This document shows positions 1 through 64,000 of a stretch of 64,000 nucleotides of DNA, in pieces. Each line of letters starts with the position of its first letter. Positions within the stretch are counted from its first letter, which is position 1. Under the pieces are notes generated by a model. The model was given only the letters and a program-made list of their open reading frames with translations. It had not been told where the DNA came from and did no database searches. A program made the position numbers and the translations under genes. This DNA is from an uncultured Syntrophaceae bacterium. Its GTDB lineage: Bacteria > Desulfobacterota > Syntrophia > Syntrophales > UBA5619. Where the stretch lies: contig CAZWTL010000004.1 of assembly GCA_964637025.1 (NCBI GenBank), forward strand, positions 34,508-98,507. Direction: 5' to 3'.

Positions 1-386
1 GTCAGCCATTCGCGGAGCTGTTTCCCCACGTCGGGATAGAGGGGGGTCTTCTGCAATTTGTCCACGGGAACCCAGGCGATGTCGAGGGAGTGGGTGTGGT
101 CCGGCCGGACCTTGGGGGTCCCGCGGATCTCGACGGCCTCGAAAACGACGTGCAGGGTCTGGGGATGGCGCTTGGTGGCGGGCGCCTCGCCGATCATGAT
201 GACATCACCGACATCGAGTTTGACCCCGAGTTCGTCCCGCCATTCATCCACGATCGCCTCACGCAGCGGTTTGTCTTGATCCACGCCCCCGCCGGGCAGG
301 GAGAACACCTCCTTGCCGCCATAGACGTACTTCATACAGAGAATCTCCCCGTCCCTCTCGAATACCGCCGATACCCTGACCCGCAT
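1..386 (-). CDS. NUDIX-fold hydrolase, partial (runs off left edge; absent from ORF track)
   Basis: Manual translation from ATG at 386 (AAGGAGG RBS upstream): MRVRVSAVFERDGEILCMKYVYGGKEVFSLPGGGVDQDKPLREAIVDEWRDELGV..., a Nudix-box-like LPGG..E...ELG pattern; open to the window edge. Confidence 0.75.
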   Translation of the reverse strand, partial: MRVRVSAVFERDGEILCMKYVYGGKEVFSLPGGGVDQDKPLREAIVDEWRDELGVKLDVGDVIMIGEAPATKRHPQTLHVVFEAVEIRGTPKVRPDHTHSLDIAWVPVDKLQKTPLYPDVGKQLREWL

Positions 387-494
387 AAATCCTCCTTTAC
401 CCTCTCATCACGGGCGATCAAAAGCCGGGCCGGGCGGCCCGGGTTCAGCCCCGATCCCTTCCCTTGCGCATTGGGGCAGCACAGGCTGCCGCCT

Positions 495-1577
495 TCACCG
501 TTGAATGCGGGCCGACCCGCCTCTGGCGAACGCGTGGACCTGTTCCGCCGTCGCCATGGTCGTGTCGCCCGGAAATGTCGTCAACAGCGCGCCGTGCGCC
601 CAGCCCAGATCGACCGCCTCCTGTTCCGGCAAGCCGCTGAGCAGGCCATGGAACAGGCCCGACGCGAAGCCGTCCCCGCCGCCGACACGGTCATGGACGT
701 CCAGGTCGCAGACCGGCGAAATGTAGGTCCGGCCGTCGATCCAGGCCACGGCGCCCCAACGGTGCCGGTTGGCCGAATGGACTTCCCGCAGGGTCGTCGC
801 CACGATCTTGATCCGCGGGAATTTCCCGATGACATGGTCGATCATCCCCAGGAAGGCGCCGGGATCGAGTTTGGACTTCGCCTCGATTTCAGGACCGGGA
901 ATTCCGAGCCCCAGCTGCAAGTCCTCCTCGTTTCCGACCAGCACGTCCACATGCTCGACGATGCCCCTGACGACCGACTGCGCCCGTTCCGCCCCGCCCC
1001 GCAGGTTCCAGAGTTTGCCCCGATAGTTCATGTCGAACGAAACCGTTGCCCCCGCATTCCGGGCGGCCTTCATCCCTTCGACGACCAGATCGCCGGTGGT
1101 TTCCGACAACGACGCGAAGATGCCGCCGCTGTGGAACCAGCGAACGCCGCCGGCAAAGATCGACTTCCAGTCGAAATCGCCCGGCTTGAGACGGGCCGCC
1201 GCCTCGTTGGCGCGGTTGTAGAATACGACGGGCGGCCGAACGCCCTGCCCGCGGTCGCTGAAAACGGTGGCCATGTTGGGTCCGGTCGCGCCGTCGTGCT
1301 TGAAACGTTTGTAGAACGGTTTGACCCCCATCGCCCGGACCCGCTCCGCGATCAGATCGCCGACGGGATAATCCACCATGGCGGTGACGATGCCGGTCCT
1401 CATGCCGAAGCAGTCGGACAGGTTGGCCGCGCAGTTGAATTCGCCGCCGCTGACATGAATCGCGCAGTGCGTCGCCTTCCGGAACGGCACAATCCCGGGG
1501 TCCAGCCGGTGAACCAGCGCCCCGATGGAAAGGAAATCCAGGGCGCCCTCGCTGGGGATGTTCAGGCCGTATCGCAT
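495..1577 (-). CDS. kdgK: PfkB-family sugar kinase, 2-keto-3-deoxygluconate kinase-like
   Basis: GGEFNCAANL, YNRANEAAA, HSGGIFASLS, DRVGGGDGFASG motifs typical of KDG kinases. Confidence 0.8.
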   Translation of the reverse strand: MRYGLNIPSEGALDFLSIGALVHRLDPGIVPFRKATHCAIHVSGGEFNCAANLSDCFGMRTGIVTAMVDYPVGDLIAERVRAMGVKPFYKRFKHDGATGPNMATVFSDRGQGVRPPVVFYNRANEAAARLKPGDFDWKSIFAGGVRWFHSGGIFASLSETTGDLVVEGMKAARNAGATVSFDMNYRGKLWNLRGGAERAQSVVRGIVEHVDVLVGNEEDLQLGLGIPGPEIEAKSKLDPGAFLGMIDHVIGKFPRIKIVATTLREVHSANRHRWGAVAWIDGRTYISPVCDLDVHDRVGGGDGFASGLFHGLLSGLPEQEAVDLGWAHGALLTTFPGDTTMATAEQVHAFARGGSARIQR

Positions 1578-1589
1578 CTCCTTCTCCTC

Positions 1590-3068
1590 TTATCCGTTAT
1601 CGTCTTTCTTCCAGACGGTGGATGTCGCGCCGCCTCCGCGTCCGGTCCAGTCGGTATGGAAGTACTCGCCCCGGGGCCTGTCGACGCGCTGGTAGGTGTG
1701 CGCGCCGAAATAATCGCGCTGCGCCTGGAGCAGGTTCGCCGGCAGCGATCCGCGCCGGTATCCGTCGAAAAACGTCAGAGCGCTGGATATCGCCGGTGCC
1801 GGGATGCCCTTCCGGACCGCCTTGGAGACGACGCGCCGCCACCCTGCCTGCGCCGCGTCGATCTGCCCCGAAAAGTAGGGGTCCAGGAGCAGGTTCGTGA
1901 GTTGCGGGTTCCGTTCGAAGGCCTCCCTGATCCGGCCCAGGAAGGCCGACCGGATGATGCAGCCGCCCCGCCACATGAGCGCTATGCCGCCGTAGTTGAG
2001 ATTCCAGCCGTACGCCTTGGCGGCGGCGCGCATCAACATGTAGCCCTGGGTATACGAGATGAGCTTCGAAGCGTAGACCGCCTCTTCCAGATCACGGATG
2101 AACGCCTTCCGCTCCCCGGCGATACGGGACGGGGGTCCCGCAAGCACGGAGGACGCTGCGACGCGCTCGTCCTTCAGCGCTGAAAGCGCGCGGCCCAGCA
2201 CCGCCTCGACGATCATCGTCAGCGGGACGCCCTGTTCCAGCGCGGAAATGCCGGTCCATTTGCCCGTCCCCTTCTGTTCGGCGGCATCGAGGATCTTGTC
2301 CACCAGCGGCCGGCCGTCCTCGTCCCGGTATGCGAGGATGTCGCGCGTGATCTCGATCAGGTAAGAATCGAGCCGGCCCCGGTTCCAGTCCGCAAAGACC
2401 TCGTGCATCCGAGGCACCTTCATTGCGAGGCCTTCCCGCATCAGATGATACGCCTCGCCGATCAATTGCATGTCGCCGTATTCGATGCCGTTGTGAACCA
2501 TCTTGACATAGTGGCCCGCGCCGTTTTCCCCGACCCATTCGCAGCACGGCGCGCCGTCCGCCCGGGCTGCGATCCCCTGGAAAATCGCCTGGACGTGCCG
2601 CCACGCAGCTGGAGATCCCCCGGGCATGATCGATGGGCCGCGCCGCGCGCCCTCCTCGCCGCCCGAGACGCCGGTCCCGATATAGAGGAGCCCTTTCGAC
2701 TCGACCTGCGCAACGCGGCGGATCGTGTCGTTGTAATTCGAGTTGCCGCCGTCGATGATTACGTCCCCCCTGTCCAGAAGCGGGATCAGCTTGCCGATGA
2801 AAACGTCCACCGCCGGACCGGCCTGAACCATCAGCATCACGCGGCGGGGCCTTTTCAGCATGCCCGCCAATTCCCTGAGCGAATGGGCGCCCTGGATCCG
2901 CCTGCCCCGGGCCCCGCCGCCGAGAAATTCGTCCACCTTGGAGACGGTGCGGTTGAAAACCGCCACCGAAAAACCGTGGTCGTCCATGTTCAAAGCCAGG
3001 TTCTGCCCCATGACCGCCAAGCCGATCAGACCGATATCCGCCTTTTTCGCCGTTGCCTCTCTCTTCAA
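1590..3068 (-). CDS. gnd: NADP-dependent 6-phosphogluconate dehydrogenase (decarboxylating)
   Basis: IGLIGLAVMGQNLALN, GVSGGEEGA, GHYVKMVHNGIEYGDMQ, QRDYFGAHTY; TTG start. Confidence 0.97.
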   Translation of the reverse strand: MKREATAKKADIGLIGLAVMGQNLALNMDDHGFSVAVFNRTVSKVDEFLGGGARGRRIQGAHSLRELAGMLKRPRRVMLMVQAGPAVDVFIGKLIPLLDRGDVIIDGGNSNYNDTIRRVAQVESKGLLYIGTGVSGGEEGARRGPSIMPGGSPAAWRHVQAIFQGIAARADGAPCCEWVGENGAGHYVKMVHNGIEYGDMQLIGEAYHLMREGLAMKVPRMHEVFADWNRGRLDSYLIEITRDILAYRDEDGRPLVDKILDAAEQKGTGKWTGISALEQGVPLTMIVEAVLGRALSALKDERVAASSVLAGPPSRIAGERKAFIRDLEEAVYASKLISYTQGYMLMRAAAKAYGWNLNYGGIALMWRGGCIIRSAFLGRIREAFERNPQLTNLLLDPYFSGQIDAAQAGWRRVVSKAVRKGIPAPAISSALTFFDGYRRGSLPANLLQAQRDYFGAHTYQRVDRPRGEYFHTDWTGRGGGATSTVWKKDDNG

Positions 3069-3070
3069 AG

Positions 3071-4336
3071 TCAGCCTCCGCCCGACAGACGATAGAGGAT
3101 CTCTCCGGCGCGGTCCACGAACAGGACGCCGTCATCCTCGCGGCCGGCATAATCCTCGATCCGGATCTTGGCCGGGTCCATCCATCCCAGGCCGATCCGC
3201 CGACATCTCTCCTCCGGAATGGCCGTGGCCAGTACCACCCTGACGTCAGGCGTCTCGATCCCGTTTTCATAGCAGCCGGTTCCGCAAACGTGCGTCGAAT
3301 GGGCTGCGACGCCCCGGGGAACCTTGCAGAGGAGATCCGGCCGGGCGAGGAAATAGTCGCGCACGTGGTAGCCGATCCGTTCGATCTGATCCCCCCAGGA
3401 CGAGGAAAGCTCGTGGATGTGCGGGGCATAGACGATCAGCGTGCCGCCCGGCTCCACGACCTGCTCCAGCTTGTAGACCACCTTGCCGGCAGTCCAGATC
3501 TCGTCGTACATCCCAGGCGCCCGGCCAAGGACCGTCCGGAAAGCACGCTCCTTCTCCACGATGTGGTGCACCGCCGACAGATCCGCGGCGGCTGACCAGG
3601 CCTCTCTCGCGTCGCCGGTGAACAGGCCGCGCAACCGGGCCTTTGAATCAACCACCATCGCCAGGCAATGGATCGGCCGATCGATGAGCCCCATCGCCCT
3701 GTGGATCACCTCCCGTACGGGCGTCTCCTTCCGGCCGATGATCTTGCGGCAGGTCATCAGCGCCCCCAGCCAGTGGAAAAAATGGAGGAACTCGCCGCCG
3801 GAGACGCCGGGGAAAAGGTACTTGGCCCCCCCGGAAAACCCGGCCACCTCGTGGGGGAAGACCGGCCCGAGAATGACGAGCAGGTCGTAGTCGAAAACGG
3901 CCCGGTTGATGTCGATCGGCACCCGTTCCCGCAGCAGGCCCCCTGAAACCGCGTCCGATTCCTCCTCGGAGAGCTCGCCGATCCGCCGGAAGGTATCCGG
4001 CCGATCCCAGCGGTGACAGGAAAACGAGGACGACCGGAAGAGGCCCCCTGGGTCCGCGCCGCCGATTCCGTAAAGCGTCAGGATCTCCTCGGCCGCCATC
4101 ACGGGGTGGGTCCCCAGGGCCACCATGAAATCGAGTCTCTCGGCCCTGGATCCGATCACCTCCGCCAGCAGCCGGACCATCATCGGCAGGGGGCATGTCC
4201 TCGTTCCATCCGGGGTCAAAACCAGAACGCGTTTGCCCGCATACAGGGAAGGAGGGGTCTGGGCGGCGATGAGTTCCCGAACCTTCTGTTCCGTCAGGAC
4301 CGGTCCGTTCCCGCCGCTGCGTTCGATTCCGCTCAT
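3071..4336 (-). CDS. LarA-family (nickel-pincer cofactor) racemase/epimerase
   Basis: PDGTR, ALGTH, FPHEVAGFSGGAK, FHW, TAGK motifs match LarA catalytic positions; start moved to ATG 4336 (MSGIER). Confidence 0.85.
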   Translation of the reverse strand: MSGIERSGGNGPVLTEQKVRELIAAQTPPSLYAGKRVLVLTPDGTRTCPLPMMVRLLAEVIGSRAERLDFMVALGTHPVMAAEEILTLYGIGGADPGGLFRSSSFSCHRWDRPDTFRRIGELSEEESDAVSGGLLRERVPIDINRAVFDYDLLVILGPVFPHEVAGFSGGAKYLFPGVSGGEFLHFFHWLGALMTCRKIIGRKETPVREVIHRAMGLIDRPIHCLAMVVDSKARLRGLFTGDAREAWSAAADLSAVHHIVEKERAFRTVLGRAPGMYDEIWTAGKVVYKLEQVVEPGGTLIVYAPHIHELSSSWGDQIERIGYHVRDYFLARPDLLCKVPRGVAAHSTHVCGTGCYENGIETPDVRVVLATAIPEERCRRIGLGWMDPAKIRIEDYAGREDDGVLFVDRAGEILYRLSGGG

Positions 4337-4352
4337 GGACCCATGACCGCTG

Positions 4353-4865
4353 TCAGGGCATCTCCTCCCGCTGTCGGAGGAGACGTTCATAGACCGCCAG
4401 ATCCTGCCGGGAGAAACAGCAGAAGATCACCTCCGGAGGATCCGCCAGGGAGGCGTCCGCGTCCTTCACGGCATCCACGGCGATCCGGGCCGCCTCTTCG
4501 ATCGGATATCCGTAGATGCCCGTGCTGATGGAGGGGAACGCAATCGATCGCAAACCTTTCTCCACAGCGAGCGCCAACGATCTCCGGTAGCAGCTCGCCA
4601 GGAGTTCCGCCTCGCCCCTTCCGCCGCCGCGCCAGACCGGCCCCACCGTATGGATGACGAATCGGGCCGGTAGCCGGTATCCAAAGGTGATTTTGGCATC
4701 CCCCGTATCGCAGCCCCCGAGCTTCCGGCATTCCTCAAGAAGTTCGGGTCCGGCCGCGCGGTGGATGGCGCCGTCCACACCGCCTCCCCCGAGAAGCGAG
4801 CGGTTGGCCGCATTGACGATCGCATCCACGTTGAGCGTGGTGATGTCCGCTTGCACCGCTTTCAT
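4353..4865 (-). CDS. Macro-domain O-acetyl-ADP-ribose deacetylase (YmdB-like)
   Basis: [29 protein letters not shown] and [15 protein letters not shown]; start at [10 protein letters not shown]. Confidence 0.95.
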
Positions 4866-5294
4866 GGCTCCATCCTTCAGCTCCCCATGGTCCACCTCCG
4901 GTCCCTGGAATTGCCCACGAGAGGCAAAGGCCGAACCCGGCAGAACACCGTATGTTCTATTCTATTGCGTAATGCCAACCCCCTTTGTCAAGGAAAATGT
5001 TCCCGGACCCCTTCCCCGGCGGGAAGCTCCTCGATTTTGCATTGCATGTGGGAATGTTTCAGGAGAGGCCCGGGTCCGGAGCTCGTCGGCAGACCCTGCC
5101 GCTGAACGCGCACCGCTTGCGGAAGCAAGGAGGTCCGCCCCGGGCGCGCGAAGCGGGATGCGATCATCAAGGCGCCGGCGGTTTCGGCACCCCATCCGGC
5201 CTCAGCCGAAGGGCGGGAAATCCGCTGCCCTGTCGGGGCGTGCGGAGATTTCGCCTGCTGGTCCGACCTCAGCGCGGCGGCCGTTTGCTGGAAC

Positions 5295-6161
5295 TCATTT
5301 TGAAGGCGACGGCCGCGTGTTCCATCCGAGGACGGCAAGCTGCAGCCGGTCCGCCATCCGCGCGGGAAGCAGCCTGAAGACGGCGAGAACCGCATAGGTG
5401 CGAAGGGGCACGACACGGCGCACCGGCGGCCGGGGCCCCACGATCGCCCGTTCGACCGCCCGGGAGACGCATTCCGGCCCGACTCCGATCCAGTCGAATC
5501 CCTTGCGAATCCTTTCCACCCTTCGGAAAAGCCGGGCGTATGGAGAGTCCGGAGCGCCGCACTTGCCGATGGTCTTCATCGCGCGCTCGGCGAACTCCGT
5601 GCGGACGATTCCCGGTTCGATCAGAATCAGCCTGAGGCCGAACGGATAGAGTTCGCGGCGCAATGCGTCCGAAAGGGATTCAACGGCGTACTTCGAGGCG
5701 TTGTAGGCCCCCATGATCGGAAACGTGATCCGGCCGCCGGCGCTCCCGATGTTGACGATCCGTCCGGCTCCGCGCTCCCGCATTTTCGGCACAAAGGCCC
5801 TGGTCACGGCCATCAGGCCGAATACGTTTGCGTCGAACTGGGCGCGAAGATCGTTGTCGGAGATCATCTCCAGAGGTCCAAGCACGCCGTAACCCGCGTT
5901 GTTGACGAGGGCGTCGAGTCCATAGCCTTGGGTCCGCCTGTCCACCTCGGCCACGGCGGCGCTGATGGACCCGGCGTCCGTGACGTCCAGCACGAAGGTG
6001 TCGAGCGGCCCGTCTCCGGCCTCGGCCTTTAACGCACGGAGCGATTCGCTCCGGCGACCCGTCGCGAAAACGTGAAAGCCTCGATCCGCGAGATGAAGGG
6101 CGGTATGGCGGCCGATTCCCGCGGTCGCCCCCGTAATCAGTACAACCGGTCCCCGACCCAT
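5295..6161 (-). CDS. Classical short-chain dehydrogenase/reductase
   Basis: TGATAGIG, NNAG, YNASK; GGAGG upstream of ATG 6161; the long N-terminal extension in the ORF track is spurious. Confidence 0.9.
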   Translation of the reverse strand: MGRGPVVLITGATAGIGRHTALHLADRGFHVFATGRRSESLRALKAEAGDGPLDTFVLDVTDAGSISAAVAEVDRRTQGYGLDALVNNAGYGVLGPLEMISDNDLRAQFDANVFGLMAVTRAFVPKMRERGAGRIVNIGSAGGRITFPIMGAYNASKYAVESLSDALRRELYPFGLRLILIEPGIVRTEFAERAMKTIGKCGAPDSPYARLFRRVERIRKGFDWIGVGPECVSRAVERAIVGPRPPVRRVVPLRTYAVLAVFRLLPARMADRLQLAVLGWNTRPSPSK

Positions 6162-6277
6162 TTTCTCCATCCTCCACCCCTGAAGTGGAATGGCCTGTTG
6201 AAATAGCCCGCGACCCCATCCCTTCAGCCGCAAACGCCGAGGTCTAGGGTATCGTCTTCTGTGCCGGGCAGCCGATT

Positions 6278-7174
6278 TCAGACAACGTACAAGGCACATG
6301 CCGCCGAGAGGCCGGATCCGGCGGCGATGAACAGGATGCGGTCGCCCCGCTTCAAAAGCCCTTTTCCCGCCAGATCGTGGTAACCCAGTGTCAATGAGGA
6401 CGTATGGGGGTCTCCGTACGTCTCGCACAGATCCACCACCCGGGCGCGTCCCTTCGGGTCCACGAAGCGGGCGATTTCCGCGCCGAATCCCTTCGCGGGC
6501 TGAGACGTCACAATGAAATCGATGTGGTCCGGCTTGTCCGCCCCCGACGGGAACCACTCCCCGATCATGGCGGCGGTGAAATCGGAAAGCCGGTCACGGT
6601 AACCATCCTCGACGAGGTAGTCCATGCATTCCCTGCCCCGGCGGCCGTTCTCCGTCAGATTGACATGGGCGGAAAATCCGTGGCCGCCGCTGCCGGACGT
6701 CGCGCAATGGAAACGGGAAAATCCTTGACTATCCTCTTCAGAACGGGTGAGCAACACCGCGGCGGCCACGCTTTGAAACGGGAAATCGGGCCGGGGGGAC
6801 TTCGAGGGATGAATATCGCCCGACACAATGAGCGCCGATTGCGAAGAGCCCGCTTTGAAAAGGGTGTCGACAACCCTGGCTGCCGTGATGAGGCCGCAAT
6901 CCCCGTCGTTGATGTCGAAGGACAGCGTGGTTTTCCGCATCGGCTCCTCGGCGGTCGGGTCGAGGTTCATGCCCAGTTGCTGCTGGATCAGGGTCGCCAT
7001 CGCCGGTTCGATGATGTTGTCGTCGCGGAAGACCCCGACATTGATGAGAAGGTCGACATCCTCCATCGCCATCCGGGCCCGTGCCAGGCAATTCCGCGCG
7101 GCAAATACAGCCATGCCTACTGAACTCTGCGGGCCGTCCGGAGAGGCGAAAGAGGCCTTAATGATCGTACCCAT
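6278..7174 (-). CDS. Catalytically degenerate FabH/OleA-like ketosynthase subunit (LstB/PqsB-type partner)
   Basis: Thiolase-fold features (SFDINDGDCGL, ALIVSGD, GDRILFIAAGSG), but Asp/Ser/Asp sit at the Cys/His/Asn positions; retains ..IIEPAMA Glu; start overlaps the upstream gene's 3' end, GGAGG RBS. Confidence 0.8.
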   Translation of the reverse strand: MGTIIKASFASPDGPQSSVGMAVFAARNCLARARMAMEDVDLLINVGVFRDDNIIEPAMATLIQQQLGMNLDPTAEEPMRKTTLSFDINDGDCGLITAARVVDTLFKAGSSQSALIVSGDIHPSKSPRPDFPFQSVAAAVLLTRSEEDSQGFSRFHCATSGSGGHGFSAHVNLTENGRRGRECMDYLVEDGYRDRLSDFTAAMIGEWFPSGADKPDHIDFIVTSQPAKGFGAEIARFVDPKGRARVVDLCETYGDPHTSSLTLGYHDLAGKGLLKRGDRILFIAAGSGLSAACALYVV

Positions 7175-8204
7175 AACACGCCTCCAGCTGCCCGATCCGG
7201 GCGGATACAAAACCGATACCGATACCTGACGCCAGCGCCAGGAAGAGAATCTTCGAATGCCCCTTCAGACGCTTTTGGGAGAGATGATCGTGCAGCACCA
7301 TAAAATGGGACGTCGATGCGGTATTGCCGAATCGATCGATGCTGATCAGTGCTTCCGGCAGGACTTCCAGGTGTTTTGAACAGAGACTCAGCGCCGACTG
7401 GATGGCCCGGGTCGAGGTCTGGTGGGGGATGACATAGTCGAAATCCCTTCCCGTGAAACGATGCTTATCCATCATGAACCGAATGACCTGAGGCAGCCTC
7501 TTGATCGTTTCCCGGTGGATTTCAACCGCCTCGGCATACATGGCCAATCCGGGATTCTCATTGCTGGGCATGGCGAGACACAGATCGGCAAAACCGGCAA
7601 TGGTCAGGAAATCGCTGAAATCGATCCCTTCGCGTTCATCGGTCGTTCCATCCATGATCAATGCCACGCCCGAATCGCCGACGGTGAGCGACGCGAACTG
7701 GGGATCGATGGGTTCCCTGATCTCCTTGAGGGCCGTCTCGGAAATCGGAGTGATGCATTCTCCGCTGACAATCAGGCCATTCCGGACCGCTCCGGTCTTG
7801 ATCATATGGTTGAGGATATGGACGCCGGTGAGCATTCCTGCACATGCATTGGTGATTCCGAAACTCATCGTGTCGGACCGCATGCCCAGGCTTGTTTTCA
7901 AGAACTTGCTCATGTCCGGCTTCATCCAGAGATCGAGCCCCCCTTTGAAATTGCTGATCGAGGTGCAGATGATCACGTCCAGGTCCTTGGCGCCGTATCG
8001 GGACCTCCTCAGACAGTCTTCCGCTGCAGCCATCGCAAGGGTATAGGAATCCTGGCGATCGGACCTCCAGCGTCTCTCTTTCACGCCGGTCAGGGCCTCC
8101 AGGTCAAAAAACGGCTTGGCCGGCATCCGGTCGATCAATTCCTGCGTGGATACCGTGCGATCCGGCAGGAAAATCCCCATACTTTCGAATTGCCCCTTGA
8201 TCAT
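7158..8204 (-). CDS. 3-oxoacyl-ACP synthase III / OleA-like ketosynthase, active subunit
   Basis: Intact triad: C121 (SFGITNAC), H261 (VIPHQTS), N294 (FGNTAS). Confidence 0.9.
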   Translation of the reverse strand: MIKGQFESMGIFLPDRTVSTQELIDRMPAKPFFDLEALTGVKERRWRSDRQDSYTLAMAAAEDCLRRSRYGAKDLDVIICTSISNFKGGLDLWMKPDMSKFLKTSLGMRSDTMSFGITNACAGMLTGVHILNHMIKTGAVRNGLIVSGECITPISETALKEIREPIDPQFASLTVGDSGVALIMDGTTDEREGIDFSDFLTIAGFADLCLAMPSNENPGLAMYAEAVEIHRETIKRLPQVIRFMMDKHRFTGRDFDYVIPHQTSTRAIQSALSLCSKHLEVLPEALISIDRFGNTASTSHFMVLHDHLSQKRLKGHSKILFLALASGIGIGFVSARIGQLEACYGYDH

Positions 8205-8372
8205 GCATCCCTTCCTGTGTTCGCAACCGCGGGACCAAACGTCCCCGTTATGGTGCCGCGGGACTACAGGAAATCCCAGGCTCTGTCAAGAACATTTGGC
8301 TCCCGGGCTGGAAACGCGGACCGATTCAGAGTTTCCCGACGGCTCCGCGCCGTTCCGTTCCTGTTGTGTCCC

Positions 8373-8402
8373 TTGACCTTGAAAAGGTTTATTTCATATA
8401 CT
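8373..8402 (+). promoter_or_regulatory. sigma70-type promoter for the condensation-domain gene
   Basis: TTGACC-18 nt-TATACT, 64 nt upstream of the TTG start. Confidence 0.55.
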
Positions 8403-8465
8403 GCCGGACAGACCCATCGACCCCGATGGCGGCGTTGCCGTCCAGCGGAGAAAGGCTGACCAGGC

Positions 8466-9866
8466 TTGAAAAAGGTTCACAACGGGAGCCCCTGCTCCCC
8501 ACTGGATCCCGCCTCGGAGATCATCCTCTCCTGGGAACGTGAAGGCTTCCCCCAGACCGATTGGACCGCCTTTTCGTTCAAGGGATCGTGCGACATCGAC
8601 GCCCTGAAAGCCGCCCTTCAAGAGGCATTGAGGCGCCGACCGGTGTTTCGATCCCATCTTGTCGTTTCGAAACGCCTTGGGCTTCAAACCTACCGGTGGC
8701 GTATTGCTTCCGAACCGTGTCCGCTGGAGGTGACCGATCTTCGCGGGATAGGAAACCGGCCGGTCGATATGGAGCAGTGGACCCAACAGACCCTTGCCCC
8801 CGTTGTCGAGCGGTATGGGAATAATCTTGCAACGGAATATCCCGCCCGCTTCCTCCTGATGCTTCTGCCGGATGATCATGGCTGTTTTGCGGTGGTCTGG
8901 CATCACGCGTCGACGGACGGCGGCGGCCTGTATGATTTTTTACGCGGCCTCTTCAGCGAATACCATCGTCTGGTCAGGGGGGAAGATCCCGAATGGGCGA
9001 ATGTCGCGGGCCTTCATTCCCAGACGGGAAGGAGTGAGGAGATCGAGCCGATGCACTGGGGGCGGTTTTTCAAGGAAGCGGCCGTCCAGTTGATCCGCTA
9101 TCCCGTGCAGGCGTCCGCCCAGTTGATCAGCTCCCCTTCCGGCCCCCCGGAACGTCATGTAATCCGTTTTCGTTTCGACGACCCTCTTCTGCAGGAGGCC
9201 CTTCGCCAAAGGGCCAGACGCGACCAAGGCACCCTTTCGGACCTCTGTCTTGCGGCGGCCAAGTTGGCTCTCCAGGAATGGAACGAATACAGGGGGAACC
9301 CCCCGCGGGTGATGCACCACTGGCTCGCCGTGAATCAGCGGCTCCGCCAGTCGCGAATGCGGACGGATGCAACGAACAATCCCCTCATTGCGATCAACAT
9401 CCCGAGCCTGCCCGGTGACCGAAAAGATCCGCAAGCCCTGCTGCGGCACGTCATCGGCCACCGCAGGCGGATGCTCGCTGAAGGCTTTGACGTGGCGCTT
9501 TACCGTTTGGCGAACGGGATGACCCGTGCGGGCCGGGTGTTGCCGATCGCCATCAGGCACCCCGTTCTGAGGCGGATCATGGATCACCGGCTTTCTTTCT
9601 TCCTGTCCAATGTCGGGGTGGTTTGGCCCAGGATCGAAAACGGGAAAGCGACCGGAGAAACCGCCATCAGGGTCGTCGGCGATATGGAACTGGAGGACAT
9701 CCACAGCAGCATCGGGACGACGTTCAACAATCCGATCTGTCTGATCCTCCGGACGTTCCTGGGCCGGCTGTACTTTAACTTCACGACCGGAAGACATCGA
9801 ATTTCGGACGCGGATGGGCAGGCGTTCTCGCAACTCGTCGTGGATAAAGTGATGGCCTATCTGTGA
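8466..9866 (+). CDS. Stand-alone condensation-domain / CoA-dependent acyltransferase-fold protein
   Basis: HHxxxDG motif (VVWHHASTDGGG), N-terminal LKAALQEALRRRPVFRS helix, 466 aa with no A or T domain. Confidence 0.8.
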   Translation: MKKVHNGSPCSPLDPASEIILSWEREGFPQTDWTAFSFKGSCDIDALKAALQEALRRRPVFRSHLVVSKRLGLQTYRWRIASEPCPLEVTDLRGIGNRPVDMEQWTQQTLAPVVERYGNNLATEYPARFLLMLLPDDHGCFAVVWHHASTDGGGLYDFLRGLFSEYHRLVRGEDPEWANVAGLHSQTGRSEEIEPMHWGRFFKEAAVQLIRYPVQASAQLISSPSGPPERHVIRFRFDDPLLQEALRQRARRDQGTLSDLCLAAAKLALQEWNEYRGNPPRVMHHWLAVNQRLRQSRMRTDATNNPLIAINIPSLPGDRKDPQALLRHVIGHRRRMLAEGFDVALYRLANGMTRAGRVLPIAIRHPVLRRIMDHRLSFFLSNVGVVWPRIENGKATGETAIRVVGDMELEDIHSSIGTTFNNPICLILRTFLGRLYFNFTTGRHRISDADGQAFSQLVVDKVMAYL

Positions 9867-9908
9867 GGAGGCAAAGGGGGACGACGCGCAGGAGGGCGTT
9901 GACGGTCC

Positions 9909-10751
9909 TCAATCCTTCAGAGCCCCCATCGTCAAGCCCTGGACGATGGACTTGCGGACGAAAAACGCAAAGACCGAGACGGGGAGCACGATCAGGGTCG
10001 CTGCCGCACCGATACCGGCCCAGTCGATCTTCCCGTAGGAGATGAAGTTGTAGACCGCCACCGGAACGGTCTTGGTCCTAGGACCCGAGAGGATCAGCGA
10101 AAAGAGGAACTGGTTCCACGAGAAGATGAAGGACATGATCGCCGAGGTGGCGATCCCGTTGCGTACGAGGGGCAGCACGATCCTGAGGAAGCTCTGCCAG
10201 CGGGAACAGCCGTCGATCATCGCCGCATCCTCCAGTTCGCCCGGCATGCTCTCGAAAAACGAGACCATCAGCCAGATCACCATCGGCATCGTGATGATCA
10301 GGTGGGTGATCGTGAGCGCCGTAAAGGTGTCGATCAGCCTCAGATAACGAAAGATGATGTACCAGGGCAGCAGGTAGCTCACGAACGGCGTCATCCGGGC
10401 CACGAGGATGAGTATGCCGATCTTGCCCTGCCGGTACTTCGCGATGGAGTAGGCCGCCGGCAGCCCCAGCACCAGCGAGATGGCCGTGGCGAGCGTGGCG
10501 ATCACGAGGCTGTTCATCAGATAACGGAAAAAATGGTGCTGCTGGAAAACCGCCCTGAAGTTCTCCAGCGTGGGCATAAAAATGAATTCCGGGGGGTAGG
10601 AGATGTTCTGGACGCCGGTCTTGAGTCCGGTGAGGATCATCCAGACGAAGACGAAGAGGGGCGGCGCGCACAACGCAACGGCTCCGGCGTAAAAGAGGGT
10701 CTTTCTGACGACGTCGCCCATCCGGCTTCCCGGCATGTTCATCCACCCCAA
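9909..10751 (-). CDS. Carbohydrate ABC transporter permease (MalG-like)
   Basis: EAA loop ELEDAAMIDGCS; multiple TM segments; exact start uncertain. Confidence 0.92.
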   Translation of the reverse strand: MGWMNMPGSRMGDVVRKTLFYAGAVALCAPPLFVFVWMILTGLKTGVQNISYPPEFIFMPTLENFRAVFQQHHFFRYLMNSLVIATLATAISLVLGLPAAYSIAKYRQGKIGILILVARMTPFVSYLLPWYIIFRYLRLIDTFTALTITHLIITMPMVIWLMVSFFESMPGELEDAAMIDGCSRWQSFLRIVLPLVRNGIATSAIMSFIFSWNQFLFSLILSGPRTKTVPVAVYNFISYGKIDWAGIGAAATLIVLPVSVFAFFVRKSIVQGLTMGALKD

Positions 10752-10910
10752 TCTCTGAAAAACCTGATCCGGCCCTGACGGTCCTTTTCCGGCCTAGCGC
10801 CTCCTGGCCCCGCTCCGCATTCAGCCCTCTCACCTCTTCCCCGCGACCGTTTCCGCGCCCCAAGGCTTCCGGAACATCTCCCCGCAATCCGGTTTATGCC
10901 GTCCCTCTGC

Positions 10911-11837
10911 TCAGATCGCGACCGCGCTTCGCCTGAAGCGGTTCATGACCACATTGAACACGAGCACGATCAGAAACACGACCACCATCAGGGCCGATCC
11001 GTAGCCGGCCTTGAAGAAGCTGAACCCGACATTGTAGGAATAAAGGTAGAGCGTCTCGGACGCAATACCCGGCCCGCCCTGGGTGATCGTGTAGATCATG
11101 TCGAACTCCTTGAGGTTGTCCAGGGAGCGGAGCATGAGCGCCGCAACCAGCACGGGCCGGATCAGCGGCAGCGTGATGTAGCCGAAGATCTGCAGGGCGT
11201 TCGCCCCGTCGATCCGGGCCGCCTCGTACGGATCCTGGGGTAGGGACTTGAGTCCCGCCAGTACGATCAGCGTGATCATCGGGGTCCATTTCCAGACGTC
11301 CACCATCACCAGGGCAGGGATCACCATGGTTTCGCTGCTGACCCAAAGGCTCGAAGGCAGCCCCACACTCGTGAGCAGATAGTTGAGCACCCCGATTTCG
11401 GGATTCAGCATGATCCTCCAGATCAGCGCGACGGCAACCGGCGTCGCGGCGAAGGGGATGATGTAAATCGCCTGAACCAGTTCGCTTCCCTTGAAGGCGC
11501 GGTTGAAGTAGAGCGCGATCATCAGGCCCAGGACCAGTTCCAGGGCCAGGCTCGCGCCGCTGAAACAGACCATGACCTTCACGCCGTTCCAGACGCGCTC
11601 GTCGCCGAAGAGTTCAACGAAATTTTCGAGGCCGATGAAGCGGGGCTGTCCCAGACCGATGGTCCATTTGGTGAAGGTCAGATAGAGGTTGAAGGCGATG
11701 GGGAGGATGACGATCAGAAACAGGACCGCCACCGCCGGCGCCGGGAAAAAAAGGGGCTGGCGGCGGTCAACGAACCGGGAAATGGAGGCCAGAAACTGCT
11801 TCATAGACCCAAGGCCGATCGGGGCAGTGCCATGCAT
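10911..11837 (-). CDS. Carbohydrate ABC transporter permease (MalF-like)
   Basis: YEAARIDGAN EAA loop, DVWKWTPM; alternative start ATG 11804. Confidence 0.92.
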   Translation of the reverse strand: MHGTAPIGLGSMKQFLASISRFVDRRQPLFFPAPAVAVLFLIVILPIAFNLYLTFTKWTIGLGQPRFIGLENFVELFGDERVWNGVKVMVCFSGASLALELVLGLMIALYFNRAFKGSELVQAIYIIPFAATPVAVALIWRIMLNPEIGVLNYLLTSVGLPSSLWVSSETMVIPALVMVDVWKWTPMITLIVLAGLKSLPQDPYEAARIDGANALQIFGYITLPLIRPVLVAALMLRSLDNLKEFDMIYTITQGGPGIASETLYLYSYNVGFSFFKAGYGSALMVVVFLIVLVFNVVMNRFRRSAVAI

Positions 11838-11861
11838 CGAGGCTGTTCAAAATCCAGGGGT

Positions 11862-11901
11862 AAAAGCGGGACCGCCCGCTGCGTTCCAAGCGGGCAGTCC
11901 C
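11862..11901 (-). terminator. Intra-operonic stem-loop after the binding-protein gene (partial terminator/mRNA stabiliser)
   Basis: GGGACUGCCCGCU/AGCGGGCGGUCCC 13-bp stem with one G-U pair on the minus transcript, followed by UUUU. Confidence 0.6.
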
Positions 11902-11915
11902 CCAAACCCGCAGGG

Positions 11916-13223
11916 TTACCTTTCCATCTTCTTGTCCATCAGTTCGGCCGCCTTCCTGGCCGCCTCCGCCACGTCCTTCCCCTCGATCGCGGCCACAATC
12001 ACCTGGCCGGTGATGTCGCGGATCTCGGGGACGTTGATCACCGGCGGGTTCCACTGGCCCTGACCGATATCAAAGGACTTCATGGTGGCCGCGGTCCAGT
12101 CAGGCTGCTTGTCCCCCGCCTTGTATTCCTTGGATTTCCAGGAGGAGGCCCGCCCCGACGGCACCCCGGCGAGAAGCGCGCCCAGACAGTTCTCCTTGTT
12201 GGTCGCCCACTGGATGAAGAGCCACGCCGCCTTCTGTTTCTCGGGCGGGCTCGTCTTGCCGATCGACAGGCTCCAGTTGGAAACATGGGGCAGCCGAAGC
12301 CCTTTCGGTCCGGCCGGGATCACCGCATAACCGACCTTGCCGGCGACCTTGGACTCCTTGGGATTCTCGTAGAGGGCCTTGAAGACGTTCGCGTCGTAGA
12401 TCATGGCCGCCTTCCCTTCCATGAAGATGGAGGTGCTCTCCGCCCAGTGGAGCATCGTGCCTCCCTGCGGACCGTAGAACCTCAGGAGGTCGCCGTAGAA
12501 CTTGAAGGCCGCAATGTCCTCGGGGGATGCGAGGTTCGACTGGCCCTGGGCGTTGGTCCAGGAGCCGCCGAAGGTGTAGAGAAAATCGACCCACTGGGAG
12601 GTCGCCGCCGCTCCCTTCCCGCGCAGCGTGATGCCGACCATCTTCCTGCCATCCACCTCCTTGCCATGAAAATACTTCGCGACCTGTTCGAGTTCCTTCA
12701 TGGTGGAGGGGACCTTCTGTTTGAATTTCGCGAAGAGATCCTTGCGGTAGGCCAGAAGCGACGTCTCGGCGTTGATCACGATGCCGATCTGCTTGCCTTC
12801 CACCGAGGAGGCCTTCGCGAAGCTGGCGAAGAAATCCTTCGGATCCCAGGCCGGATCGGTCAAGGCGGGATCCGCGATGTAGGCATCCAGGGGCTGGAGC
12901 CATCCCGCCTTCCAGTAATGGAGGTCATCCTGGCCCGGCATGATCATGTACCCGTCCACCTTCCCGCCGGCGTTGAGCTCGATCGTCCGCTTGTTCCGGT
13001 ACTGATCCTCCGGAAAGGTTTCCATGACCACCTTGATGCCGGTCAGTCTCTCGAACTCGGGAATCTTCGGCTCGATAAAGGTCGTAAAAGGATGCTTGTT
13101 CATCAGAAAACGGATTTCGGTTCCCTGGCACTGCTTCCAATCCACTGCAGCAAAAGCCGTGGCCGAAGCCGCCCCTGCGCAGAGCAGGACCGCCAACACA
13201 ACGTACACCTTTGCTCTTTTCAT
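11916..13223 (-). CDS. Sugar ABC transporter substrate-binding protein
   Basis: Signal peptide, SBP_bac_1-like architecture, GAGGAGG RBS. Confidence 0.92.
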   Translation of the reverse strand: MKRAKVYVVLAVLLCAGAASATAFAAVDWKQCQGTEIRFLMNKHPFTTFIEPKIPEFERLTGIKVVMETFPEDQYRNKRTIELNAGGKVDGYMIMPGQDDLHYWKAGWLQPLDAYIADPALTDPAWDPKDFFASFAKASSVEGKQIGIVINAETSLLAYRKDLFAKFKQKVPSTMKELEQVAKYFHGKEVDGRKMVGITLRGKGAAATSQWVDFLYTFGGSWTNAQGQSNLASPEDIAAFKFYGDLLRFYGPQGGTMLHWAESTSIFMEGKAAMIYDANVFKALYENPKESKVAGKVGYAVIPAGPKGLRLPHVSNWSLSIGKTSPPEKQKAAWLFIQWATNKENCLGALLAGVPSGRASSWKSKEYKAGDKQPDWTAATMKSFDIGQGQWNPPVINVPEIRDITGQVIVAAIEGKDVAEAARKAAELMDKKMER

Positions 13224-13317
13224 GGAACGCCTCCTCGGTTCAATGGGTTTGGAAATTAGCCCCTCCGCCCCGCGGTCCCGGACCGCACAGGGGCGTCATT
13301 CGCCGTTCACCCGTCTA

Positions 13318-14418
13318 TCACACGATGGTTCGTGAAGTATCCTTGTCGAAAAGGTGGGTCTTGGCCATCCTGAAGTCCACCTCCAGGACCTGTCCCACGG
13401 TCAGCGGGCGTTCGGGCACCTCCATCCGAGCCACGATCGAGTGGACGCCGCAGGTCAGATAGACGAAGATCTCCGATCCCAGGGTTTCCACCACGTCCGC
13501 CCGCGCCGTGACGGTGTTGCCCTCGCTCCTGCCCGCCGCGGGGTGCGCCGCGATGTCTTCGGGCCGCAAGCCGAAGATCACCGGCCGGCCGGCATACGGA
13601 TCGAGCCGCGCGTGAAACGCCTCCGGCACCCGGACCCGGAACGCCCCGGCATCGACGTGCCATCCCCCCTCCTCTCGGATCAGCGTCGCCTCGATGAAAT
13701 TCATGGCCGGCGAGCCGATGAAGCCCGCCACGAAACGGTTCGCCGGCTGGCCGTAAACCTCCAACGGCACCCCCGTCTGCTGCAGCGCGCCGTTGTGCAG
13801 GATGAAGATCCGGTCCGCCATGGTCATGGCCTCGACCTGATCGTGGGTGACATAGATGATCGTGGCGCCCAGGCGACGGTGGAGCTTGCTGATCTCGGCC
13901 CGCATCGCGACCCGCAGCTTCGCGTCGAGGTTGGAAAGCGGCTCGTCGAAGAGAAAAACCTTGGGTTTGCGGACGATGGCCCGCCCGACCGCCACCCGCT
14001 GACGCTGTCCTCCCGACAGCTCCTTCGGCTTGCGCTCCAGCAACTCCTGGATGCCGAGGATATCGGCTGCCTCCTGGACCCTGGCTTCGATCTCCTCACG
14101 GGCGAACTTCCGAATCTTGAGCCCGAATCCGAGATTGTCCCGGACGTTCATGTGGGGATAGAGGGCATAGTTCTGGAAAACCATGGCGATGTCGCGGTCC
14201 TTGGGCGCCATGTCGTTGACGAGGGTGTCTCCGATGAAGATTTCACCGGAGGTGATCGTCTCCAGACCCGCGATCATCCGCAGCGCCGTGGTCTTTCCGC
14301 ACCCGGAGGGTCCGACCAGCACCGCGAATTCACGGTCCCGAATCTCGATGCTCAGGTGGTCGACCGCCGTGACCGCACCGAACCGTTTCACGACGTTCTT
14401 CAGGATCACATTGGCCAT
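13318..14418 (-). CDS. Sugar ABC ATP-binding protein (MalK/UgpC family)
   Basis: GPSGCGKT, LSGGQRQRVA, LFDEPLSNLD, C-terminal TOBE region. Confidence 0.96.
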   Translation of the reverse strand: MANVILKNVVKRFGAVTAVDHLSIEIRDREFAVLVGPSGCGKTTALRMIAGLETITSGEIFIGDTLVNDMAPKDRDIAMVFQNYALYPHMNVRDNLGFGLKIRKFAREEIEARVQEAADILGIQELLERKPKELSGGQRQRVAVGRAIVRKPKVFLFDEPLSNLDAKLRVAMRAEISKLHRRLGATIIYVTHDQVEAMTMADRIFILHNGALQQTGVPLEVYGQPANRFVAGFIGSPAMNFIEATLIREEGGWHVDAGAFRVRVPEAFHARLDPYAGRPVIFGLRPEDIAAHPAAGRSEGNTVTARADVVETLGSEIFVYLTCGVHSIVARMEVPERPLTVGQVLEVDFRMAKTHLFDKDTSRTIV

Positions 14419-14449
14419 GTCTGTCGCCTCTTATCGGATGGGATCCGTC

Positions 14450-15304
14450 CTAGATGGCGAAGGAGGAAAAACCTCCGTCCACCGGAACCACGACGCCGGT
14501 CACAAAGGCGGAGGCGTCGGAAAGCAGCCACACCAGCGTGCCGATCAGGTCGCACGGCTCGCCGAATCGGCCCATGGGCGTGTGGGCGATCACCTGGCGG
14601 GCGCGGGGCAGAAACCCGCCCGTCTCGGGATCGATGTGGAGGAAACGCAGTTGTTCCGTCAGAAAGAAACCCGGGGCCAGCGCGTTCACGCGGACGCCCG
14701 CATGGGCGAAATGGACCGCCAGCCACCGCGTAAAGTTGCTCACGGCCGCCTTTGCGGCGGAATAGGCGGCCACCTTGGTCAGCGGCACCAAGGCGCTCAT
14801 CGAGGAGATGTTGACAATCGCCCCCCGGCCGCGTGACGCCATCTCCCGGGCAAAGGTCTGGGTCGTCAGGAACGTCCCCATGAAATTGAGGTTGAAAACG
14901 TGCCGGAAACCCTCCGGGTCCAGATCGAAGAAGGACTGGCCGGGCACGCTCCCCGTTGTGCGGGGCCCCTCGAATTCGAAAGCGGTGCTGCCCCGTGGGT
15001 CGTTTCCGCCGGCGCCGTTGATCAGAAAATCAGGGGCTCCCCAGACGGCGGAGACGTTGTCGTGACACTCCCGAAGCCGGCCCGTATCCAGCACGTCGCA
15101 CTGCAGCGCGAGGGCGCTCCCTCCGGCCCGGACAATCGCCTGCGCCCGGTTTTCGGCCTTTTCGAGGCTGATGTCGAGAACCGCCACCCTCGCGCCCATG
15201 GCGCCCAGCGCGTCCGCCATCGCGCCGCAGAGATCTCCGCCGCCGCCGGTGACGACCCCAACCCTTCCCTCCAGATCGAATTGTCGCAGGATTTCGCCCT
15301 TCAT
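14450..15304 (-). CDS. SDR oxidoreductase, D-mannonate oxidoreductase (UxuB-type SDR)-like
   Basis: TGGGGDL, NGAGGNDP, YSAAKAAVSNFTRWLAVHF, NALAPGFFLTEQ; start at MKGEILRQF. Confidence 0.75.
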   Translation of the reverse strand: MKGEILRQFDLEGRVGVVTGGGGDLCGAMADALGAMGARVAVLDISLEKAENRAQAIVRAGGSALALQCDVLDTGRLRECHDNVSAVWGAPDFLINGAGGNDPRGSTAFEFEGPRTTGSVPGQSFFDLDPEGFRHVFNLNFMGTFLTTQTFAREMASRGRGAIVNISSMSALVPLTKVAAYSAAKAAVSNFTRWLAVHFAHAGVRVNALAPGFFLTEQLRFLHIDPETGGFLPRARQVIAHTPMGRFGEPCDLIGTLVWLLSDASAFVTGVVVPVDGGFSSFAI

Positions 15305-15326
15305 GCCGCAGCCCCCGATTCCGCCT

Positions 15327-16379
15327 CTAAAGCCCCCCCAGTCCTTCAGCAAAGGTTGTGACCTCGCCCCAGAAGGGCATGGAGACGGAGCAGCCGTGGC
15401 GGGCCACCACCATGGCGCCGCAGGCGTTTCCGAGCCGGGCCGCCCGCCGGAGGTCCCAACCCTTGACGTAACCATAGAGGAATCCCGCCCCGAAGGCGTC
15501 GCCGGCGCCGAGGATATTCTGCACCTTGACCGGAAAGCCCGGCACATCCTCGGCCTTTTCGCCCCGGCGATGTATCCGGCAACCCGCCTCTCCCCGCTTC
15601 TCGACGACAATCCCGGGGCCTTGCCCCAGCATGAAGTCCACGCATGCGGCCGTCTCCCCGCTTACACGGACATCGCTCTGCTGGGAATGGGTCATCCGGA
15701 CGGATCGTGCATCGTTCAGCATCACGGCGTTGATTTCATCCTCTGTGCCTATTGCGACATCGGTGAAAGGCAGGACGGAACGGATGGAGGTCCCGAAGGC
15801 GCGCGGGTCATGCCACAGCTTCGGCCGGAAATCCAGATCGAGCACAACAGCGGTCCCGACCTTCCGGGCAATCTCCACCGCGCAGAGGGTGGCGCTCCGG
15901 CTCGGCTCCTGGCTCAGGTTCGTGCCAGCAAACTGGAACACGCGGCTCCGGGCGATCGGAGCGGCCAGAACATCATCGATCGTCAGCGCGATGTCCGCGC
16001 AGTTGTCACGGTAGAAGACCAGCGGAAATTTGTCGGGCGGTTCGATGCCCAGGATGACGGCGCCCGTCTGCCGCCCCGGCTTCCGGGGACAAAAACGGAT
16101 ATCGACCCCTTCCTCGGTCAGGAAATGGGCCACGAAGTCGCCAACGGGATCCTCGCCAAAGGCGGTCAGAAGCGCCGATTTCAATCCCAGACGGCGGCAT
16201 CCCACGCTCATGTTGGTGGGGGAACCGCCCACATAGGCGGCAAAGCCGCGGATATGGACGAAATCGGCCCCGACATCGTTGCTGTACAGGTCGATGCCGG
16301 AACGGCCCATGTGAAACGTGTCGTACGCGCGCCTTATCCGGCGGGGATTCTGGGACACCATTCCACGATTTCCCGTCAT
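15327..16379 (-). CDS. iolC: PfkB kinase, 5-dehydro-2-deoxygluconokinase-like
   Basis: MGRSGIDLY, YVGGSPTNMSVG, FYRDNCAD, LDLDFRP, GAGDAF; start 16379 or 16361. Confidence 0.75.
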   Translation of the reverse strand: MTGNRGMVSQNPRRIRRAYDTFHMGRSGIDLYSNDVGADFVHIRGFAAYVGGSPTNMSVGCRRLGLKSALLTAFGEDPVGDFVAHFLTEEGVDIRFCPRKPGRQTGAVILGIEPPDKFPLVFYRDNCADIALTIDDVLAAPIARSRVFQFAGTNLSQEPSRSATLCAVEIARKVGTAVVLDLDFRPKLWHDPRAFGTSIRSVLPFTDVAIGTEDEINAVMLNDARSVRMTHSQQSDVRVSGETAACVDFMLGQGPGIVVEKRGEAGCRIHRRGEKAEDVPGFPVKVQNILGAGDAFGAGFLYGYVKGWDLRRAARLGNACGAMVVARHGCSVSMPFWGEVTTFAEGLGGL

Positions 16380-16547
16380 GTCCAATTTCTGGACGATCGA
16401 AATCCTATCGAATCCCAGTCCGCTTGTCCGATGAACGCAACCAAACCTCACGGAGGAGGCAAACACAGCCTCCGATGAGCCTATGCTGCGGACCGATCGC
16501 TCCGGTTTTCATGCAGGAGGAACGGCCCCGGCATTCGGGGATAGCCG

Positions 16548-16712
16548 TCAGCTCTTCCGGCTGGTCTTGGTCGTAAAGAGCGAGATGCGCTGCTTGGCCT
16601 TCTTGCTCTTGCACTTCGGGCAGGCCACCCTGGTCTTGCCGTGTTCGGAAATGCTCAGCATGACTGAAAACTTCTTTTTGCATTCCTGGCACTCGTATTC
16701 ATAGGTGGGCAT
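16548..16712 (-). CDS. FmdB-family zinc-ribbon protein
   Basis: MPTYEYECQEC...CPKC; GAGGAGG RBS. Confidence 0.9.
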   Translation of the reverse strand: MPTYEYECQECKKKFSVMLSISEHGKTRVACPKCKSKKAKQRISLFTTKTSRKS

Positions 16713-16816
16713 TTCAATCCTCCTCATTCGGTTCCGGTAATGACATTGCCGCACCCCTTCGCCGTCGGACAGGAAAGGGGCGATGGGATGTCTTCGTTGC
16801 GTATACTGTTTGCCTT

Positions 16817-16844
16817 ATCTTAGTGAATCGTCGTATATTGTCAA
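16817..16844 (-). promoter_or_regulatory. sigma70-type promoter for the fmdB-iolC-SDR-ABC operon
   Basis: TTGACA-16 nt-TAAGAT on minus strand. Confidence 0.55.
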
Positions 16845-16945
16845 GAGGGGAGTAAAGGGTCCGGCATCTCCTGCATGCATTCGCATCTTTCAATGCAGCC
16901 CTGCAAGGAGGAGCCGAGGATTTCGAATGGGATCGAGGATGCTTC

Positions 16946-17401
16946 ATGGCCAGAATCCTGATCGTCTACCACTCTCAGACCGGGAACACGAAACAGATGG
17001 CGGAAGCCGTCGCCGAGGGCGCGGCGGCCATTGAAGGGACAGAGGTGATTCTCAAGCGGGCGCAGGAAACCGATACGGAGGACCTCGTCGCCGCCGACGG
17101 AATCGCCTTCGGCACCCCGGAGAATTTCGGCACCATGTCCGGCATGATGAAGGATCTCTTCGACCGGACCTTTTACCCCGCGCAAGGCAAGGTGTTCCGG
17201 AAACCCTATGTGGTTTTCATCAGCGCGGGAAACGACGGCAGCGGCGCCCTCAACGCCATCGAACGGATCGCCCTCGGCTATCCATTTCGGAAGGCCCATC
17301 ATCCCGTCATCGGCAAAGGCGGGATCACCGCAGGGATTCTCGAAAAATGCCGCGAACTCGGGGCAACCCTCGCCGGCGGCTGCGACCTGGGCATCTATTG
17401 A
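16946..17401 (+). CDS. Flavodoxin / WrbA-like flavoprotein
   Basis: YHSQTGNTKQMA FMN-binding loop, FGTPENFG. Confidence 0.9.
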   Translation: MARILIVYHSQTGNTKQMAEAVAEGAAAIEGTEVILKRAQETDTEDLVAADGIAFGTPENFGTMSGMMKDLFDRTFYPAQGKVFRKPYVVFISAGNDGSGALNAIERIALGYPFRKAHHPVIGKGGITAGILEKCRELGATLAGGCDLGIY

Positions 17402-18558
17402 AGTTTGGCCCGGCGGAAATACTCCCGCCGGCACGACTGTTCGACGGCGAGCAGTGCGCCGAACGCATCGTTGAAATCCCCCCCTCCGGCGGCAAACACG
17501 CCGTGTCCGTGGACGATGACCGCCGGATGTTCCCTGAGGGCGGGCGGCACGGTCCCGCAGAGGCCGCGGGGGCCGGTTCCGATCTCCCCGGTCACGACGG
17601 GAACCCCGCCGGCGACCCGCCTTTCGGGACAGCGGATATGGCAGGCCCCCCGTTCCGGGCAATCCGTACGGCCGCAGTCCAGCGAAAGAATCACGGAGAA
17701 GCGCGGGTGCCCATGGAGAACGGTGCGTCTTCCAGCATCCAGGACGATCCGGCGATGGGCGGCAAACTCACTGGAGGCGGTGATCCCGGCGCAGGAGGAG
17801 CCGTCCAGCGGGACCGGGTCGATGCATCCCTCCAATGCGTCGAGGGAGCTCCCCGTCTGACTGATATAGAGGACGTTTCCGGACAGACAGGAGACGTTCC
17901 CGAAAAAAGAGTCGACCATTCTGGAGGCCACGGTCGCCCTCCCCGCTTCCGCCATCGCCTCCATCACCGCCGCCGCGTCGGCAAAAGGTCCCCGTTTGAG
18001 CGCGAGGGGAGCGGACGGAGGGGCGTCGAGATGGGCCACGGCCCGCTGAAAGGCCTCTTCCCGCTCCGCGCTGACCGTTCCCTGTCGGACATTTGCCAGA
18101 TAATCGACAAAAAATTTCACGAACGCGGAGAAGCAGACGGAGCAAAAGGTGACGTAGGCCTGCTCCGGGCTTACCGTCCCGAAGGTGGCGATCCCCCGGC
18201 CCGGTACGATGACGCCTTTTCGCCGCCTGAGGGCGGCGACGACCTCACCGGCCCCGAACGCCGCAGCGACCGGGAGATCGTGGAAGAAGGTTCTCGTCTC
18301 CGTGTCTTCCGGGAAGATTGCGCCGCCAACCGCCTCGCCGGCGAGATAATCGATCGCGGTCCGGTACGGTTCGGCGGGACGGCTGTAAAGCAGCGACTGG
18401 ATGTTGAGCCCGGCGAACACCTCCTCGAAAAGGGGGCGGTTGGGGTCATCCCGGTTCCAGACGAGATCGGCATCGACGGCGCCCATGAGCGGCGCCCCCG
18501 CCTCCGCATATCCGGAGGCAGCCAGTTTGTCCATGTATTTCCGAATCAGCCCTTCCAT
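17395..18558 (-). CDS. Class II aldolase/adducin-family protein with tandem (degenerate + intact) domains
   Basis: C-half GNVS, SSEFAAH, HGHP, IVHGHGVF; N-half has the parallel GVIVPGRGIATFG lacking His. Confidence 0.75.
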   Translation of the reverse strand: MEGLIRKYMDKLAASGYAEAGAPLMGAVDADLVWNRDDPNRPLFEEVFAGLNIQSLLYSRPAEPYRTAIDYLAGEAVGGAIFPEDTETRTFFHDLPVAAAFGAGEVVAALRRRKGVIVPGRGIATFGTVSPEQAYVTFCSVCFSAFVKFFVDYLANVRQGTVSAEREEAFQRAVAHLDAPPSAPLALKRGPFADAAAVMEAMAEAGRATVASRMVDSFFGNVSCLSGNVLYISQTGSSLDALEGCIDPVPLDGSSCAGITASSEFAAHRRIVLDAGRRTVLHGHPRFSVILSLDCGRTDCPERGACHIRCPERRVAGGVPVVTGEIGTGPRGLCGTVPPALREHPAVIVHGHGVFAAGGGDFNDAFGALLAVEQSCRREYFRRAKLQ

Positions 18559-20309
18559 GAAAGCCCCAATTCCCCGGCCTTGGATGGCAGGGGCATGCCC
18601 CTTTCGTCCAGGCCGCGGACGGCGTAATAGCGTCCGCGCGCCGCCAGAAACGCGTCGCGGTCGATGGGCGGTGTCGAAAATCCGCTCCCCCCGGAGCCGG
18701 GCTCCGAGAAGAAACGCCCCGGCAGATCGTCGTCTCCGGCCCCGAATCCATTGGCCGCGTTCATTATCCGTTCCCGGTAGACGATCCGCTCGCCGGCCAG
18801 GAGCAGGCCCTGCGCGGAGGAGGGAACGCCGGTTACGGCCGTGAATACCTTCGCGAACTCCTCGATCGAGGCGGCGAAGAAGACAAACTTGCAGGCCGTC
18901 AGGGAATCGACCGCGGCATTGAGGTCCTCGGCGATCTTCACGATCCTTGCCTTGCCGCTGAAGCTCATCCGGTCGGTCGCCACCGGCTTGCGAAGCAGCT
19001 CGTGTGCGATCGGATAGGCGCGGAGATGGCAGCCGCCCCGGGTGGAGACGGCGTAGGCCAGGGCCATCCCCAGGGCGCCGCGCGGATCATAGGCCGGAAG
19101 TTCCTGCCCCTTGACCGCCATGGCGCATTCCGGCCGTCCGCGCGAGACGGCGTAGGCCGCAGATCCCCGGCCGAGGGCCGCTCCGGGTCCCTCCCCCCTG
19201 GCCATGCCCTCGAGCAGCGAAAGGATCTCCGGTGCCGCAAGCCGGACGTTTTCGATTTCGGCATGACAGGCAAGGGTCGCCGCGGCGGAGATCGTGTCCA
19301 TGCCGAGGTCGTTGCAGATGCGGTTCGCCGCAACCGCCATTTTCGGATCCCCGTTTTCCAGCAGCGCGGTGAAATGGGAAAGGGTTTCGAACTCGGGGAG
19401 CGATGTTCCGTCCGGAGCGACCTTCTTGCAGGCAATCGGACAGCCCCGGCAGCCGGTTCTTTTCGGCCGGTAGAGCGCCCGGAGCAAGGGGGCGTTGCAG
19501 CCGGGGGCCGGAGGAAAGAAGGTCCCCCGGAAATTGGCCGTCGGCATCATCCGCCGGGAGTGGGTCAGGTCGTAGAGGGCGGATGTTCCGAATTCGGCGA
19601 TCCCGAATTCCCCGAAGATCGCCGGCGATGCGGCCATGAGGCGCCGAATCTCCTCCACGGCATCCCGCAATTCCCCCGGATCGGCAACGGCCGTTCTCCC
19701 CTGTCCGGCGGCCGCGACGTACTTGAGGTTTTTCGCGGCGAAAGAAAGACCGAGGCCGTTCCGTCCCGCCGCAAAATGGCCGTCCACGATCACGTTGGCG
19801 AAGGCGACGCCGTGTTCGGCCGCGGGCCCGGTCAAGGCTACGCCTCCCCGGCCTTCGAGCATCCCGAAGGCCCGCGACGTGGGAAGACCTGCCAAGGCTG
19901 AGGCGTCGCGGATCTCCACGTTGCCGTCGCGGATCTCGATGCCGCAGGAGAAAGGGCTGCGGCCGGTGATGACGATCCCGTCCCATCCGGCCCTCTTGAG
20001 GCGCGTTCCCATCGTCCCCCCCACGGAGCAGTCGCCGACCGTCCCGGTGAGCGGCGAGCGGGAAAGCAGGGTCATCCTTCCCGACGCCGGAGAGGCGGTG
20101 CCGACCAGGGGACCGGTGAAGAGCAGCAGCGGCATGGACGGATCGTCCCAGCGGCGCGCGGCCTCCGGCTCCAGATAACGGCCCGCCAGACCCCGCCCGC
20201 CGATGCTCTCATGGTAAGAGGCGACGGGCGGACACTCAACCTCCCATCTCCCCGCCGTCAGATCGATCCTCAGGATCCTGCCGCACCAGCCGTTCATCGC
20301 GATTTCCAT
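18546..20309 (-). CDS. aor: Aldehyde:ferredoxin oxidoreductase family (W/Mo)
   Basis: GWCGRILRIDL, GGRGL, SRSPLTG, GRNGLG..KNLK, CNDLGMDTIS, YDPRG, RGGCH; alternative start 20297. Confidence 0.93.
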   Translation of the reverse strand: MEIAMNGWCGRILRIDLTAGRWEVECPPVASYHESIGGRGLAGRYLEPEAARRWDDPSMPLLLFTGPLVGTASPASGRMTLLSRSPLTGTVGDCSVGGTMGTRLKRAGWDGIVITGRSPFSCGIEIRDGNVEIRDASALAGLPTSRAFGMLEGRGGVALTGPAAEHGVAFANVIVDGHFAAGRNGLGLSFAAKNLKYVAAAGQGRTAVADPGELRDAVEEIRRLMAASPAIFGEFGIAEFGTSALYDLTHSRRMMPTANFRGTFFPPAPGCNAPLLRALYRPKRTGCRGCPIACKKVAPDGTSLPEFETLSHFTALLENGDPKMAVAANRICNDLGMDTISAAATLACHAEIENVRLAAPEILSLLEGMARGEGPGAALGRGSAAYAVSRGRPECAMAVKGQELPAYDPRGALGMALAYAVSTRGGCHLRAYPIAHELLRKPVATDRMSFSGKARIVKIAEDLNAAVDSLTACKFVFFAASIEEFAKVFTAVTGVPSSAQGLLLAGERIVYRERIMNAANGFGAGDDDLPGRFFSEPGSGGSGFSTPPIDRDAFLAARGRYYAVRGLDERGMPLPSKAGELGLSWKG

Positions 20310-20469
20310 GTTCCTGCGCCATCTCCGCCCGGGCCAGGGCGGACGTGTCCACGACGGGCGCTAAACGGATCGGTCCTCTTGCGCCGGAAGCTCCGGAACG
20401 CGGCCGATCCGCAACATCGTGACCATCCCCGGATTCCCCTGCAGCCGGCTGATGTCTCCCGATCGGGAT

Positions 20470-21342
20470 CTATCGGCCATCCGCCGTAGCGGAATTCCCC
20501 TGTCCGATCCCCGCCAGAATCATGCCTGCCAGGATCAGGCACGCGCCGATCGCCCCTGCGATTCCGAATCGCTCCCCAAGGGCCACGTAACCGCACAACG
20601 CGGCGAAAACCGGCTCCATGCAGAAGATCAAAGCGGTGCGGGTGGGGTTCGTCAGCCGCTGAGCCGAGGTCTGGACAAGAAAGGCAAAAACCGTCGCGAA
20701 CAGGACGCAGATCACCAGGGCCCAAAGGATCTGCGGATGCCAGACCATGATCCGGTCCCCGAGCACCAGGGCCGTCAGAACACTCAGGAGCGCCACGACA
20801 CCGAGTTGGATGGCCGTGAGCCAGTAAACGTCGCTGCTCGATGCGTATTTCCCCGTGTAGATCAGGTGGAGGGCAACGCTGACCGCGCAGATCCCTGCCA
20901 GGATGTCCCCCTTGTTGAAGAACCAGCCGCCGTCCGTGCAGAGCAGATAAAGGCCGGCGGCCGCCAGCCCCACGCCCAAGCTCATGTTCCGGGTCACGCG
21001 ATGGCCGTGAAACCAGACGCCCAGCAGAGGGACCAGAACCACGCTCAGGCCCGTCAGGAACGCCGCGTTGGAGGCCGTCGTGTGGAGAAGGGCCGCGGTC
21101 TGGAAGGCATAGCCGCCGAAAAGAAAGAGGCCCATGACCACCCCCCGGCCGATGAGCCGGGACGAAAAGGGACGCCGCATCAGCAGGCAGATCACGGCCA
21201 TGATGAGCGCGGCGGCAACGAAACGCTGCGCGAGAAAGACGAAGACACCCGTGACTTGGATCGCTTCCTTCACGACCACGAAAGTCACCCCCCAGAAAAA
21301 CGTCGTCACGATGAGGAGAAACTCCGCCCTCCATCTCTTCAT
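20470..21342 (-). CDS. DMT/EamA-family transporter
   Basis: Two EamA repeats: FWGVTFVVVK, TTASNAAFLTGLSVVLVP, LIFCMEPVFA. Confidence 0.9.
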   Translation of the reverse strand: MKRWRAEFLLIVTTFFWGVTFVVVKEAIQVTGVFVFLAQRFVAAALIMAVICLLMRRPFSSRLIGRGVVMGLFLFGGYAFQTAALLHTTASNAAFLTGLSVVLVPLLGVWFHGHRVTRNMSLGVGLAAAGLYLLCTDGGWFFNKGDILAGICAVSVALHLIYTGKYASSSDVYWLTAIQLGVVALLSVLTALVLGDRIMVWHPQILWALVICVLFATVFAFLVQTSAQRLTNPTRTALIFCMEPVFAALCGYVALGERFGIAGAIGACLILAGMILAGIGQGNSATADGR

Positions 21343-21671
21343 CCGGTCATCCGCAAAACCCATTCGACAGCCCCTATGCAAAATCAAGTATCCCTATTTT
21401 ACCGGGGCTTATAACCTCCGCTGCGCCCAAAAGCAATGGGAAAGCCGGGATTATTATCTTGACATCCCCTCTGGCCGATAGTAGATATTTGCAAAATTTA
21501 TCCTTTGCCCGGCCGTGCATCGGCGCCATGAAGCCCTTACAGGGGTTGGGGCTTTCCGGCAGGGATCGGGCTTATACTGGAACGCGCCCCGGATCGCCCA
21601 ACGTCATGCGGGGCATTTTTAAGGCGTCCCGTTCGAGAACCCAGAGGAGTTTGAGTCAAAGGGAGGGAAAA

Positions 21672-22436
21672 ATGAAAGCACACCGTTTCGCTGTGACATC
21701 GCTTGTCGCGTTGACCCTGATGATCGCCCCCCTCGCACCGCCCGCTGCGCTGGCCGCTGAAAAGACGAGGACGATCACCGTTGCCACCGACGCCACCTGG
21801 CCGCCGATGGAGATGGTGGATGCCAACAAGAACATCGTCGGCTTCGACATCGACTTCCTGAAGGCGGTGGCCAAAGAGGCCGGTTTCAAGGTCGTGTTCA
21901 AGAACACCGCCTGGGACGGCATCTTCGCCGGGATCGAGGCGGGGAAATACGACGCGATCATTTCGTCCGTGACCATCACGGACGAGCGCAAGAAGACCAT
22001 GGACTTCTCCGACCCCTACATCAACGCAGGCCAGATCCTGGTCGTCCCGAAGACCGACAAGACCTCCAAGGTCCTGGCGGACCTCCAGGGCAAGAAGGCG
22101 GGGGCACAGATCGGCACGACCGGCGCGATGGAGGTCAAGAAGACCTCCGGCGTCGAGCTGAAGAGCTACGACGAGATCGGTCTCGCCTTTGAAGACATGG
22201 CGGCCGGACGAATTGCCGCCGTCGTCTGCGACACCCCGGTAGCTGCCAACTACGCCCTCCAGCGGAAGGAGTACAAGGACAAGTTCAAGATCGTCGGACA
22301 GGCCTTTACCGAAGAGTACTACGGCATTGTCGTGAAAAAGGGCAACAAGGAGCTCCAGGATCTCATCAACCGCGGCATCAAGGCCGTCAAGGACAAGGGA
22401 CTCGATAAGCCGATCATAAACAAGTGGCTCCGATAA
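21672..22436 (+). CDS. Basic amino acid ABC transporter substrate-binding protein
   Basis: ATDATWPPME, GFDID, WDGIF, AQIGTTG; GGAGGG RBS before ATG 21672. Confidence 0.93.
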   Translation: MKAHRFAVTSLVALTLMIAPLAPPAALAAEKTRTITVATDATWPPMEMVDANKNIVGFDIDFLKAVAKEAGFKVVFKNTAWDGIFAGIEAGKYDAIISSVTITDERKKTMDFSDPYINAGQILVVPKTDKTSKVLADLQGKKAGAQIGTTGAMEVKKTSGVELKSYDEIGLAFEDMAAGRIAAVVCDTPVAANYALQRKEYKDKFKIVGQAFTEEYYGIVVKKGNKELQDLINRGIKAVKDKGLDKPIINKWLR

Positions 22437-23239
22437 GAAATCGATCGAAAGCAGGGGATCCCCACGCGGAACGGACGGTGATCGCAGTCACTGACGGCGG
22501 CGCCATCCCGACCCGGGGGGACACCGGGCTCTTCACCGCGTGGCGCGTCGCCTTTATCGGCGCCATCGCGGTGGTGGTCTATCTTGCCCTTGTCCGGCCC
22601 GATCCCTACCTGAAGATCCTGAAGTTCGTCCCGGACGGCATCCTGGTCACCTTCGAGGTCACCATCGAGTCGATCCTGCTGGCCCTGGTCATCGGCCTGT
22701 TCACCGGCCTCGGCCGGATCTCGAAAAACCGGCTTCTCAACGGGGTCGCCTCACTCTATGTCGAGGTGGTCCGGGGAATCCCCCTGCTCGTTCAGCTCTT
22801 CTACATCTATTATGCGCTGGGCCGCCTCGTCAACCTCCCGGCCACGGCGAGCGCCGTGATTGCAATGGCCATCTGTTACGGGGCTTACATGGCGGAGATC
22901 TTCCGCGCGGGGATCGAATCGATCCCCAAAGGGCAGATGGAAGCGGCACGGTCCCTGGGAATGACCTCGTCCCAGGCCATGCGCCACGTCATCCTGCCGC
23001 AGGCCGTCAAGACGATCCTCCCGCCCATCGGCAACGAGTTCGTCGCCCTGCTCAAGGACTCCTCTCTGGTTTCCATCCTGGCCGTTTCCGACCTGCTGCG
23101 GCGGGGCCGCGAATTCGCGTCCGAATCCTTCACCTATTTCGAGACCTACACGATGGTGGCCCTCATTTACCTGATCATCACGCTCTTTTTTTCCAAGCTG
23201 ATCAGCCTGATGGAGGAAAAAATCCGTGCCGACCAGTGA
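22424..23239 (+). CDS. Amino acid ABC transporter permease
   Basis: [42 protein letters not shown]; start uncertain. Confidence 0.92.
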
Positions 23240-23972
23240 ATGCCGCGTGGTGCTGGAAATCCGAAACGTGGAGAAGTATTTCGGAAGGCTCAAGGCGCTG
23301 GACAACATCTCCCTCGATATATACGACGGGGAAAAGATGGTCATCATCGGTCCGAGCGGCTCGGGAAAAAGCACACTGCTGCGGTCCATCAACCGGCTGG
23401 AGACGATCCATCAGGGGCGCATCCTCATGGACGGCATCGACGTCCAGGACGAGGCGACGGACATCAACAAGGTCCGAGAAGAGATCGGCATGGTCTTTCA
23501 GTCCTTCAACGTGTTTCCCCACAAGACGGTGCTGGAGAACGTCAATCTCGCCCAGATGGTCGTGCGGAGACGCTCCCGCAGGGAGGCCATCGCCATCTCC
23601 GAGGAGCTGCTCGCCAAGGTGGGCATTCTCGACAAGGCCGATCAATACCCGCACAAACTGTCGGGCGGACAGCAGCAGCGGGTGGCGATCGCCCGGGCGC
23701 TGGCCATGAAGCCGAAACTGATGCTCTTCGACGAGCCCACCTCCGCCCTGGATCCGGAAATGATCGGAGAGGTTCTGGGGGTCATGAAGAACCTGGCCCG
23801 CGAGGGCATGACGATGATCGTCGTGACCCATGAGATGGGCTTTGCCCGCGAGGTCGCCGACAGGATCATTTTCATGGACTGCGGTGCGGTCGTTGAAGAG
23901 GGCACCCCGGAACATTTTTTCCGGAACCCATCGCAGGAGCGGACCAAGCTTTTCCTGAACCAGATCCTCTGA
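23226..23972 (+). CDS. Amino acid ABC ATP-binding protein (GlnQ family)
   Basis: [38 protein letters not shown]. Confidence 0.95.
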
Positions 23973-23996
23973 TCGGCACTTTCAGCCACTTTCCAT

Positions 23997-24025
23997 TTGA
24001 CAATCCTCCGAATACCCGTCAGTAT
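23997..24025 (+). promoter_or_regulatory. Possible sigma70 promoter for the PAS/HD-GYP gene
   Basis: TTGACA-17 nt-CAGTAT (weak -10). Confidence 0.4.
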
Positions 24026-24047
24026 CGGAGCCGTGCGAGGGTGAACG

Positions 24048-25130
24048 ATGCAGGGCAAGGCCGAAAAACAGGATTTGTTCGGGCCATCGCCTCAGGGGAT
24101 GGCGACGCCGGGATTCCGCACGGCAGCAGCGACCAGGGCGCTGAAGGGAAACGGCGACCTTTACATGCAACTTGTCGACTTCATTCCCGACATGATCATC
24201 CACTCCGATCTCGACGGCAAAATCCTGTTCGTGAACGAGTATGCCCTGCGGATCAGCGGCTACACGCGTGAGGAGATCGAAGGCCGGAGCATCTTCATGT
24301 TCGTTCACCCCGCGGACCGCCAGAACGCGATCCAGAATTTCCGGATCATGACCGAGGGCAGGCTCGGACCCAGGGAATACACCCTGATCACGAAGGACGG
24401 CAGGCAGATCCTCTTCGAGGTGAACGGGGACGTCCTGCGTGGTCCGGACGGCGTGCCCTTCAGCGTGGTCAGCGTTTGCAGGGATATCAGCGGGCGCAAG
24501 CGCGCAGAAAAGGAATTCCGCAGGATCCTCGAAAGGCTCAGGAATGCCGTCGGCGTGACCATCCAGGTCATGGTTTCCGCCGTGGAGGCGAGGGATCCCT
24601 ATACGGCCGGTCATCAGCTCAGGACCGCGGATCTTGCCCGCGCCATTGGAACGGGGATGGGGTTGTCCCAGGACAAAGTCGACGGCATCCGAATGGCCGG
24701 CTCGATTCACGACATCGGGAAGCTGTCGATCCCGGCGGAGATACTGTCCAAACCCACCCAGCTGTCGAAGCTCGAATTCTCGCTGATCAAGGAGCATCCC
24801 CGGAAGGGATACGAGATGCTCAAGGATGTGGAATCTCCCTGGCCGCTGGCGCAGATCGTGCTCCAGCACCACGAGCGGATGGACGGCTCCGGGTATCCCC
24901 AAAATCTGAAGGGCGATGCCATCCTGGTGGAGGCCCGCATCATGGCCGTTGCGGACGTGGTCGAGTCTACGGCCTCTTACCGTCCCTATCGGCCCGCCCT
25001 GGGGCTCAACGCCGCCCTCGAGGAGATCAAGAGGAACAGCGGTATTCTTTATGACGGCTCGGTGGTGGACGCCTGTCTGCAACTGTTCCGCAAGAAGGGA
25101 TACCAGTTTCCCTCTTCGCAGCCATTGTAG
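24048..25130 (+). CDS. PAS + HD-GYP c-di-GMP phosphodiesterase
   Basis: PAS (ILFVNEYALRISGYTREEIEG), RDPYTAGHQ, IHDIGK, HHERMDGSGYP. Confidence 0.92.
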   Translation: MQGKAEKQDLFGPSPQGMATPGFRTAAATRALKGNGDLYMQLVDFIPDMIIHSDLDGKILFVNEYALRISGYTREEIEGRSIFMFVHPADRQNAIQNFRIMTEGRLGPREYTLITKDGRQILFEVNGDVLRGPDGVPFSVVSVCRDISGRKRAEKEFRRILERLRNAVGVTIQVMVSAVEARDPYTAGHQLRTADLARAIGTGMGLSQDKVDGIRMAGSIHDIGKLSIPAEILSKPTQLSKLEFSLIKEHPRKGYEMLKDVESPWPLAQIVLQHHERMDGSGYPQNLKGDAILVEARIMAVADVVESTASYRPYRPALGLNAALEEIKRNSGILYDGSVVDACLQLFRKKGYQFPSSQPL

Positions 25131-25371
25131 AAGGGCATGGGGACCGCTCGCTTCGGGCTCCCTGGGTCGGTTTCCCTCCCGCTTGCCGGCAAGAGTCGAC
25201 CACGGCGGCGGTCCCGTCAAGGATGGTCCGACGGTTCTTGAGGAGCTGTGCCGTTCAGGACCGGGACGCGCGTCGTTTCCCTGGCCCGGCTTTCAGCCGT
25301 CCTGCATAAGATGCGGAGACGCGGGAACCATACCGGTTGCCGTCCATACCTGGAAACCGTACGCTGTCACC

Positions 25372-26262
25372 ATGGCCGAAGCCCTGCAAAATGTCGTTGC
25401 GATGTTCCTGATCATGGCGGCTTCCTACGCGCTCATGATGCGGTCGCCCTACCCGGTGGAGGTCATCAACAACCTCGTTTTCAACTTCTTTCTGCCCGTC
25501 ACCGTATTCACCTCCATATACGGGTTGCAGAGGATTCCCGCCGGAGAGTTCCTGGCCATGGCGGCCTCAGGATTCGCTGCCATGGTCGTCACGGCCGCTT
25601 TTGCCGCGGCCGCCACCCGGTTAGGCGGCATCCGGGACCGGCGCCGGAAAACCTTCATCCTCGGGGCGTCCTACGGCAACCATGTCTTCCTGGGTTTCCC
25701 CGTCTGCTATGCCTTCCTGGGCGATCGCGGCATGGTGCTGGCCATGTTCTTCACGATCGGCAGCTATTTTTTCCTGTATGTCGTGGGAACCTGCATCATG
25801 ACCGGCCGGGTGACGCCGGCCGCCTTTCTGAAAAATCCCCTGATCCTGGCCACGGGCGCGGGATGCCTGTGCGTCTTGCTGGGCTGTCCAATCCCCTCGG
25901 TCCTTGACCACACCTTCTCCCTGATGAACAAGGCGACCTTTCCCCTTTCGATGATGGTGGTGGGCGGCGGCTTGAGGCTGGGATTTTTCGCCGATCCCGG
26001 GCGGATTCGGCTCGCCGCCTGCGCCTCGGCCATCAAGCTGGGCCTCGGGCCGCTCGCAGCCTGGGGGATTTGCCTGGCAGCCGGTCTCAGCGGGGATCAG
26101 ACCGCGGTCTGTGTGCTGCAATCGGCAATGCCCACCGCCGTTCTGGTCTCCATTTTTTCGGTGCAGTACGACGCCGATCCTGTCTTCAGCAACGCCATCG
26201 TCTCCCTGACGACCCTGGCCAGCATCGGGATCATCCCCATGCTCTTTTTGATGCTGAACTGA
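25372..26262 (+). CDS. AEC-family (auxin efflux carrier) transporter
   Basis: GNHVFLGFP, LQSAMPTAV; hydrophobic; start at MAEALQN. Confidence 0.88.
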   Translation: MAEALQNVVAMFLIMAASYALMMRSPYPVEVINNLVFNFFLPVTVFTSIYGLQRIPAGEFLAMAASGFAAMVVTAAFAAAATRLGGIRDRRRKTFILGASYGNHVFLGFPVCYAFLGDRGMVLAMFFTIGSYFFLYVVGTCIMTGRVTPAAFLKNPLILATGAGCLCVLLGCPIPSVLDHTFSLMNKATFPLSMMVVGGGLRLGFFADPGRIRLAACASAIKLGLGPLAAWGICLAAGLSGDQTAVCVLQSAMPTAVLVSIFSVQYDADPVFSNAIVSLTTLASIGIIPMLFLMLN

Positions 26263-26297
26263 GGGGACCATCGGAAAGGCGCGTGCACCGGTGGGGA

Positions 26298-27740
26298 TCA
26301 TCCGCCCGGGATGATGCGCAAAGGCTCGCCAACCACCCGCCAGTAGGGCAGCGCGACGAAAAGCACCGCCAGATAGGCCGCAAAGGTCATCCACAGGCCG
26401 AAGCGGAAGATCTCCGCCGCCGTAAGGTGCCCCCGCTCGTAGACCACCAGGGAAGAGGCGCTCTGCGCCGGATAATACAGGACCGCGTCGCCGGCAATCA
26501 TCACCGCAAGGCCGCAGACCACGGGGTTCAGGCCGGTGGCCGTGCCGATCGACATCGCGATCGGGATGGTCGTCGCCAGAAAACCGGTGATGTTGGGTAT
26601 CAGCAGACGGACCGGCGCCCCAGCCAGCAGGAGCACGACCACAACCAGTACGGGCTGCTGCGAGAAGGCCGGTATGCCCTGAACGATGGACGAGGCAATC
26701 CAGGCGCTGGCGCCGCTGCTGCTGAGCGCCCGGGCAAGCGACAGCGAGGAGGCCAGCACGAAAAAATTGGCCCATCCGAATTCCGTTTCGAACTCCCTCC
26801 AGGTCAGGACCCCTATACCCGGCGTGAGCAGAAAGGCCCAGGCGAGGACCGCGGGCAGGGCCGGGTTCCAATGATGCCAAGCATCCGTCAGCCACAGCAG
26901 CGACGCGCCGATGGTGATCGCCAGCGTCCGGATCTCCTTTCCGGAAAGGGGCTTACCGGCAGTGAAGGGCAGCGCCTCCAGCGGCGTGTCGAATCCCCTG
27001 CGGTACAGCAGATAGATGAGGATGGAGCCGAGGGCGAGCAGAACCCCGTAAGGGACGATCATCAGCGCCAGCCAGCGCCCCCACGAGATCCCACCGATCA
27101 GGGAGGCAGCCAGCACGGGTGTAATTCCGCCCGTCAGCAGGACCGTGGAAGCGAGCCGGTTGATCGAATTGAGCCCAATCATGATCGCCTTGGCCAGCGG
27201 GTCTCCCCGGGGGATGCGGCCCAGATCCAGCGCCTGCTCGTAGACGAAAACAAGGATGCCCGTGCGGGTCGTCGCCGAAGGGAGGAGCAGCGTGAGCAGC
27301 GGGAAGGAGAGCAGCATCTGCAGGAAAAGGGCCCGCGAGCTTCCCCGGCAGCGCCGGAGAAAGAACCGCGCCACCCTTTCGGCCAAGCCGCTCCGCAGGA
27401 CGGCCAGACCGATGGTCAGAACGCCGATGAGAAAATAGGCGACCGGCTCCGCAAACCCCACCAGCGCCTCCTGGAATCCAGGCACGCCCCCTGAGAGGGC
27501 AAGCGCGATGACCAGCAGAATCCCGGTCACGGCCGCCGGAATCGCATCCGTGCACCAAAGGCCGATCGCCATGACGGCCACGGCCAGCACGCGCTGGCCT
27601 GCTGTGGAGAGCCCGGCGGGCGCGGGCAGAACCATCAGGACCGCAGCCAAGCCGGCCATAAAAACGGTGATCGCCAGCGACCGCCCATCGCCCCCGAGGA
27701 TATTCCGCCCCCCTCCTCTTCCCGTTCGATCACTGCTCAT
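26298..27740 (-). CDS. DASS/SLC13 anion transporter
   Basis: LLPSATTR and LIPNITG hairpin motifs, many TM segments; start at MSSDRTG. Confidence 0.85.
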   Translation of the reverse strand: MSSDRTGRGGGRNILGGDGRSLAITVFMAGLAAVLMVLPAPAGLSTAGQRVLAVAVMAIGLWCTDAIPAAVTGILLVIALALSGGVPGFQEALVGFAEPVAYFLIGVLTIGLAVLRSGLAERVARFFLRRCRGSSRALFLQMLLSFPLLTLLLPSATTRTGILVFVYEQALDLGRIPRGDPLAKAIMIGLNSINRLASTVLLTGGITPVLAASLIGGISWGRWLALMIVPYGVLLALGSILIYLLYRRGFDTPLEALPFTAGKPLSGKEIRTLAITIGASLLWLTDAWHHWNPALPAVLAWAFLLTPGIGVLTWREFETEFGWANFFVLASSLSLARALSSSGASAWIASSIVQGIPAFSQQPVLVVVVLLLAGAPVRLLIPNITGFLATTIPIAMSIGTATGLNPVVCGLAVMIAGDAVLYYPAQSASSLVVYERGHLTAAEIFRFGLWMTFAAYLAVLFVALPYWRVVGEPLRIIPGG

Positions 27741-27744
27741 ACCT

Positions 27745-28656
27745 TCAGTCCATGCGGATCTCGTTCGGGGAGAGGCAGTCCTCAATGTAGTAGGTGGGAT
27801 TCTCGGAAAGGCGGATGATCCTGCCGGATTCTCCCCGGCCCGGACGACCCATGATCACCCTGACCTCAGGCCTCAGTGGATTCTCCCGGTTGACGGCGAC
27901 CACCTCGCAGATCCATTGGTTGTTGAGGCGAACGTAGCTGCCTTCCGGATAGGGGGTGATCTCTTTCAGAAAGGCCTTGACCAGATCCTCGGGAAAAGCC
28001 GCCTCCCTGAAATCCGCGATCAACTCCCGGGCCGTGAAGGTCTGTTTGAGCTCCCGCCGGTGCGGTCGCTGGTGCGTCATGGCCTCGTGGGCGTCCGCAA
28101 AGCAGATCAGGATGGCATGGCGGTGGATGTCCTTTATCTTGAGACCGCGCGGATAGCCCGTTCCGTTTCCCCTTTCATGGTGCTGGTAGACCACTTCGTC
28201 AAGCGATGGATGCTCTGGCCTGAAGGGGGCCAGGAGGTCCCTGCCCATTATCGAGTGGCCCCTGACCGCCTCACGCTCCGATTCCGTGAGTTTGTCCTTC
28301 TTGCCCAGGACCGCATCGGGAAGTCCCCATATCCCCAGGTCGTGAATGAGCGAAGCCACGCCAAGATCGAAAAGCTGCGATGCCCCGAATTTGAGAGCAA
28401 GGCCGAGTTTCATCGCAAAAACCGAGACATTCGCCTGATGGGCGACCATATAGTCCGTTTCAGCGGAATCCTTCAGGGTGAGGGGAAAGATGTTTTGGAT
28501 CCGCATCGGCTCGTCGACCAGCGTGCGGATCAGGCGACAGGCCTTATCGATATCGACGGATCGCTTCGCAACGACATCCGCCTTGACCTCTCTGAGATAA
28601 GCCAGCAGTCCGGCGTAGAGATCGCCGGCTTGCTCCGCGGGATTGTCGTTCATCAT
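27745..28656 (-). CDS. HD-GYP domain protein
   Basis: LIHDLG, HHERGNGTGYPRGL, RPHRR, C-terminal PYPEGSYVRL extension. Confidence 0.88.
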   Translation of the reverse strand: MMNDNPAEQAGDLYAGLLAYLREVKADVVAKRSVDIDKACRLIRTLVDEPMRIQNIFPLTLKDSAETDYMVAHQANVSVFAMKLGLALKFGASQLFDLGVASLIHDLGIWGLPDAVLGKKDKLTESEREAVRGHSIMGRDLLAPFRPEHPSLDEVVYQHHERGNGTGYPRGLKIKDIHRHAILICFADAHEAMTHQRPHRRELKQTFTARELIADFREAAFPEDLVKAFLKEITPYPEGSYVRLNNQWICEVVAVNRENPLRPEVRVIMGRPGRGESGRIIRLSENPTYYIEDCLSPNEIRMD

Positions 28657-28775
28657 GATGGTTTCACCGTTCCCCCTTTGGAGCCGTCCATGAAACCGGG
28701 GTCGTACCGTGAAGGTTCATACCATCAAGTCAGCCCGCTGTCGAGGACGATGTGCACCCCCCGCGGCAACCGGGG

Positions 28776-28820
28776 AAACGAACAACAGATCACCCGCGGC
28801 TTCGGGAACCGCGGGTGATC
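28776..28820 (-). terminator. Intrinsic terminator after the CDGSH gene
   Basis: Perfect 12-bp stem GATCACCCGCGG/CCGCGGGTGATC followed by UGUUGUUCGUUU on the minus transcript. Confidence 0.7.
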
Positions 28821-28839
28821 CACGCTCCCAGAACGGACG

Positions 28840-29079
28840 TTACAGCTTGTTATGGGCGCCGTCGCAGTAGGGGGGCTTCTTGCTGTACTTGCATCCGCAC
28901 CAGGCAATCTTTTTCGGGTAGGTGACCTCCACTTCCATGGGGGTCATCCCGGTGTTGAGCCTCTCATGCGAGCCGTCACAGAAGGGCTGCTGCTCGGAAT
29001 GGCCGCAGCTGCACCACATGTACTTGCCGGGCTGCATGTCCATCATGTACGGACCTTTTTTGGCGATCTTCGGTTCCAT
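28840..29079 (-). CDS. CDGSH iron-sulfur domain protein (two motifs)
   Basis: WCSCGHS..QPFCDGSH and WCGCKYS..PPYCDGAH. Confidence 0.95.
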   Translation of the reverse strand: MEPKIAKKGPYMMDMQPGKYMWCSCGHSEQQPFCDGSHERLNTGMTPMEVEVTYPKKIAWCGCKYSKKPPYCDGAHNKL

Positions 29080-29112
29080 CCTTTTCTCCTTTCCGGATTG
29101 AATTTGCGAATC

Positions 29113-29553
29113 TCATGACCTCAGCTGGTCTGCAACGACCTCGCTCAAGGTCTTTTGCGCTTCGATGAGCTTCCTGTACTTGGCGGTGATCTTGGCCAGA
29201 TTCCCCGACTGAACCGCTTTCAATAAATCCCCTTCGATTTCGGCCACGTCGAGCCGCCTGTAGTAGTCCATGGTTTCCTTCAGATGGGCAAGGACGATTT
29301 TCCCCGTCAGGATGGGGTGGTTGTTCGTGACATTGGCGTCCTTGAAACGCGTCCCATGCTCGAGCTCCACCTCCAGGCCGATGCGGAAATCTTCAAGAGG
29401 GATCGGCATGTGCCCGGTGTTGACTGCGGCAAGAATCTTGGCGGCCTCCTGTTCGGAAACCGCCGCCTCGCTCCTCCTGGACCAATCGTCCAACCCCATT
29501 TCTTCGCAAACCCTCGCGACCTCTTCGGCCGTCACGTACTCCTTCGATGTCAT
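29113..29553 (-). CDS. DUF5661-family protein
   Basis: FRIGLEVELEHG...TGKIVLAHLKE..DYY; start at MTSKEY. Confidence 0.75.
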   Translation of the reverse strand: MTSKEYVTAEEVARVCEEMGLDDWSRRSEAAVSEQEAAKILAAVNTGHMPIPLEDFRIGLEVELEHGTRFKDANVTNNHPILTGKIVLAHLKETMDYYRRLDVAEIEGDLLKAVQSGNLAKITAKYRKLIEAQKTLSEVVADQLRS

Positions 29554-29599
29554 CTCCGTCTCCTTTCTAAAAATGATGCCGTCCGAATCGGACCCTGTT

Positions 29600-30607
29600 T
29601 CAGTAATGTCCCGTCCGCGCCTTTCCCTTGAAGATCCGGTAAACGAAAAGGGTGTACCCGACCACAACGGGCATGCCGGCCAGGGCGATGACGCTCATGA
29701 TCTGCAGGGTGTAAAGGCCCGTCGAGCTGTTGAAGATCGTCAGGTTGAGCCCCGGATCGTTGGAGGCGCGGATGAGATTCGGGAACTGGGCCGCGGCAGC
29801 GGCAACCCATAGGCCGACAAATGCAAGCGACGACCCCCAGAAGGGGACTCTGTCGTTTCGCCTCTTGAGGGCGATCCACAATCCCCAAAGCGCCGACAGC
29901 GTGACGAGCACGCCTGCATAGAACAGCCCGCACCGGATCAGGTCGGGGAATATGGCGGCCAGGACTGCGAAATAGGCCAGGCCCGTGATCCCGTTGACCG
30001 CCGTTAATGTGCGGGCGGTTTTGAAACAACGCCTCTGCAGCTCCCCTTCGGTTTTCATGACCGCCCATGCGGCCCCCTGCAGCAGGACGGCGGCCAATCC
30101 GGCGATGCCGAAGAGCAGCGGCACGGGCCTCAGAAGCGTAAGGCAGCCCCCCGCATATTCCATTCGGGCATCCAGCGGCACCCCGTAGATCACATTGCCC
30201 AGTGCGACCCCGAACAGAAGCGCTGCCAATGCGCTGCCTCCCGTGAGGGCTGTCTCCCACCACCCTGCGCGCGCTTCGTCGTTGGCCCTGAATTCCATGG
30301 AAACGGCCCGAAAGATCAAGGCGCACAGCACCAGCATCATCGCGAGATAGAAGCCGGAAAAAGCCGTGGCATAGGCCTGAGGAAAGGCCGCGAACAGCGC
30401 GCCGCCCCCGGTGATGAGCCAGACCTCGTTGCCGTCCCAGACGGGGCCGATGGAGGCGATCAGGATATCCTTTTCCGTTTTGCTTTTGGCCAGAACGGGA
30501 AGCAGCGCCCCGACGCCCAGATCGAATCCGTCCAGCAGGGCGTAGCCTGTCAGCAGCACGAAGAGCAGCACAAACCATAGAATCTGAAAATTCTGGATGT
30601 TGTCCAT
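29600..30607 (-). CDS. cydB: Cytochrome bd ubiquinol oxidase subunit II
   Basis: LDGFDLGVG, GPVWDGNEVWL; start at MDNIQNF. Confidence 0.95.
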   Translation of the reverse strand: MDNIQNFQILWFVLLFVLLTGYALLDGFDLGVGALLPVLAKSKTEKDILIASIGPVWDGNEVWLITGGGALFAAFPQAYATAFSGFYLAMMLVLCALIFRAVSMEFRANDEARAGWWETALTGGSALAALLFGVALGNVIYGVPLDARMEYAGGCLTLLRPVPLLFGIAGLAAVLLQGAAWAVMKTEGELQRRCFKTARTLTAVNGITGLAYFAVLAAIFPDLIRCGLFYAGVLVTLSALWGLWIALKRRNDRVPFWGSSLAFVGLWVAAAAAQFPNLIRASNDPGLNLTIFNSSTGLYTLQIMSVIALAGMPVVVGYTLFVYRIFKGKARTGHY

Positions 30608-30636
30608 ACCATGCCCCCTCTCCCGTCCCCGATCCG

Positions 30637-31950
30637 CTAGGGCAGCGCGACCGGCCCCTGCCGGACGACCTTCAGGAAAATTATCAGAAATACGACGAAC
30701 AGCAGCGTGTAAACCACGGAAAACATCGCCAGGCTGATTACGATATCGCCGGCGGGAACGACCACGGAAGCCGCATCGGCCGTTTTCATGAGCCCCTGGA
30801 TGATCCATGGCTGCCGTCCCACTTCAGCCGCCATCCAGCCCGTTTCATGGGCCAGATGGGGCAGCGGGATGAGAAAGGGCAGCAGCCCCAAAAACCATCT
30901 GGTCGAGTGCAATTTCCCCCTCCAGAGCAGCCAGGCGCCCAGCAGTCCGACTGCGATCAAGAACATGCCGACCCCGACCATGATGTGGTACGCCTGAAAA
31001 ACGAGGTTCACAGGGGGCCAGTGGTCGCGCGGAAAATCCCTCAACCCCTTGATCTCCGATTCGAAATCGAAGTTGTACAGGAAGCTCAGCATTTTCGGCA
31101 GGTAAAGCCCGTAGGTCTTTTCGTTCTTTTCGTCCACCCAGCCGAGCGCGTACAACGGTGCGCCGCGAAGCGTCTCATACTGCCCCTCGATTGCCGCGAT
31201 TTTCACGGGCTGCCTTTCGATCACCTCGACGGCGTGCATGTGACCGAAGCCGAGCTGCAGAAGCGGCGTGACGGCAAAGAGGACCACACCGACGGTCAGC
31301 ATTCGTCGCGCCGCTTCGCCGTGGAGGCCCTTGCGGACGTAGTAGCCGGCGATGCCGGCGATCATGACGGCAGAGGTCATCCAGCTGGCCATGACCGTGT
31401 GTAGAAACCGCGGAACGGTCGACGGATTGAACACGGCGTCGTAAAAACTGTTCAGTACGATCCGGCCGGCGGAGGTGATTTCATAACCCGCCGGGGTCTG
31501 CATCCAGGAGTTGGCGACGATGATCCAGAAGGCGGACAGATGCCCGCCGAAAAATACGAGAAATGCGGATAGCCAATAGACCCGGGACGATACCCTCTTC
31601 CTGCCGAAGAGCAGGACCCCGAGGAACACGGACTCCAGAAAAAAGGCGAGCACCCCCTCGGCCGCCAGAAGCGGCCCGAAGACGTCCCCCACGGTCCGGG
31701 AATAAGCGGACCAGTTCGTTCCGAAAGAGAATTCCATGGTGAGGCCCGTGGCCGCGCCGACCACGAAGATCAGCCCGAGGAGCCTCGCGCAAAAATCCGT
31801 CAAGCGTCTGTAGACGGCGTCCTTCTTCACCACGTGGAGGGTTTCGGAGATCAGGATGACCAGGGACGTTCCCAGGGTCATGGCGGGAAAGAGAAAATGG
31901 AAGCCCACGGTCATCGCAAACTGGAGCCTCGCAAGCAGCACTGCGTCCAT
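30637..31950 (-). CDS. cydA: Cytochrome bd ubiquinol oxidase subunit I
   Basis: LARLQFAMTVGFHFLF, EGVLAFFLES, QPVKIAAIEG, EVGRQPW; GGGAGG RBS. Confidence 0.97.
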   Translation of the reverse strand: MDAVLLARLQFAMTVGFHFLFPAMTLGTSLVILISETLHVVKKDAVYRRLTDFCARLLGLIFVVGAATGLTMEFSFGTNWSAYSRTVGDVFGPLLAAEGVLAFFLESVFLGVLLFGRKRVSSRVYWLSAFLVFFGGHLSAFWIIVANSWMQTPAGYEITSAGRIVLNSFYDAVFNPSTVPRFLHTVMASWMTSAVMIAGIAGYYVRKGLHGEAARRMLTVGVVLFAVTPLLQLGFGHMHAVEVIERQPVKIAAIEGQYETLRGAPLYALGWVDEKNEKTYGLYLPKMLSFLYNFDFESEIKGLRDFPRDHWPPVNLVFQAYHIMVGVGMFLIAVGLLGAWLLWRGKLHSTRWFLGLLPFLIPLPHLAHETGWMAAEVGRQPWIIQGLMKTADAASVVVPAGDIVISLAMFSVVYTLLFVVFLIIFLKVVRQGPVALP

Positions 31951-32106
31951 AAGAACCTCCCGACAGAGACGCAAAACGATCGGCGGTCCGTCCACGCGGA
32001 TCCGGCCTGCCGGGTTCGCGCTGGGCGGAACCCGGCGTCATCGGTCGCCCCGCGTCGCCATCCGCCGCTCGTCGGCCCCGGCTCGGCCGGGGCGACGCGG
32101 GATCCT

Positions 32107-32274
32107 TCATCGAAAGTAACGGTTCAGCAGTCCCTGGAAGACCTTGCCGTGGCGAGCTTCATCCTTGCACATTTCATGCACCGTGTCATCGACGGCGTCA
32201 AGGTTGAGCTGCTTGGCCAAAACGGCAAGCTCCTTTTTACCCTTGCACGCCCCATTCTCCGCGTCAAGACGCAT
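32107..32274 (-). pseudogene. C-terminal half of a rubrerythrin/ferritin-like protein (N-terminus missing; not in ORF track)
   Basis: [55 protein letters not shown], resembling the C-terminus of reverse rubrerythrin (E..DEARH); in-frame TAA six codons upstream. Confidence 0.7.
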
Positions 32275-32380
32275 CTTGAGGATGCGCGGTTACCCTTCTC
32301 GGGCCCGGCGCAGGCCGGCACCCCTGGCGCCAAGGCGTCGGCTCGGGGGGATAGCGGAGCATTTCCTCAGCCGTTCCCGC

Positions 32381-32605
32381 TCACGGGGCGCACCGGCCGT
32401 CCGCCCCCTTGGCCGATTCGGATCCGGTCAGGGGCCTGAACATCGTTTTTCCGGCCCCGCAGCAGGGGCATTTCCAGTCATCCGGCAGATCTTCGAACCG
32501 GGTGCCCTGGGGGATCTTTCCTTTTCGGTCCCCTCGTCCCGGGTTGTAGATATAGCCGCAACTGGCCATCTGGCACTGCCACATCGTCGATTCTGCTTCC
32601 GGCAT
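32381..32605 (-). CDS. Rubredoxin
   Basis: [12 protein letters not shown]...[14 protein letters not shown]; GGAGG RBS. Confidence 0.93.
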
Positions 32606-32873
32606 CGCATCCTCCTGAATGAAAACCCGATTCGCGGGACCTGATGGGCAAGTCCCGTCCATCGTTTTATGCAATTTCCGCGGCGACCGTACCGGGGATC
32701 AAGGAAAGGCTCCTGACCATGAGGTCCACGGTTTCGGCGCCTCCTGTCTAGAGGCGCAACGGCTTCGTCTCCGCCGCGCGGCCGCTTCTGATTTTCCCTG
32801 CGGCTCCGGCGCGCCCGATGGAAGTGTTGCATGGTTTCCGAAACATCTCAAGCCCCTGTTGAACACTGTTTCT

Positions 32874-32902
32874 TTGACCCGCGACGCGGATGCGATTATA
32901 CT
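32874..32902 (+). promoter_or_regulatory. sigma70-type promoter for the BMP-Cache gene
   Basis: TTGACC-17 nt-TATACT. Confidence 0.65.
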
Positions 32903-32997
32903 GCGGACGCGAGATCCGGATGGACCGGTCCTTTTTGCGTGCGGCGGATCGGATCGATGCCGAAACAACGGCCGAATCGGGCGAAAGGAGACGAACC

Positions 32998-34791
32998 ATG
33001 AAAACATTGCGGACGCTTTTTCCCCTCTGTCTGGCCCTGCTGGCCTGCTGTGCCGCGAGTCCGGACGGCTGGGCCCAGGGCACCGCGCCCCTCAAAGTCG
33101 TTCTCATCTTCGACATCAACGGTCGGGGAGACGGGGGATTCAACGATTCGGCCTGCAGCGGTCTGGAAAAGGCGGCGGCCGCATTCGGCGTGAAGGCGGT
33201 TTACGTCGAACCCGGGAGAAGCCTGGAGCGCGACCGGGCGCTGCAAGAAGCCGCGGCGTCCGATGCCGGGATGATCATCGGGGTCGGCTTCGCCTTTTCC
33301 GACAGATTGAATGAACTGGCCCCCCAATATCCCCACAAGAAATTCGCCTGTGTCGACTACAGCGTCAGGCGAGACGGCCAGGGACGGATCGTGCCTTCCC
33401 CGGCCAATTTGGCCGGCCTGATGTTCAGGGAGGAGGAGGGTTCCTACCTGGTGGGCGCCATCGCGGCCCTGACGAGCCGGACCGGCAAAATCGGCTTCAT
33501 CGGCGGCATGTACAGCCCGATCATCCGCAAATTTCAGGCGGGCTATCTGGCCGGCGCAGCCGCCGCCCGGCCGGATATCCGGATCGTCTCGAAATTCGCC
33601 GGGATAACCGGCAGGGCGTTCAACGATCCCCAGAAGGGTTATCAGATCGCAACCCGCATGTACGGGGAGGGGGCGGACATCGTTTACCACGCAGCGGGCG
33701 CCACCGGCATGGGCCTTTTCCGGGCGGCCAAGGAGATGAAGCGGATGGCGATCGGCGTGGACACGGATCAGGGCGCCCAGGCCCCCGGACTGGTCCTGAC
33801 CAGCATGACCAAGCACATCGATGTGGCGGTGTTCGAAAGCGTGAAGGCGTTTGTCGAGGGGAATTTCACCGGAGGTCTGAAAACCCTGGGCTTGAAGGAG
33901 AACGGCGTCGGATTCGTCTACAATGACCAGAACCGGAATAGGATCGGTGAAGAAATCCATGGCAGGATCGAGGTGTTGAGGACGAAAATCATCGCAGGCG
34001 AATTGTCCGTCCCCGTGGAGAGCCCTCATAAGCCGCTCTTTTCCCGAACGGAGCTGCAGGAGATTCTGGCCGAACTCCGGCAGGAGATTGCAACGGCGCT
34101 GAACCGGCTGGACAGCGATCTTCAGCGGACCGCACACACGGTCTCCGGCACAGGGTTGGAGGGCGATTCCGTCAGGGGCGAGCTGAAGCGTCTTTACGGG
34201 GCGCATCCCTATCTCATCGACTGCGAGCTGGCGAACGATCGGGGCATCATGCTGGCCGTGGAACCTCCCGCGCACAGGGGATCGGAAGGCGCTGACCTCA
34301 GCGGCCAGGCGCATTGGGTCCGGCTGTTCAAAACCCGGAAGCCCGTGTTGAGCGATGGATTCCGCTCCGTGGAGGGCCCTTCCGCGGTCGCCCTGCATCA
34401 CCCTGTTTTCTCAGCGGATCGACGATTCTCGGGATCGGTGTCGGCCCTGTTCGCCCCGGAACAGCTGCTGTCGATCATTGTCGGACCGGTCTCCTCGAAC
34501 CTGCCCCTCGACATCTTTGTGATGCAGCCCGACGGATTGATGCTCTACGACATCGACGCCGATCAGATCGGACGCAATACCTTCCATGACCCGCTGTATC
34601 AGCCGTTCCCCGAGGTGATCGCCCTGGCCCGGAAGGTGGCCGCCGCCCGGGAGGGAACGGGCTCCTACCGATTCCGTCAGCCGGGCGCGGGATCGCCGTC
34701 AACGAAGATCGCCTACTGGGGGACCGTCGCATTGCACGGCACGTCATGGCGTGTCGTGATCGCCTGCGCGCAGGACGGCATCGAACCGTAG
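32998..34791 (+). CDS. Secreted BMP/PnrA-type substrate-binding domain fused to a C-terminal Cache-like domain
   Basis: Signal peptide; GRGDGGFNDSA, FREEEGSYLVG, AIGVDTDQ (BMP); then LSGQAHW..PVLSDGFRSVEG..FVMQPDGLMLYD..WRVVI (dCache-like); AAAGGAG RBS. Confidence 0.82.
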   Translation: MKTLRTLFPLCLALLACCAASPDGWAQGTAPLKVVLIFDINGRGDGGFNDSACSGLEKAAAAFGVKAVYVEPGRSLERDRALQEAAASDAGMIIGVGFAFSDRLNELAPQYPHKKFACVDYSVRRDGQGRIVPSPANLAGLMFREEEGSYLVGAIAALTSRTGKIGFIGGMYSPIIRKFQAGYLAGAAAARPDIRIVSKFAGITGRAFNDPQKGYQIATRMYGEGADIVYHAAGATGMGLFRAAKEMKRMAIGVDTDQGAQAPGLVLTSMTKHIDVAVFESVKAFVEGNFTGGLKTLGLKENGVGFVYNDQNRNRIGEEIHGRIEVLRTKIIAGELSVPVESPHKPLFSRTELQEILAELRQEIATALNRLDSDLQRTAHTVSGTGLEGDSVRGELKRLYGAHPYLIDCELANDRGIMLAVEPPAHRGSEGADLSGQAHWVRLFKTRKPVLSDGFRSVEGPSAVALHHPVFSADRRFSGSVSALFAPEQLLSIIVGPVSSNLPLDIFVMQPDGLMLYDIDADQIGRNTFHDPLYQPFPEVIALARKVAAAREGTGSYRFRQPGAGSPSTKIAYWGTVALHGTSWRVVIACAQDGIEP

Positions 34792-35023
34792 CCGCCCGTC
34801 CGGATCGCACCCTCCCCGTCTCGGGGATCGAAGGGGTTCGCATCGAGCGCGGGAAGGGCCGGCGTGGCGGCAGGGCGCCGAAGAAGGGATTTGGATGGGG
34901 ACGGCTCTGCCGTGAAGCCGGGCGGGAACGGCGCTTCGGGGGGTGGAGAAGGGCGCATCCATTCCCATAGCGGGAAGCGATCCGCGCGGCCGGCCGGGAT
35001 CCGGATCCCTCTGCAGGGCAGGC

Positions 35024-35515
35024 TTAAAGCAGCGCCCTCCCCTCGCCGCTCTCCAGAAAGGGAATGATGCCGCCGGCCATGATGATCCGTTTCATCAGGA
35101 CGGGCATCGGCTGAAAATCCATCACGGCTCCGGAGGAGACATTCCGGACCCTCCCCTGCTCCAGGTCCAGGGCCAATTCGTCCCCTTCGGCGATCGGGTC
35201 CGTATCCCCGGTGATGACGGGAAGACCCAGGTTGACCGCATTGCGGAAGAAGGTTCTGGCAAAAGACTTTGCCAGCACGGCCTGGATGCCCGCTCCGGCG
35301 ATCACGAGCGGGGCGATCTCCATGGCCGATCCACAGCCGAAATTTTCGCCGGCAACCAGAAAGTCGCCGGCCCGGACCGTTTCGCCGAAGCCCGGCCGGA
35401 TGTCCTCCATCAGAAAGCGGGCCAGCCGGTGCGGGTCCACGGTATCCCTTTTTCTCTTGGAGGCGATGATGTAGTCCGTGTTGACGTCGTCGCCGAATTT
35501 ATGCGCGATTCCCAT
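35024..35515 (-). CDS. LeuD/HacB/DmdB-type hydratase small subunit
   Basis: HKFGDDVNTDYII, GENFGCGSAME, SFARTFFRNAVNLG; only the C-terminal 163 aa of the 627-aa ORF-track entry. Confidence 0.92.
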   Translation of the reverse strand: MGIAHKFGDDVNTDYIIASKRKRDTVDPHRLARFLMEDIRPGFGETVRAGDFLVAGENFGCGSAMEIAPLVIAGAGIQAVLAKSFARTFFRNAVNLGLPVITGDTDPIAEGDELALDLEQGRVRNVSSGAVMDFQPMPVLMKRIIMAGGIIPFLESGEGRALL

Positions 35516-35541
35516 GAACGTCTCCGTCGAAGGCCCCTGTC

Positions 35542-36795
35542 TCACAGAAATGCTCTCGGATCCGCGATTGCGCCCGCCAGACACGATGCCGCCAGGGTGG
35601 CAGGCGAAGCGAGATAGATGCGGGCCTTGACATTTCCCATCCGGCCGAGAAAATTCCGGTTTGCGGTGGAGATGACATTCACGTCGTCCGCGGGCACCCC
35701 CCCCAAGGCCCCGACACAGGGACCGCAACCCGGCACATTGAGCATGCCGCCGCTTTCGATCAGGGTCTGGATATAGCCCCTTTTGCACGCCTCCAGCATG
35801 ACGGCCCTGCTGGCGGGCGCGATGACGAACACCACCCCGGGATGAATCTTCTTCCCCTTGAGAATCTGCGCCGCCGCAGCCAGATCCTCGATCCGCCCGT
35901 TGGTGCAGGTCCCCAGAAAAGCCATGGCGATCCTTTCCCCCTTCACCAGGGAAACGGGCTGAACGTTGTCCACCCGGTGGGGAACGGCCACCTGGGGTTC
36001 GAGCGTGGAGACGTCGACGAGGCGCTCCCCGGCGTAAGCCGCATCCCTGTCCGGCACAACGGGCCGAACATCCCCGATGCCGCGCTCCCTCAGCCAGTCC
36101 CGGCAGACCGCGTCCGCGGGCATGATGCCCGCCTTGGCCCCTGTCTCCATCATCAGATTGCAGACGGTCAGCCGGCCGTCCATGGACAATCCTTCCAGGG
36201 TTTCGCCGGAAAACTCGATGGCCAGGCCGTTGGCCCCCCTGGCGGTGATCTGTCCCACGATGTGGAGGCCGATGTCCTTGGCGCTGACCCCGCAGGGGAT
36301 CCCGCCCTTGAGCTCGATCCGGACGGACGGCGGGACCTTGAACCACAGGAGGCCGTAGTGAAGGGCCACGGCCATGTCCGTCGATCCCACGCCGGTGGCA
36401 AAGGCGTTCAACGCCCCGTAGGTTGTCGTATGGGAGTCCGATCCGATAACGAGCTGGCCCGGCTGGACATGTCCTTTCTCGGGCACCAGCTGGTGGCAGA
36501 CCCCCTCGCCTTCTCCGTAGAGGGTGCAGCCGAATCGACGGGCAAAGTCCTTCATCTCCCCGTGGATGCGGGATACTTCCCGGCTCGGGCTCGGACAGTA
36601 GTGATCCAGGATCAGAACCAGCTTCCGCGCCTCCTTGACCGTGAAGTCCGGGATTTTTCGAAGCGCCTCCAGGACCAGGGGGAAAGAGGCGTCGTTGGAC
36701 ATCATGAGATCGAGCGGCGCGAACAGAATGTCGCCGGCAGCCACCTCGCGTCGGACATGGGCGCTGAAGACCTTCTCGGCAACGGTTTGACCCAT
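35542..36795 (-). CDS. LeuC/HacA/DmdA-type aconitase-family hydratase large subunit
   Basis: DHY, GVCHQ, GSDSHTTTYG, LGTCTNGR, GCGPCVG, STANRNFLGRMG. Confidence 0.95.
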   Translation of the reverse strand: MGQTVAEKVFSAHVRREVAAGDILFAPLDLMMSNDASFPLVLEALRKIPDFTVKEARKLVLILDHYCPSPSREVSRIHGEMKDFARRFGCTLYGEGEGVCHQLVPEKGHVQPGQLVIGSDSHTTTYGALNAFATGVGSTDMAVALHYGLLWFKVPPSVRIELKGGIPCGVSAKDIGLHIVGQITARGANGLAIEFSGETLEGLSMDGRLTVCNLMMETGAKAGIMPADAVCRDWLRERGIGDVRPVVPDRDAAYAGERLVDVSTLEPQVAVPHRVDNVQPVSLVKGERIAMAFLGTCTNGRIEDLAAAAQILKGKKIHPGVVFVIAPASRAVMLEACKRGYIQTLIESGGMLNVPGCGPCVGALGGVPADDVNVISTANRNFLGRMGNVKARIYLASPATLAASCLAGAIADPRAFL

Positions 36796-36910
36796 GGTTC
36801 ATCGCTCTCCGCGGACAGAGGCGCCCGGCGTTCCTGATCCGAACCCGTCGGTTGACCCTTCCGCTCCCCTTCCCCGCCCATGCCCGGCATGACCGGGGAG
36901 GGGGCATCCC

Positions 36911-37615
36911 CTACCTGATCCCCTTTTGTTCGAGGATTTCGTCGATACCCGGCCGAATCACCATGCCGGCCCCGATCTCCTTCAATCTTTTGTCCTCGCG
37001 CTGAATGACCTTGTCCACCTCATGGATGACGGTGGCCGCTATTTCCTGCTTCAGGACCACCACGCCGTCGTCATCCGCTATGATGATGTCCCCCGGACGG
37101 ACGACCTGGCCTCCGCAGCTGATCGGGAAATTAATCTCGCCGGGCCCCTCCTTGAACGGGCCATTGGGCGACAGGCCCGCCGAAAAAACCGGGAAACCGG
37201 ATTTCCGGATCTCTTCCGCATCCCTCACGCACCCGTCGGCCACGATTCCCGCCACGCCGAGCTTCATGGCCGTGCTCACCATGAGGAATCCGAGCAGGGC
37301 CCAGGAATGGTTCCCGCCGCCCTCGATCACCAGCACGTCTCCCGGTTGGATCAAGGTCAGGGCCTTGTGGATCATGAGGTTGTCCGTGGGCGGCACGCGG
37401 ACGGTCATCGCGGGCCCGACGATCTTCATCCCGTCCCCCAGGTTTTTGATCCGGCTGTCCATGGCCGCCCCCCGGCCGATGCAATCGTTCACGTTGCCGG
37501 TCAGGCATCCCGTCTTCTTCATCAGATTGCGATACGGTTCGATCAGGTCCGCCGCCGGCCGGTCAAAGTCCGTCCTGTAGCGGAACCCGGGTTTCCCGAT
37601 CTCCTTTATGTTCAT
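36911..37615 (-). CDS. RraA-family protein (HMG/CHA aldolase-like)
   Basis: GPAMTV..DNL..HKAL..QPGDVLVI, DGCVRD, PGDIIIADDDGVVV; start at MNIKEIG. Confidence 0.88.
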   Translation of the reverse strand: MNIKEIGKPGFRYRTDFDRPAADLIEPYRNLMKKTGCLTGNVNDCIGRGAAMDSRIKNLGDGMKIVGPAMTVRVPPTDNLMIHKALTLIQPGDVLVIEGGGNHSWALLGFLMVSTAMKLGVAGIVADGCVRDAEEIRKSGFPVFSAGLSPNGPFKEGPGEINFPISCGGQVVRPGDIIIADDDGVVVLKQEIAATVIHEVDKVIQREDKRLKEIGAGMVIRPGIDEILEQKGIR

Positions 37616-37774
37616 TCGAAGTCTCCTTTCATGCCTTCGGGCGCCGATGCGGCATGACCCCCAGACGACGGTGGGATCGGACCCGATGCAGGATCCGCAT
37701 AGGCAGATCCTCCTTGAGCGGCCCATCCGCGCCACGCGAATCGCCTGCGCGCGATCCTCCGCCCATCGGGGGCA

Positions 37775-37804
37775 ACATTAACCCACTCCTCGCGGCAATG
37801 TCAA
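37775..37804 (-). promoter_or_regulatory. Possible internal promoter for rraA-leuC-leuD-like genes
   Basis: TTGACA-18 nt-TAATGT within a 300-bp intergenic gap. Confidence 0.45.
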
Positions 37805-37923
37805 TGTCCGTCCGCTGCCATTCCGGAACGCACGCCAATGATGATGCGCGTGTCGCGGGCGGACAATGGAACCGCTGACGGCCAATGCGGGGGGCAACAG
37901 GGCGGAGGGGGCAGGTGAAGGTC

Positions 37924-38919
37924 TCAACCGCCGAGTCCCAGTTTCTGGAGTACTTCGGGATTGAGAACGTTTTCAGGTATTCTTCCCTCGAACAGGGCGA
38001 TCACCTTCTCCACCGTCTGCATGGCCATGGCGTAAGAGGCCTGGTTGCTCAGACCGGCCACGTGGGGGGTGGAGACGACATTCTCCAACAGGAGGTGGTC
38101 CCGAAAGACCGGAGGCTCTGCTTCGAAAACATCGAGTCCCGCGCCGGCAATCCACCCTTCCCTCAAGGCGTTGTAAAGGGCGCATTCATCCAGGACGGCC
38201 CCCCGGGATGTGTTGATCAGAAAGGCGGTCCTCTTCATGAGTCGCAGCCGATCTCCATCGATCATGCCCCGGGTGGAGCCGTCCAGAGGCACGTGGATGG
38301 TCACAAAATCGGCCTCCCGCAGAAGCGCTTCCTTCGAACGGCAGGGGATGCCATACCGTTCCTGAAAATCCGGGTACTCGACGATATCGTTGGCGATGAT
38401 CCTGGTTTCGAAACCCTGCAACCTCCTGGCCACCCTCTTGCCGACGTTTCCCAGGCCGATGATCCCCACGGTCTTCCGGAAGAGGTCTTCCCCGCCGCTG
38501 GCCCGCGGATAGAGCCCCTTTCGCATCTCCCTGTCCTTTTGGGCGATTTGCCTGGAAACGGCAAGCATGAGGCCGATGGTCATGTCGGCCACGGAATCGG
38601 CGTTGGAACCCGGATTGTGGGTGACCACCACCCCGTGGTCGGTGGCGGCCTTCAAATCCGATCCCTCGAAACCGGCGCTCCGTATGGCGATCATTTTCAG
38701 GCGGCCGCAACTTTCGATGATTTTCCGGGTCACCGGAAACATGGCGGTCACGACGATCGCGTCCGCCCCCTGAATGGCCCGGCAGACCTCGTCTTCCCGG
38801 GATGGAGCGACCCGGTCATAGGCCTTCTCTTCCACAATGAATCCGGCCTGCCGAAGTTTCTCGATGGGATCGCGGGAGACCTCGGCGAATTTCTGGGTCA
38901 TGATCATGACCGTCGGCAT
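37924..38919 (-). CDS. D-isomer 2-hydroxyacid dehydrogenase (phosphoglycerate dehydrogenase-like)
   Basis: GIIGLGNVG, LINTSRG, AGLDVF..EP, TPHVAG. Confidence 0.92.
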   Translation of the reverse strand: MPTVMIMTQKFAEVSRDPIEKLRQAGFIVEEKAYDRVAPSREDEVCRAIQGADAIVVTAMFPVTRKIIESCGRLKMIAIRSAGFEGSDLKAATDHGVVVTHNPGSNADSVADMTIGLMLAVSRQIAQKDREMRKGLYPRASGGEDLFRKTVGIIGLGNVGKRVARRLQGFETRIIANDIVEYPDFQERYGIPCRSKEALLREADFVTIHVPLDGSTRGMIDGDRLRLMKRTAFLINTSRGAVLDECALYNALREGWIAGAGLDVFEAEPPVFRDHLLLENVVSTPHVAGLSNQASYAMAMQTVEKVIALFEGRIPENVLNPEVLQKLGLGG

Positions 38920-39111
38920 TTTTCCCCTTCTCCTGAGGCCCGCACCGTGGTGCAGGGGACTCCGTTTACGGAAACCCTCGCTTCCGAACCGTCCCGGAGA
39001 GCGGCCGGGCTATCCGTTGAGATATCTCCCGCGCGCCCGGCGGCCCGAGTTCAGCGGACCGGTGCCGGTCAAGCCGCCGGGCGGGGGTTCAATGCAGGGA
39101 CGTCGAGACAC

Positions 39112-40122
39112 TTACTGCGCCTGGATGTTGCACTCCTTGATGACCTTGTTCCACTTGACGGATTCCGCCTCCATGAATTTGGTGAAGGCGGCCCCGGTCA
39201 GCAGATCGATTTCCGCCCCCTGGTCCTCCAGGATTTTCACCATCTCCGGCGTCTTCATGATCGCGGCAATCTCCGCGTTGAGCTTGTCGATGATCGGTTG
39301 CGGCGTCCCTGCCGGGGCGAACAGACCCCACCAGATGAAGGACTCATACCCCGGAAGGCCCGCCTCGGAGACGGTCGGAATATCCGGCAGAATCTTGCTG
39401 CGGTTCTTTGCGGCATAGCCGAGGGCTTTCACCTTTCCGGACTTGATATGGGGAAGCGCCTGCGCGATGCTGACGAAAATGAGATGGGAGTGGCCTCCGA
39501 GCACGTCGACCATCGCCGGTCCGCCGCCCTTGAACTGGGTGATCTTGTAATCGATGCCGGCCATCGACTTGAAGAGCTCCGTGGACAGATGGCCGAAACT
39601 GCCGGCCCCTGCCGCCGCCGCCACCAGTTTGCCGGGTTCCTTCTTGGCCAGGGCAATGAGCTCCTTCACCGAATTGGCCGGGACCGACGGGTGGACGTCA
39701 AGGACCGAAACCGAGTTGCCGATCTTGGCGATGGGGGCAAAGGACTTGAAGGGATCGTAGGGTTGTTGTGAAATCAGGGGATTGAGGATAATCCCCGAGG
39801 AGTGGAAGAGCAGGGTATAGCCGTCCGGGGCTGCATTGGCGACGATCTGTGCGGCCAGGGTGCCGCCGCCCCCGGCCTTGTTTTCCGTAACGAATTGCTT
39901 GCCGAGGCGTTCGGAAAGCTTGGCGGCGATCAGGCGGCCCGTGGCGTCGGTGCTTCCCCCGGGTGCAAAGGCGATCAGAAACCGCACCGGTTTTTCCGGA
40001 TAGGAATCCGCGGCCGCCCAAACCGGGGACAAAGGCCAGGCGACGGCCGCGATCGTGAGCAGGGCCGTCATGAAAACCGGCCACCCGTTTCTCCTGGGAA
40101 CTCGTCTTGTCATGATTTCCAT
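39112..40122 (-). CDS. tctC: Tripartite tricarboxylate transporter substrate-binding protein (Bug/TctC) 1
   Basis: YPEKPVRFLIAFAPGGSTD, ENKAGGGG, PDGYTLL, YKGG-like FKGGGPA. Confidence 0.93.
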   Translation of the reverse strand: MEIMTRRVPRRNGWPVFMTALLTIAAVAWPLSPVWAAADSYPEKPVRFLIAFAPGGSTDATGRLIAAKLSERLGKQFVTENKAGGGGTLAAQIVANAAPDGYTLLFHSSGIILNPLISQQPYDPFKSFAPIAKIGNSVSVLDVHPSVPANSVKELIALAKKEPGKLVAAAAGAGSFGHLSTELFKSMAGIDYKITQFKGGGPAMVDVLGGHSHLIFVSIAQALPHIKSGKVKALGYAAKNRSKILPDIPTVSEAGLPGYESFIWWGLFAPAGTPQPIIDKLNAEIAAIMKTPEMVKILEDQGAEIDLLTGAAFTKFMEAESVKWNKVIKECNIQAQ

Positions 40123-40248
40123 CCTTTCTTTGCTATGAGGTTTGCATGCCGCTCTTCAAGATCAGCGAGCTGCTGATTGAAGACCTTCCCACCCTTTGCC
40201 CGACCGTTGTGGCCTGCCGGGACGGCTTTGAACAGGCGTTGCCGGTCA

Positions 40249-41748
40249 TCAGCTGACCATGTCGTCACGTCGCTTGCGCACGGCCGGCAGCCACATCACG
40301 ATCAGGATCAGGACCGTGGCGATGACGAACGCCAGGCTGATCGGCCGGGTCAGGAACACCGTCGGATCCCCCTCAGAGACCTGCAGGGACCGTCGCAAAT
40401 TCTCCTCCAGGATCGGTCCCAGCACGAATCCCAGCAGAAGCGGCACGGGGCTGAATCCGAACACCCGCCAGCAAACCCCCAAAATGGTGAAGAACGCAGC
40501 CAGGTAGAGGTCAAAGGCGCTGTTGTCGGTGCTGTAAATGCCGATCGCGGAAAAAACCATGATCGCCGGGAACAGCAGGCGGTAGGGAACCTTGAGCAGG
40601 CTCACCCAGAGGCCGACCAGCGGCAGGTTCAGGACGACCAGGATCAGGTTGCCGATCCACATGCTGGCGATAAGCCCCCAGAAGAGGGCCGGTTGTTCGA
40701 CCATCACCGAAGGACCCGGCGTGATCCCCTTGATCATCAACGCGGCAAGCATGAGCGCCATGGTGCCGCTGCCCGGAACGCCCAGGGTCAGGGTGGGAAT
40801 GAATGCGCACTGGGAGGCGGCGTTGTTGGCGGATTCCGGTCCCGCCAGCCCCTCGATCGCTCCCTTGCCGAAGCGTGACGGGTCCCGGGAGATCCTCTTC
40901 TCGACCATGTAAGAAGCGAACGATGAAATGGCGGGACCCGTGCCGGGCAAAGTGCCGAAGAACGCGCCGATCGCCGTCCCCCTGAGGATCGGGAAAGCGG
41001 ACTGTTTGAGGTCGTCCCGTGAGGGGTAGAGGCTGCCCAGCTTTGAGGAAAAGACCTGCTGCCGCTCCTCGGCATCGCTGAGGTTGCAGATGATTTCGCC
41101 GATGGCAAAGACGCCGATCGCGATGATCACAAAATCGATCCCCTCCAGGAGCTCAAAGAAGCCGAAGGTGAAACGCGAGATCCCGGAATCGACGTCGGAA
41201 CCGACGATGCCGAACAGAAGCCCCAGCACCACCATGGCCAGCGACTTGATCATGTCCCCCTGGGCCAGCACCGAGGCCGCGACCAGGGCCATCAACATGA
41301 GAGAAAAGTATTCCGGCGAGCCGAACTTCAGGGCCATCTCCGCCAGGGTCGGACCGAAAAGCGCGATGATCAGCGTACAGACGGTGCCGGCAAAAAACGA
41401 TCCGATCGCCGCGATCGCCAGGGCCGGTCCGGCGCGGCCCTGGCGGGCCATCTGATAGCCGTCGATGCAGGTGATCACCGACGCCGTCTCCCCGGGGAGG
41501 TTCACGAGGATCGAGGTGGTCGATCCTCCGTACGCGGCGCCGTAGTAGATCCCGGCCAGCATGATCAGGGCCGAGACCGTGGGCACGTTGTAGGTGATCG
41601 GCAGCAGCATCGCGATCGTCGCCAGGGGACCGATGCCGGGAAGCACCCCGATCAGGGTGCCGAGCAGAACGCCGAGGAAACAATAGAGCACGTTCTGCAG
41701 CGTGAGGGCCACGCTGAAGCCGTAGACAAGGTGGTGGACAATCTCCAT
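40249..41748 (-). CDS. tctA: Tripartite tricarboxylate transporter permease TctA 1
   Basis: GTLIGVLPGIG, YGGSTTSILVNLPGE, GPESANNA, LGVPGS. Confidence 0.95.
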   Translation of the reverse strand: MEIVHHLVYGFSVALTLQNVLYCFLGVLLGTLIGVLPGIGPLATIAMLLPITYNVPTVSALIMLAGIYYGAAYGGSTTSILVNLPGETASVITCIDGYQMARQGRAGPALAIAAIGSFFAGTVCTLIIALFGPTLAEMALKFGSPEYFSLMLMALVAASVLAQGDMIKSLAMVVLGLLFGIVGSDVDSGISRFTFGFFELLEGIDFVIIAIGVFAIGEIICNLSDAEERQQVFSSKLGSLYPSRDDLKQSAFPILRGTAIGAFFGTLPGTGPAISSFASYMVEKRISRDPSRFGKGAIEGLAGPESANNAASQCAFIPTLTLGVPGSGTMALMLAALMIKGITPGPSVMVEQPALFWGLIASMWIGNLILVVLNLPLVGLWVSLLKVPYRLLFPAIMVFSAIGIYSTDNSAFDLYLAAFFTILGVCWRVFGFSPVPLLLGFVLGPILEENLRRSLQVSEGDPTVFLTRPISLAFVIATVLILIVMWLPAVRKRRDDMVS

Positions 41749-41762
41749 TGAATCCCTCCTTG

Positions 41763-42221
41763 TCAGATTCCCTTGAAGAGCGGGTAGGGAAGCCCGAGGC
41801 CCCAGATGAACAGGGCGATCGCCGCGGCCAGCAGGACCGCCGTGAGCAGGAGGACCTCCAGAACGCGGAACGTCCGGCCGGAAAGCGCCGCCACGAAGAC
41901 CAGGACCACGAGGGCCGGAATGAAGCCGGCCCGGTCCATCAGGAGGCCGAACAGCACCAGGGCCAGCGGCGGAAGGATCACGGTCCTGGCGGTGAGAGGT
42001 TGCGTGATCCGCTCGCCGCTGCGCAGCCCCATCGCCACGACGGAGACGCCGAACACGATCAGGATCCCGCCCAGAATGGTGGGGAAGAATCCCGGCCCCA
42101 TACGCGACGCGCTTCCGAACCCGTAACTCCTGGAGATGATTACGGCAGCGGCGCCGAAGCCGATCAGCATCAGCCCGGCCCAGAAATCCCTATTTTGCAG
42201 GAAACGCGTGACCATGGCCAA
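41763..42221 (-). CDS. tctB: TctB-family small membrane subunit 1
   Basis: RMGPGFFP, 4-5 TM segments, adjacent to tctA. Confidence 0.88.
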   Translation of the reverse strand: MAMVTRFLQNRDFWAGLMLIGFGAAAVIISRSYGFGSASRMGPGFFPTILGGILIVFGVSVVAMGLRSGERITQPLTARTVILPPLALVLFGLLMDRAGFIPALVVLVFVAALSGRTFRVLEVLLLTAVLLAAAIALFIWGLGLPYPLFKGI

Positions 42222-42316
42222 GACCCCTGTGTTTCAACCGTTGCAGACGGACGCTTGCCGGCGACCGTTCAACGCTCTCACTGCCGCACGGCAGGTGCGG
42301 TCCCGGATTGCCGGAT

Positions 42317-43465
42317 TCAACCGCCCGCGATCTCGTCCAGGGCCTGTTTCAGGCGTGCGAGCCCCTTTTCCAGGATTTCGACGGATGTGGCGAAGCAGAT
42401 GCGGAAATGGCTCTCGCCGCAGGCCCCGAACTCCGTGCCGCTGCGAACCAGAATCCCCTTGGAGAAAAGATACTCCCGCATCTTCGGGCTGGTCAGGGCA
42501 TGTTCATAGCGGGGGAAAAAATAAAAAGCCCCTTCGCAAGGCGGCGTGGAAAGCCCTCCGATATCGCCCAGCAGCCGCGTGACAAGGTTCTTTCTCTTCT
42601 CATATTCGCGGCGCATGGTTTCGACGCACTCCTGGGGGCCGAGAAGGGCGGCCACGCAGGCCATCTGCGCCGGCACGTTGGTGCAGGTCGCCATCGCCTT
42701 GTTAAAGGTCACCATCTCCTTGATGCGCGGCGCATCGGCCACCATGTACCCCACCCGCCAGCCGGTCATGGCATAGGTCTTCGAGAAGCTGTTGAGCAGA
42801 ATGGAACGGTTCCGGACCTCCTCGACCTGGCAGATCGACAGGAACGGGACCTCCCCATAGATGAGCTTGTGGTAGACTTCGTCGATCACCAGGAGCAAGT
42901 TCCTTTCCACGGCGAGCCGGGCCAGCCTCCGGACCTCGTCCTCCCTCAACACCCGGCCGGTCGGATTGCCCGGATTGGAGACGAACAGGATCCTGGATCT
43001 CGAGGAGACGCGTTCTTCAAGGACATCAAAATCGATGTGAAAGTCCTCGCTGAGGGGGATGAAAACCGGCGTTCCGCCAAAGAGCGAAACGGAGTCGGCA
43101 TAGGCCGAATATTCCGGATCCGGAATCAGTACTTCATCGCCGGGATTGAGATAGGTCGCGCAGATGGTGTGAATGCCCGCGATCCCCCCCGAGGTGATCA
43201 GAACGTTCTCCGGACCGCGCTTCTGGCCATAATCCCGTTCGAGGCCCGTACAGACGGCCTCCCTCAGCGCCGGTTCCCCGTAAGCATTGCCGTAATGGGT
43301 ATGTCCGTCCCGCATGGCGCGCGCGGCCGCCTCCTGAATGTGCAGGGGCGTGGGGAAGTCGGGCTCCCCCATCTCCAGGCGAATGGCGTCCCTGGGGATG
43401 GCCGTGGGCCGCTGGGAACGCTCGGACCCGGACAGTTTTTTTACGCGATCGGATAGTTCGAACAT
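42317..43465 (-). CDS. PLP-dependent aminotransferase class I/II
   Basis: GEPDFPTP, NPGNPTG, DEVYH, NSFSKTYAMTGWRVGY. Confidence 0.95.
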   Translation of the reverse strand: MFELSDRVKKLSGSERSQRPTAIPRDAIRLEMGEPDFPTPLHIQEAAARAMRDGHTHYGNAYGEPALREAVCTGLERDYGQKRGPENVLITSGGIAGIHTICATYLNPGDEVLIPDPEYSAYADSVSLFGGTPVFIPLSEDFHIDFDVLEERVSSRSRILFVSNPGNPTGRVLREDEVRRLARLAVERNLLLVIDEVYHKLIYGEVPFLSICQVEEVRNRSILLNSFSKTYAMTGWRVGYMVADAPRIKEMVTFNKAMATCTNVPAQMACVAALLGPQECVETMRREYEKRKNLVTRLLGDIGGLSTPPCEGAFYFFPRYEHALTSPKMREYLFSKGILVRSGTEFGACGESHFRICFATSVEILEKGLARLKQALDEIAGG

Positions 43466-43501
43466 CTCTTCTCTCCTTGATTGATCTTCAGCGGATATTG
43501 A

Positions 43502-43966
43502 CTAAAAATGGACAAGGGGTACGGGCATGGGAACCTTCAACACCACCTGGAAGAGGTAATAAGAGACAACGGCGGTCATCAGGCCGAAGACGATGCTCGT
43601 CTTCCAGGCGAAATGCCCCAGAAACTTTGCCAGAAAAAGGATGAAGAATCCCGTGACCGGAGCAAAACCGATCACCGGAAGAAGATACCTGTAGACCAGC
43701 AGGGCGGCGAAGACGAAGAGAATTCTCCGGGGCGCTTCCCTGGCCGGGAAGAAAGGGGCATCGTCTCCCTCGGTACGGTCCTTCTTGACGAAGCTCTGGA
43801 CCGTCAGCACCAGCGACAAACCCAACAGCATGACGGACCCGATCAGAGGGAAGAAGCCGCCGCCCGGTTTCTGCAGCGTTCCGATCGGGTAGGAGCGGGC
43901 CACGGCAAACACCACGACCACCCCCAAAATTGTAAAAAAGATGCCACAGATACGATCCATTTTCAT
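43502..43966 (-). CDS. tctB: TctB-family small membrane subunit 2
   Basis: KPGGGFFP, LFQVVLKVPMP; hydrophobic. Confidence 0.85.
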   Translation of the reverse strand: MKMDRICGIFFTILGVVVVFAVARSYPIGTLQKPGGGFFPLIGSVMLLGLSLVLTVQSFVKKDRTEGDDAPFFPAREAPRRILFVFAALLVYRYLLPVIGFAPVTGFFILFLAKFLGHFAWKTSIVFGLMTAVVSYYLFQVVLKVPMPVPLVHF

Positions 43967-44050
43967 GTGTAAAGATTCCTGCCGGACATCGGCGTCCGTT
44001 TACGGCGATGTTTTCCTTTCCCGTCGAGACGGGACATGGGCATCGTCATG

Positions 44051-44093
44051 GGGGATCGGGGAACGCCCCGACAGGGGGCGTTCCCCGATCCCC
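44051..44093. repeat. Perfect 19-bp inverted repeat (5-nt loop) between tctC2 and tctB2
   Basis: GGGGATCGGGGAACGCCCC-gacag-GGGGCGTTCCCCGATCCCC; no U-tract. Confidence 0.9.
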
Positions 44094-44126
44094 GTCCGCG
44101 CACTGTTGCGTTTTGGATGAAATCCG

Positions 44127-45095
44127 TTAAGGCGCTTTCCCGACCAGTTTGGTCAGTTTATCGTATTTCACGTCTTCCTTCTTCCAGAACTGCGCCAATT
44201 CCTCCGGGGTCTTCATCGAGACGGTGGCCCCCTGATTGTCGAAGAAGTCCATCACCTCCTTCGCCTCCATGCCCTTCTTGATGGCATCGTAGAGGACCTT
44301 CACCCGATCCTTGGGCATGCCCTTGGGACCGATGTAAGCCCAATAGGTCAGGTATTCGGCGTCAATCCCCAGATCCTTGAACAACTGGGCGTTCGGAGCA
44401 AACTTGTTCTTTTCGGGCGCCGCCAGCCCCAGGACCTTCAGGCTGCCCCCCTTGACCATATGGAGGGTGTCGGCGATCGTGGACATGATCACGTCCACGT
44501 GGCCGCCCATGACGGCCGGAATCGCCGGGGCGCTTCCCTTGAAGGGAATGTGGGTGAATGTCACCCCCGCGGCCTGCTCGATGCCGATCGCCCCAAGATG
44601 AAAGTTGCCTCCGTGTCCGCCGTTGCCGACCCGCAGCTTGCCCGGGTTTGCCTTCGCATAATCCATCACTTCCTTTAAGGTGTTCCAGGGGGCGTCCTTC
44701 CGGGTGAGGAGGCCCTGCGGGCTGTATCCCACGAAAGCGATGGGTTCGAATTGGTCATACTGAATGTTGGCGTCGGGAATGGTGTATTTGAGGATGCTGA
44801 ACGTGGGGGAGACCGTTCCGAAGAGATACCCGTTGGGGGGCGCCGTTTTCACCACATTGCAGCCGATCGTCGTCCCTCCGCCCGGCTTGTTCTCGACGAG
44901 CACGGAAACCCCGAGGATCTTTTCCAACTGCGTCTGAAGGGCGCGGGCGACCAGGTCATGGCTTCCTCCCGGCGCATACGGTACGACCAGCGTGATCGGC
45001 TTGCTCGGGAACTTTTCCTGCGCAACAGCCAGGCTGACCATTGCCGTAGCGCAAATCAAAACGCACACGAATAGCAATGCAACTGTCTTCTTCAT
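44127..45095 (-). CDS. tctC: TctC/Bug substrate-binding protein 2
   Basis: FPSKPITLVVPYAPGGSHD, ENKPGGG, HIPFKGSAPA. Confidence 0.93.
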   Translation of the reverse strand: MKKTVALLFVCVLICATAMVSLAVAQEKFPSKPITLVVPYAPGGSHDLVARALQTQLEKILGVSVLVENKPGGGTTIGCNVVKTAPPNGYLFGTVSPTFSILKYTIPDANIQYDQFEPIAFVGYSPQGLLTRKDAPWNTLKEVMDYAKANPGKLRVGNGGHGGNFHLGAIGIEQAAGVTFTHIPFKGSAPAIPAVMGGHVDVIMSTIADTLHMVKGGSLKVLGLAAPEKNKFAPNAQLFKDLGIDAEYLTYWAYIGPKGMPKDRVKVLYDAIKKGMEAKEVMDFFDNQGATVSMKTPEELAQFWKKEDVKYDKLTKLVGKAP

Positions 45096-45207
45096 CGTCC
45101 TTTCTCCTTTGCCTCTGCTTTATAAGTTATACGGGCTGTTTCCTCTTCCCCTCGACTCGACTCTCCCTTCAACGCGTTTGGCTGCCAACCGATTCCGAAA
45201 CAAAGGA

Positions 45208-46719
45208 TCATGAATCGGCGCTTCCCAGTTTCTCGAGCAATCGCCTTCTCCTTCTCGCAAAAACAACCGACGATACGATGAAAAGCAACGTTATGGACAA
45301 GAGCACCGCCGGCACGGGCCGGGTGGCGAACATGGTCAAATCCCCGTGGGACATGAGCAGCGACTGCCGGAAGGATTCTTCCCAGAGGGGCGACAGAATG
45401 TAGGCGAAGACCAGGGGAGCACACTCGAAACCCGTTTTTCTGGCGAGGTAGCCTACGATACCGAAGATGATCATCAGGTTGATGTCCATCAGGCTGCTCT
45501 GGCTGGAATAAACGCCGACGACGCAGAAGAACAGGATCAGGGGGAAGAGGATCCGGTACGGGACCTTCAGCAGTCGCACCCAGATGCCGATCAGCGGCAG
45601 GTTCAGGACCAGAAGCATCACGTTGCCGATGTACATGCTCACGATGATCCCCCAGAAGACATCGGGATGCTCCTTGATGAGGAGGGGCCCCGGGGTGATT
45701 CCATGGATCAGCAGGGCCCCCAGGATCAGGGCCATGGTCGCGGTCGTCGGAATGCCGAATGTCAGCAGGGGGACGAAGGTTCCGGAAGAGGCCGAATTGT
45801 TCGCGGCTTCGGGTCCGGCCACCCCTTCGATCGCACCCTTTCCGAATCGCTCGGGATGCTTGGAAAGCCGCTTTTCAATAATATAGGATACAAAGGTCCC
45901 GATCAGGGTCCCCGAGGCCGGCAGAACCCCGAGGAAAAATCCCAAAAATGAACCCCGGAGGATCGGGTTGATCGAGGCTTTCCAATCCTCCCAACTGGGC
46001 AGCAGGCCCTTGATCCGGGCCTGGAAGACCTCGCGCTCCACGATCTGCTCCAGGTTGATGAGGATCTCTCCGACCCCGAAAATTCCCATGACCATCGGAA
46101 CGATGCCGATCCCCTCGTACAATTCATTGATGCCGAACGTGAAGCGTTGCACTCCGGAAACCGTGTCGATCCCCATGGTGCCCAGAATCATCCCCAGCGC
46201 GACCATGATGAACGATTTGACCATGGATCCCGAAGACAGATATGCGGACATGGTCAGCCCCAGGAAAATCAGAGAGAACAGCTCGGGGGGGCCGAACTTC
46301 ACGGAATACCGGGCCACGACCGGCGCCACCATCATCAGCAGCACGACGCTCAGGGTGCCGGCGATGAACGAGCCGATGGCCGAGATCCCCAGCGCCCTCC
46401 CCGCCTTTCCCTGGCGGGCCATCTGGTATCCATCGATGCAGGTCACGACCGACGACGATTCCCCCGGGATGTTGACCAGGATGGCCGTGGTCGATCCGCC
46501 GTACATGGCGCCGTACCATATCCCGGCCAGCAGAATGATGGCGGTGACCGGGGGGAGGCCAAAGGTGAACGGAAGCAGGATGGCCACGCTGCCCGCCGTT
46601 CCGATGCCGGGCAGAACGCCGATGAGGGTGCCGATGAGAACCCCGATGAAGCAATAGAAGAGATTCGAGGGGGTGGTGACGACCGAAAAACCCAGTGCGA
46701 TGCTATGGAGCGTATCCAT
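45208..46719 (-). CDS. tctA: TctA permease 2
   Basis: GTLIGVLPGIG, YGGSTTAILVNIPGE, GPEAANNS. Confidence 0.95.
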   Translation of the reverse strand: MDTLHSIALGFSVVTTPSNLFYCFIGVLIGTLIGVLPGIGTAGSVAILLPFTFGLPPVTAIILLAGIWYGAMYGGSTTAILVNIPGESSSVVTCIDGYQMARQGKAGRALGISAIGSFIAGTLSVVLLMMVAPVVARYSVKFGPPELFSLIFLGLTMSAYLSSGSMVKSFIMVALGMILGTMGIDTVSGVQRFTFGINELYEGIGIVPMVMGIFGVGEILINLEQIVEREVFQARIKGLLPSWEDWKASINPILRGSFLGFFLGVLPASGTLIGTFVSYIIEKRLSKHPERFGKGAIEGVAGPEAANNSASSGTFVPLLTFGIPTTATMALILGALLIHGITPGPLLIKEHPDVFWGIIVSMYIGNVMLLVLNLPLIGIWVRLLKVPYRILFPLILFFCVVGVYSSQSSLMDINLMIIFGIVGYLARKTGFECAPLVFAYILSPLWEESFRQSLLMSHGDLTMFATRPVPAVLLSITLLFIVSSVVFARRRRRLLEKLGSADS

Positions 46720-47507
46720 CGTCTAGCCCTGTGAAAGAATATGGGGAAACAGCAAAACGGGTTCTGAATCCGTCCATGTACGCGTCGAATGCGGAATGGA
46801 AAGCAGCGGGGCTGAAGCCGGAGGGGCCGGCATGGGAAGGCATCCCGTTGCACCGGTCCCTACGTTTTTCTCGGCCTGATTCGGACGGAACCGGGTCGGG
46901 ACAAGCGGTACCGAAAGTCCGACCCAAGCCGGTCCCGCGACGCCCAGCCAACCCGAACGGGAAGCGCGGGGCCTTTTCAAGACAGGCGGAAAAGAGGCGA
47001 CCGTCAGGATCATACCGATCGATAGAAGAAAGTCTCCCATGTTTTCCGCCTTCATGCCAATCCCCAGATTCCTGTGTCTTTGGCAGGACGAGAATGTTAC
47101 CGGTGTATCACTGTATGAAATAGTGTTTTATAAGATATCGTTATCGAATTCAGGGCGCGATGTCAAGAAGAAATATCGGGAGGTGATCCTGTCGGTCCGG
47201 GCGGAGCGCCCTCCGAATCTGCTCCGCTCCAATATCTCCGGGGCTCTCCCTGCAGCCGGTCATGAACCGGGCGAGGCTCTGTCTGCCCCGGCTTACTTCC
47301 CCAAACCAAAGCCTTGCCATGCGGCAGGCCCGGCTCCGTCCGTCATCGAGGCGATCCCGTCCCACCAGGGGAAAGAATCGGCAGTCCGTCAAATCGACGG
47401 AATCGTCCCGAACCGCTCTCGCCTGAACCGTCCCTGAAGGTCGGCCCCGAGCCGGACCAGCGCCTCATGCCCTTCCGAACGCGGCGGATGTCCGGCGGTG
47501 CGCCGGG

Positions 47508-48143
47508 TCATCCCGTCCTAAGGCGTTCGCAGGAGCGGGCCTCCTCGTCGTACAACGCGCAATCGCCGTCGGAGACCGCTCCGACAACGACGATGTGGCG
47601 CGCCGCACCCTCCAGGACCTCGGGCCGTCCCGGCTCGACCGGCATGCGCGTCACGCGCCCCCCCGCATACCTGAACCGCACCGGGCGGTGCGAATGGCCG
47701 CAGAACAGGATGCTGCAATCCGTTTGGTCGAAGACCCTTTTTGCCCGGTCGGTTCCGCCCGTGTCGATCGGCTCGTAGAAGGCGCGGAACGTATCGAAGG
47801 GAAGCGAGTGGGCGAATCGGATGGCTTCCCGGACCCGGACGAGAGGCAAGTCGCGCAGATAGGCCAGCATTCCTATGCCGTCGGCGTCAAGGGGTCTGCG
47901 GCTGCCGGCCAGCCTGTTTTCGACCGCGAAATCGTTGTTCCCCTTGACGGCGGGGATCCCCTGTTCCCGAAGCAGAGAGATCATCGCCGCGGAGCGCTCA
48001 TGACGGACGGAATCGCAGAAATCGCCGAGATGGATCAGGAGGGACGCACCCCTGCGCTTCAGCAGGCCGATCGCCTGCCGCGTGGCCTCCAGGTCGCCGT
48101 GGCTGTCGGCGATGAGGCCGATCCGCTCACCGCGCTTCTTCAT
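47508..48143 (-). CDS. Calcineurin-like metallophosphoesterase
   Basis: ADSHG, LGDFC, KGNND, CGHSH. Confidence 0.88.
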   Translation of the reverse strand: MKKRGERIGLIADSHGDLEATRQAIGLLKRRGASLLIHLGDFCDSVRHERSAAMISLLREQGIPAVKGNNDFAVENRLAGSRRPLDADGIGMLAYLRDLPLVRVREAIRFAHSLPFDTFRAFYEPIDTGGTDRAKRVFDQTDCSILFCGHSHRPVRFRYAGGRVTRMPVEPGRPEVLEGAARHIVVVGAVSDGDCALYDEEARSCERLRTG

Positions 48144-48177
48144 TGGGGATCCGTCTTCCGGGGCTCGGCGCTCCCGG

Positions 48178-48642
48178 TCATCCCTTCAACGCGGCCAGGA
48201 TCTCGGCGATGTCGGGAAGCTCCCGGATCGGATATATCTTGACAAAGATGACCTTGCCCTTTTCGTCGACGATGACGTTGGCCCTCTCGGAAAATCCCTC
48301 GTCCCGCAGGAGGCCCAGGGTCTTGGCGACCCCCCCGTGGGGCCAGAAATCGGAAAGGAGCCTCGTGTGCCTGATCCTCAGGCTTTTGGCCCAGGCCGAC
48401 TTGGAGGGGACGGCGTCGACGCTCAGGCCAACGGCTACCGTGTTGAGTTTTTCCAGCGCCTTGCGGTTCCTTTCCAGGGACTGCATCTGCTGGGCGCAGA
48501 CCGCCGTCCAGGCGAGGGGATGGAAGGAGAGGAGAACCCGTTTCCCCAGAAAACCCGCAAGGGCGAAATCCTGGCGGTTCTGATCCTTCAGCTTGAAGTC
48601 TTTGAGTTTCTTCCCGACCGCGACAACGCTCTTTGCTGCCAT
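48178..48642 (-). CDS. Peroxiredoxin (AhpC/TSA, 1-Cys type)
   Basis: FHPLAWTAVC (PxxxTxxC), LLSDF, ERA; single Cys. Confidence 0.88.
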   Translation of the reverse strand: MAAKSVVAVGKKLKDFKLKDQNRQDFALAGFLGKRVLLSFHPLAWTAVCAQQMQSLERNRKALEKLNTVAVGLSVDAVPSKSAWAKSLRIRHTRLLSDFWPHGGVAKTLGLLRDEGFSERANVIVDEKGKVIFVKIYPIRELPDIAEILAALKG

Positions 48643-49008
48643 GACGCACCTCCTTCAGCCATTCACCCGTTCATTTCCCGGACTCGGGATTCCGTACCCC
48701 ATGGAGCGATCTCCCCAGGACGCGGCGGGGTCCGTTCCGCTGTCACCCGCAGCGTCCCCAAAGCCCCGCACGTAAGCGGCCAACGGTTCCGGCCACGGCG
48801 CCGGAAGGCCTCGGGGCCATCGCGCAGCGCGGCTGCCCCCTGTCGCGAGAATCCGCCGGCCCCGTCCAGCCGCAGGGTCCGCGGGACATTCATAGAATGA
48901 AGCGGTTTCCCCTGTCAATGAAATATCTTGCCCTCACCGTCGAACGGGACGCCTCCCGGCTTTCGCGGGACCGCGCCCCCGCAGCCCGCACCCACGGCCA
49001 AATATCCC

Positions 49009-49037
49009 TTGACAAGCTCCGCCGCCCCCCCTATAGT
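49009..49037 (+). promoter_or_regulatory. Consensus sigma70 promoter for the B12 radical SAM gene
   Basis: TTGACA-17 nt-TATAGT. Confidence 0.8.
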
Positions 49038-49215
49038 CCCGACCATCGGAAGCCATGTATTCTCATGACTATTTTCGACCGTTTCGTCCCTTTGGAACTC
49101 CCCCGGCGGGCAGGGTTGCCGCAGGAAGCTTTCCTGGATCAGGACACCGGATGAGACAGGCGCGGCGAGGCCATGGCCTTGTTTGCGCCGAGAACGCCAT
49201 TGGATTGCGGATGAG

Positions 49216-50715
49216 ATGAAAATCGTATTTGCGGCCATGGGAGAGGACAATCTCTCGATTGAAAGCCTTTCGGCGTCGCTGAAACAGGCGGGGCATGAAA
49301 CCGCGCTCGCGTTCGATCCGGCGCTGTTCAACGAGAGCATGTACTTCCATCTCCCCTGGCTGGAACGGCTGTTTTCCCAGCGCGCCAAGGTCGTGCGGAA
49401 AATCGTGCGTCTTCAACCGGATCTCGTGGCCATCTCCGTGTTCGCCAACAACTATCGGTGGGCGTGCGAGATTGCCGAAGGGGTCAAACGGCACCTGCCC
49501 GTGCCCGTCATCTTCGGCGGGGTGTTCGCGACGAGCTGTCCCGACACGGTGATCGGCAACCCCAACGTGGATATCGTCTGCGTCGGCGAGGGCGAACAGG
49601 CCATCGTCGAACTCGCGGAGAGCATGGCGAAAGGGGAGATCGACTGCACGATCCGGAACCTCTGGTTCAAGAAGGACGGCGAAATCGTCAGGAATCCCGT
49701 CCGGCCCCTGCAGGATCTCGACGCGCTGCCGGTCTTCGACAAATCCCTTTTCGAAAACGACATCATCGTCGGAAACCGCTACTACACGCTCATGTCCAAG
49801 GGATGCATCTGCGTGTGCAGCTACTGCTCCCAGAGTTTCCTCGCGGAGTTCAACAACGGCAAGGACCATCGGCGCAGGAGCGTCGACGGCATCATGGAGG
49901 AACTGCGGCGGGCCAAGGAGCGTTATCGCATCCGTCTCATCGATTTCGAGGACAACATCCTCTATTCGAACAAGCCCTGGTTCCGCGAATTCGCCGCGCG
50001 GTACAAGGCCGAGATCGGCATCCCCTATACCTGCATGGGGCATCCCCTGATCACGGACGAGGAAATCGCCTCGCTTCTCGCCTCGAGCGGGTGTTATCGG
50101 GTGCAGCTCGGCATCCAGTCCATGGACGAGAAGAACCGGAAAGCGCTGCTCCATCGCCCGGAAACGAACGAAGAGGTGCGCCGCTGTTTCCGAGCGCTCG
50201 ACAAATACAGGGTGCGGTACTCGATCGACCACATCTTCGGCCTTCCCAACGAACGCGACGAGCAGCACCTGTACGATGCCGCCTGGGAATACTCCCAGTT
50301 GCAGGGGCTTCACAAATCGAACTTCTTTTTTCTGACCTGCTATCCGAAAACGCCGATGGTCGGGTATGCGATTCAGCACGGCATGATCAGACCGGAGGAC
50401 GAGCAGAAGATCAACGCCGGCGAGCAGGACGACTTCTGCTACGATTACGGCATCACCACCGATCCCGGGCTGCGACGGCTGTTCCGCGCGTATGTCCTCT
50501 TCTACCGCCTGATTCCCGTCCTGCCCCGGAGGCTCAAGGAATTCATGCTGCGGCACGGGATCGTCCGGCTTCTGTGGATTTTTCCGAAAACCCCGGCCCT
50601 GGTCTTAATCGACCTGTTCCTGGCATTCAGGAACCGGGACCCGGTGTCCCGGCATTTCCTGGCCCATTACTTCATGTGGTTATGGCGCATCCTTTTCCGG
50701 GGCGGCGTGAAGTGA
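49216..50715 (+). CDS. B12-binding-domain radical SAM protein
   Basis: N-terminal cobalamin-binding fold (PDLVAIS..VIFGGVFAT..VCVGEGE), SKGCICVCSYC CxxxCxxC, FEDNIL, VQLGIQS. Confidence 0.92.
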   Translation: MKIVFAAMGEDNLSIESLSASLKQAGHETALAFDPALFNESMYFHLPWLERLFSQRAKVVRKIVRLQPDLVAISVFANNYRWACEIAEGVKRHLPVPVIFGGVFATSCPDTVIGNPNVDIVCVGEGEQAIVELAESMAKGEIDCTIRNLWFKKDGEIVRNPVRPLQDLDALPVFDKSLFENDIIVGNRYYTLMSKGCICVCSYCSQSFLAEFNNGKDHRRRSVDGIMEELRRAKERYRIRLIDFEDNILYSNKPWFREFAARYKAEIGIPYTCMGHPLITDEEIASLLASSGCYRVQLGIQSMDEKNRKALLHRPETNEEVRRCFRALDKYRVRYSIDHIFGLPNERDEQHLYDAAWEYSQLQGLHKSNFFFLTCYPKTPMVGYAIQHGMIRPEDEQKINAGEQDDFCYDYGITTDPGLRRLFRAYVLFYRLIPVLPRRLKEFMLRHGIVRLLWIFPKTPALVLIDLFLAFRNRDPVSRHFLAHYFMWLWRILFRGGVK

Positions 50716-51801
50716 GCCGCGGCCGGCTTCCCTTCGCCTCGGCGGTTCGGGAAGCCCGAAGATCCTGAATCCATCGGCCGGTTTCGGGACCCCGAATCCC
50801 TGCGACACGTATCTCCGGATGAAATCCCGGTCCTCCCCCGCAAGACATTTGGGAATATACTCGGCGAACTCCCGGACGGACAGCGCGTTTTGACGGATGT
50901 CCTTCAGGGAGTGGTCCCGGATGTTGCCGATGGAAATGTGCATGTAGACGCAGGGGAAGATGTCGCCGTAGACGTTCATGTAAAGCGATTCCTTCCCGGC
51001 CGGACACCCGGTTCGGCCGATGTGCGGGTAGAGGTCGCGGCGGATGCGCGGATTCTTCCGGTGCAGGTTGTTGATGTACGCGAAGTTCTCGTCCGTCAGG
51101 ATCAGATCCATCCTGCCGTCCCAGTTGCCGACGGGTTGCGGGATATTGATTTCCACGTTGATTTGGCGGGCGGCGGCGTATTCCAGCAGCTTCTGCACGC
51201 TGTCGGTGTGGAGGGTGTCGTTGAGCACCGTCACCGCGATGGAGATGTCGAGGCCGATCTTTCTTGCCGCATGGAGCGTCTGAATCGCCCTTTCCCGGCA
51301 GCCCACGACTCCCCGGAACGCATCGTGTTCCGCGTCGAAGTGGCTGTCGATGCTGACGGCGATCTTGTCGACGCCCAGCGCGTAAACGCGCCGCAGCATC
51401 TCCTCCGTGACCATGGCGCCGTTGGAAACAAGGGTGATGTAGCTTTTGCGGGGGCTGCAGGCCGCGATGAGCCCGTCGAGGTCGGGATGGAGAAAAGGCT
51501 CCCCGCCCTGAAGGGCAAAATGGAAAACGCCGTTTTCGACCATCTCCCGCAGCGCCCCCTTCATCTCCGCCGTGGTCAGTTTTTCACGGTGGAACGGATC
51601 CTTTTCGAAGGATTTGGCAAAGCAGTGGCGGCAGTCGCAGTTGCACTCGGTGTTGATCATCACCACCATCGAACGCAGGGTTGTCTTGCGCCGGCGGAGG
51701 ACATTGAGCAGGAAGTGTCTGGCGACGCGCAGGAGGAAGAGGGGCTTTCTCCCGATCAGACGGGCGTTCACCTGGTTTTTGAACTGGCCGAGCAGGTTCA
51801 T
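50680..51801 (-). CDS. Radical SAM protein with SPASM/twitch-like C-terminus
   Basis: NTECNCDCRHC, GGEPFLHPD, GCPAGKESLYMNVYGDIFPC; start MNLLGQF overlaps the methyltransferase stop (ATGA). Confidence 0.9.
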   Translation of the reverse strand: MNLLGQFKNQVNARLIGRKPLFLLRVARHFLLNVLRRRKTTLRSMVVMINTECNCDCRHCFAKSFEKDPFHREKLTTAEMKGALREMVENGVFHFALQGGEPFLHPDLDGLIAACSPRKSYITLVSNGAMVTEEMLRRVYALGVDKIAVSIDSHFDAEHDAFRGVVGCRERAIQTLHAARKIGLDISIAVTVLNDTLHTDSVQKLLEYAAARQINVEINIPQPVGNWDGRMDLILTDENFAYINNLHRKNPRIRRDLYPHIGRTGCPAGKESLYMNVYGDIFPCVYMHISIGNIRDHSLKDIRQNALSVREFAEYIPKCLAGEDRDFIRRYVSQGFGVPKPADGFRIFGLPEPPRRREAGRGSLHAAPEKDAP

Positions 51802-52784
51802 GGGATCCTCTCCTGCATGAGGGAGCCGGCCGGCCCCCGGATCTCGTCCGTTTTCCTGAAGATGGCCGTGACGATGTTCGAATCGCCCGTTGCGTTCTGA
51901 ATCAGTTCGAACAGGATGCCCGCCGCGATCATGGCGGGATTCTTCGCGGAAAAGAAGGACCGCACCGGAACGGACGCCGTCCTGCCGCGGACGGCATACT
52001 CGAGGCTCAGGACATTGACCGTGGGACGGAACTGTTTGCGCATGGACACGATCCCGAAACCGCAGTCTCCCATGAGATCCGTCAGGGATTTCTTGGTGAA
52101 ATGGGACAGATGGCGGGGCAGATGGTACAGAAACCAGTATTTGCCGAACCGTCTTCGGGACGGGGAATCGAAATCCGGTATTTCCAGAACCGTCAGCCCG
52201 CCGGGCTTGAGGAGGCGGTTGATCCGCTTCAGTGAACAGACGGAATCCCAGAGATGCTCCAGGACATTGAACAGGCACACTGCGTCATACCGTCCGGCGG
52301 GAAGATCGGCCTCCTCGAGCGTGGAAGGCACGACGGGGTATCCCTCCCGTTTCAGGGCGTCGCACAGGCGCCGGTTCGGCTCGATACCCTCCACGTCCCA
52401 TCCGAATTTCCGGCGGCAGGTCTTGAGGAACTCGCCCGTGGCGCAGCCGACCTCGAGGAGTTTGACGGGGCCCTGACCCGCGACATATTCCCCGATCATG
52501 GCTGCCCGCTGCAGGGCCTGCCCGTCCATGCGCCTGCGGTCCATGAATCCGGCGACGCCCTTCTGGCCGCCGTAGCAGATGTAATCGTCGGGATAGAATC
52601 TCGAGAAGAGCGTGCCGCGTTCAGGCCGCACGGACGTGTAGATGTGCCCGCAGCCGCGGCAAGACGAAACCTCAAAGGTCGCGTCCAGATTCAGCTCGTA
52701 ATCGGGCGTCCGAACGACGCGATCGGCGTCCCAGCCGCCGCAGCGCGCGCAGTTCACGCGGACCAGTGGAATCTTGTCTCGCAT
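51798..52784 (-). CDS. Class I SAM-dependent methyltransferase with N-terminal CxxC/CxxC zinc motif
   Basis: CARCG..CRGCGHIY, LLEVGCATGEFL, FNVLEHL, YHLPRHLSHF. Confidence 0.92.
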   Translation of the reverse strand: MRDKIPLVRVNCARCGGWDADRVVRTPDYELNLDATFEVSSCRGCGHIYTSVRPERGTLFSRFYPDDYICYGGQKGVAGFMDRRRMDGQALQRAAMIGEYVAGQGPVKLLEVGCATGEFLKTCRRKFGWDVEGIEPNRRLCDALKREGYPVVPSTLEEADLPAGRYDAVCLFNVLEHLWDSVCSLKRINRLLKPGGLTVLEIPDFDSPSRRRFGKYWFLYHLPRHLSHFTKKSLTDLMGDCGFGIVSMRKQFRPTVNVLSLEYAVRGRTASVPVRSFFSAKNPAMIAAGILFELIQNATGDSNIVTAIFRKTDEIRGPAGSLMQERIP

Positions 52785-52794
52785 CGCCGAACCT

Positions 52795-53850
52795 CTATTT
52801 CCCGAGGAAACGAAATTTCAACCGTTCGAACAGCGCCCCGGGGTCCAGGCGGATCGTCATGGAATTTTCGACGGTATTGATGCTCGCGCAGGATACGCAA
52901 TTGGGCCGGTCCCTCACCAGCATCTCCCATGCCCTCCGGAGGCCGACTTCACGGACGTTCGGGCCGCGGAAGCAGCCGAGCTGCACGCAATAGTAAAGGG
53001 TCCCCGAAGGCTCGAGGCCGCAGAAGATGTCGCCGCTGACGCAACGTGCGGGTTTCCGGTACCCCCGCGGCAGCGGCGTGTCGTCCTTCATGATCTCATG
53101 ATATCCGACCGGCCAGGTGCGCACGGCATCGATGGCCCTGAAGGTGTTCCCGATGGGATAGCCTCGCCTCTTCAATATCCTGTATCGTGTCCAGAATTCC
53201 CTGTATTCCGCGTCGCTGATCCTCAGGGATTCACAATCGGTCGCGCCGATGTGGGTCGGCGGGGAGACGGTGAGGGGCACGGCGAGTTCCTTGGCCAGGA
53301 TCGCCATCTCCTCGAAATTCGCGAGGTTGCTGCGGGATATGACGGAGTGGATGCGGCAGCGCACGCCGTTCTCCCTGGCTTTTTTCAATCCCGCCATGGC
53401 GCGCGCATAGACGCCTTCGCCCCGGAGACCGTCGTTCGTCTCTCCGACGCCGTCCAGACTGACGCAAACGGCATGGGCCTTCCGGACCGCCTCCCATTTC
53501 TCGCCGAGAAGCGTTCCGTTGGTGACCACGTGGAGCACGATGCCCTTGCGTACGATGTATTCGACGATGTCGCCGATATCCCGGTGCAGCAGGGGCTCGC
53601 CCCCGAGCAGAAACATCATCCGCGTCCCCATGGCATAGAACTCGTCCACGTAGCGGAAGGCCTCGTCGCGCGTGAATTCGGCGGACAGGATCTTTTTGTC
53701 GATCTTTTCATCGACGACAAAACAGTACCTGCAGCGCAGATTGCAGCGGTTGGTGAGATAGAAGCAGACGAAGACGGGCTCTTTCCTGCCTGTGATTTTG
53801 AGCCTCAAAAGATGGTAGGTCAGAGCCGCCTCCATCTTCAAATGATTCAT
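52795..53850 (-). CDS. Radical SAM protein with SPASM/twitch-like C-terminus
   Basis: TNRCNLRCRYC, GGEPLLH, CVSGDIFCGLEPSGTLYYC..CVSC. Confidence 0.9.
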   Translation of the reverse strand: MNHLKMEAALTYHLLRLKITGRKEPVFVCFYLTNRCNLRCRYCFVVDEKIDKKILSAEFTRDEAFRYVDEFYAMGTRMMFLLGGEPLLHRDIGDIVEYIVRKGIVLHVVTNGTLLGEKWEAVRKAHAVCVSLDGVGETNDGLRGEGVYARAMAGLKKARENGVRCRIHSVISRSNLANFEEMAILAKELAVPLTVSPPTHIGATDCESLRISDAEYREFWTRYRILKRRGYPIGNTFRAIDAVRTWPVGYHEIMKDDTPLPRGYRKPARCVSGDIFCGLEPSGTLYYCVQLGCFRGPNVREVGLRRAWEMLVRDRPNCVSCASINTVENSMTIRLDPGALFERLKFRFLGK

Positions 53851-53945
53851 CCAGGACTCCTCGTTTTGAAATCACAGGCCGGCCGGCAAGGGCCTTCACC
53901 GTATGGAAAGATGGAATGGGCAAAGCATTGCGGTTGCACGGCGCG

Positions 53946-53974
53946 AGTATATGGGGAAGGGCAGGATGTGTCAA
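53946..53974 (-). promoter_or_regulatory. Consensus sigma70 promoter for the rSAM-MTase-rSAM operon
   Basis: TTGACA-17 nt-TATACT on minus strand. Confidence 0.8.
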
Positions 53975-54162
53975 GGAGATTCGGCTATTAAATCCACCTG
54001 CGGGTCAACCCTACCGAACCCAACGAGATTCCCTGAGCTGCAATTTGAAAGAATTCAGATCCGGTGGCGGTCTGAGAGGATCGTCCGCTACCGTGAACGG
54101 ATGCCCACCAAGGCCCATCGCGTGAAGCATGGCGCGTCATGCTGCCTTGGCCTATGGAACCG

Positions 54163-54705
54163 CTAGACTCCGGGCGGAATCTTGGATCTCATCATTTTCT
54201 TTCTATCGATCTTTCGCCCGTCCACTATAAAGGTGCCGTCACCGACCGCATGAAGGGTTCTCTTCTCTTTTCTGGCGTCATCACGGTAGGCGGCGATAGC
54301 TTCCAGCACAACGATGTTGTGCTTTCCCAAGAAGTCGACGACCCTGCATTCGATATTCGCCAGGCATTCCCTGATCAGGGGCGCACGAACGTGTTTGCCC
54401 TTCAGAGGGGTCAGTCCGAACATCTCGAATTTGTCCACGTCCGCCCCGGAACATGTTCCCACGCCAACGACCTGATCGATCAAGTCCACCGAAGGAATCG
54501 CGATCACGCACTCCTTGTATTTGCGAAGCGCGGCATATGAATGGTTCCAAGGTCCGGTGGTTATTGCCAGCATCGGGGTAAAGTCAATGACCATGGTCCA
54601 GGAGATGGTCATGACATTGTTCTTCTCTCCGTCACGGGTGGTCACGAAGACCACTGGACCCGGTTCCAAGAGGGTGAACGCCTTGCCGAGCTGCAATTTT
54701 CTCAT
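54163..54705 (-). CDS. Flavin reductase-like (DIM6/NTAB family) protein
   Basis: LLEPGPVVFVTT..NVMTISW, GTCSG..DKF, APLIRECLANIEC; start 54705 or 54717. Confidence 0.88.
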   Translation of the reverse strand: MRKLQLGKAFTLLEPGPVVFVTTRDGEKNNVMTISWTMVIDFTPMLAITTGPWNHSYAALRKYKECVIAIPSVDLIDQVVGVGTCSGADVDKFEMFGLTPLKGKHVRAPLIRECLANIECRVVDFLGKHNIVVLEAIAAYRDDARKEKRTLHAVGDGTFIVDGRKIDRKKMMRSKIPPGV

Positions 54706-54914
54706 CTCTGCCCCCATCCGTTCCAGTTGACCAACCATTCATGCCGGAACTTCGCTTTCCCCGTCGGTTTCGAACTTCGTTGAGCTTTTGGCTTTTTCCC
54801 CGTCAGCGGGATATCGCATCCGTTCCAGGGAGAAGGGTGTCCGGATAAGGGGAACCGGAAGGAGCCTCTTCCCCGCGGGAAGGGCGGGGATCAACCCGTT
54901 TGTGCAATGATGCA

Positions 54915-55283
54915 TCAATATGCCTTTGACACGGTATGGGACATCAACAATATCCGTTCGAGATCTGACACCTTCCTGGCAAGAGCAGCGTCAATCCGCT
55001 GCTGTTCCTGCAACGCCTCGATGGTATTTTGCTGTTCCTGAATGAGCTGCCTCTGTTCCCTCAATTCCGCTTGATGTTTCACTTCTTGTTCTTTGATGGC
55101 TTCCACAAGAACTCCGATCAGGCTGTCGTAATTCAGGCCCGTTAACGTTTTGCCGTCGCGGGACACGACTTCCGGCACGACATCTTCCACTTCCTCCGCG
55201 ATCAAACCCACGGAGGCCCTTTTGCTGTCCTTCCAGTCGAAACGAACGCCGCGGAGCTTCTTCACCGTCTCCAGCGCGTTTGG
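54915..55283 (-). pseudogene. 5'-truncated peptidase S74 (tail-fibre intramolecular chaperone) domain + coiled coil
   Basis: PNALETVKKLRGVRFDWK..GLIAEEVE..PEVV..LNYDSLIGVLVEAIKEQ; the N-terminal SDxRLKxNI motif and any passenger domain are absent. Confidence 0.75.
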
Positions 55284-55297
55284 GTATCCGCACAGGA

Positions 55298-56251
55298 TTA
55301 GTACCGATCGCCTGCCACACCCTGATGGATCAGGGAATCAAGGCGGCCCAGGTGTTCCGTTCGCAACGTTATATCTTGCGACGCCCAGTTTTCCTCCAGG
55401 CGTTCCGTTCTCCGTGTCCCCGGTATCGCGGCAAGGGGGAAAGCGCGCGACAGAAGCCATGCCAATGCGACTTGAGCGGCTGTGGCTCCACTCTCTTTTG
55501 CGACTTCAGCCACATCATTGGCCAGCCGGCTGTTCCTGGCGATGGCCTCCTCGGTGAATCGCGGATTCTCCAACCTCCAGTCTCCGGGTTCCAGATCGCC
55601 GCGTGACCGGATTGCCCCGGATAAAAATCCTCGGCCAAGGGGAGCGTAGGCCACAAATCCGATGTTGAGTTTTTGAATTGTTGGCAGGATGTCGGACTCA
55701 ACATCCCGCGACCACAAGGAATATTCGGTCTGAAGCGCACTGACGGGATGGGTCTCGTGGGCTCGGACGATGGTTTCCGGATCTGCCTCAGACAGGCCGA
55801 TATAGCGCACTTTTCCCGCCTTCACGAGCTCAGCCATAGCGCCGACCGTTTCCTCGATCGGCGTTTCGGGGTCCACACGATGCTGATAGTAGAGATCGAT
55901 GTAATCCGTCCTGAGGCGCTTCAGTGAGGCATCGCAGCAAGCCTTGACATAATCTGCCCTTCCTTTGACACCCTGCCAGCTGCCGTCTTCACCGCGGGAA
56001 ACGCCAAATTTGGTTGCCAAGGTGATTTGGTCGCGGCGCCCCTTGAGTGCCTTTGACAACAAGATTTCATTCGTAAACGGGCCGTAAATGTCCGACGTGT
56101 CCCAGAACGTGCACCCAATGTCTGCGGCCCGATCGAGAACGCAAAGATTTTGGGCTTCCGAAGAGGGGCCGTAAAATTCCGACATTCCCATGCAGCCCAA
56201 ACCGATTGCAGGCACACGAAGTCCTTGTGATCCAAGATGGATCTTTTTCAT
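55298..56251 (-). CDS. Aldo/keto reductase (AKR13-like)
   Basis: IGLGCMGMSEFYG, DTSDIYG, LATKFG, DLYYQHRVD, IGLSE, QTEYSLWSR; start at MKKIHLG. Confidence 0.95.
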   Translation of the reverse strand: MKKIHLGSQGLRVPAIGLGCMGMSEFYGPSSEAQNLCVLDRAADIGCTFWDTSDIYGPFTNEILLSKALKGRRDQITLATKFGVSRGEDGSWQGVKGRADYVKACCDASLKRLRTDYIDLYYQHRVDPETPIEETVGAMAELVKAGKVRYIGLSEADPETIVRAHETHPVSALQTEYSLWSRDVESDILPTIQKLNIGFVAYAPLGRGFLSGAIRSRGDLEPGDWRLENPRFTEEAIARNSRLANDVAEVAKESGATAAQVALAWLLSRAFPLAAIPGTRRTERLEENWASQDITLRTEHLGRLDSLIHQGVAGDRY

Positions 56252-56651
56252 CACTCCCATACCCTTCTGCCTGGAGCTGACGGATGTATTTCCTCGGACC
56301 AGGAGCATCCATCTTTTCAAAGGCTTCAAGATGCATAGGTGTCACGTGCCGTTCCACAGGGAATGTCCACTCACTTCGACACCAGAATGTCGGCCCCGCC
56401 CACCGCGATGTCCACCGATGCACTGGGGGATCCATGGTTCACAGCGGTTCCCATGGCGGCTTCCAATCGGCCGGGCCTTCCGTTTTCCTGCAGCCATCAA
56501 ACATCATCCTTTTGTCTGCCTGATTCCGTCTGATAACCATTTGCTTGCGGAAGCGATTCGACAGTATGAATAAATTTTCGTGTTTCAAGAACATTATATC
56601 ACAACGTGCGGCAGCGGGCGGATCTGATTCCAGCTCGTTGCAGCGGTGCAT

Positions 56652-56680
56652 TTGACACCGCCGGTATCCCGGTGTAGATT
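56652..56680 (+). promoter_or_regulatory. sigma70-type promoter for the M48 protease
   Basis: TTGACA-17 nt-TAGATT. Confidence 0.65.
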
Positions 56681-56729
56681 GAGGCCATAAGGTTTTCAAC
56701 ATCGCCGTTCCATCGGAAGGAGACCAACC

Positions 56730-57677
56730 ATGAAGAAAAGCAAGCCCCTCCTCGTTGTCCTGGTGGCCCTGTCTCTTGTGGTTTCCTGCGCCCCCACCAA
56801 CAGCTCCCGCTATCGCGAAGGAAGCAATGTGGGCCAGGAAACCCCTCTGACCGTCGAAGACGAAAGGCGCCTGACCCAGGAGGCGCTTCCCCAGATGACG
56901 AAGGACTATCCCGCGGCCGGGAACCGGGAGCTTCAAAATTACGTTTCTGATCTCGGCATGAAAATCGTAAGGGCCAACCACCTGGAGGGCAATCCCTACC
57001 ATTACGACTTCACGGTCGTCGACGTGGTGGACGTCAACGCCTTCGCCCTCCCGGCAGGAAAAATATTCGTCACCGCGCCGTTGATCGCCATGGCCTCGAA
57101 CGAAGCGGAACTGGCCGGGGTCGTTTCGCACGAGATCGGCCACGTCGTTGCCCGGCACTCGGCGGAGCGGATGTACGCCATGGAAAAGGCCCAGAACAAG
57201 ACCTGGCTTTACGCGGCTGGCGGGGCCGTCATCGGCGCAGCCCTTGGATACGGCGTCGGAAGGATGCTCTGCGCTGAAGGCGATACGCAATGCCAGGCGA
57301 AAGCGGCCCTGCTGGGCGGCGCCGTCGGCGCGGGCGGCGGAGTTCTTGCACAGAAATACACGTTCCTGGTGAATTCACGCGAGGACGAGATGGAGGCGGA
57401 CCGCCTCGGGTTCAGATATGCGGTCGGCGCCGGATACGACAAGGACCAAGTCGGGAAATTCTATGAAAAGCTCCTCGAAACGGAGAAGAAGGCCGGCCAG
57501 GGGGGAGTCGGAGTCGCAAAAAGCCTTTCCGACGCGCTCAGCACGCACCCCCCCAGCGAGGAGCGGGTACAGCAGATGCGCGAACTGGCTGCAACCAGCA
57601 CCGCTCAGCAAGGGGTGGTCGACAGCCCCGAATTCAGCCGGGCGAAAAGACTCGCCGCGGATCTGGGCAAAAAATAG
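56730..57677 (+). CDS. M48-family Zn metalloprotease, lipoprotein (BepA/LoiP-like)
   Basis: Lipobox LVVSC, VNAFALPAG, HEIGH, SREDEMEAD, STHP. Confidence 0.92.
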   Translation: MKKSKPLLVVLVALSLVVSCAPTNSSRYREGSNVGQETPLTVEDERRLTQEALPQMTKDYPAAGNRELQNYVSDLGMKIVRANHLEGNPYHYDFTVVDVVDVNAFALPAGKIFVTAPLIAMASNEAELAGVVSHEIGHVVARHSAERMYAMEKAQNKTWLYAAGGAVIGAALGYGVGRMLCAEGDTQCQAKAALLGGAVGAGGGVLAQKYTFLVNSREDEMEADRLGFRYAVGAGYDKDQVGKFYEKLLETEKKAGQGGVGVAKSLSDALSTHPPSEERVQQMRELAATSTAQQGVVDSPEFSRAKRLAADLGKK

Positions 57678-57781
57678 CTTTTTCTGAACCGTCCCCCGAT
57701 CCGGAGACCCTCGGCGGGCTTGAAGGCAGCGTCTTGCGCCCCTTCCCCGGCGCACAGGAGACGCGTTCCCCGCTCGGCACC

Positions 57782-59119
57782 TCACGCGTCCTTCAGCAGC
57801 CTGTTGTCGGGATGCCTTTCCATCGCCTTCCCGAAGGCCTCCAGCGCTTTCGCAAGCGCGGACAATTCGGGCGTGCATGCGAAAGGGATCGTGTTGAGGC
57901 CTTGAAGTTCCAGGGCCTCGACGACGTAACGGATCGTCAGGACGTGAATGTCGCAGGCCGGCTGATACCCCTTCTCCCGCCTCCTTCCCGCCTCCGACAC
58001 GGAGAGGATCCCGCTCCGGACCAGATCGGTCAGGATTTCACGCACCAAAAGGACCGGGATCGCGAGTTCGTCGCAGATCCGCTGTTCGGTCATCGGCGCC
58101 CCCATCCGGGCGAAGTTCCCGATCACGTGCTGGGCAATCCGGAGGGAGAGCAGCATTCTGAGTCGCCCGCTGACCTGCCGGGCGTCGGGCTCGAATTCAT
58201 GGTCGTCCACGTTTTGAAAGGCAAAGGAGAACTCCGCCCCGTAGAGAACGATCATCCAGCTCAACTGCAGCCAGGCGAGGAAAAGCGGGATGGCTGCGAA
58301 ACTGCCGTACACGGCGTTGTATTTGGCCGCCCCGATCTGGAAGGTGATGTACGCCCATTGAACGATCTGAAAGACCGTGCCGGTCACGACCCCGGCCAGC
58401 AGACCGGACGTGAAGCGGATTTTCGTGTTCGGCATGAAGATGAATAGAAAGGTGAAGAGCCCCCACAGCAGACAGTAGGGCAGCAGCTTCAGAAGGAAGA
58501 AGACCAAGGGGCTGAAGACGCCCAGGATCGCGATCTTGTCCAGAATCAGCGTCACCTGGGTGGTGACGAAGACGGTCACGCTGCTCGAGAGGATCACGAG
58601 CACGGGGCAGACCAGCATCAGCGAGAGGTAGTCGCTGAATTTCCGGCCCAGCGAGCGTTGCTTCCTGACCTTCCAGATGTCGTTCAGGGATTCCTCGATC
58701 TGTCCGAGCATCTTGATCACGGCCCAGAAAAGCACGATCAACCCCGCTCCCGCGAGGACCCCTCCCTGGGTGGATTCCAGCAGAGAATGGGAAAACTGGA
58801 TGACGTTGTCCATGATCGCCTGCTGGCCGGCGAGCTTGACGCGCAGTTGCGCCTCGAGCACTTTTTCGAATCCGAACCCCTTGGCGATGCCGAAGGCCAT
58901 GGCCGCGACCGGCACGATGGAGATCAGCGAGTAGAAGGTGAGGGCCGACGCCCGGAGCTGGCACTTGTCTTCGCCGAACCCTCGGATCGAAAGGATCGCC
59001 ACCCGCAGGAGCTTCAGGAAAAAGGATTTTCCCGGGGGGAGGTCCCGCCGGCGGATTCGCCAGATCTCCTGCCGGACGAAAGAAATCGCCTTCGCAATCC
59101 ATGGACGGATCTTGTCCAT
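57782..59119 (-). CDS. YihY/BrkB-family membrane protein with C-terminal winged-helix-like extension
   Basis: RASALTFYSLISIVP, IEESLNDIW, YNAVYGSFAAIPLFLAWLQLSW; start at MDKIRPW. Confidence 0.88.
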   Translation of the reverse strand: MDKIRPWIAKAISFVRQEIWRIRRRDLPPGKSFFLKLLRVAILSIRGFGEDKCQLRASALTFYSLISIVPVAAMAFGIAKGFGFEKVLEAQLRVKLAGQQAIMDNVIQFSHSLLESTQGGVLAGAGLIVLFWAVIKMLGQIEESLNDIWKVRKQRSLGRKFSDYLSLMLVCPVLVILSSSVTVFVTTQVTLILDKIAILGVFSPLVFFLLKLLPYCLLWGLFTFLFIFMPNTKIRFTSGLLAGVVTGTVFQIVQWAYITFQIGAAKYNAVYGSFAAIPLFLAWLQLSWMIVLYGAEFSFAFQNVDDHEFEPDARQVSGRLRMLLSLRIAQHVIGNFARMGAPMTEQRICDELAIPVLLVREILTDLVRSGILSVSEAGRRREKGYQPACDIHVLTIRYVVEALELQGLNTIPFACTPELSALAKALEAFGKAMERHPDNRLLKDA

Positions 59120-59495
59120 CGTGAATTTCCTCCCATGATGACGGTTTGAGCCGCCCCGGCGAACACCCCCCCTTCCGATGGATCCCGCCGATCGCTCCGC
59201 GGCTGGCAGGGGGCCGGGTCTTGCCGCTTTTCGGCCCCTCCGGTCCAAGGGCGGCCCCGCTCTGCCGAGCCAAAGGATCAGGGTCCTCGCACAGTCCGGA
59301 TATTCGGATTTCGAAAGCGCGCATCCGGGTCCCGCCGGGATCGGCTTTGTCGGCAGCGTTGATCCAATATAAGTGACGGAAAACTTTGTGTCAATACCGC
59401 CGCAAGAAGGGCTTGATTCCAATGCCCTTTTCATCATATGGTGCGAACGGCGGCGGCGATCGGGCATCTTCACGGCCAGGGAAACGGGAGGAATC

Positions 59496-60233
59496 ATGAT
59501 CTCGCGACAGGAGAGCGGAGGCAAAATCCGGGAAGCGGTGTTTCAGGTCCGGGACCTCACCAAGATATACCGGATGGGCGAGATGGAGGTGCACGCCCTG
59601 CGGGGGATCGAGATGGAGTTGTACGCCGGCGAACTCATCGTGCTCCTCGGCCCCTCCGGGAGCGGAAAGTCCACCCTGCTCAACATCCTGGGCGGGCTCG
59701 ATACGGCGACCCAGGGCGTCGTCTCGTACCGGGGCCGGGACCTCACCCGGGCCGGCGAAGACGAGTTGACGGAGTACCGGCGTTACCATGTCGGATTCGT
59801 CTTTCAGTTCTACAACCTGATCTCCAGCCTCACGGCCAGGGAGAACGTCGCGGTGGTCACGGAAATCGCGCCGAACCCGATGGTTCCGGAGGAGGCCCTG
59901 GCGCTCGTCGGCCTGGCGGACCGGCTGGACCATTTCCCGGCACAGCTCTCCGGGGGTGAGCAGCAGCGTGTTGCGATCGCACGCGCCATCTCCAAGAATC
60001 CGGCGGTCCTGCTTTGCGACGAACCTACGGGCGCCCTCGATTCCAAGACCGGCATCGTGGTGCTCGAAGCCCTGGAGGAGATCAACCGCAGCCTCGGCAC
60101 GACCACCGCCATCATCACCCACAACGTGGACATCGCCGGGATGGCCGACCGCGTCGTTCATCTGAGCAACGGCAGGATCGCCGAAGTGACGACCAATGCG
60201 GTGAAAAAATCCGCAAGCGAACTCCAATGGTAA
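59496..60233 (+). CDS. ABC ATP-binding protein (LolD/MacB-like)
   Basis: [36 protein letters not shown]; GGGAGG RBS before ATG 59496. Confidence 0.95.
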
Positions 60234-60237
60234 TCCC

Positions 60238-62601
60238 GTGAACGCGCTGGACCGGAAACTCTGGCGGGAACTGTGGCGCATGAAGGGGCAGGTGTTCGCC
60301 ATCATGCTCGTCGTGATGAGCGGCACGGCAACCTTCATCATGTTCATCAGCACCATGGATTCCCTGAACCTCACCCGGAACCGGTTCTATCGCGACTACA
60401 GTTTCTCCGACGTTTTTGTCCACCTCAAGCGGGCGCCGGAAAGCCTCAAGGAGAAGCTCCGGGAGATCCCGGGCGTCAACCAGGTCGAAACCAGGGTCTA
60501 CGCGCCGGTCAAGCTGGAGATCGACGGTTTCGGCGAGCCGGTCAATGCCGCGGTCATCTCCATCCCCGACCACGGAGCCCCCCTGATGAACCGTCTTTTC
60601 ATTCGCAAGGGTCGGCCCGCGGACCCCGCCCAAGACGACGAGGCCGTCGTCAACGAGAACTTCGCCCAGGCGCACGGGTTTAACATCGGGGATTCATTTT
60701 CGGCGATCATCAACGGCAAATGGAAACGGCTGACCATCACCGGCATCGCACTCTCGCCGGAGTTCGTCCTGCTGATGAAACCGGAGGCGATGAGCCCGGA
60801 CTTCAAGCATTACGGCGTTCTGTGGATGAGCCGCAAGGCCCTCGGCAGGGCCTACGACATGGAGGGGGCGTTCAACAGCGTGGTCATGTCGCTCCACCCG
60901 GACGCCCGGCCGAGCGACGTCCTGCGCGCAGTGGACCGGATCGTGGAGCCTTACGGGGGGTTCGGCGCCTACGCGCGCAAGGACCAGATATCGCACCGCC
61001 TCCTGGGCGAGGAATTCAAACAGCTCCAGACCAGTTCCCGGATATTCCCCACCCTCTTCATCTGCGTCGCGGCCTTCCTGTTGAATGTCGTGATGAGCCG
61101 GACGATCAACATGCAGCGCGAGCAGATCGCCGCCCTCAAGGCCTTTGGGTACGACAATTTCAGCATCGGCCTCCATTACGCGAAGCTGGTGGTCCTGATG
61201 GTGGTTCCCGGTCTGGCCATCGGCATTGCGGGAGGGATCTGGTTCGGCCACCTGCTGGGCAACATCTATATGGCCGTCTACCGTTTTCCCGCCCTGATTT
61301 TTATACTCGATCCCAGGACGGTCATCGCCATCGTGCTGATCACGATCGCCTCGGCCCTTGCCGGCACGCTGCACACCCTCCGGCGCGCGGCCGGGCAACC
61401 CCCCGCAGAGGCCATGAGACCCGAGGCCCCCGCGCAGTACCGGGTATCCCTGGTCGAACGGATCGGCGTCGGCCGCAGACTGACGCAGCCGTCGAGGATC
61501 ATCGTCAGGAACATCGAGCGCAAGCCCATAAGGACCATGCTTTCGACGATCGGCATCGCCGCCGCCTGCGCGACCATGATCGCCAGCGGGTTTTTCAAGG
61601 ATGCGGTCGACCACATGGTCCGGGTTCAACTCGTCCTTTCCCAGAAGGAGGACATGACCGTCACGTTCATCGAGCCGACGTCGCGCCGGGTCATCCATGA
61701 GCTCCAGGCCCTCGAAGGGGTGCACCACGCCGAACCTTACCGGAACGTCGCGGTGAAGATGATCCACGGCCACCGCAGCTACAAGACGGCCATCAACGGG
61801 ATCGAATCCGACAGCCGCCTCCATCTTCTGCTCGACACCGACCTCAAGCCGGTGCCGCTGCCGCCTGACGGCATCCTGCTGACCGATTACCTGGGAAAGA
61901 TCCTCGGCGTGAAACCGGGAGATGTGCTGACGATCGAACTGCTCGAAGGGACACGCTCGATCCGGCAGGTCCCGGTCGCAGCCCTGACCAAGCAGTATCT
62001 CGGGGTCATGGGGTATATGGATATCCGATCTCTGAACCGGCTGCTGATCGAGGGCGATGCGATCTCCGGCGCCCATCTGGTGACCGATGCGCTCCATCGG
62101 AAGGACCTCTTTCACGAGTTCGTCGGAATGCCGCGCATATCCGGGACGGTCGTCCGCATGGACGAGATTCGCAACTTTTACGATGTGCAGGCGAAAGGGA
62201 TGCTTTTTTTTACGTTTATTGCTACACTCATGGCATGTTTCATCTCGTTCGGCGTGGTCTACAACAACGCCCGGATCATTTTTTCGGAGCGGAGCCGGGA
62301 ACTTTCCAGTCTCCGGGTTCTGGGCTACACGCGGGGGGAAATATCTTACATTCTGCTGGGGGAACTGGGGTTGATCACGCTCGCCGCCATACCATTGGGT
62401 TTTCTGCTGGGATACTGGCTCTGCGGTTATATCGCACAGGCCCTGGCATCCGACCTCTTCCGGGTGCCGCTCGTGATCGCACCCGGGACGTTTTCCCTGG
62501 CCGCGTCGGTTGTCCTGTCCGCCGCCACGGTATCGGCCCTGGTCGTCCGCCGCAGGATCGACCGGCTCGACCTGGTGGAGGTTCTCAAGACTCGGGAGTG
62601 A
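60238..62601 (+). CDS. FtsX/MacB-like ABC permease (duplicated)
   Basis: QREQIAALKAFGY and ERSRELSSLRVLGY repeats with periplasmic domains. Confidence 0.92.
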   Translation: MNALDRKLWRELWRMKGQVFAIMLVVMSGTATFIMFISTMDSLNLTRNRFYRDYSFSDVFVHLKRAPESLKEKLREIPGVNQVETRVYAPVKLEIDGFGEPVNAAVISIPDHGAPLMNRLFIRKGRPADPAQDDEAVVNENFAQAHGFNIGDSFSAIINGKWKRLTITGIALSPEFVLLMKPEAMSPDFKHYGVLWMSRKALGRAYDMEGAFNSVVMSLHPDARPSDVLRAVDRIVEPYGGFGAYARKDQISHRLLGEEFKQLQTSSRIFPTLFICVAAFLLNVVMSRTINMQREQIAALKAFGYDNFSIGLHYAKLVVLMVVPGLAIGIAGGIWFGHLLGNIYMAVYRFPALIFILDPRTVIAIVLITIASALAGTLHTLRRAAGQPPAEAMRPEAPAQYRVSLVERIGVGRRLTQPSRIIVRNIERKPIRTMLSTIGIAAACATMIASGFFKDAVDHMVRVQLVLSQKEDMTVTFIEPTSRRVIHELQALEGVHHAEPYRNVAVKMIHGHRSYKTAINGIESDSRLHLLLDTDLKPVPLPPDGILLTDYLGKILGVKPGDVLTIELLEGTRSIRQVPVAALTKQYLGVMGYMDIRSLNRLLIEGDAISGAHLVTDALHRKDLFHEFVGMPRISGTVVRMDEIRNFYDVQAKGMLFFTFIATLMACFISFGVVYNNARIIFSERSRELSSLRVLGYTRGEISYILLGELGLITLAAIPLGFLLGYWLCGYIAQALASDLFRVPLVIAPGTFSLAASVVLSAATVSALVVRRRIDRLDLVEVLKTRE

Positions 62602-62605
62602 ATGC

Positions 62606-63802
62606 ATGAATGCGGCGTTGCGCAGAAAATTCTGGCTGACCGGCGTTCTGCTGGTCGTGGTCATGGCGATCGTCTACGGCTTCCTGCCCCGCACGCAGGA
62701 GGTGGATTTCGTCCAAGTGACGCGGGGCCCGCTTCAGGTGACCATCGAGGAAGAGGGAAGGACCCGGCTTAAGGACCGTTTCGTGATCTCGGCGCCGACC
62801 ACCGGATACCTCAGGCGCATCGAGGCGAAGGCGGGCGACCCGGTCCGGAAGGGGCAGATCGTCGCCGTGCTGGAGCCGATCAGGTCTCAGGCCCTGGATC
62901 CGCGGAGCCGGGCGGAGGCGGAGGCCGTTGTTTCCGCTGCGGAGGCATCGCTTTCCGCCGCCGTGGAAAAGGATCGGGCGGCCACGGCCGACGCCGATTA
63001 TGCGGGGAAAAGGGCGGCGAGGATGTCGAAACTCCATGCCAGCGGGGCGGTGGCCAGGGATCAGTTCGAACAGGCCGAGTCCGAGGCTCAAAAGGCCCGG
63101 GCCGTCCAGCTCGCGGCGCGCGCCGCCGCAGATGTCGCCCGTTCCGAACTGGAGCGGGCCAAGACCGCCCTGCGCCATTTCGCCTCTGCAATCCAAAACG
63201 GGGGAAACGTCGAGGTCCCGGCTCCCGCAAACGGCGCCATCTTCCGGATCTATCGGGAAAGCGAGGGCGCAGTCCAGGCCGGCGAACCCCTGATGGAAAT
63301 CGGCGATGTCCGCAACATCGAGGTCCGGGTGGAGGTCCTCTCGTCGGACGCGGTCAAGATCGCGCCCGGGACAAGGGTGCTGTTCAAACGCTGGGGCCGG
63401 GACGAGTCGCTTATGGGACGCGTGAGGCAGATCGAGCCCTCCGGCTTCACGAAAATCTCGAGCCTCGGCGTGGAGGAGCAGAGGGTTCTGGTCATCGCCG
63501 ACATCACGTCCCCTCCGGAGACGTGGCGAACCCTCGGCGATGCCTATCGCCTGGAGGCGCACTTCATCGTCTGGGAGGGGAAGGAGATCCTTCAGGTCCC
63601 CACCAGCGCCCTTTTCCGCACCGGGAAGGCGTGGTCCGTCTTTGTGGAAGAGCGGGGCAAGGCCCGACGCCGCACGGTGGAGATCGGACAGAGCACGGGA
63701 TTGACGACCCAAATCGTCTCCGGACTGCAGGAGCACGAAAGGGTGGTGGCCTATCCCGACGACGCCATCGGCGAGGGCACCAGGATCCGCCAGCGCCGGT
63801 AG
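62606..63802 (+). CDS. HlyD/RND periplasmic adaptor subunit
   Basis: N-terminal TM, ISAPTTGYLRRI, coiled coil, VPAPANGAI, KISSLGVEEQRV; start at MNAALRR. Confidence 0.92.
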   Translation: MNAALRRKFWLTGVLLVVVMAIVYGFLPRTQEVDFVQVTRGPLQVTIEEEGRTRLKDRFVISAPTTGYLRRIEAKAGDPVRKGQIVAVLEPIRSQALDPRSRAEAEAVVSAAEASLSAAVEKDRAATADADYAGKRAARMSKLHASGAVARDQFEQAESEAQKARAVQLAARAAADVARSELERAKTALRHFASAIQNGGNVEVPAPANGAIFRIYRESEGAVQAGEPLMEIGDVRNIEVRVEVLSSDAVKIAPGTRVLFKRWGRDESLMGRVRQIEPSGFTKISSLGVEEQRVLVIADITSPPETWRTLGDAYRLEAHFIVWEGKEILQVPTSALFRTGKAWSVFVEERGKARRRTVEIGQSTGLTTQIVSGLQEHERVVAYPDDAIGEGTRIRQRR

Positions 63803-63907
63803 AAACGCCCTCCCCCGTCACACTGAATCATCCGGGATCGGCGGATCGCATGATCCCCTTATCTGCGACGCAGGGTTCGAAAGGCCTTGAAGGGAAGATC
63901 ACTCGCC

Positions 63908-64000
63908 ATGGGAGACATGATCGTTCTGGGAAGGACGGGATTGAAAGTGTCGAGGCTAGGCCTCGGGGGCATCCCCATCCAGCGGGTCGACGAAAGGCAG
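63908..64000 (+). CDS. Aldo/keto reductase, N-terminal fragment (runs off right edge)
   Basis: MGDMIVLGRTGLKVSRLGLGGIPIQRVD. Confidence 0.8.
   Translation, partial: MGDMIVLGRTGLKVSRLGLGGIPIQRVDERQ

Follow-up and report, generated by a model that had tools for sequence, protein, structure and literature searches.

The window, 64,000 nt of DNA from an uncultured Syntrophaceae bacterium, carries near its start three consecutive genes on the minus strand, which encode a LarA homologue (LarAH), Gnd and a PfkB-family kinase (Table 1). Read directly from the sequence, the TGA of the LarA-like gene is followed after 2 nt by the TTG of gnd, with a GGAGG 6 nt 5' of this start, and the TAA of gnd is separated from the ATG of the kinase gene by a 12-nt Shine-Dalgarno-like spacer. 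These junctions bear out the spacings of 2 and 12 nt given in an earlier first-pass annotation of this DNA. At the upstream end, the ATG of the LarA-like gene at 4336 lies 16 nt past the stop of a macro-domain gene and lines up with the start positions of homologues in the alignment; a longer reading frame, from 4390, would run into the macro gene and was rejected. At the downstream end, a 7-bp, all-GC hairpin with a T-run after it lies just 3' of the kinase stop. Found by consensus scan only, it likely marks the 3' end of the operon. As judged from their sequence, the three genes probably form one operon. Separately, a sequencing run labelled RNA-Seq was seen to resemble DNA.

Table 1 Features of the locus, in coordinates of the window
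Feature	Position	Strand	Description	Evidence
LarA-like gene	3071-4336	-	421 aa; predicted GntE-type 2-hydroxyacid epimerase	Pfam Lar_N
gnd	1590-3068	-	492 aa; TTG start	TIGR00873
PfkB kinase, KdgK-derived	495-1577	-	360 aa; predicted sugar-acid kinase	Pfam PfkB
gnd-kinase spacer	1578-1589	-	12 nt, gaggagaaggag, Shine-Dalgarno-like	direct sequence reading
Terminator-like hairpin and T-run	425-442	-		consensus scan
SDR, "D-mannonate oxidoreductase" subfamily	14450-15280	-	fructuronate reductase-type	NF006132, 361 bits (cut-off 281)
CUT1-type ABC transporter	9909-14418	-		Pfam
ABC transporter ATPase	13318-14418	-		Pfam
ABC transporter binding protein	11916-13223	-		Pfam
ABC transporter permeases	10911-11837 and 9909-10751	-		Pfam
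IolC-like PfkB kinase	15327-16466	-		TIGR04382, 375 bits (cut-off 300)

The first protein belongs to the LarA superfamily (PF09861, Lar_N, 71.2 bits for a cut-off of 23.3). Alignment to Desguin's annotated sequences shows that all seven catalytic and cofactor residues are present: D43, R46, H77, H162, K172, H188 and K285, equivalent to D72, R75, H108, H174, K184, H200 and K298 of LarA. Hence, the catalytic motifs are intact, as the first-pass annotation had stated, including the catalytic histidine pair and the lysine that binds the nickel-pincer nucleotide (NPN). L. plantarum LarA (5HUQ) has in common with the window protein the superfamily, the catalytic His pair, the NPN-tethering Lys and the Ni-ligand His, but matches it at only 34 bits, and the F-F and Y-Q of lactate racemase are replaced by a loop E-V and a motif W-T. 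The model for lactate racemase proper (NF033504) gives 73.4 bits versus a cut-off of 460. The residues found instead, H162-E-V and W281-T-A-G-K285, correspond to the signature of GntE enzymes (LarAH groups 19 and 20), namely an E-V/S loop past the catalytic His and a W at the equivalent of LarA Y294.

Database searches and trees point in the same direction. Among PDB structures, 4NAR (T. maritima GntE2) matches best (197 bits, full length, E = 4e-57), and structures of lactate and malate racemases match at about 35 bits only. Among NCBIfam models, the best match is NPN_18_hexonate (NF052594; 155.6 bits, under its cut-off of 500), and no curated equivalog model reaches its cut-off for this clade. 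In the tree, the protein is separate from the lactate racemases and falls, with the demonstrated D-gluconate 2-epimerases, inside a superclade of groups 18-20 (SH-aLRT 99), and the four canonical LarA paralogues of the genome branch elsewhere. It occupies its own 55-row clade (SH-aLRT 96), with members from Desulfobacterota and Spirochaetota, beside classical group 19, the branching order among these clades being left unsettled by the tree. The protein has more than 8000 database homologues, the best 120 of which are 66-98% identical to it. By sequence, it is not a lactate racemase and is part of the D-gluconate 2-epimerase (GntE) radiation; we predict it to be an NPN-dependent 2-epimerase of D-mannonate/D-gluconate (or of the 6-phospho-aldonates).

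T. maritima GntE2 (TM0442, LarAH group 20) aligns over the full length of the window protein, with the H-E-x loop and the W-T-x-G-K motif in common, but is 35% identical and stands on a separate branch. Its gene is grouped with gntK (TM0443) and gnd (TM0438) in a hexuronate cluster, a setting similar to that of the window trio. The T. maritima kinase is presumably of the FGGY type and not PfkB, and T. maritima has zwf and uxuA, whereas the window genome has neither. C. glutamicum GntE1 (group 19) is also 35% identical. Three group-19 members, Plabr_2258, Trad_0660 and Npun_F5335, are closer (46-47%), and the group-19 signature, D R H H E V K H V W T A K G L A S T H R, is near-identical to that of the window protein, D R H H E V K H V W T G K G A A S T H C. 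In the rows covered of Table S1 of Desguin, group 19 has a uronate-linked context, but Gnd and kinase are not among its neighbours, unlike in the window. The table lists SDR (36%), Gnd (32%) and ribokinase-family kinases (16%) near group 18 (NF052594). Metagenome members of this group (L153, 662 bits on NF052594) are flanked by kinases of the window's PfkB clade. The window protein itself scores far below the group-18 cut-off and is 27% identical to ACP_2683.

Gnd is a decarboxylating 6-phosphogluconate dehydrogenase, with 743 bits on TIGR00873 (cut-off 427) and both PF03446 and PF00393 at full length, and tblastn finds a single full-length gnd copy in the genome. The third gene encodes a kinase whose family is annotated publicly as 2-dehydro-3-deoxygluconokinase. 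Members of this family from MAGs labelled Planctomycetota, Anaerolineales and Deltaproteobacteria are 81-85% identical, and public pipelines name it KdgK or plain "sugar kinase". The best PDB match is the T. maritima KdgK TM0067 (2AFB, 170 bits), which has in common with the window kinase the PfkB fold, the lid region and the invariant motifs GGxExN, Y-x-R, D-x-N-Y-R, N-E-E-D, T-L-R-E and D-R-V-G-x-G-D. Together with the presence of Eda in the genome, the public annotation and this PDB match would suit an ordinary KDG kinase with gnd as a chance neighbour, the epimerase then supplying UxuA, KdgK and Eda with mannonate made from gluconate. However, this alternative is largely refuted and is very improbable. 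The genome is without UxuA, and the window kinase stays under every KdgK equivalog cut-off (27, 121 and 84 bits on NF052444, NF041332 and NF040938, for cut-offs of 400, 440 and 400). The canonical KdgK of the genome is found on another contig (C31), clustered with KduI, KduD and Eda, and scores 479 bits versus 238 for the window kinase on the fusion model and 220 versus 121 on NF041332.

In the kinase tree, kinases linked to gnd and LarAH, including that of the window, stand apart from the KdgKs linked to Eda and KduI, and TM0067 is in a separate clade. Both kinds are present, one copy each, in the window genome and in a second genome (G205). Of the 52 metagenome loci that extend far enough upstream, 26 have gnd directly 5' of the kinase, and in the other half the kinase does not adjoin gnd. 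Six residues (P31, D108, P116, E125, F181 and H272) are common to the two gnd-linked clades and differ from both Eda-linked clades. As a PfkB protein, the window kinase also lies outside the known gluconokinase families (SKI-type, TIGR01313; FGGY, TIGR01314). It is probably an aldonate 6-kinase, with gluconate (or mannonate) as its predicted substrate; if it is a gluconokinase, it would replace the known families without being homologous to them. To our knowledge, gluconate or mannonate kinases of the PfkB family have yet to be characterised. The separate gnd-linked clade, in a genome with no other gluconokinase and no zwf, supports the earlier suggestion that this "KdgK" may act on aldonates.

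The larB, larC and larE genes, which the first-pass annotation had found to be missing from the window, are present on another contig as a larE-larB-larC cluster (C3:116538-118892), each gene scoring above its curated cut-off. Searches of the genome, which is 98.6% complete, detected no zwf, uxuA, edd, uxaC or uxaE and no SKI-type GntK; its sole FGGY kinase is XylB, and no recognised gluconokinase was found. T. maritima served as positive control for the zwf and uxuA searches. An eda gene is present but belongs to the separate KduI-KduD-KdgK-Eda cluster. With all these genes missing, Gnd could therefore be fed only through the PfkB kinase.

The surroundings of the LarA homologue were surveyed in 41 related genome loci with full flanks. 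UxaC is found nearby in 21 of them, UxaE in 15, an SDR in 24, Gnd in 16 and a GntK, FGGY or PfkB kinase in 22; UxaC, UxaE, KduI, Gnd and such a kinase are all missing from only 8 loci. In the survey that started from the kinase, the order UxaE-SDR (mannonate oxidoreductase)-LarAH-Gnd-PfkB recurs (L092, L096, L098, L103 and L105). In the window, the UxuB-like D-mannonate oxidoreductase reported some 11 kb away is real and corresponds to the SDR of Table 1. This SDR and the transporter genes, at a distance of 5.5-11 kb upstream, can be tied to the LarA-like gene because they are contiguous with it in the nearest relatives, L018 and L020. In L018, four transporter orthologues (89-92% identity) lie directly 5' of the LarA homologue. 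In L020, this place is taken by the binding protein and two permeases (83-89%), and a 72% SDR orthologue completes the order SDR-transporter-LarAH seen in the window. SDR orthologues with 47-54% identity are also found directly 5' of the LarA homologue in metagenome loci. This conservation suggests that the SDR is the likely source of mannonate and that the transporter probably handles uptake for the pathway.

Overall, we favour, with a probability of roughly 0.6, the view that the trio is an operon for an "aldonate to pentose-phosphate" shunt leading from mannonate through gluconate and 6-phosphogluconate to Gnd. A compound imported by the ABC transporter would be processed to give mannonate by the fructuronate-reductase-type SDR. 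The LarA homologue, equipped with the nickel-pincer nucleotide from LarB/C/E, would then invert C2 by transient hydride transfer, turning D-mannonate into D-gluconate. The KdgK-derived kinase would phosphorylate gluconate at C6, and Gnd would carry out the oxidative decarboxylation of 6-phosphogluconate to ribulose-5-phosphate. We infer which substrates are used, in which direction flux runs and how the steps are ordered; the GntE placement, larBCE, the lack of uxuA and edd, the gnd-linked kinase and the SDR synteny all support this route, which the first-pass annotation had proposed. The pathway idea is already known: this route from mannonate to Gnd was proposed for T. maritima (Rodionova 2012, as cited in PMC6978723 and PMC7583248), and GntE2 turns mannonate into gluconate, with a proposed feed to the pentose phosphate pathway (Desguin 2020, PMC7583248). 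Here, a repurposed KDG-type kinase would stand at the kinase step.

Several observations count against the shunt. The genome is devoid of uxaC and uxaE as a fructuronate/mannonate source, half of the kinase orthologues with sufficient flank do not adjoin gnd, and the window protein shows just 35% identity to either of the two characterised GntEs. For GntE1, the KM for mannonate is 120 mM, and its authors doubt that mannonate is the native substrate (PMC7583248); the KMs of GntE2 and LarAH15 are 9-17 mM (Desguin 2020). In addition, one genome (G004) carries the trio together with an SKI-type GntK, and gluconokinase-like FGGY genes are present in two others (G001 and G002).

The two central steps could also occur in the opposite order, the PfkB enzyme being a D-mannonate 6-kinase and the LarA homologue a 6-phospho-D-mannonate 2-epimerase that feeds Gnd. 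KDG, gluconate and mannonate do not differ at C4-C6, the part that a KdgK-derived kinase sees, and this counts in favour of such an order. So do the pocket motif, H-S-T-H as in group 19 versus H-V-I-N in group 20, and the high KMs for free mannonate, which make a phosphorylated native substrate conceivable. A precedent exists in L. suebicus, where mannonate 6-kinase and 6-phospho-mannonate epimerase were both demonstrated in cell extracts, as activities without genes, and where free mannonate was not epimerised (Valk 2020, PMC6978723); among the papers searched, we found no later one naming the genes. The overall conversion in L. suebicus, from mannonate to 6-phosphogluconate and Gnd with a bypass of UxuA, KdgK and Eda, is that of the proposed shunt, but with the steps reversed. 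Nevertheless, we hold this order to be unlikely. Orthologous LarA homologues (57-60% identity) lie beside true GntK/IdnK-type kinases (TIGR01313, 154 bits for a cut-off of 114) or gluconokinase-like FGGY kinases, and E. coli GntK does not take mannonate (Cohen 1950, as cited in PMC6978723). Moreover, both characterised GntEs work on free mannonate, and no phosphate-binding motif was found in the LarA homologue from sequence alone. It is likewise doubtful that the large LarA clade natively acts on phosphorylated aldonates. If true, this would account for the very high KM of GntE1 on free mannonate and would extend nickel-pincer enzymology to a class of phospho-sugar-acid substrates.

The substrate might also be another sugar acid, such as the L-gulonate/L-idonate or D-altronate/D-allonate pair or an aldarate, with further steps to gluconate or 6-phosphogluconate. 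For group 19, use of "an isomer of D-mannonate" or of a uronic or aldaric acid was suspected (Desguin 2020, PMC7583248), and at the equivalents of LarA P355 and I362, the L and R of group 19 are replaced by A and C in the window sub-clade. The missing uxaC and uxaE would also fit, as would the Zn-ADH and Gfo/Idh/MocA dehydrogenases that lie 3' of the kinase in several metagenome operons. However, the recurring set of UxaC/UxaE, SDR, kinase and Gnd is complete only with a mannonate-gluconate epimerase, and no extra enzyme for the other pairs is consistently present, which makes this alternative improbable.

The preferred shunt from mannonate to Gnd would provide a concrete and cheaply testable assignment for a very widespread LarA clade, and another for a PfkB kinase family whose present labels are KdgK or "sugar kinase". 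It would also offer a purpose for gnd in anaerobes without glucose-6-phosphate dehydrogenase, and is relevant to the redox-neutral conversion of pectin sugars. The IolC-like kinase of the window may belong to the same pathway, an assignment that we regard as uncertain; its 71% orthologue stands at the start of L020, in synteny with the SDR.

The LarA-like gene, gnd and the PfkB kinase gene are co-oriented on the minus strand (window 425-4336) and look like one operon. Direct reading of the sequence gives the LarA-like/gnd junction as TGA-ct-TTG, with GGAGG 6 nt 5' of the TTG, and the gnd/kinase junction as TAA-gaggagaaggag-ATG. Hence, the coordinates and spacings given to this trio by the first-pass annotation are exact. 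The LarA-like ATG at 4336 lies 16 nt past the stop of the upstream macro-domain gene (4353-4895) and aligns in register with the starts of homologues.

Coordinates of the trio and of associated features in the window
Feature	Position	Strand	Remarks
LarA-like gene	3071-4336	minus	421 aa
gnd	1590-3068	minus	492 aa, TTG start
PfkB kinase	495-1577	minus	360 aa
Hairpin, 7-bp all-GC stem and T-run	425-442	minus	3' of kinase
SDR, mannonate-oxidoreductase subfamily	14450-15280	minus	family profile match
CUT1 ABC transporter	9909-14418	minus	same strand, after SDR

The LarA-like protein matches Pfam Lar_N and reaches no NCBIfam equivalog. Its best NCBIfam model is NPN_18_hexonate (155.6 bits; cut-off 500), and the lactate racemase model gives 73 bits against a cut-off of 460. 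The sole strong match to a solved structure is 4NAR (197 bits, full length), LarA, Mar2 and other structures scoring ~35 bits each; this match (E = 4e-57) settles the fold. 4NAR is T. maritima TM0442, deposited as a 'putative uronate isomerase' and shown by Desguin et al. 2020 (PMC7583248) to be GntE2 (LarAH20), an NPN-dependent D-mannonate/D-gluconate 2-epimerase. When read against the sequences and signature columns in the supplement of PMC7583248, the protein lacks none of the catalytic and cofactor residues (D43, R46, H77, H162, K172, H188, K285) and carries the GntE-type loop H-E-V and the W-T-x-G-K motif. Its full signature is D R H H E V K H V W T G K G A A S T H C; from the W onwards, that of Desguin's group 19 is ...W T A K G L A S T H R.

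The first-pass annotation had envisaged clustering with true lactate racemases as the competing outcome. In our trees, the protein is instead nested in the superclade of groups 18-20 (SH-aLRT 99), at a great distance from the four canonical LarA paralogues of the same genome. There, it belongs to a 55-row Desulfobacterota/Spirochaetota clade (SH-aLRT 96) adjoining classical group 19. Identity is 46-47% with the group-19 members Plabr_2258, Trad_0660 and Npun_F5335, 35% with each of the characterised enzymes C. glutamicum GntE1 and T. maritima GntE2, 27% with a group-18 member and 20% with a canonical LarA paralogue. Scores, signature residues and tree together rule out a lactate or malate racemase.

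The cofactor genes larE, larB and larC, whose presence elsewhere in the genome was in question, were found together at C3:116538-118892 (C3, C12, C31 and C51 are contigs of the window's genome), each above its curated cut-off. The genome holds seven Lar_N-matching ORFs. A further LarA paralogue (C12:4643-5245) lies ~300 nt 3' of an IlvD/Edd-family dehydratase (C12:2782-4347; 262 bits on the edd model, under cut-off), a context resembling that of Desguin's group 22.

Scanning genomes for the LarA clade gave 69 loci, with a long LarA match in 68, mostly from MAGs labelled Desulfobacterota (or 'delta proteobacterium') and Spirochaetota. Neighbouring ORFs were clustered and representatives annotated, and counts were restricted to the 41 loci whose 6-kb flanks were complete. 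Near the LarA homologue (LarAH) are found an SDR (24/41), UxaC (21/41), Gnd (16/41), UxaE (15/41), the large TRAP permease DctM (15/41), Eda (8/41) and KduI (6/41). A sugar-acid kinase is present in 22 of the 41 loci: GntK/IdnK-type in 8, gluconokinase-like FGGY in 11 and PfkB in 3. In only 8/41 are UxaC, UxaE, KduI, Gnd and such a kinase all missing. The typical Desulfocapsaceae operon reads KduI-Eda-SDR-DctPQM-LarAH-UxaC-GntK-Gnd-UxaE, while loci L032 and L081 read UxaE-SDR-LarAH-Gnd-PfkB. As summarised in PMC6978723, the same gene set underlay the Rodionova 2012 proposal of gntE-gntK-gnd in T. maritima; for group 18, the neighbours entered in Desguin's Table S1 include Gnd (32%) and ribokinase-family kinases (16%).

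Pathway-hole tests on the window's genome, which is 98.6% complete, found no G6PD, no SKI-type gluconokinase and no UxuA, and for Edd only two IlvD-like matches under cut-off. The bypass of UxuA and Eda suggested by the first-pass annotation is matched by the absence of uxuA and edd; eda is present, in a separate C31 cluster with its own canonical KdgK. Without UxuA, a route from gluconate through mannonate and UxuA to KDG is ruled out, as is, without Edd, an Entner-Doudoroff route from 6-phosphogluconate. UxaC and UxaE were not found in this genome either (49 queries, E <= 1e-3); therefore, the entry substrate would not be a free hexuronate arriving by the isomerase route. There is one Gnd copy. 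The one FGGY kinase, on C51, was rejected as a gluconokinase: it is XylB (400 bits, cut-off 380), and its 254 bits on the gluconokinase model fall short of 649. Since G6PD and known gluconokinases are absent, 6-phosphogluconate would come from aldonate phosphorylation only, and the kinase 12 nt 3' of gnd is the only candidate for that step in this genome. Other trio-bearing genomes are mixed: SKI-type GntK is absent in G003, G005 and G006 and present in G004, and gluconokinase-like FGGY genes occur in G001 and G002.

The kinase is a KdgK relative, with T. maritima KdgK (2AFB) as best PDB match (170 bits), and lies under every KdgK equivalog cut-off. Public annotation calls its family 2-dehydro-3-deoxygluconokinase or 'sugar kinase'. 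The second, canonical KdgK of the genome (C31:15224-16261) scores 479 bits on an aldolase-kinase fusion model, versus 238 for the window's kinase. It is part of an unsaturated-uronate module (C31:10579-21045) with two TRAP transporters, KduD, KduI, Eda (extended C-terminally by ~110 aa) and an IclR-type regulator. Because this module is complete, the organism would handle KDG separately from the gnd trio.

Among 201 genomes of the window's class, kinase orthologues with >=79% identity occur in only 3, gnd adjoining each time; homologues at 42-45% identity adjoin Eda, and those at 32-37% accompany KduI and Eda. In the kinase tree, gnd/LarAH-linked clades stand apart from Eda/KduI-linked ones. 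Alignment shows P31, D108, P116, E125, F181 and H272 to be common to both gnd-linked clades and missing from both Eda-linked clades. Family-wide motifs, among them Y-x-R and D-x-N-Y-R, are kept in the window's kinase; we take their Arg residues to bind the substrate carboxylate in KdgK. A literature search for published KdgK substrate-contact residues, with which the clade-specific substitutions could be interpreted, gave no usable result.

Searched against metagenomes, the kinase had at least 589 matches, of which 80 loci (75-83% identity to the query) were kept. Gnd lies directly 5' on the same strand in 26 of the 52 loci with >=1.5 kb upstream, and a LarA homologue as well in 9 of the 29 with >=3.2 kb. 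The UxaE-SDR-LarAH-Gnd-PfkB operon is seen again in L092, L096, L098, L103 and L105, its SDR being NF006132 'D-mannonate oxidoreductase' (361 bits), and a transketolase lies 3' of the kinase in five loci. Family members with 81-85% identity are present in MAGs labelled Planctomycetota, Anaerolineales and Deltaproteobacteria. In metagenome loci L087-L166, the kinase is 75-83% identical, yet the adjoining Gnd only 51-85% and the LarA homologue only 31-52%, except 77% in L089. Such conservation, which spans several labelled phyla, yet presence in 3/201 class genomes, suggests extreme constraint or lateral spread. In L153 (2417-5895), a true group-18 LarAH (662 bits on NF052594) lies between two PfkB kinases (76% and 44% identity to the window's kinase), followed by a mannonate-oxidoreductase-type SDR.

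The first-pass annotation had also linked the distant UxuB-like SDR to the trio, and synteny supports it, since two homologous loci keep transporter/SDR genes beside LarAH. In L018 (Syntrophaceae bacterium CG2_30_58_14), 113 nt separate the transporter orthologues (89-92% identity) from the LarA homologue 3' of them. L020 carries, in sequence, an IolC-like kinase (71%), the SDR (72%), the binding protein, the permeases (83-89%), LarAH and GntK. In the window, ~5.5 kb breaks up this SDR-transporter-LarA array, namely the macro-domain gene and a ketosynthase/condensation cluster (5295-9866). Set against L018 and L020, this stretch between ABC transporter and LarA gene (within 4353-9866) looks inserted; besides the macro-domain gene, it comprises an SDR, a ketosynthase pair and a divergent condensation-domain gene. 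On the 5' side of the distant SDR, on the same strand (15327-20309), are an IolC-like kinase (TIGR04382, 375 bits; its synteny with the SDR is kept in L020), a tandem class II aldolase and a tungsten-type aldehyde:ferredoxin oxidoreductase.

The best-supported reading of the trio is the order SDR, epimerase, PfkB kinase, Gnd. The SDR would turn an imported compound into mannonate, which the NPN enzyme would epimerise at C2; the PfkB kinase would phosphorylate the resulting gluconate at C6, and Gnd would yield ribulose-5-phosphate. The main rival reverses the middle steps, the kinase acting before a 6-phosphomannonate 2-epimerase. This order was demonstrated as enzyme activities in L. suebicus extracts (PMC6978723), and is kept alive by the 120 mM KM of group-19 GntE1 for free mannonate (PMC7583248). 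Genuine GntK/IdnK-type kinases adjoin orthologous epimerases, which favours the gluconate-first order. The route itself is already published for Thermotoga, and the epimerase step is demonstrated in groups 19 and 20. New here are the placement of a large Desulfobacterota/Spirochaetota LarA clade, evidence for a distinct KdgK-derived clade in the kinase slot, a zwf-less setting in which Gnd would depend on that kinase, and synteny that ties the ABC transporter and SDR to the trio.

The organism is found in biogas and wastewater reactors. Sequencing run X1, the sole run labelled 'METAGENOMIC RNA-Seq' in which the locus occurs, yields contigs 10-21 kb long over window 1-6000 at a flat depth of ~15. 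It is probably DNA despite its label and, because it behaves like DNA, is unusable as expression evidence. The trio is flanked by a NUDIX hydrolase (window 3-386) and by the macro protein, of O-acetyl-ADP-ribose deacetylase type; a tie of both to the trio via ribose-5-phosphate is conceivable. A NUDIX neighbour is seen again in loci L087 and L168; the macro-domain gene is found again in L089, directly 5' of its LarA homologue.

Follow-up and report, generated by a model that had tools for sequence, protein, structure and literature searches.

A four-gene block at positions 5295-9866 of a 64,000-nucleotide stretch of a contig from an uncultured Syntrophaceae bacterium (hereafter the window) is a single horizontally acquired cassette. 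It quite possibly encodes, although our confidence in this falls a little short of even, a version of the OleA-type 'head-to-head' lipid pathway that does without OleC. The block comprises genes for an SDR, a KAS-beta and a KAS-alpha subunit and a divergent condensation-fold protein (C protein), each at the place assigned to it by the initial annotation, with the KAS pair and SDR on the minus strand and the C gene on the plus strand (Table 1).

Table 1. Features of the four-gene block and its insertion, in window coordinates
Feature	Position	Strand	Remarks
SDR, classical, 291 aa	5295-6170	-	PF00106 E 1e-47; candidate 3-ketoreductase
KAS-III-like beta subunit, NltB/LstB type, ~298 aa	6278-7174	-	37% to Nocardia NltB
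KAS-III-like alpha subunit, NltA/LstA type	7158-8204	-	45% to Nocardia NltA
Divergent intergenic region, two conserved promoter-like blocks	8205-8465		Consensus matches only
Stand-alone condensation-fold protein, 466 aa	8466-9866	+	PF00668 E 8e-10; HHxxxDG intact
Insert of ~5.6 kb relative to same-genus genome	4340-9906		Macro-domain gene and the four cassette genes

The 420-residue open reading frame at 5295-6557 is over-extended, its adh_short domain beginning only at residue 138, and codon-position G+C favours an SDR start at MEKMGRG. The KAS-beta gene starts at MGTIIK, with a 17-nt overlap with the KAS-alpha stop. A 247-residue reading frame at 4654-5397 was ruled out as a gene, having no Pfam match and a codon-position G+C that is not coding-like; the real gene lies on the opposite strand and encodes a macro-domain protein. 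The left flank is a LarA/gnd/kinase operon and the right flank consists of sugar-type ABC permeases; no NRPS/PKS, AMP-binding, alpha/beta-hydrolase or ACP genes adjoin the block. The G+C content of the block is 56-60%, slightly below that of the left flank (65%) and near the genome mean (59%), and composition was set aside as transfer evidence because of this closeness to the genome mean.

Acquisition is recorded by an empty site in a genome of the same genus (L129, on G034 contig C11), in which the LarA homologue (window 2778-4297) is followed by a gap of ~110 nt and then by the ABC permease (window 9907 onwards). Neither a KAS pair nor a C protein was found in the family's 35 other genomes. 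The same four genes occur in the same order in an unrelated context (L008/L103), where their nucleotide identity is 74-77%; homology to L008 spans only window positions 5314-6172 and 6278-9854, and the flanks are unrelated. This recurrence in an unrelated context indicates that the grouping is not due to chance. By the empty site, the family-wide absence elsewhere and the limits of homology, the four genes act as one transferred unit.

Within the divergent intergenic region, a plus-strand promoter-like block (TTGACC-18-TATACT, 8373-8402) lies on the C-gene side, and a minus-strand TTGACA block (8284-8289) is followed 15 nt downstream by TGTAGT; both are consensus matches only, conserved between the window and L008/L103. 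A shared operator was rejected because these two blocks are all that is conserved. The C gene lies outside the KAS/SDR operon with a promoter-like site of its own, an arrangement that counts against a joint pathway. The only run labelled RNA was rejected as expression evidence, as it yields one even-depth 21-kb contig and behaves as DNA.

Judged by its catalytic triad, its glutamate, homology and gene adjacency, the KAS pair is predicted to be a heterodimeric OleA-type thiolase of the LstAB/NltAB type, in agreement with the lipstatin/nocardiolactone likeness first proposed for it. KAS-alpha and KAS-beta are 45% and 37% identical, respectively, to NltA and NltB of a Nocardia locus that also carries NltC and NltD, and KAS-alpha groups in one family with nltA from 42 Nocardia loci. 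The KAS-alpha catalytic residues C121 (NACAG), H261 (PHQTS) and N294 (GNTAS) are invariant in 21 homologues. KAS-beta is without the Cys-His-Asn triad, positions that are not conserved in 16 beta subunits, and its E56, in the motif 'N-I-x-E-P', corresponds to NltB E57 in the alignment and does not vary among the 16. NltAB condenses acyl-CoAs in vitro only as a heterodimer, with NltB E57 being essential (10.1101/856955), and LstB E60 behaves in the same way (PMC12141560). The two subunit genes are adjacent in all 88 related loci examined. A genome-contig scan seeded with the single C protein returned nothing, and the 29-row C-protein alignment was too diverse to serve as a seed, so that the KAS-alpha alignment was taken instead.

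In sequence, KAS-alpha matches FabH (E 1e-17) at least as well as the solved OleA (E 1e-9, partial), and it has weak NCBIfam matches to DarB/StlD, as might be expected if the heterodimer carried out some other KAS-III chemistry (PqsBC-like, pyrone- or resorcinol-forming) and not head-to-head fatty acyl condensation. We consider this very improbable: NltA, to which KAS-alpha has the identity given above, is experimentally characterised, the family-wide beta-subunit glutamate is specific to the OleA mechanism, and more distant members of the KAS family lie in complete OleBC-OleD clusters (Smithella, spirochaetes, Desulfobacterales).

The beta-lactone synthetase, noted at the outset as lacking from the window, is absent from the host genome as well (a draft of 147 contigs, 98.6% complete), and so are OleD and OleB. 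For OleC/NltC/LstC, the best NF006754 match in the host genome scores 154 bits, the cut-off being 478 (positive controls: 608 bits in Nocardia, 678 bits for a Syntrophaceae OleBC fusion, L042), and tblastn of the genome for OleC-type sequences found just 24-26% identity. For OleD/NltD, the best NF042422 match reaches 100.6 bits against a cut-off of 580, on a model for which NltD itself reaches only 204 bits; for OleB, the best tblastn match reaches 59 bits (30% over 121 aa), where true OleB domains score 439-599 bits. These matches are at the level of those in E. coli and other control genomes. Generic AMP-binding and NAD-epimerase genes are present in the host genome. Their existence, and the chance that a draft in 147 contigs misses genes, would be compatible with the pair being part of an ordinary ole, nlt or lst pathway, the rest of which is encoded elsewhere in the genome; at this level of completeness, and with no match near the scores of true OleC, OleD or OleB, such a pathway is barely credible. 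A complete ole pathway elsewhere, which the initial annotation had named as an outcome that would account for the pair, was rejected on this genome-wide search for the three enzymes. The absence of a beta-lactone synthetase, OleB and OleD from the genome argues against either a beta-lactone or an olefin as end product.

The motifs of the SDR, TGATAGIG (TGxxxGxG), NNAG and GSAGG...YNASK with the catalytic Ser-Tyr-Lys, are those of a classical SDR, and its closest solved relative is 17beta-HSD1 (E 2e-37). Orthologues (72% identity) were found only in L008 and L103, beside the same KAS pair, and the best matches in 10 Smithella-type genomes are just 34-47% identical.

Based on its AlphaFold model (pLDDT 92, pTM 0.91), the C protein is assigned to the condensation-domain superfamily, with the two-lobed fold and an HHxxxDG motif (WHHASTDGGG) in which, across 29 homologues, H147 and D151 do not vary and H146 hardly does. 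The top Foldseek match is AzeD (8s6l; TM 0.72-0.77, E 1e-24), with NRPS C domains, TRI3 and PapA5 (TM 0.62-0.72 for the last) also among the leading matches, and the best 50 of 297 PDB matches at E <= 0.001 are all of the C superfamily or the related CoA-dependent acyltransferase fold. The protein is a member neither of the TIGR02946 family (22.8 bits, cut-off 310) nor of the PapA5 families (16-20 bits, cut-offs 396-716), though it may act like the PapA5 and WS/DGAT O-acyltransferases. As for a carrier-protein context, none of the genome's six PP-binding genes is on the C-gene contig.

That the best structural match is a dehydratase counts against an acyltransferase role. Were the C protein a dehydratase of the AzeD kind in a functional cassette, reduction by the SDR and loss of water would give 2-alkyl-2-enoic acids or, after decarboxylation, an alkene; the enzymes would then amount to a ketosynthase, ketoreductase and dehydratase series built from unusual parts. 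AzeD is also the top Foldseek match of the Nocardia counterpart of the C protein, and in the aze pathway the stand-alone AzeD acts after the SDR ketoreductase AzeE and removes water from a free substrate (10.64898/2026.07.17.738954). We regard this course as quite improbable, in that AzeD is 15% identical to the C protein and its sequence is missed by the family profile at E <= 1, the C protein has the canonical HH where AzeD has PHxxxDG, and the rank of AzeD may merely reflect its being stand-alone, like the C protein, and similarly open in conformation. The C-fold partners of KAS pairs in Nocardia and Gammaproteobacteria, moreover, adjoin MmpL transporters, as do the PapA acyltransferases of mycobacteria.

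The expectation that C and SDR genes would accompany KAS pairs in other genomes was borne out only in part. It holds for the window and L008/L103, but the vicinity of most related KAS pairs lacks both genes, and among the 88 related loci the C gene lies near the pair only in one Syntrophales/Smithellaceae sub-lineage. In 8/8 loci examined, a C orthologue of at least 60% identity has a KAS pair no more than 4 kb away, the linkage persisting through three different arrangements, and linked loci are scattered over the Smithellaceae-type clade in both trees, which argues for an old linkage with later losses. The C family is also found apart from KAS pairs: of its loci of this kind, the 11 with enough sequence to judge (L001-L004, L104, L106, L107, L109, L111-L113) have no KAS pair within 7-10 kb.

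These distributions bear on whether the KAS pair alone is functional, with its 2-alkyl-3-keto acids decarboxylating spontaneously to long-chain ketones and the SDR and C genes being co-travelling neighbours. The pair is solitary in most Smithellaceae-type and some spirochaete loci. Among eight Smithella-type genomes that have the pair and no neighbouring C gene, seven are without an intact C orthologue (one of them keeps a 110-aa C remnant beside the pair) and one has the orthologue on another contig; the cassette's SDR is missing from 10/10 Smithella-type genomes searched. The presence of the pair in genomes without a C orthologue suggests that it can work alone, and ketones are the known yield of OleA expressed alone (PMC7064751). 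The C family's occurrence at loci without KAS pairs and the divergent C gene's own promoter-like site fit this explanation too. We nevertheless think it unlikely, because the block common to the two unrelated contexts is exactly these four genes, they were inserted together in a family otherwise without pair and C protein, the closer C orthologues stay near KAS pairs in every arrangement seen, and C-fold partners recur in Nocardia and Gammaproteobacteria.

Of 42 Nocardia loci with NltAB-type pairs, 41 have a stand-alone C-fold protein beside the pair, as do 11 of 12 gammaproteobacterial (Ketobacter-like) loci, and MmpL transporters adjoin these C-fold proteins in both groups. OleC was absent from six of the seven gammaproteobacterial genomes in which it was sought. 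Comparison of the Smithellaceae-type, gammaproteobacterial and Nocardia C-fold proteins by hhalign gave probabilities of 95%, 62% and 39%, and the Pfam E-values are of the same order. A dedicated 'KAS-associated C clade' was rejected, and a common origin is not claimed, since the three groups are no closer to one another than to generic C domains. It is conceivable, if on the whole doubtful, that NltAB-type thiolases in at least three phyla have a second output, namely exported, esterified 2-alkyl-3-hydroxy lipids made with no adenylating enzyme; their partners would be a reductase and a stand-alone C-fold enzyme, often with an MmpL exporter, and the cassette in the window would be the minimal, mobile form of this pathway in an anaerobe.

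In the OleC-independent pathway that we favour for the cassette, KAS-alpha (Cys-His-Asn) and KAS-beta (with Glu56 as base) would form an NltAB/LstAB-type heterodimer and carry out a non-decarboxylative Claisen condensation between two fatty acyl-CoAs, giving a 2-alkyl-3-keto acyl product; homology to characterised enzymes and the conserved catalytic residues point to this step. The SDR would turn the 3-keto group into a 2-alkyl-3-hydroxy (mycolate-like) acid, replacing the missing OleD/NltD, a role suggested by its position, its co-transfer and its kinship with reductases of lipophilic ketones. In a putative third step the C-fold protein, through HHxxxDG, may form an ester, either by acylation of the new hydroxyl or by movement of the branched chain onto an acceptor. 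Since what leaves an OleA-type enzyme is the free beta-keto acid, a thioester donor for such a transfer of the branched acyl group is not evident. The likely product is a 2-alkyl-3-hydroxy acid, afterwards esterified or dehydrated, and probably a branched lipid not yet described.

The nltABCD genes of Nocardia brasiliensis and the lst genes of Streptomyces toxytricini contain the same adjacent, coupled two-gene KAS-III pair (NltA/NltB, LstA/LstB), with an alpha subunit bearing Cys-His-Asn and the same shortened beta subunit that has lost the triad and kept the essential Glu. The cassette differs from them in having no NltC/LstC, no NltD/LstD reductase of 3beta-HSD type, no NRPS and no formyltransferase, in carrying instead a classical SDR plus a stand-alone protein with HHxxxDG, and in being hosted by an anaerobic Syntrophales-like bacterium. 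The initial annotation erred in counting a stand-alone C protein among the lipstatin genes, as lipstatin uses an NRPS (10.1101/856955). The first-step chemistry is also that of OleABCD (Xanthomonas campestris, Shewanella; OleBC fusions in Actinobacteria), but OleA is a homodimer where the cassette would form a heterodimer, and OleB, OleC and OleD are absent from the cassette's genome. The mycolate system employs the condensase Pks13, the classical-SDR ketoreductase CmrA, acyl transfer to trehalose and export by MmpL3. The logic shared with mycolate and PapA/MmpL systems is to condense two chains, reduce the beta-keto group with an SDR and transfer the acyl group with an enzyme of the CoA-dependent-acyltransferase fold, and the Nocardia and gammaproteobacterial relatives of the cassette likewise carry MmpL; Pks13, however, has no homology to the KAS pair, condensation by the cassette would be non-decarboxylative, the window contains no MmpL, and the kinship of the C protein with PapA5 and WS/DGAT is at superfamily level only. 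AzeE/AzeD of the azetidomonamide pathway (Pseudomonas aeruginosa) likewise combine an SDR ketoreductase with a stand-alone condensation-family protein acting on a free substrate, but, beyond the sequence differences of AzeD described above, they serve an NRPS pathway to an alkaloid, and the cassette has no NRPS.

To our knowledge, olefins and beta-lactones (lipstatin, nocardiolactone) are the only end products for which OleA-type condensation is known to be the first step. Published surveys retained only those OleA homologues found beside OleB, OleC or OleD (251 of 920; PMC7064751). The well-delimited mobile cassette and the wider set of loci place an OleA-type condensing enzyme without its usual partners beside condensation-fold proteins. 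If the cassette is functional, it would point to branched lipids of an unrecognised class in Syntrophales of anaerobic digesters and in marine hydrocarbon degraders, and to an overlooked C-fold/MmpL pair within the nocardiolactone clusters of Nocardia.

The four genes of the cassette encode a classical short-chain dehydrogenase (SDR), the beta and alpha subunits of a KAS-III-like pair and, divergently, a stand-alone condensation-domain (C) protein; ORF listing and profile searches bear out all four where the initial annotation had placed them. The SDR start was set at MEKMGRG, as codon-position G+C is coding-like only from there on; a 420-aa version of this ORF is over-extended, its PF00106 domain starting only at residue 138. 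KAS-beta begins 17 nt ahead of the KAS-alpha stop, and good Shine-Dalgarno sequences precede the KAS-alpha and SDR genes. Within the 261-nt divergent intergenic region a promoter-like TTGACC-18-TATACT site faces the C gene and a conserved TTGACA block lies on the KAS-operon side; both are retained in relatives of the window locus. A run labelled 'METAGENOMIC RNA-Seq' (X5; window 3000-12000) was rejected as expression evidence, since it gives a single 21-kb contig of even depth across the whole stretch and so behaves like DNA.

Positions of the cassette, its neighbours and comparison loci (L-numbers, loci in other genomes)
Feature	Locus	Position	Strand	Remarks
SDR	window	5295-6170	-	291 aa; PF00106, E 1e-47; TGATAGIG, NNAG, Ser...YNASK
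KAS-beta, KAS-III-like	window	6278-7174	-	catalytic His and Asn positions substituted (TSQP, GDPHT)
KAS-alpha	window	7158-8204	-	NACAG, PHQTS, GNTAS
C-domain gene	window	8466-9866	+	466 aa; PF00668; WHHASTDGGG
Macro-domain gene	window	4353-4895	-	PF01661, E 6e-50
LarA-like gene	window	3071-4390	-	start probably near 4336, not 4390
ORF overlapping macro-domain gene	window	4654-5397	+	247 aa; probably not a gene
Ketobacter-like operons	L009, L024-L032, L036, L038	about 4250-10950 in each		
C-fold protein; MmpL (Nocardia)	L058	about 13016-14210; 14200-16324		also in 40 other Nocardia loci
Two tandem KAS-alpha/KAS-beta pairs, then OleBC fusion and OleD	L039	8001-11971		Smithella genome
B12-binding radical SAM gene	L008	9996-11432		
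B12-binding radical SAM gene	L034	9819-11663		
B12-binding radical SAM gene	L039/L041/L042	about 4500-5990		
B12-binding radical SAM genes	L046	10237-14724		three tandem copies
ArsC, CapK/PaaK-like adenylating enzyme, M48 peptidase	L116	2055-5488		between KAS pair and C gene
ArsC, CapK/PaaK-like adenylating enzyme, M48 peptidase	L117	1126-4472		between KAS pair and C gene

Scanning species-representative genomes with the KAS-alpha alignment yielded 80 loci, 42 of them in Nocardia. Downstream of the two KAS genes the Nocardia loci carry an AMP-binding gene (608 bits with NF006754, 510 with an olefin beta-lactone synthetase model) and a 3beta-HSD-type reductase whose best match is the OleD model; these loci are the nltABCD nocardiolactone cluster. 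NltA and NltB are active only jointly, as a heterodimer of roughly 72 kDa, NltB being truncated and devoid of the triad, with an essential E57 (10.1101/856955); E60 of LstB, the lipstatin enzyme, is likewise essential (PMC12141560). The window proteins share 45% identity with NltA and 37% with NltB. Cys121, His261 and Asn294 of KAS-alpha are invariant in 21 alpha homologues; the former triad positions drift among 16 beta subunits, in all of which the Glu of 'N-I-x-E-P', aligned with NltB E57 and corresponding to E56 of the window KAS-beta (numbered from MGTIIK), is invariant. Alpha adjoins beta in every locus examined (88/88). Homology and conserved mechanism thus point to an NltAB/LstAB-type enzyme, and the identity first assigned to the pair agrees with this.

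The window genome (3.07 Mb, 147 contigs, 98.6% complete, 2.3% contaminated) has a single KAS pair and a single C gene, and its six PP-binding genes are all on contigs other than the window's. Its best match to the beta-lactone synthetase OleC/NltC (NF006754) reaches 154 bits, against a cut-off of 478 and true members at 608 (Nocardia) and 678 (a Syntrophaceae OleBC fusion, L042); its OleC-type matches are at the level of those in control genomes, E. coli among them. The best scores for the reductase OleD/NltD (NF042422) and the decarboxylase OleB are 100.6 bits (cut-off 580; NltD itself 204) and 59 bits (no cut-off; true members 439-599 bits). Because nothing comes near true-member scores, we conclude that no ole, nlt or lst pathway is hidden in this genome; the lactone synthetase that the initial annotation reported missing is missing genome-wide. 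Remoter members of the KAS family belong to full clusters, either with an OleBC fusion plus OleD (Smithella, Spirochaetota, Desulfobacterales) or with OleD and OleC as separate genes. In six loci B12-binding radical SAM genes adjoin NltAB-type KAS pairs, and may encode lipid-tailoring enzymes, e.g. methylases.

The window's family is represented by 36 species genomes, 16 of which share its genus; neither the KAS pair nor the C protein occurs in any but the window genome. In the same-genus locus L129 a gap of ~110 nt separates the LarA gene from the ABC permease matching window 9907, an empty site that identifies about 4340-9906 as an insertion in the window genome. The only further loci with all four genes, L008 and L103, belong to one lineage (90% nucleotide identity including flanks), and their flanks are unlike the window's: TctA/TctC and an ABC-F gene border the block at one end, and a B12 radical-SAM gene and PlsY at the other. 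Nucleotide homology between window and L008/L103 is confined to 5314-6172 and 6278-9854, exactly the four genes, and together with the empty site upholds the cassette character originally claimed. The 5.6-kb insertion also contains the macro-domain gene, between the SDR gene and the LarA operon and outside the block common to window and L008/L103. Same-genus homology of the LarA-like gene stops at about 4300. As the insertion lies directly upstream of that gene on the same strand, transcription of the KAS/SDR operon may run on into the LarA-gnd-kinase operon.

The co-occurrence of the genes had been put too broadly. It stands for C orthologues of at least 60% identity: each of the eight loci examined has a KAS pair within 4 kb of the C gene. 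Three layouts occur: divergent neighbours (window, L008, L103, L006/L007), a convergent order (L005), and a spaced one, with only ArsC in between in L115 and, in L116/L117, ArsC, a small ORF, a CapK-like ligase and an M48 peptidase. A 110-aa C-gene remnant lies beside the pair in L016. In the KAS-alpha and C trees linked loci are scattered through the Smithellaceae-type clade and the unlinked C genes group in a nested subclade, a pattern that fits old linkage with later losses. It is overstated for the remainder: many loci of the Smithellaceae-type KAS clade (13 rows) have the pair alone, and seven of eight such genomes have no intact C orthologue, the eighth carrying one on a different contig. 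In the 11 sufficiently long loci (L001-L004, L104, L106, L107, L109, L111-L113), C-family members of at most 58% identity have no KAS pair within 7-10 kb. The window SDR has 72%-identical orthologues in L008 and L103 only, the best identity in ten related genomes being 47% at most. Loci with the pair alone, in genomes that mostly lack an intact C orthologue, imply that the KAS pair can work by itself; as accessories, the SDR and the C protein belong to one sub-lineage, yet they were transferred jointly with the pair. Among other neighbours, a phospholipase-B-like gene occupies the C-gene position in L012, and an M48 peptidase gene lies divergently upstream of the pair in L013-L015.

C-fold proteins accompany such pairs in two other lineages. 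Ketobacter-like Gammaproteobacteria have, in 11/12 loci, an operon of a C-like protein, MmpL, KAS-alpha, KAS-beta and an OleD-like reductase; the C-like protein matches PF00668, PapA_C and WS_DGAT_C, resembles the window C family in profile comparison (95% probability, E 2e-8) and carries SCxPIDG, with Cys in place of the catalytic His. No OleC-class match was found in six of seven Ketobacter-like genomes. In 41 of the 42 Nocardia loci the gene after nltD encodes a ~395-aa protein (FHGVMDG motif), and MmpL comes next; an AlphaFold model of the ~395-aa protein (pLDDT 81) predicts a condensation fold, best matched by AzeD (TM 0.73). The paper defining nltABCD mentions neither MmpL nor an acyltransferase (10.1101/856955). 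A single clade is not demonstrable for the three groups; even so, that C folds pair repeatedly with NltAB-type thiolases argues for a functional association.

The window C protein is modelled confidently (pLDDT 92, pTM 0.91), and the model's top PDB match is AzeD (8s6l; TM 0.72-0.77), followed by NRPS C domains, the acetyltransferase TRI3 and PapA5. The best matches of the C-family profile are NRPS C and E domains (E 2.5e-10), with PapA5 at E 1.5e-4 and the AzeD sequence unmatched at E <= 1; at the sequence level nothing more specific than C-superfamily membership emerges for the family. In its own pathway AzeD, a C-family dehydratase that stands alone, works on a free substrate once the SDR ketoreductase AzeE has acted (10.64898/2026.07.17.738954). 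This precedent keeps dehydration in play for the window protein; its canonical HHxxxDG and the MmpL company of its analogues favour acyl transfer. The lipstatin analogy drawn earlier is imperfect: in place of a stand-alone C protein, lipstatin involves an NRPS. The nearest solved relatives of the SDR are 17beta-HSD1 and retinol-dehydrogenase-type enzymes, reductases of lipophilic ketones, a kinship compatible with a 2-alkyl-3-keto acid, or a ketone derived therefrom, as substrate. By an alternative route, spontaneous decarboxylation may give a long-chain ketone, which would be reduced to a secondary alcohol and then undergo PapA5-like or wax-synthase-like esterification.

The host is apparently a Syntrophales-like bacterium of bioreactors and digesters. 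Any product proposed for its cassette is one that we infer; we class the cassette as a variant in which head-to-head condensation of the OleA type is separated from OleBCD and has a classical SDR and a stand-alone C-fold enzyme as partners.

Follow-up and report, generated by a model that had tools for sequence, protein, structure and literature searches.

A predicted organic-acid catabolic island with a LeuCD-like enzyme whose small subunit carries GSAME in place of GSSRE

The window, a 64,000-nucleotide stretch of DNA from an uncultured Syntrophaceae bacterium, contains an island of eleven genes whose most likely role is the breakdown of an organic acid taken up from outside. The new point of our analysis concerns the small subunit of its LeuCD-like Fe-S enzyme: judged by alignment, this LeuD has lost the substrate-binding GSSRE motif that is otherwise near-universal in the aconitase family, and the substrate of the island is therefore probably one not yet described. 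We tentatively prefer a scheme in which a LeuCD isomerase, a D-2-hydroxyacid dehydrogenase and an RraA decarboxylase would together do the work of aconitase and isocitrate dehydrogenase, with transamination as the next step; throughout, we infer the reactions, the direction of flow and the substrate.

Pfam and NCBIfam profile assignments show that all eleven genes at 35024-46719 are real and co-oriented on the minus strand, and bear out the genes, common orientation and order of the original prediction (Table 1). Their order of transcription is tctA1-tctC1-tctB1-aminotransferase-tctB2-tctA2-tctC2-dehydrogenase-RraA-LeuC-LeuD, with gaps of 14-308 nt. The widest gap, between the dehydrogenase gene and rraA, holds a promoter-like site 5' of rraA; gap and site speak against one invariant eleven-gene unit. 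LeuD starts at ATG 35515, preceded by GGAGA. Two gene calls were rejected: the 627-aa ORF at 35024-36907 is a high-GC artefact as a single gene, LeuD being its C-terminus only and LeuC lying in another frame, and the GTG start of a 274-aa ORF for RraA was replaced by ATG 37615, preceded by AAAGGAG. The upstream region contains no Rfam family at threshold and no notable palindromes, and its 110-aa ORF has no Pfam or NCBIfam match. None of the flanking ORFs scanned with Pfam and NCBIfam carries a DNA-binding domain, in line with the earlier statement that no regulator is adjacent, and the GntR regulator of related loci has no orthologue in the genome (best match 29% identical, on another contig).

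Table 1. Features of the island and its surroundings
Feature	Coordinates	Strand	Remarks
LeuD-like small subunit, 163 aa, GSAME / S(K/S)RKRDT subfamily	35024..35515	-	TIGR02087 163 (cut-off 109)
LeuC-like large subunit, aconitase-family Fe-S hydro-lyase, 417 aa	35542..36795	-	Pfam Aconitase, 312 bits
RraA-like class II pyruvate lyase, 234 aa	36911..37615	-	Pfam RraA-like, 163 bits; aldolase/beta-keto-acid decarboxylase fold
D-isomer-specific 2-hydroxyacid dehydrogenase, 331 aa	37924..38919	-	Pfam 2-Hacid_dh_C 184 bits, 2-Hacid_dh 96 bits
tctC2, TTT system 2 binding protein, 336 aa	39112..40122	-	Pfam TctC, 217 bits
tctA2, TTT system 2 large permease, 499 aa	40249..41748	-	Pfam TctA, 526 bits
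tctB2, TTT system 2 small subunit, 152 aa	41763..42221	-	Pfam TctB, 56 bits
Class I (fold-type I) PLP aminotransferase, 382 aa	42317..43465	-	Pfam Aminotran_1_2, 226 bits
tctB1, TTT system 1 small membrane subunit, 154 aa	43502..43966	-	Pfam TctB, 74.6 bits
tctC1, TTT system 1 periplasmic binding protein, 322 aa	44127..45095	-	Pfam TctC, 171 bits
tctA1, TTT system 1 large permease, 503 aa	45208..46719	-	Pfam TctA, 549 bits
Upstream region	46720..47507	-	About 790 nt; AT-rich promoter-like stretch about 47170-47100; 110-aa ORF 47055-46723
Strain-variable segment, 7.4 kb	39858..47254		tctA1 to 5' part of tctC2 plus part of leader

The island's LeuC scores 501 with NF001614 (cut-off 385) but 413 with the LEU2 equivalog (cut-off 610). 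It is a paralogue that shares 41% identity with the LeuC encoded elsewhere in this genome, and an alignment of the two reveals the cysteines that ligate the cluster as well as the DSH and NRNFxGR motifs. The genome's LeuC (TIGR02083, 695 bits; cut-off 610) belongs to a canonical leuC-leuD-leuB set on contig C1. The window has no Iso_dh or HMGL-like match; those of the genome map to other contigs or, beyond the limits of the window, to C4:9105-10013. The earlier claims that leuA and leuB are missing and that leucine synthesis is unlikely thus stand.

The island's LeuD scores 154 with the leuD equivalog, under its cut-off of 246. Aligned to 3vba, 2pkp and 1v7l, it reads GSAME at the GSSRE site, and ASKRKRDT replaces the specificity loop. 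GSSRE is described as a conserved motif of every IPMI small subunit and aconitase (PMC7308503), and its absence contradicts a reading of this protein as an ordinary LeuD or DmdB. Lacking the arginine of the motif, the enzyme may not follow ordinary malate-type binding. GSAME and the S(K/S)RKRDT loop co-vary almost perfectly across related LeuD loci, and together these sequence features mark a distinct LeuD subfamily.

No enzyme of the island reaches an NCBIfam equivalog cut-off, and we therefore assign no substrate. RraA, the sole RraA-family gene in the genome, scores 219 with NF004850 (cut-off 231) and 148.6 and 125.8 with the two CHA-aldolase equivalogs (cut-offs 179 and 304.5); the original analogy to DmdAB/maleate hydratase and HMG aldolase is accordingly not confirmed, RraA falling under the LigK/CHA-aldolase cut-offs. 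Its best solved relative is 3noj (E 2.4e-34): the equivalents of Arg40, Asn71, His75, Gly101, Arg123, Asp124 and Lys147 are present, those of Asp102 and Thr145 differ, and the alignment at Glu199 is uncertain. Catalytic and metal-binding roles have been described for such residues in the HMG/CHA aldolase, which also decarboxylates oxaloacetate (PMC5065237). The dehydrogenase scores 246 with the glyoxylate reductase equivalog (cut-off 455), and its solved relatives are the PGDH 1wwk, glyoxylate reductases and McyI. All NCBIfam matches of the aminotransferase are under their cut-offs; its best solved relatives are 1dju/1gd9 and 1j32, and it has GGIAG where 1j32 has GGKQS. In this AspAT subgroup, binding of the distal carboxylate is the role of the lysine in the 1j32 GGKQ.

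LeuCD, dehydrogenase, RraA and aminotransferase genes recur together, in shuffled order, in uncultured Desulfobacterales-like and spirochaete genomes, beside transporters of four families (TTT, MFS, ABC and TAXI-TRAP). Because the enzymes stay together while their order is shuffled and their transporters are exchanged, we regard them as a single functional module that handles an imported compound; the transporter association fits the proposed catabolism of a di- or tricarboxylate. In locus L043, LeuC-LeuD-dehydrogenase-RraA-aminotransferase stand side by side in the same order as the proposed reactions, and subsets of the module occur in L038, L039, L041, L045, L046, L032, L121 and L122. Dehydrogenase orthologues (58-61% identical) follow LeuD in L038, L039, L041 and L043, and aminotransferase orthologues in related loci are 55-77% identical. 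Elsewhere the dehydrogenase is replaced non-orthologously, by a DUF1932-type NADP oxidoreductase beside the hydro-lyase (L119, L120) or by an SDR (L121), which argues that a redox step is wanted whatever the fold. In loci with a LeuC 56-58% identical to that of the island, the downstream genes encode an IorAB-like 2-oxoacid:ferredoxin oxidoreductase, a CoA transferase and enzymes of the methylmalonyl-CoA pathway, which fit a 2-oxo acid feeding succinyl- or propionyl-CoA.

The two TTT systems are divergent, as originally noted (TctA 53% and TctC 32% identical, TctB barely alignable). The best solved relative of TctC1 is 4x9t and that of TctC2 is 2dvz (E 1.6e-65), which we take to be BugE, a glutamate binder. 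RraA orthologues 87-89% identical to ours, accompanied by the same TTT1 and aminotransferase, adjoin TcuA (665 bits; cut-off 369), TcuB (372; 246) and a PRK07229 aconitase (894; 612). TctA1 is 82% identical to the TctA beside these orthologues in L113, L116 and L119, and TctC1 69-72% identical to its counterparts in L112-L119. TctA2 is 72-74% identical to that of L113, L116 and L119 and TctC2 only 37-38%; by this comparison, the TTT2 binding protein has been swapped. The earlier idea of two substrates remains plausible on a refined basis: TTT1, aminotransferase and RraA are common to the relatives (70-89% identity), and the TTT2 binding protein (37%) and upper enzymes are swapped.

The island has a patchy distribution, and an orthologue of it is absent from all 12 genomes sampled from the same order. 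Its host lives in anaerobic reactors (anaerobic digester). Contigs from two runs of one biogas-fermenter study match the window at about 98% identity on either side of the strain-variable segment, and connect 39857 to 47255 through 33 other letters. The TTT-aminotransferase-TTT block is a cassette, absent from this near-identical strain. The original proposal of one eleven-gene cluster is upheld for the enzyme genes, whose co-conservation holds across distant genomes and phyla in neighbourhood comparisons, and not for a single invariant unit.

In the preferred scheme, a TTT system would import a polycarboxylate that bears a hydroxyl or a double bond; tricarboxylates like citrate, aconitate or homocitrate are the most likely kind. 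The LeuCD-like enzyme would generate a secondary (2R)-hydroxyl adjacent to a carboxyl by aconitase-type dehydration and rehydration, the dehydrogenase would oxidize the (2R)-hydroxy product to a 3-substituted oxaloacetate, and the Mg-dependent RraA-like lyase would take off the beta-carboxyl by the chemistry of its family's oxaloacetate decarboxylation. The aminotransferase would then interconvert the 2-oxo acid and its amino acid, which may itself be a second imported substrate. The TcuAB and aconitase neighbours of the closest RraA/TTT/aminotransferase relatives point to tricarboxylates, as may the CitMHS transporter adjoining a second branch of the LeuD subfamily and an arginine of the basic LeuD loop, which aligns with a loop arginine of the homoaconitase small subunit 2pkp; TTT transporters as such carry many non-tricarboxylate substrates. 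The catalytic and metal residues retained in RraA would favor the decarboxylase step, and McyI, which oxidizes 3-methylmalate prior to transamination, offers a possible precedent by analogy. Against this scheme, plain citrate or isocitrate would not need the module, since an aconitase (836 aa, C25) is encoded elsewhere in the genome, as is a second Iso_dh gene product on C35. Likewise, LeuD lacks the GSSRE arginine, the aminotransferase lacks the 1j32 lysine, and RraA does not stand beside every GSAME LeuCD, being not visible in L032, L034 and L036 (short flanks) or in the class V aminotransferase branch. To our knowledge, no stand-alone decarboxylase of the RraA family has been shown to act on a 3-substituted oxaloacetate.

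The same scheme could run on C4/C5 dicarboxylates, a variant that we consider possible though not likely: LeuCD would convert maleate or citraconate/citramalate to D-malate or 3-methylmalate, the dehydrogenase would yield (methyl)oxaloacetate and RraA pyruvate or 2-oxobutyrate, with aspartate or 3-methylaspartate entering via the aminotransferase. McyI-type chemistry and the relation of TctC2 to the presumed glutamate binder BugE are consistent with it, as are LarA-like genes in L121 and beside LeuD in L045, the latter scoring best as malate racemase (469 bits, cut-off 500). Upstream in L042, L044, L045 and L046 lie genes for methylmalonyl-CoA mutase, epimerase, carboxyltransferase, IorAB-like oxidoreductase and CoA transferases, suited to a route from 2-oxobutyrate to propionyl-CoA or to an oxaloacetate/pyruvate transcarboxylase cycle, and oxaloacetate is a known decarboxylase substrate of the RraA family (PMC5065237). 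However, with H or methyl as the substituent one would not expect so strongly basic a specificity loop (ARYLVY occupies this place in the archaeal citramalate isomerase 3vba), and the closest RraA/TTT1/aminotransferase relatives keep company with genes for tricarballylate use and aconitase. Moreover, canonical LeuCD and LeuB handle citramalate-type substrates in many bacteria.

The retro-aldol route of the original prediction strikes us as unlikely. Here, the aminotransferase or dehydrogenase would turn a 2-amino or 2-hydroxy acid, once imported, into a 2-oxo acid, LeuCD would hydrate, or shift the hydroxyl in, an unsaturated 2-oxo-polycarboxylate to give an HMG/CHA-like 4-hydroxy-4-carboxy-2-oxo acid, and RraA would release pyruvate and a second oxo acid, a counterpart of LigJ-LigK or GalB-GalC in which the hydratase would be of a third type, an Fe-S enzyme. 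HMG/CHA aldolase is the best-characterized RraA-family enzyme as well as the top solved relative, with catalytic residues kept, yet RraA stays under both CHA-aldolase cut-offs. LeuCD directly adjoins RraA in the window and in L120-L122, and RraA adjoins the aminotransferase in L043, L046 and L121-L123; the TcuAB/aconitase neighbours of the closest RraA orthologues are left unexplained. Loss of the GSSRE arginine together with a basic/acidic loop would fit a ketone-activated acidic C-H with the distal carboxylate further off, but L120, in the same setting with RraA, keeps GSSRE with a KRDT-type loop, and unusual chemistry is thus not required. We know of no aconitase-family member that acts on keto-activated substrates, and no abundant natural substrate can be named. 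Still less probable, indeed very unlikely, is biosynthesis or salvage of a scavenged alkylmalate into a proteinogenic or non-proteinogenic amino acid by chain elongation lacking a LeuA step, or a set of mere neighbours that have no common pathway. Isomerase, dehydrogenase, decarboxylase and aminotransferase do follow the order of amino-acid chain-elongation pathways, and the 192- and 308-nt gaps and the promoter-like site before rraA allow separate transcription. Nevertheless, the window has no condensing enzyme, importers of four families substitute for each other beside enzymes that remain together in distant phyla despite shuffled order, and L046 interleaves catabolic 2-oxoacid oxidoreductase and CoA-transferase genes with the enzyme genes.

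Among known systems, archaeal-type isopropylmalate/citramalate isomerase and methanogen homoaconitase (LeuCD/HacAB; 4kp2, 4nqy, 3vba, 2pkp) are likewise two-subunit aconitase-family Fe-S hydro-lyases and the best solved relatives of both island subunits, which keep the Fe-S cysteines and large-subunit motifs. The island pair differs in scoring below all LeuC, LeuD, HacA and HacB equivalog cut-offs, in its GSAME motif and S(K/S)RKRDT loop, and in having transporters, RraA and a 2-Hacid_dh enzyme in place of LeuA/LeuB or AksA/AksF partners. RraA shares the fold of the Pseudomonas putida HMG/CHA aldolase-oxaloacetate decarboxylase (LigK/GalC type; 3noj) and retains the Arg123, Asp124, Asn71, His75 and Lys147 equivalents; it is expected to stabilize a pyruvate-type enolate on Mg2+, but is under the LigK/PcmE and PRK09262 cut-offs and has no protocatechuate or gallate pathway genes beside it. 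The tcuAB-PRK07229 aconitase loci of Desulfobacterales MAGs (L113, L116, L119) share RraA, TctA1, TctC1, the aminotransferase (71-76%) and TctA2/TctB2 with the island, all in the same order. TcuA, the GntR regulator and the class III and class IV aminotransferases of these loci were not found in the window or its genome; moreover, TctC2 differs, and the island has GSAME-type LeuCD and a 2-Hacid_dh enzyme where they have a fused aconitase and a DUF1932 oxidoreductase. Finally, aconitase with isocitrate dehydrogenase, LeuCD with LeuB, and HACN with HICDH and aminoadipate aminotransferase follow the same proposed logic of hydroxyl shift on a substituted malate, oxidation, beta-decarboxylation and transamination. 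In the island, however, oxidation and decarboxylation would be split over a 2-Hacid_dh enzyme and an RraA-type lyase rather than carried out by one Iso_dh-family enzyme.

The cluster comprises eleven genes on the minus strand, and the co-orientation and the gene order claimed in the original prediction are both correct. In order of transcription these are tctA1, tctC1, tctB1, a class I aminotransferase (AT), tctB2, tctA2, tctC2, a D-2-hydroxyacid dehydrogenase (DH), an RraA-like gene, a LeuC-like gene and a LeuD-like gene, with TctA, TctB and TctC occurring together in two full tripartite tricarboxylate transporter (TTT) sets (TTT1 and TTT2; 6/6 Pfam hits over cut-off). Intergenic gaps range from 14 to 308 nt, and the longest, between DH and RraA, holds a TTGACA-17-TTAATG site. 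LeuD starts at an ATG at 35515, preceded by GGAGA, and RraA at an ATG at 37615, preceded by AAAGGAG, yielding a protein of 234 aa, the same length as its orthologues. A 627-aa ORF overlapping this end of the cluster was rejected as a high-GC artefact, with LeuC read in a different frame. The cluster end is bounded by a convergent gene at 34791, whose product joins a BMP/PnrA binding domain to a HK/GC/chemotaxis-type sensor domain and has no output domain. Ahead of tctA1 lies a leader of ~790 nt containing an AT-rich promoter-like stretch (~47170-47100) and a 110-aa ORF without a Pfam or NCBIfam match. An Rfam search over 34500-48000 returned no family at threshold and no riboswitch in the long leader; we found no notable operator-like palindromes, and a promoter and terminator scan gave no result above shuffled expectation. 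The GC content of the cluster resembles that of its flanks.

Metagenomes of bioreactors, wastewater, sludge and biogas, drawn from some ten studies, contain the organism. In a ~98% identical strain, seen in two biogas-fermenter runs of one study, a 7.4-kb segment comprising part of the leader, all genes from tctA1 to tctA2 and the 5' third of tctC2 is replaced by 33 other letters; this variant strain retains DH-RraA-LeuCD behind a truncated tctC2.

Positions of the cluster, its parts and features of related loci (bare numbers refer to the window; C1 is a contig of the host genome, L-numbers are related loci in other genomes or metagenomes)
Feature	Position	Strand
Eleven-gene cluster	35024-46719	minus
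LeuD-like	35024-35515	minus
LeuC-like	35542-36795	minus
RraA-like lyase	36911-37615	minus
DH	37924-38919	minus
AT	42317-43465	minus
Rejected 627-aa ORF	35024-36907	
Convergent neighbour	32890-34791	plus
Leader	46720-47507	
110-aa ORF in leader	46723-47055	minus
Segment replaced in variant strain	39858-47254	
Canonical leuC-leuD-leuB	C1:71165-74070	
Second-branch loci	L082:8721-11774; L088:5340-12501	
Second LeuCD pair	L043:9418-11248; L121:5843-7745	
Pair of extra aminotransferases in relatives	L116:13382-14749; L119:19772-20608	
RraA-like gene and neighbours	L199:254-9692	
~330-aa protein, further copy	L043:7903-8901	

The host genome (3.07 Mb in 147 contigs, 98.6% complete) contains three aconitase-family loci. 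A canonical leuC-leuD-leuB set lies on contig C1, and its LeuC scores 695 bits on the LEU2 equivalog (cut-off 610). The cluster LeuC is 41% identical to this protein and misses the same equivalog (413 vs 610), as the cluster LeuD misses the leud equivalog (154 vs 246). Neither an Iso_dh nor an HMGL-like gene occurs within the window, bearing out the earlier remark that leuA and leuB are absent, and the C1 set is the genome's isopropylmalate isomerase (IPMI), in agreement with the view that leucine synthesis is unlikely here. Since the genome has an IPMI outside the cluster, the main test set for the original prediction favours a separate function. The cluster LeuC has the features of an aconitase large subunit, with three cluster cysteines, DSH and NRNFxGR aligned to the genome's LeuC and a Pfam Aconitase score of 312 bits.

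We aligned the cluster LeuD to the solved small subunits 3vba, 2pkp and 1v7l, and identified changes at two sites. Where the solved subunits read G(C/I)GSSRE, the cluster LeuD reads GCGSAME, and at the specificity loop it has NTDYIIASKRKRDTVDP, as against PARYLVYT, PGPYLRTT and PGRYNLT. GSSRE is the substrate-binding motif of the aconitase superfamily small subunit or domain 4 (PMC7308503), and its first Ser occupies the catalytic-base position (Ser642 in mitochondrial aconitase; PMC8184944). The cluster protein keeps this base Ser, with the second Ser changed to Ala and the Arg to Met. Across ~55 LeuD-like sequences from fetched loci, the motif and loop changes co-vary: all GSAME proteins carry a (R/K/H/Y)KRDT loop, and all other loop types carry GSSRE. 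Two intermediates combine a basic loop with other motifs, namely KHKRDT with GSSRE in L120, where the adjoining RraA is 77% identical, and RRKRDT with GSSME in genome G028. Since basic loop and GSSRE occur together in L120, in the same RraA context, exotic chemistry need not be invoked.

GSAME appears in 23 of the best 150 matches from a search of 1.84 billion cluster representatives, and the loops captured by pattern among those 23 are of the RKR(D/E) type, with a few variants (RKRK, RKRV and RKKE). A second branch is found in low-GC loci (L070, L072, L078, L082 and L088). In the two that are annotated, L082 and L088, a class V aminotransferase-like gene (cysteine-desulfurase-like) is followed by LeuC-LeuD; L088 also has a BioC-like methyltransferase and an upstream CitMHS transporter, and no RraA or dehydrogenase was detected in either locus. 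GSAME LeuD proteins therefore form a distinct, moderately diverse subfamily, of which we found no description in the literature searched. Next to its genes, a PLP enzyme is a recurrent neighbour.

LeuC relatives at 67-79% identity come from metagenomes and metagenome-assembled genomes (MAGs) only. Mapping the eleven cluster proteins by tblastn onto fetched related loci, we found LeuC-LeuD-DH-RraA-AT contiguous in L043, LeuC-LeuD-DH in L038, L039 and L041, and LeuCD with DH-RraA (L045), RraA-AT (L046) or AT (L032) further along. Identities over these loci are 56-79% for LeuC, 58-61% for DH, 69-71% for RraA and 63-77% for AT, and the neighbouring transporters are MFS or ABC systems, not TTT. In a scan of species genomes, RraA orthologues at least 65% identical were limited to twelve MAGs, mostly labelled Desulfobacterales or Deltaproteobacteria, with two spirochaetes; the spirochaete loci L121 and L122 carry LeuC-LeuD-RraA-AT, with an SDR in L121 and a TAXI-TRAP system in L122. 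Among 400 genomes sampled from the window's phylum, the top RraA match is 48% identical, and an orthologue is absent from all 12 same-order genomes. The enzyme genes thus travel jointly across phyla, with their order shuffled and their importers exchangeable. This makes a good case for a single pathway that handles an imported compound, as well as for horizontal spread.

Further neighbours recur in the related loci. Upstream of LeuCD in L042, L044, L045 and L046 (LeuC 56-58% identical) lie genes for an IorAB-like 2-oxoacid:ferredoxin oxidoreductase (IOR_alpha 531 bits vs cut-off 651), a butyryl-CoA:acetate-like CoA transferase and an MFS transporter, and further upstream in L044 and L045 are a methylmalonyl-CoA mutase with its B12 subunit, an mmdA-like carboxyltransferase and a methylmalonyl-CoA epimerase. 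A LarA-like gene is present in L045 and L121, the L045 copy best matching malate racemase (469 bits; cut-off 500). Beside GSAME LeuCD-RraA-AT, a sediment contig (L043) and an Oceanispirochaeta MAG (L121) have a second, orthologous LeuCD pair with the loop PGAYLN and GSSRE intact, suggesting that some hosts carry out two aconitase-type steps in a row; in L121 this pair sits with the LarA-like racemase and a TTT system.

We also mapped L192-L199 against already annotated proteins. L193-L197 (genomes G075, G388, G173, G067 and G028) contain more LeuCD paralogue families with loops of their own, such as SSRHRTQTLDY and SGKHKARLTD, and GSSRE intact. Of these five loci, three (L194, L196 and L197) have TTT genes next to the paralogues, indicating that the pairing of LeuCD-like proteins with TTT recurs in this phylum. 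L199 (contig C218 of G067) has an RraA-like gene 46% identical to that of the cluster, three flanking paralogues of a ~330-aa Pfam-less protein, a class I aminotransferase and a TAXI-TRAP permease; the ~330-aa protein, also found in L043, may be a binding protein.

The closest RraA orthologues (87-89% identical) are in L113, L116 and L119. There RraA is followed by tctA1 (82%), tctC1 (69-72%), a class III aminotransferase, tctB1, AT (71-76%), tctB2, tctA2 (72-74%) and tctC2 (37-38%), and preceded, in order, by PrpD-like, TcuA, TcuB, a DUF1932-type NADP oxidoreductase (L119), a fused PRK07229 aconitase with GSSRE present (894 bits; cut-off 612) and a GntR/UTRA regulator. TcuA (665 bits; cut-off 369) and TcuB (372; cut-off 246) are both found in L116 and L119. 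The 98.6%-complete host genome has TcuA matches of at most 28 bits and hence lacks the TcuA of tricarballylate utilisation (Tcu), and it has no orthologue of the GntR/UTRA regulator. Two aminotransferases in these relatives are extra to the window, the class III one (HemL/GntE-like) between tctC1 and tctB1 and a class IV one after tctC2. TTT1, AT and RraA thus make up a lower part common to both, and hydro-lyase, dehydrogenase and TTT2 binding protein have been exchanged as a group. The exchanged parts are also grouped in the window, as tctB2-tctA2-tctC2-DH-RraA-LeuC-LeuD.

By profile score, DH is placed in 2-Hacid_dh at family level only, falling below the equivalogs of glyoxylate/hydroxypyruvate reductase (PRK13243 246 vs 455) and PGDH (234 vs 454). 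PGDH and glyoxylate reductases are similar to it, McyI more distantly so. AT is similar to archaeal aromatic/aspartate aminotransferases and is below all AspAT equivalog cut-offs; RraA is under every aldolase and RraA equivalog cut-off. The nearest solved relatives of TctC2 and TctC1 are 2dvz and 4x9t, respectively. The functional part of the original prediction is upheld in part: a separate, non-leucine role stands, and RraA falls short of the HMG/CHA aldolase equivalogs.

A scheme of four steps is the simplest that would employ all the conserved genes, and we favour it tentatively, at a little under an even chance. LeuCD would catalyse an aconitase-type hydroxyl shift or hydration, DH would oxidise the resulting (2R)-2-hydroxy acid to a 3-substituted oxaloacetate, RraA would beta-decarboxylate this product, and AT would transaminate the 2-oxo acid. 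This is the logic of aconitase/IDH or LeuCD/LeuB, except that two enzymes would take the place of the second one. In L043 the genes stand in the proposed reaction order, and the dehydrogenase step is retained though its fold changes. The TcuAB-aconitase relatives would fit as tricarballylate to aconitate to isocitrate to oxalosuccinate to 2-oxoglutarate. Within this scheme we would first guess a tricarboxylate as substrate, going by the TcuAB and CitMHS contexts and by a basic loop whose Arg aligns to the homoaconitase loop Arg. The presence of a housekeeping aconitase and of a second Iso_dh gene in the genome makes plain citrate or isocitrate unlikely; candidates are trans-aconitate-derived acids, erythro-isocitrate and homocitrate, as isomers or homologues. 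We considered sulfonates (sulfolactate/cysteate) and phosphonates (phosphonomethylmalate-type) because the carboxylate-binding Arg is lost and the ABC binding proteins are weakly PhnS-like (154 and 68 bits, far under cut-off); these are unsupported, with no C-S or C-P enzymes found (PEP mutase lay outside the genome search).

The same four steps could have as substrates C4/C5 acids centred on oxaloacetate or methyloxaloacetate. This would suit the malate-racemase-like and methylmalonyl-CoA neighbours; we regard it as rather unlikely. A hydratase-aldolase pair of the LigJ/LigK kind, acting on a 2-oxo-polycarboxylate, would draw on the aldolase residues kept in RraA and would leave the sub-threshold aldolase scores to be accounted for; we consider it unlikely. 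A biosynthetic role, or mere adjacency of the genes, would have to accommodate both the importers and the joint travel across phyla, and is highly improbable.

A bolder reading starts from the GSAME / S(K/S)RKR(D/E) LeuD itself, which would have a re-wired substrate-binding and catalytic site and an undescribed aconitase-superfamily activity, partnered by an RraA-type lyase in a new anaerobic route by which plant-derived polycarboxylates would be used in digesters and sediments. Here LeuCD may hydrate trans-aconitate or another trans-enoate to an isocitrate stereoisomer unusable by ordinary isocitrate dehydrogenase, or may hydrate a keto-activated enoate. We think this reading unlikely.

Overall, judged from sequence, the cluster appears to belong with the known transporter-linked LeuCD-type organic-acid pathways as an uncharacterised variant, marked by natural module swaps and by a new LeuD subfamily that is well defined; we found nothing relevant to its gene combination in the literature searched. 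Desulfobacterota commonly carry LeuCD-like paralogues beside TTT or another carboxylate transporter, and a substrate has been assigned to hardly any of these. For enzymologists and anaerobe physiologists the cluster is a tractable case, with a conserved module of five enzyme genes, a clear sequence signature (loss of the GSSRE Arg with gain of a basic loop) and natural comparators in which hydro-lyase, dehydrogenase and one binding protein are swapped. With the substrate identified, the aconitase superfamily would gain a reaction and a widespread RraA-like clade a physiological role, and it would be explained how the uncultured anaerobes that abound in biogas and wastewater reactors use plant organic acids. 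If the four-step scheme is true, dehydrogenase and RraA decarboxylase would between them stand in, non-orthologously, for the isocitrate/isopropylmalate dehydrogenase step.

Compared with known systems, the cluster pair is below the equivalogs of methanogen homoaconitase HacAB (HacA_Meth 412 vs 550, HacB2 151 vs 230), and in place of the YLRT-type loop (PGPYLRT) its LeuD has ASKRKRDT, of which Arg alone aligns. As to dimethylmaleate and maleate hydratases (DmdAB, HbzIJ), the LeuD matches only the broad LeuD/DmdB subfamily model (163 vs 109), and no ICL-family lyase was seen among the window ORFs scanned. AT differs from subgroup I-gamma aspartate aminotransferases, in which the GGKQ Lys binds the distal carboxylate, by lacking that Lys (GGIAG vs GGKQS of 1j32). 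RraA departs from the ~160-aa regulator of RNase E, being 234 aa long and under both models (NF006875 90.7 vs 136, TIGR02998 41 vs 241). It is likewise below the HMG/CHA aldolase (LigK/PcmE/GalC) equivalogs (TIGR02798 125.8 vs 304.5, NF006731 148.6 vs 179), but keeps Arg123 and Asp124 (VRD aligns), Asn71, His75 and Lys147 of the P. putida enzyme. These five are catalytic or metal-binding, with Arg123 catalytic and Asp124 a metal ligand (PMC5065237), and the P. putida aldolase also decarboxylates oxaloacetate (PMC5065237).
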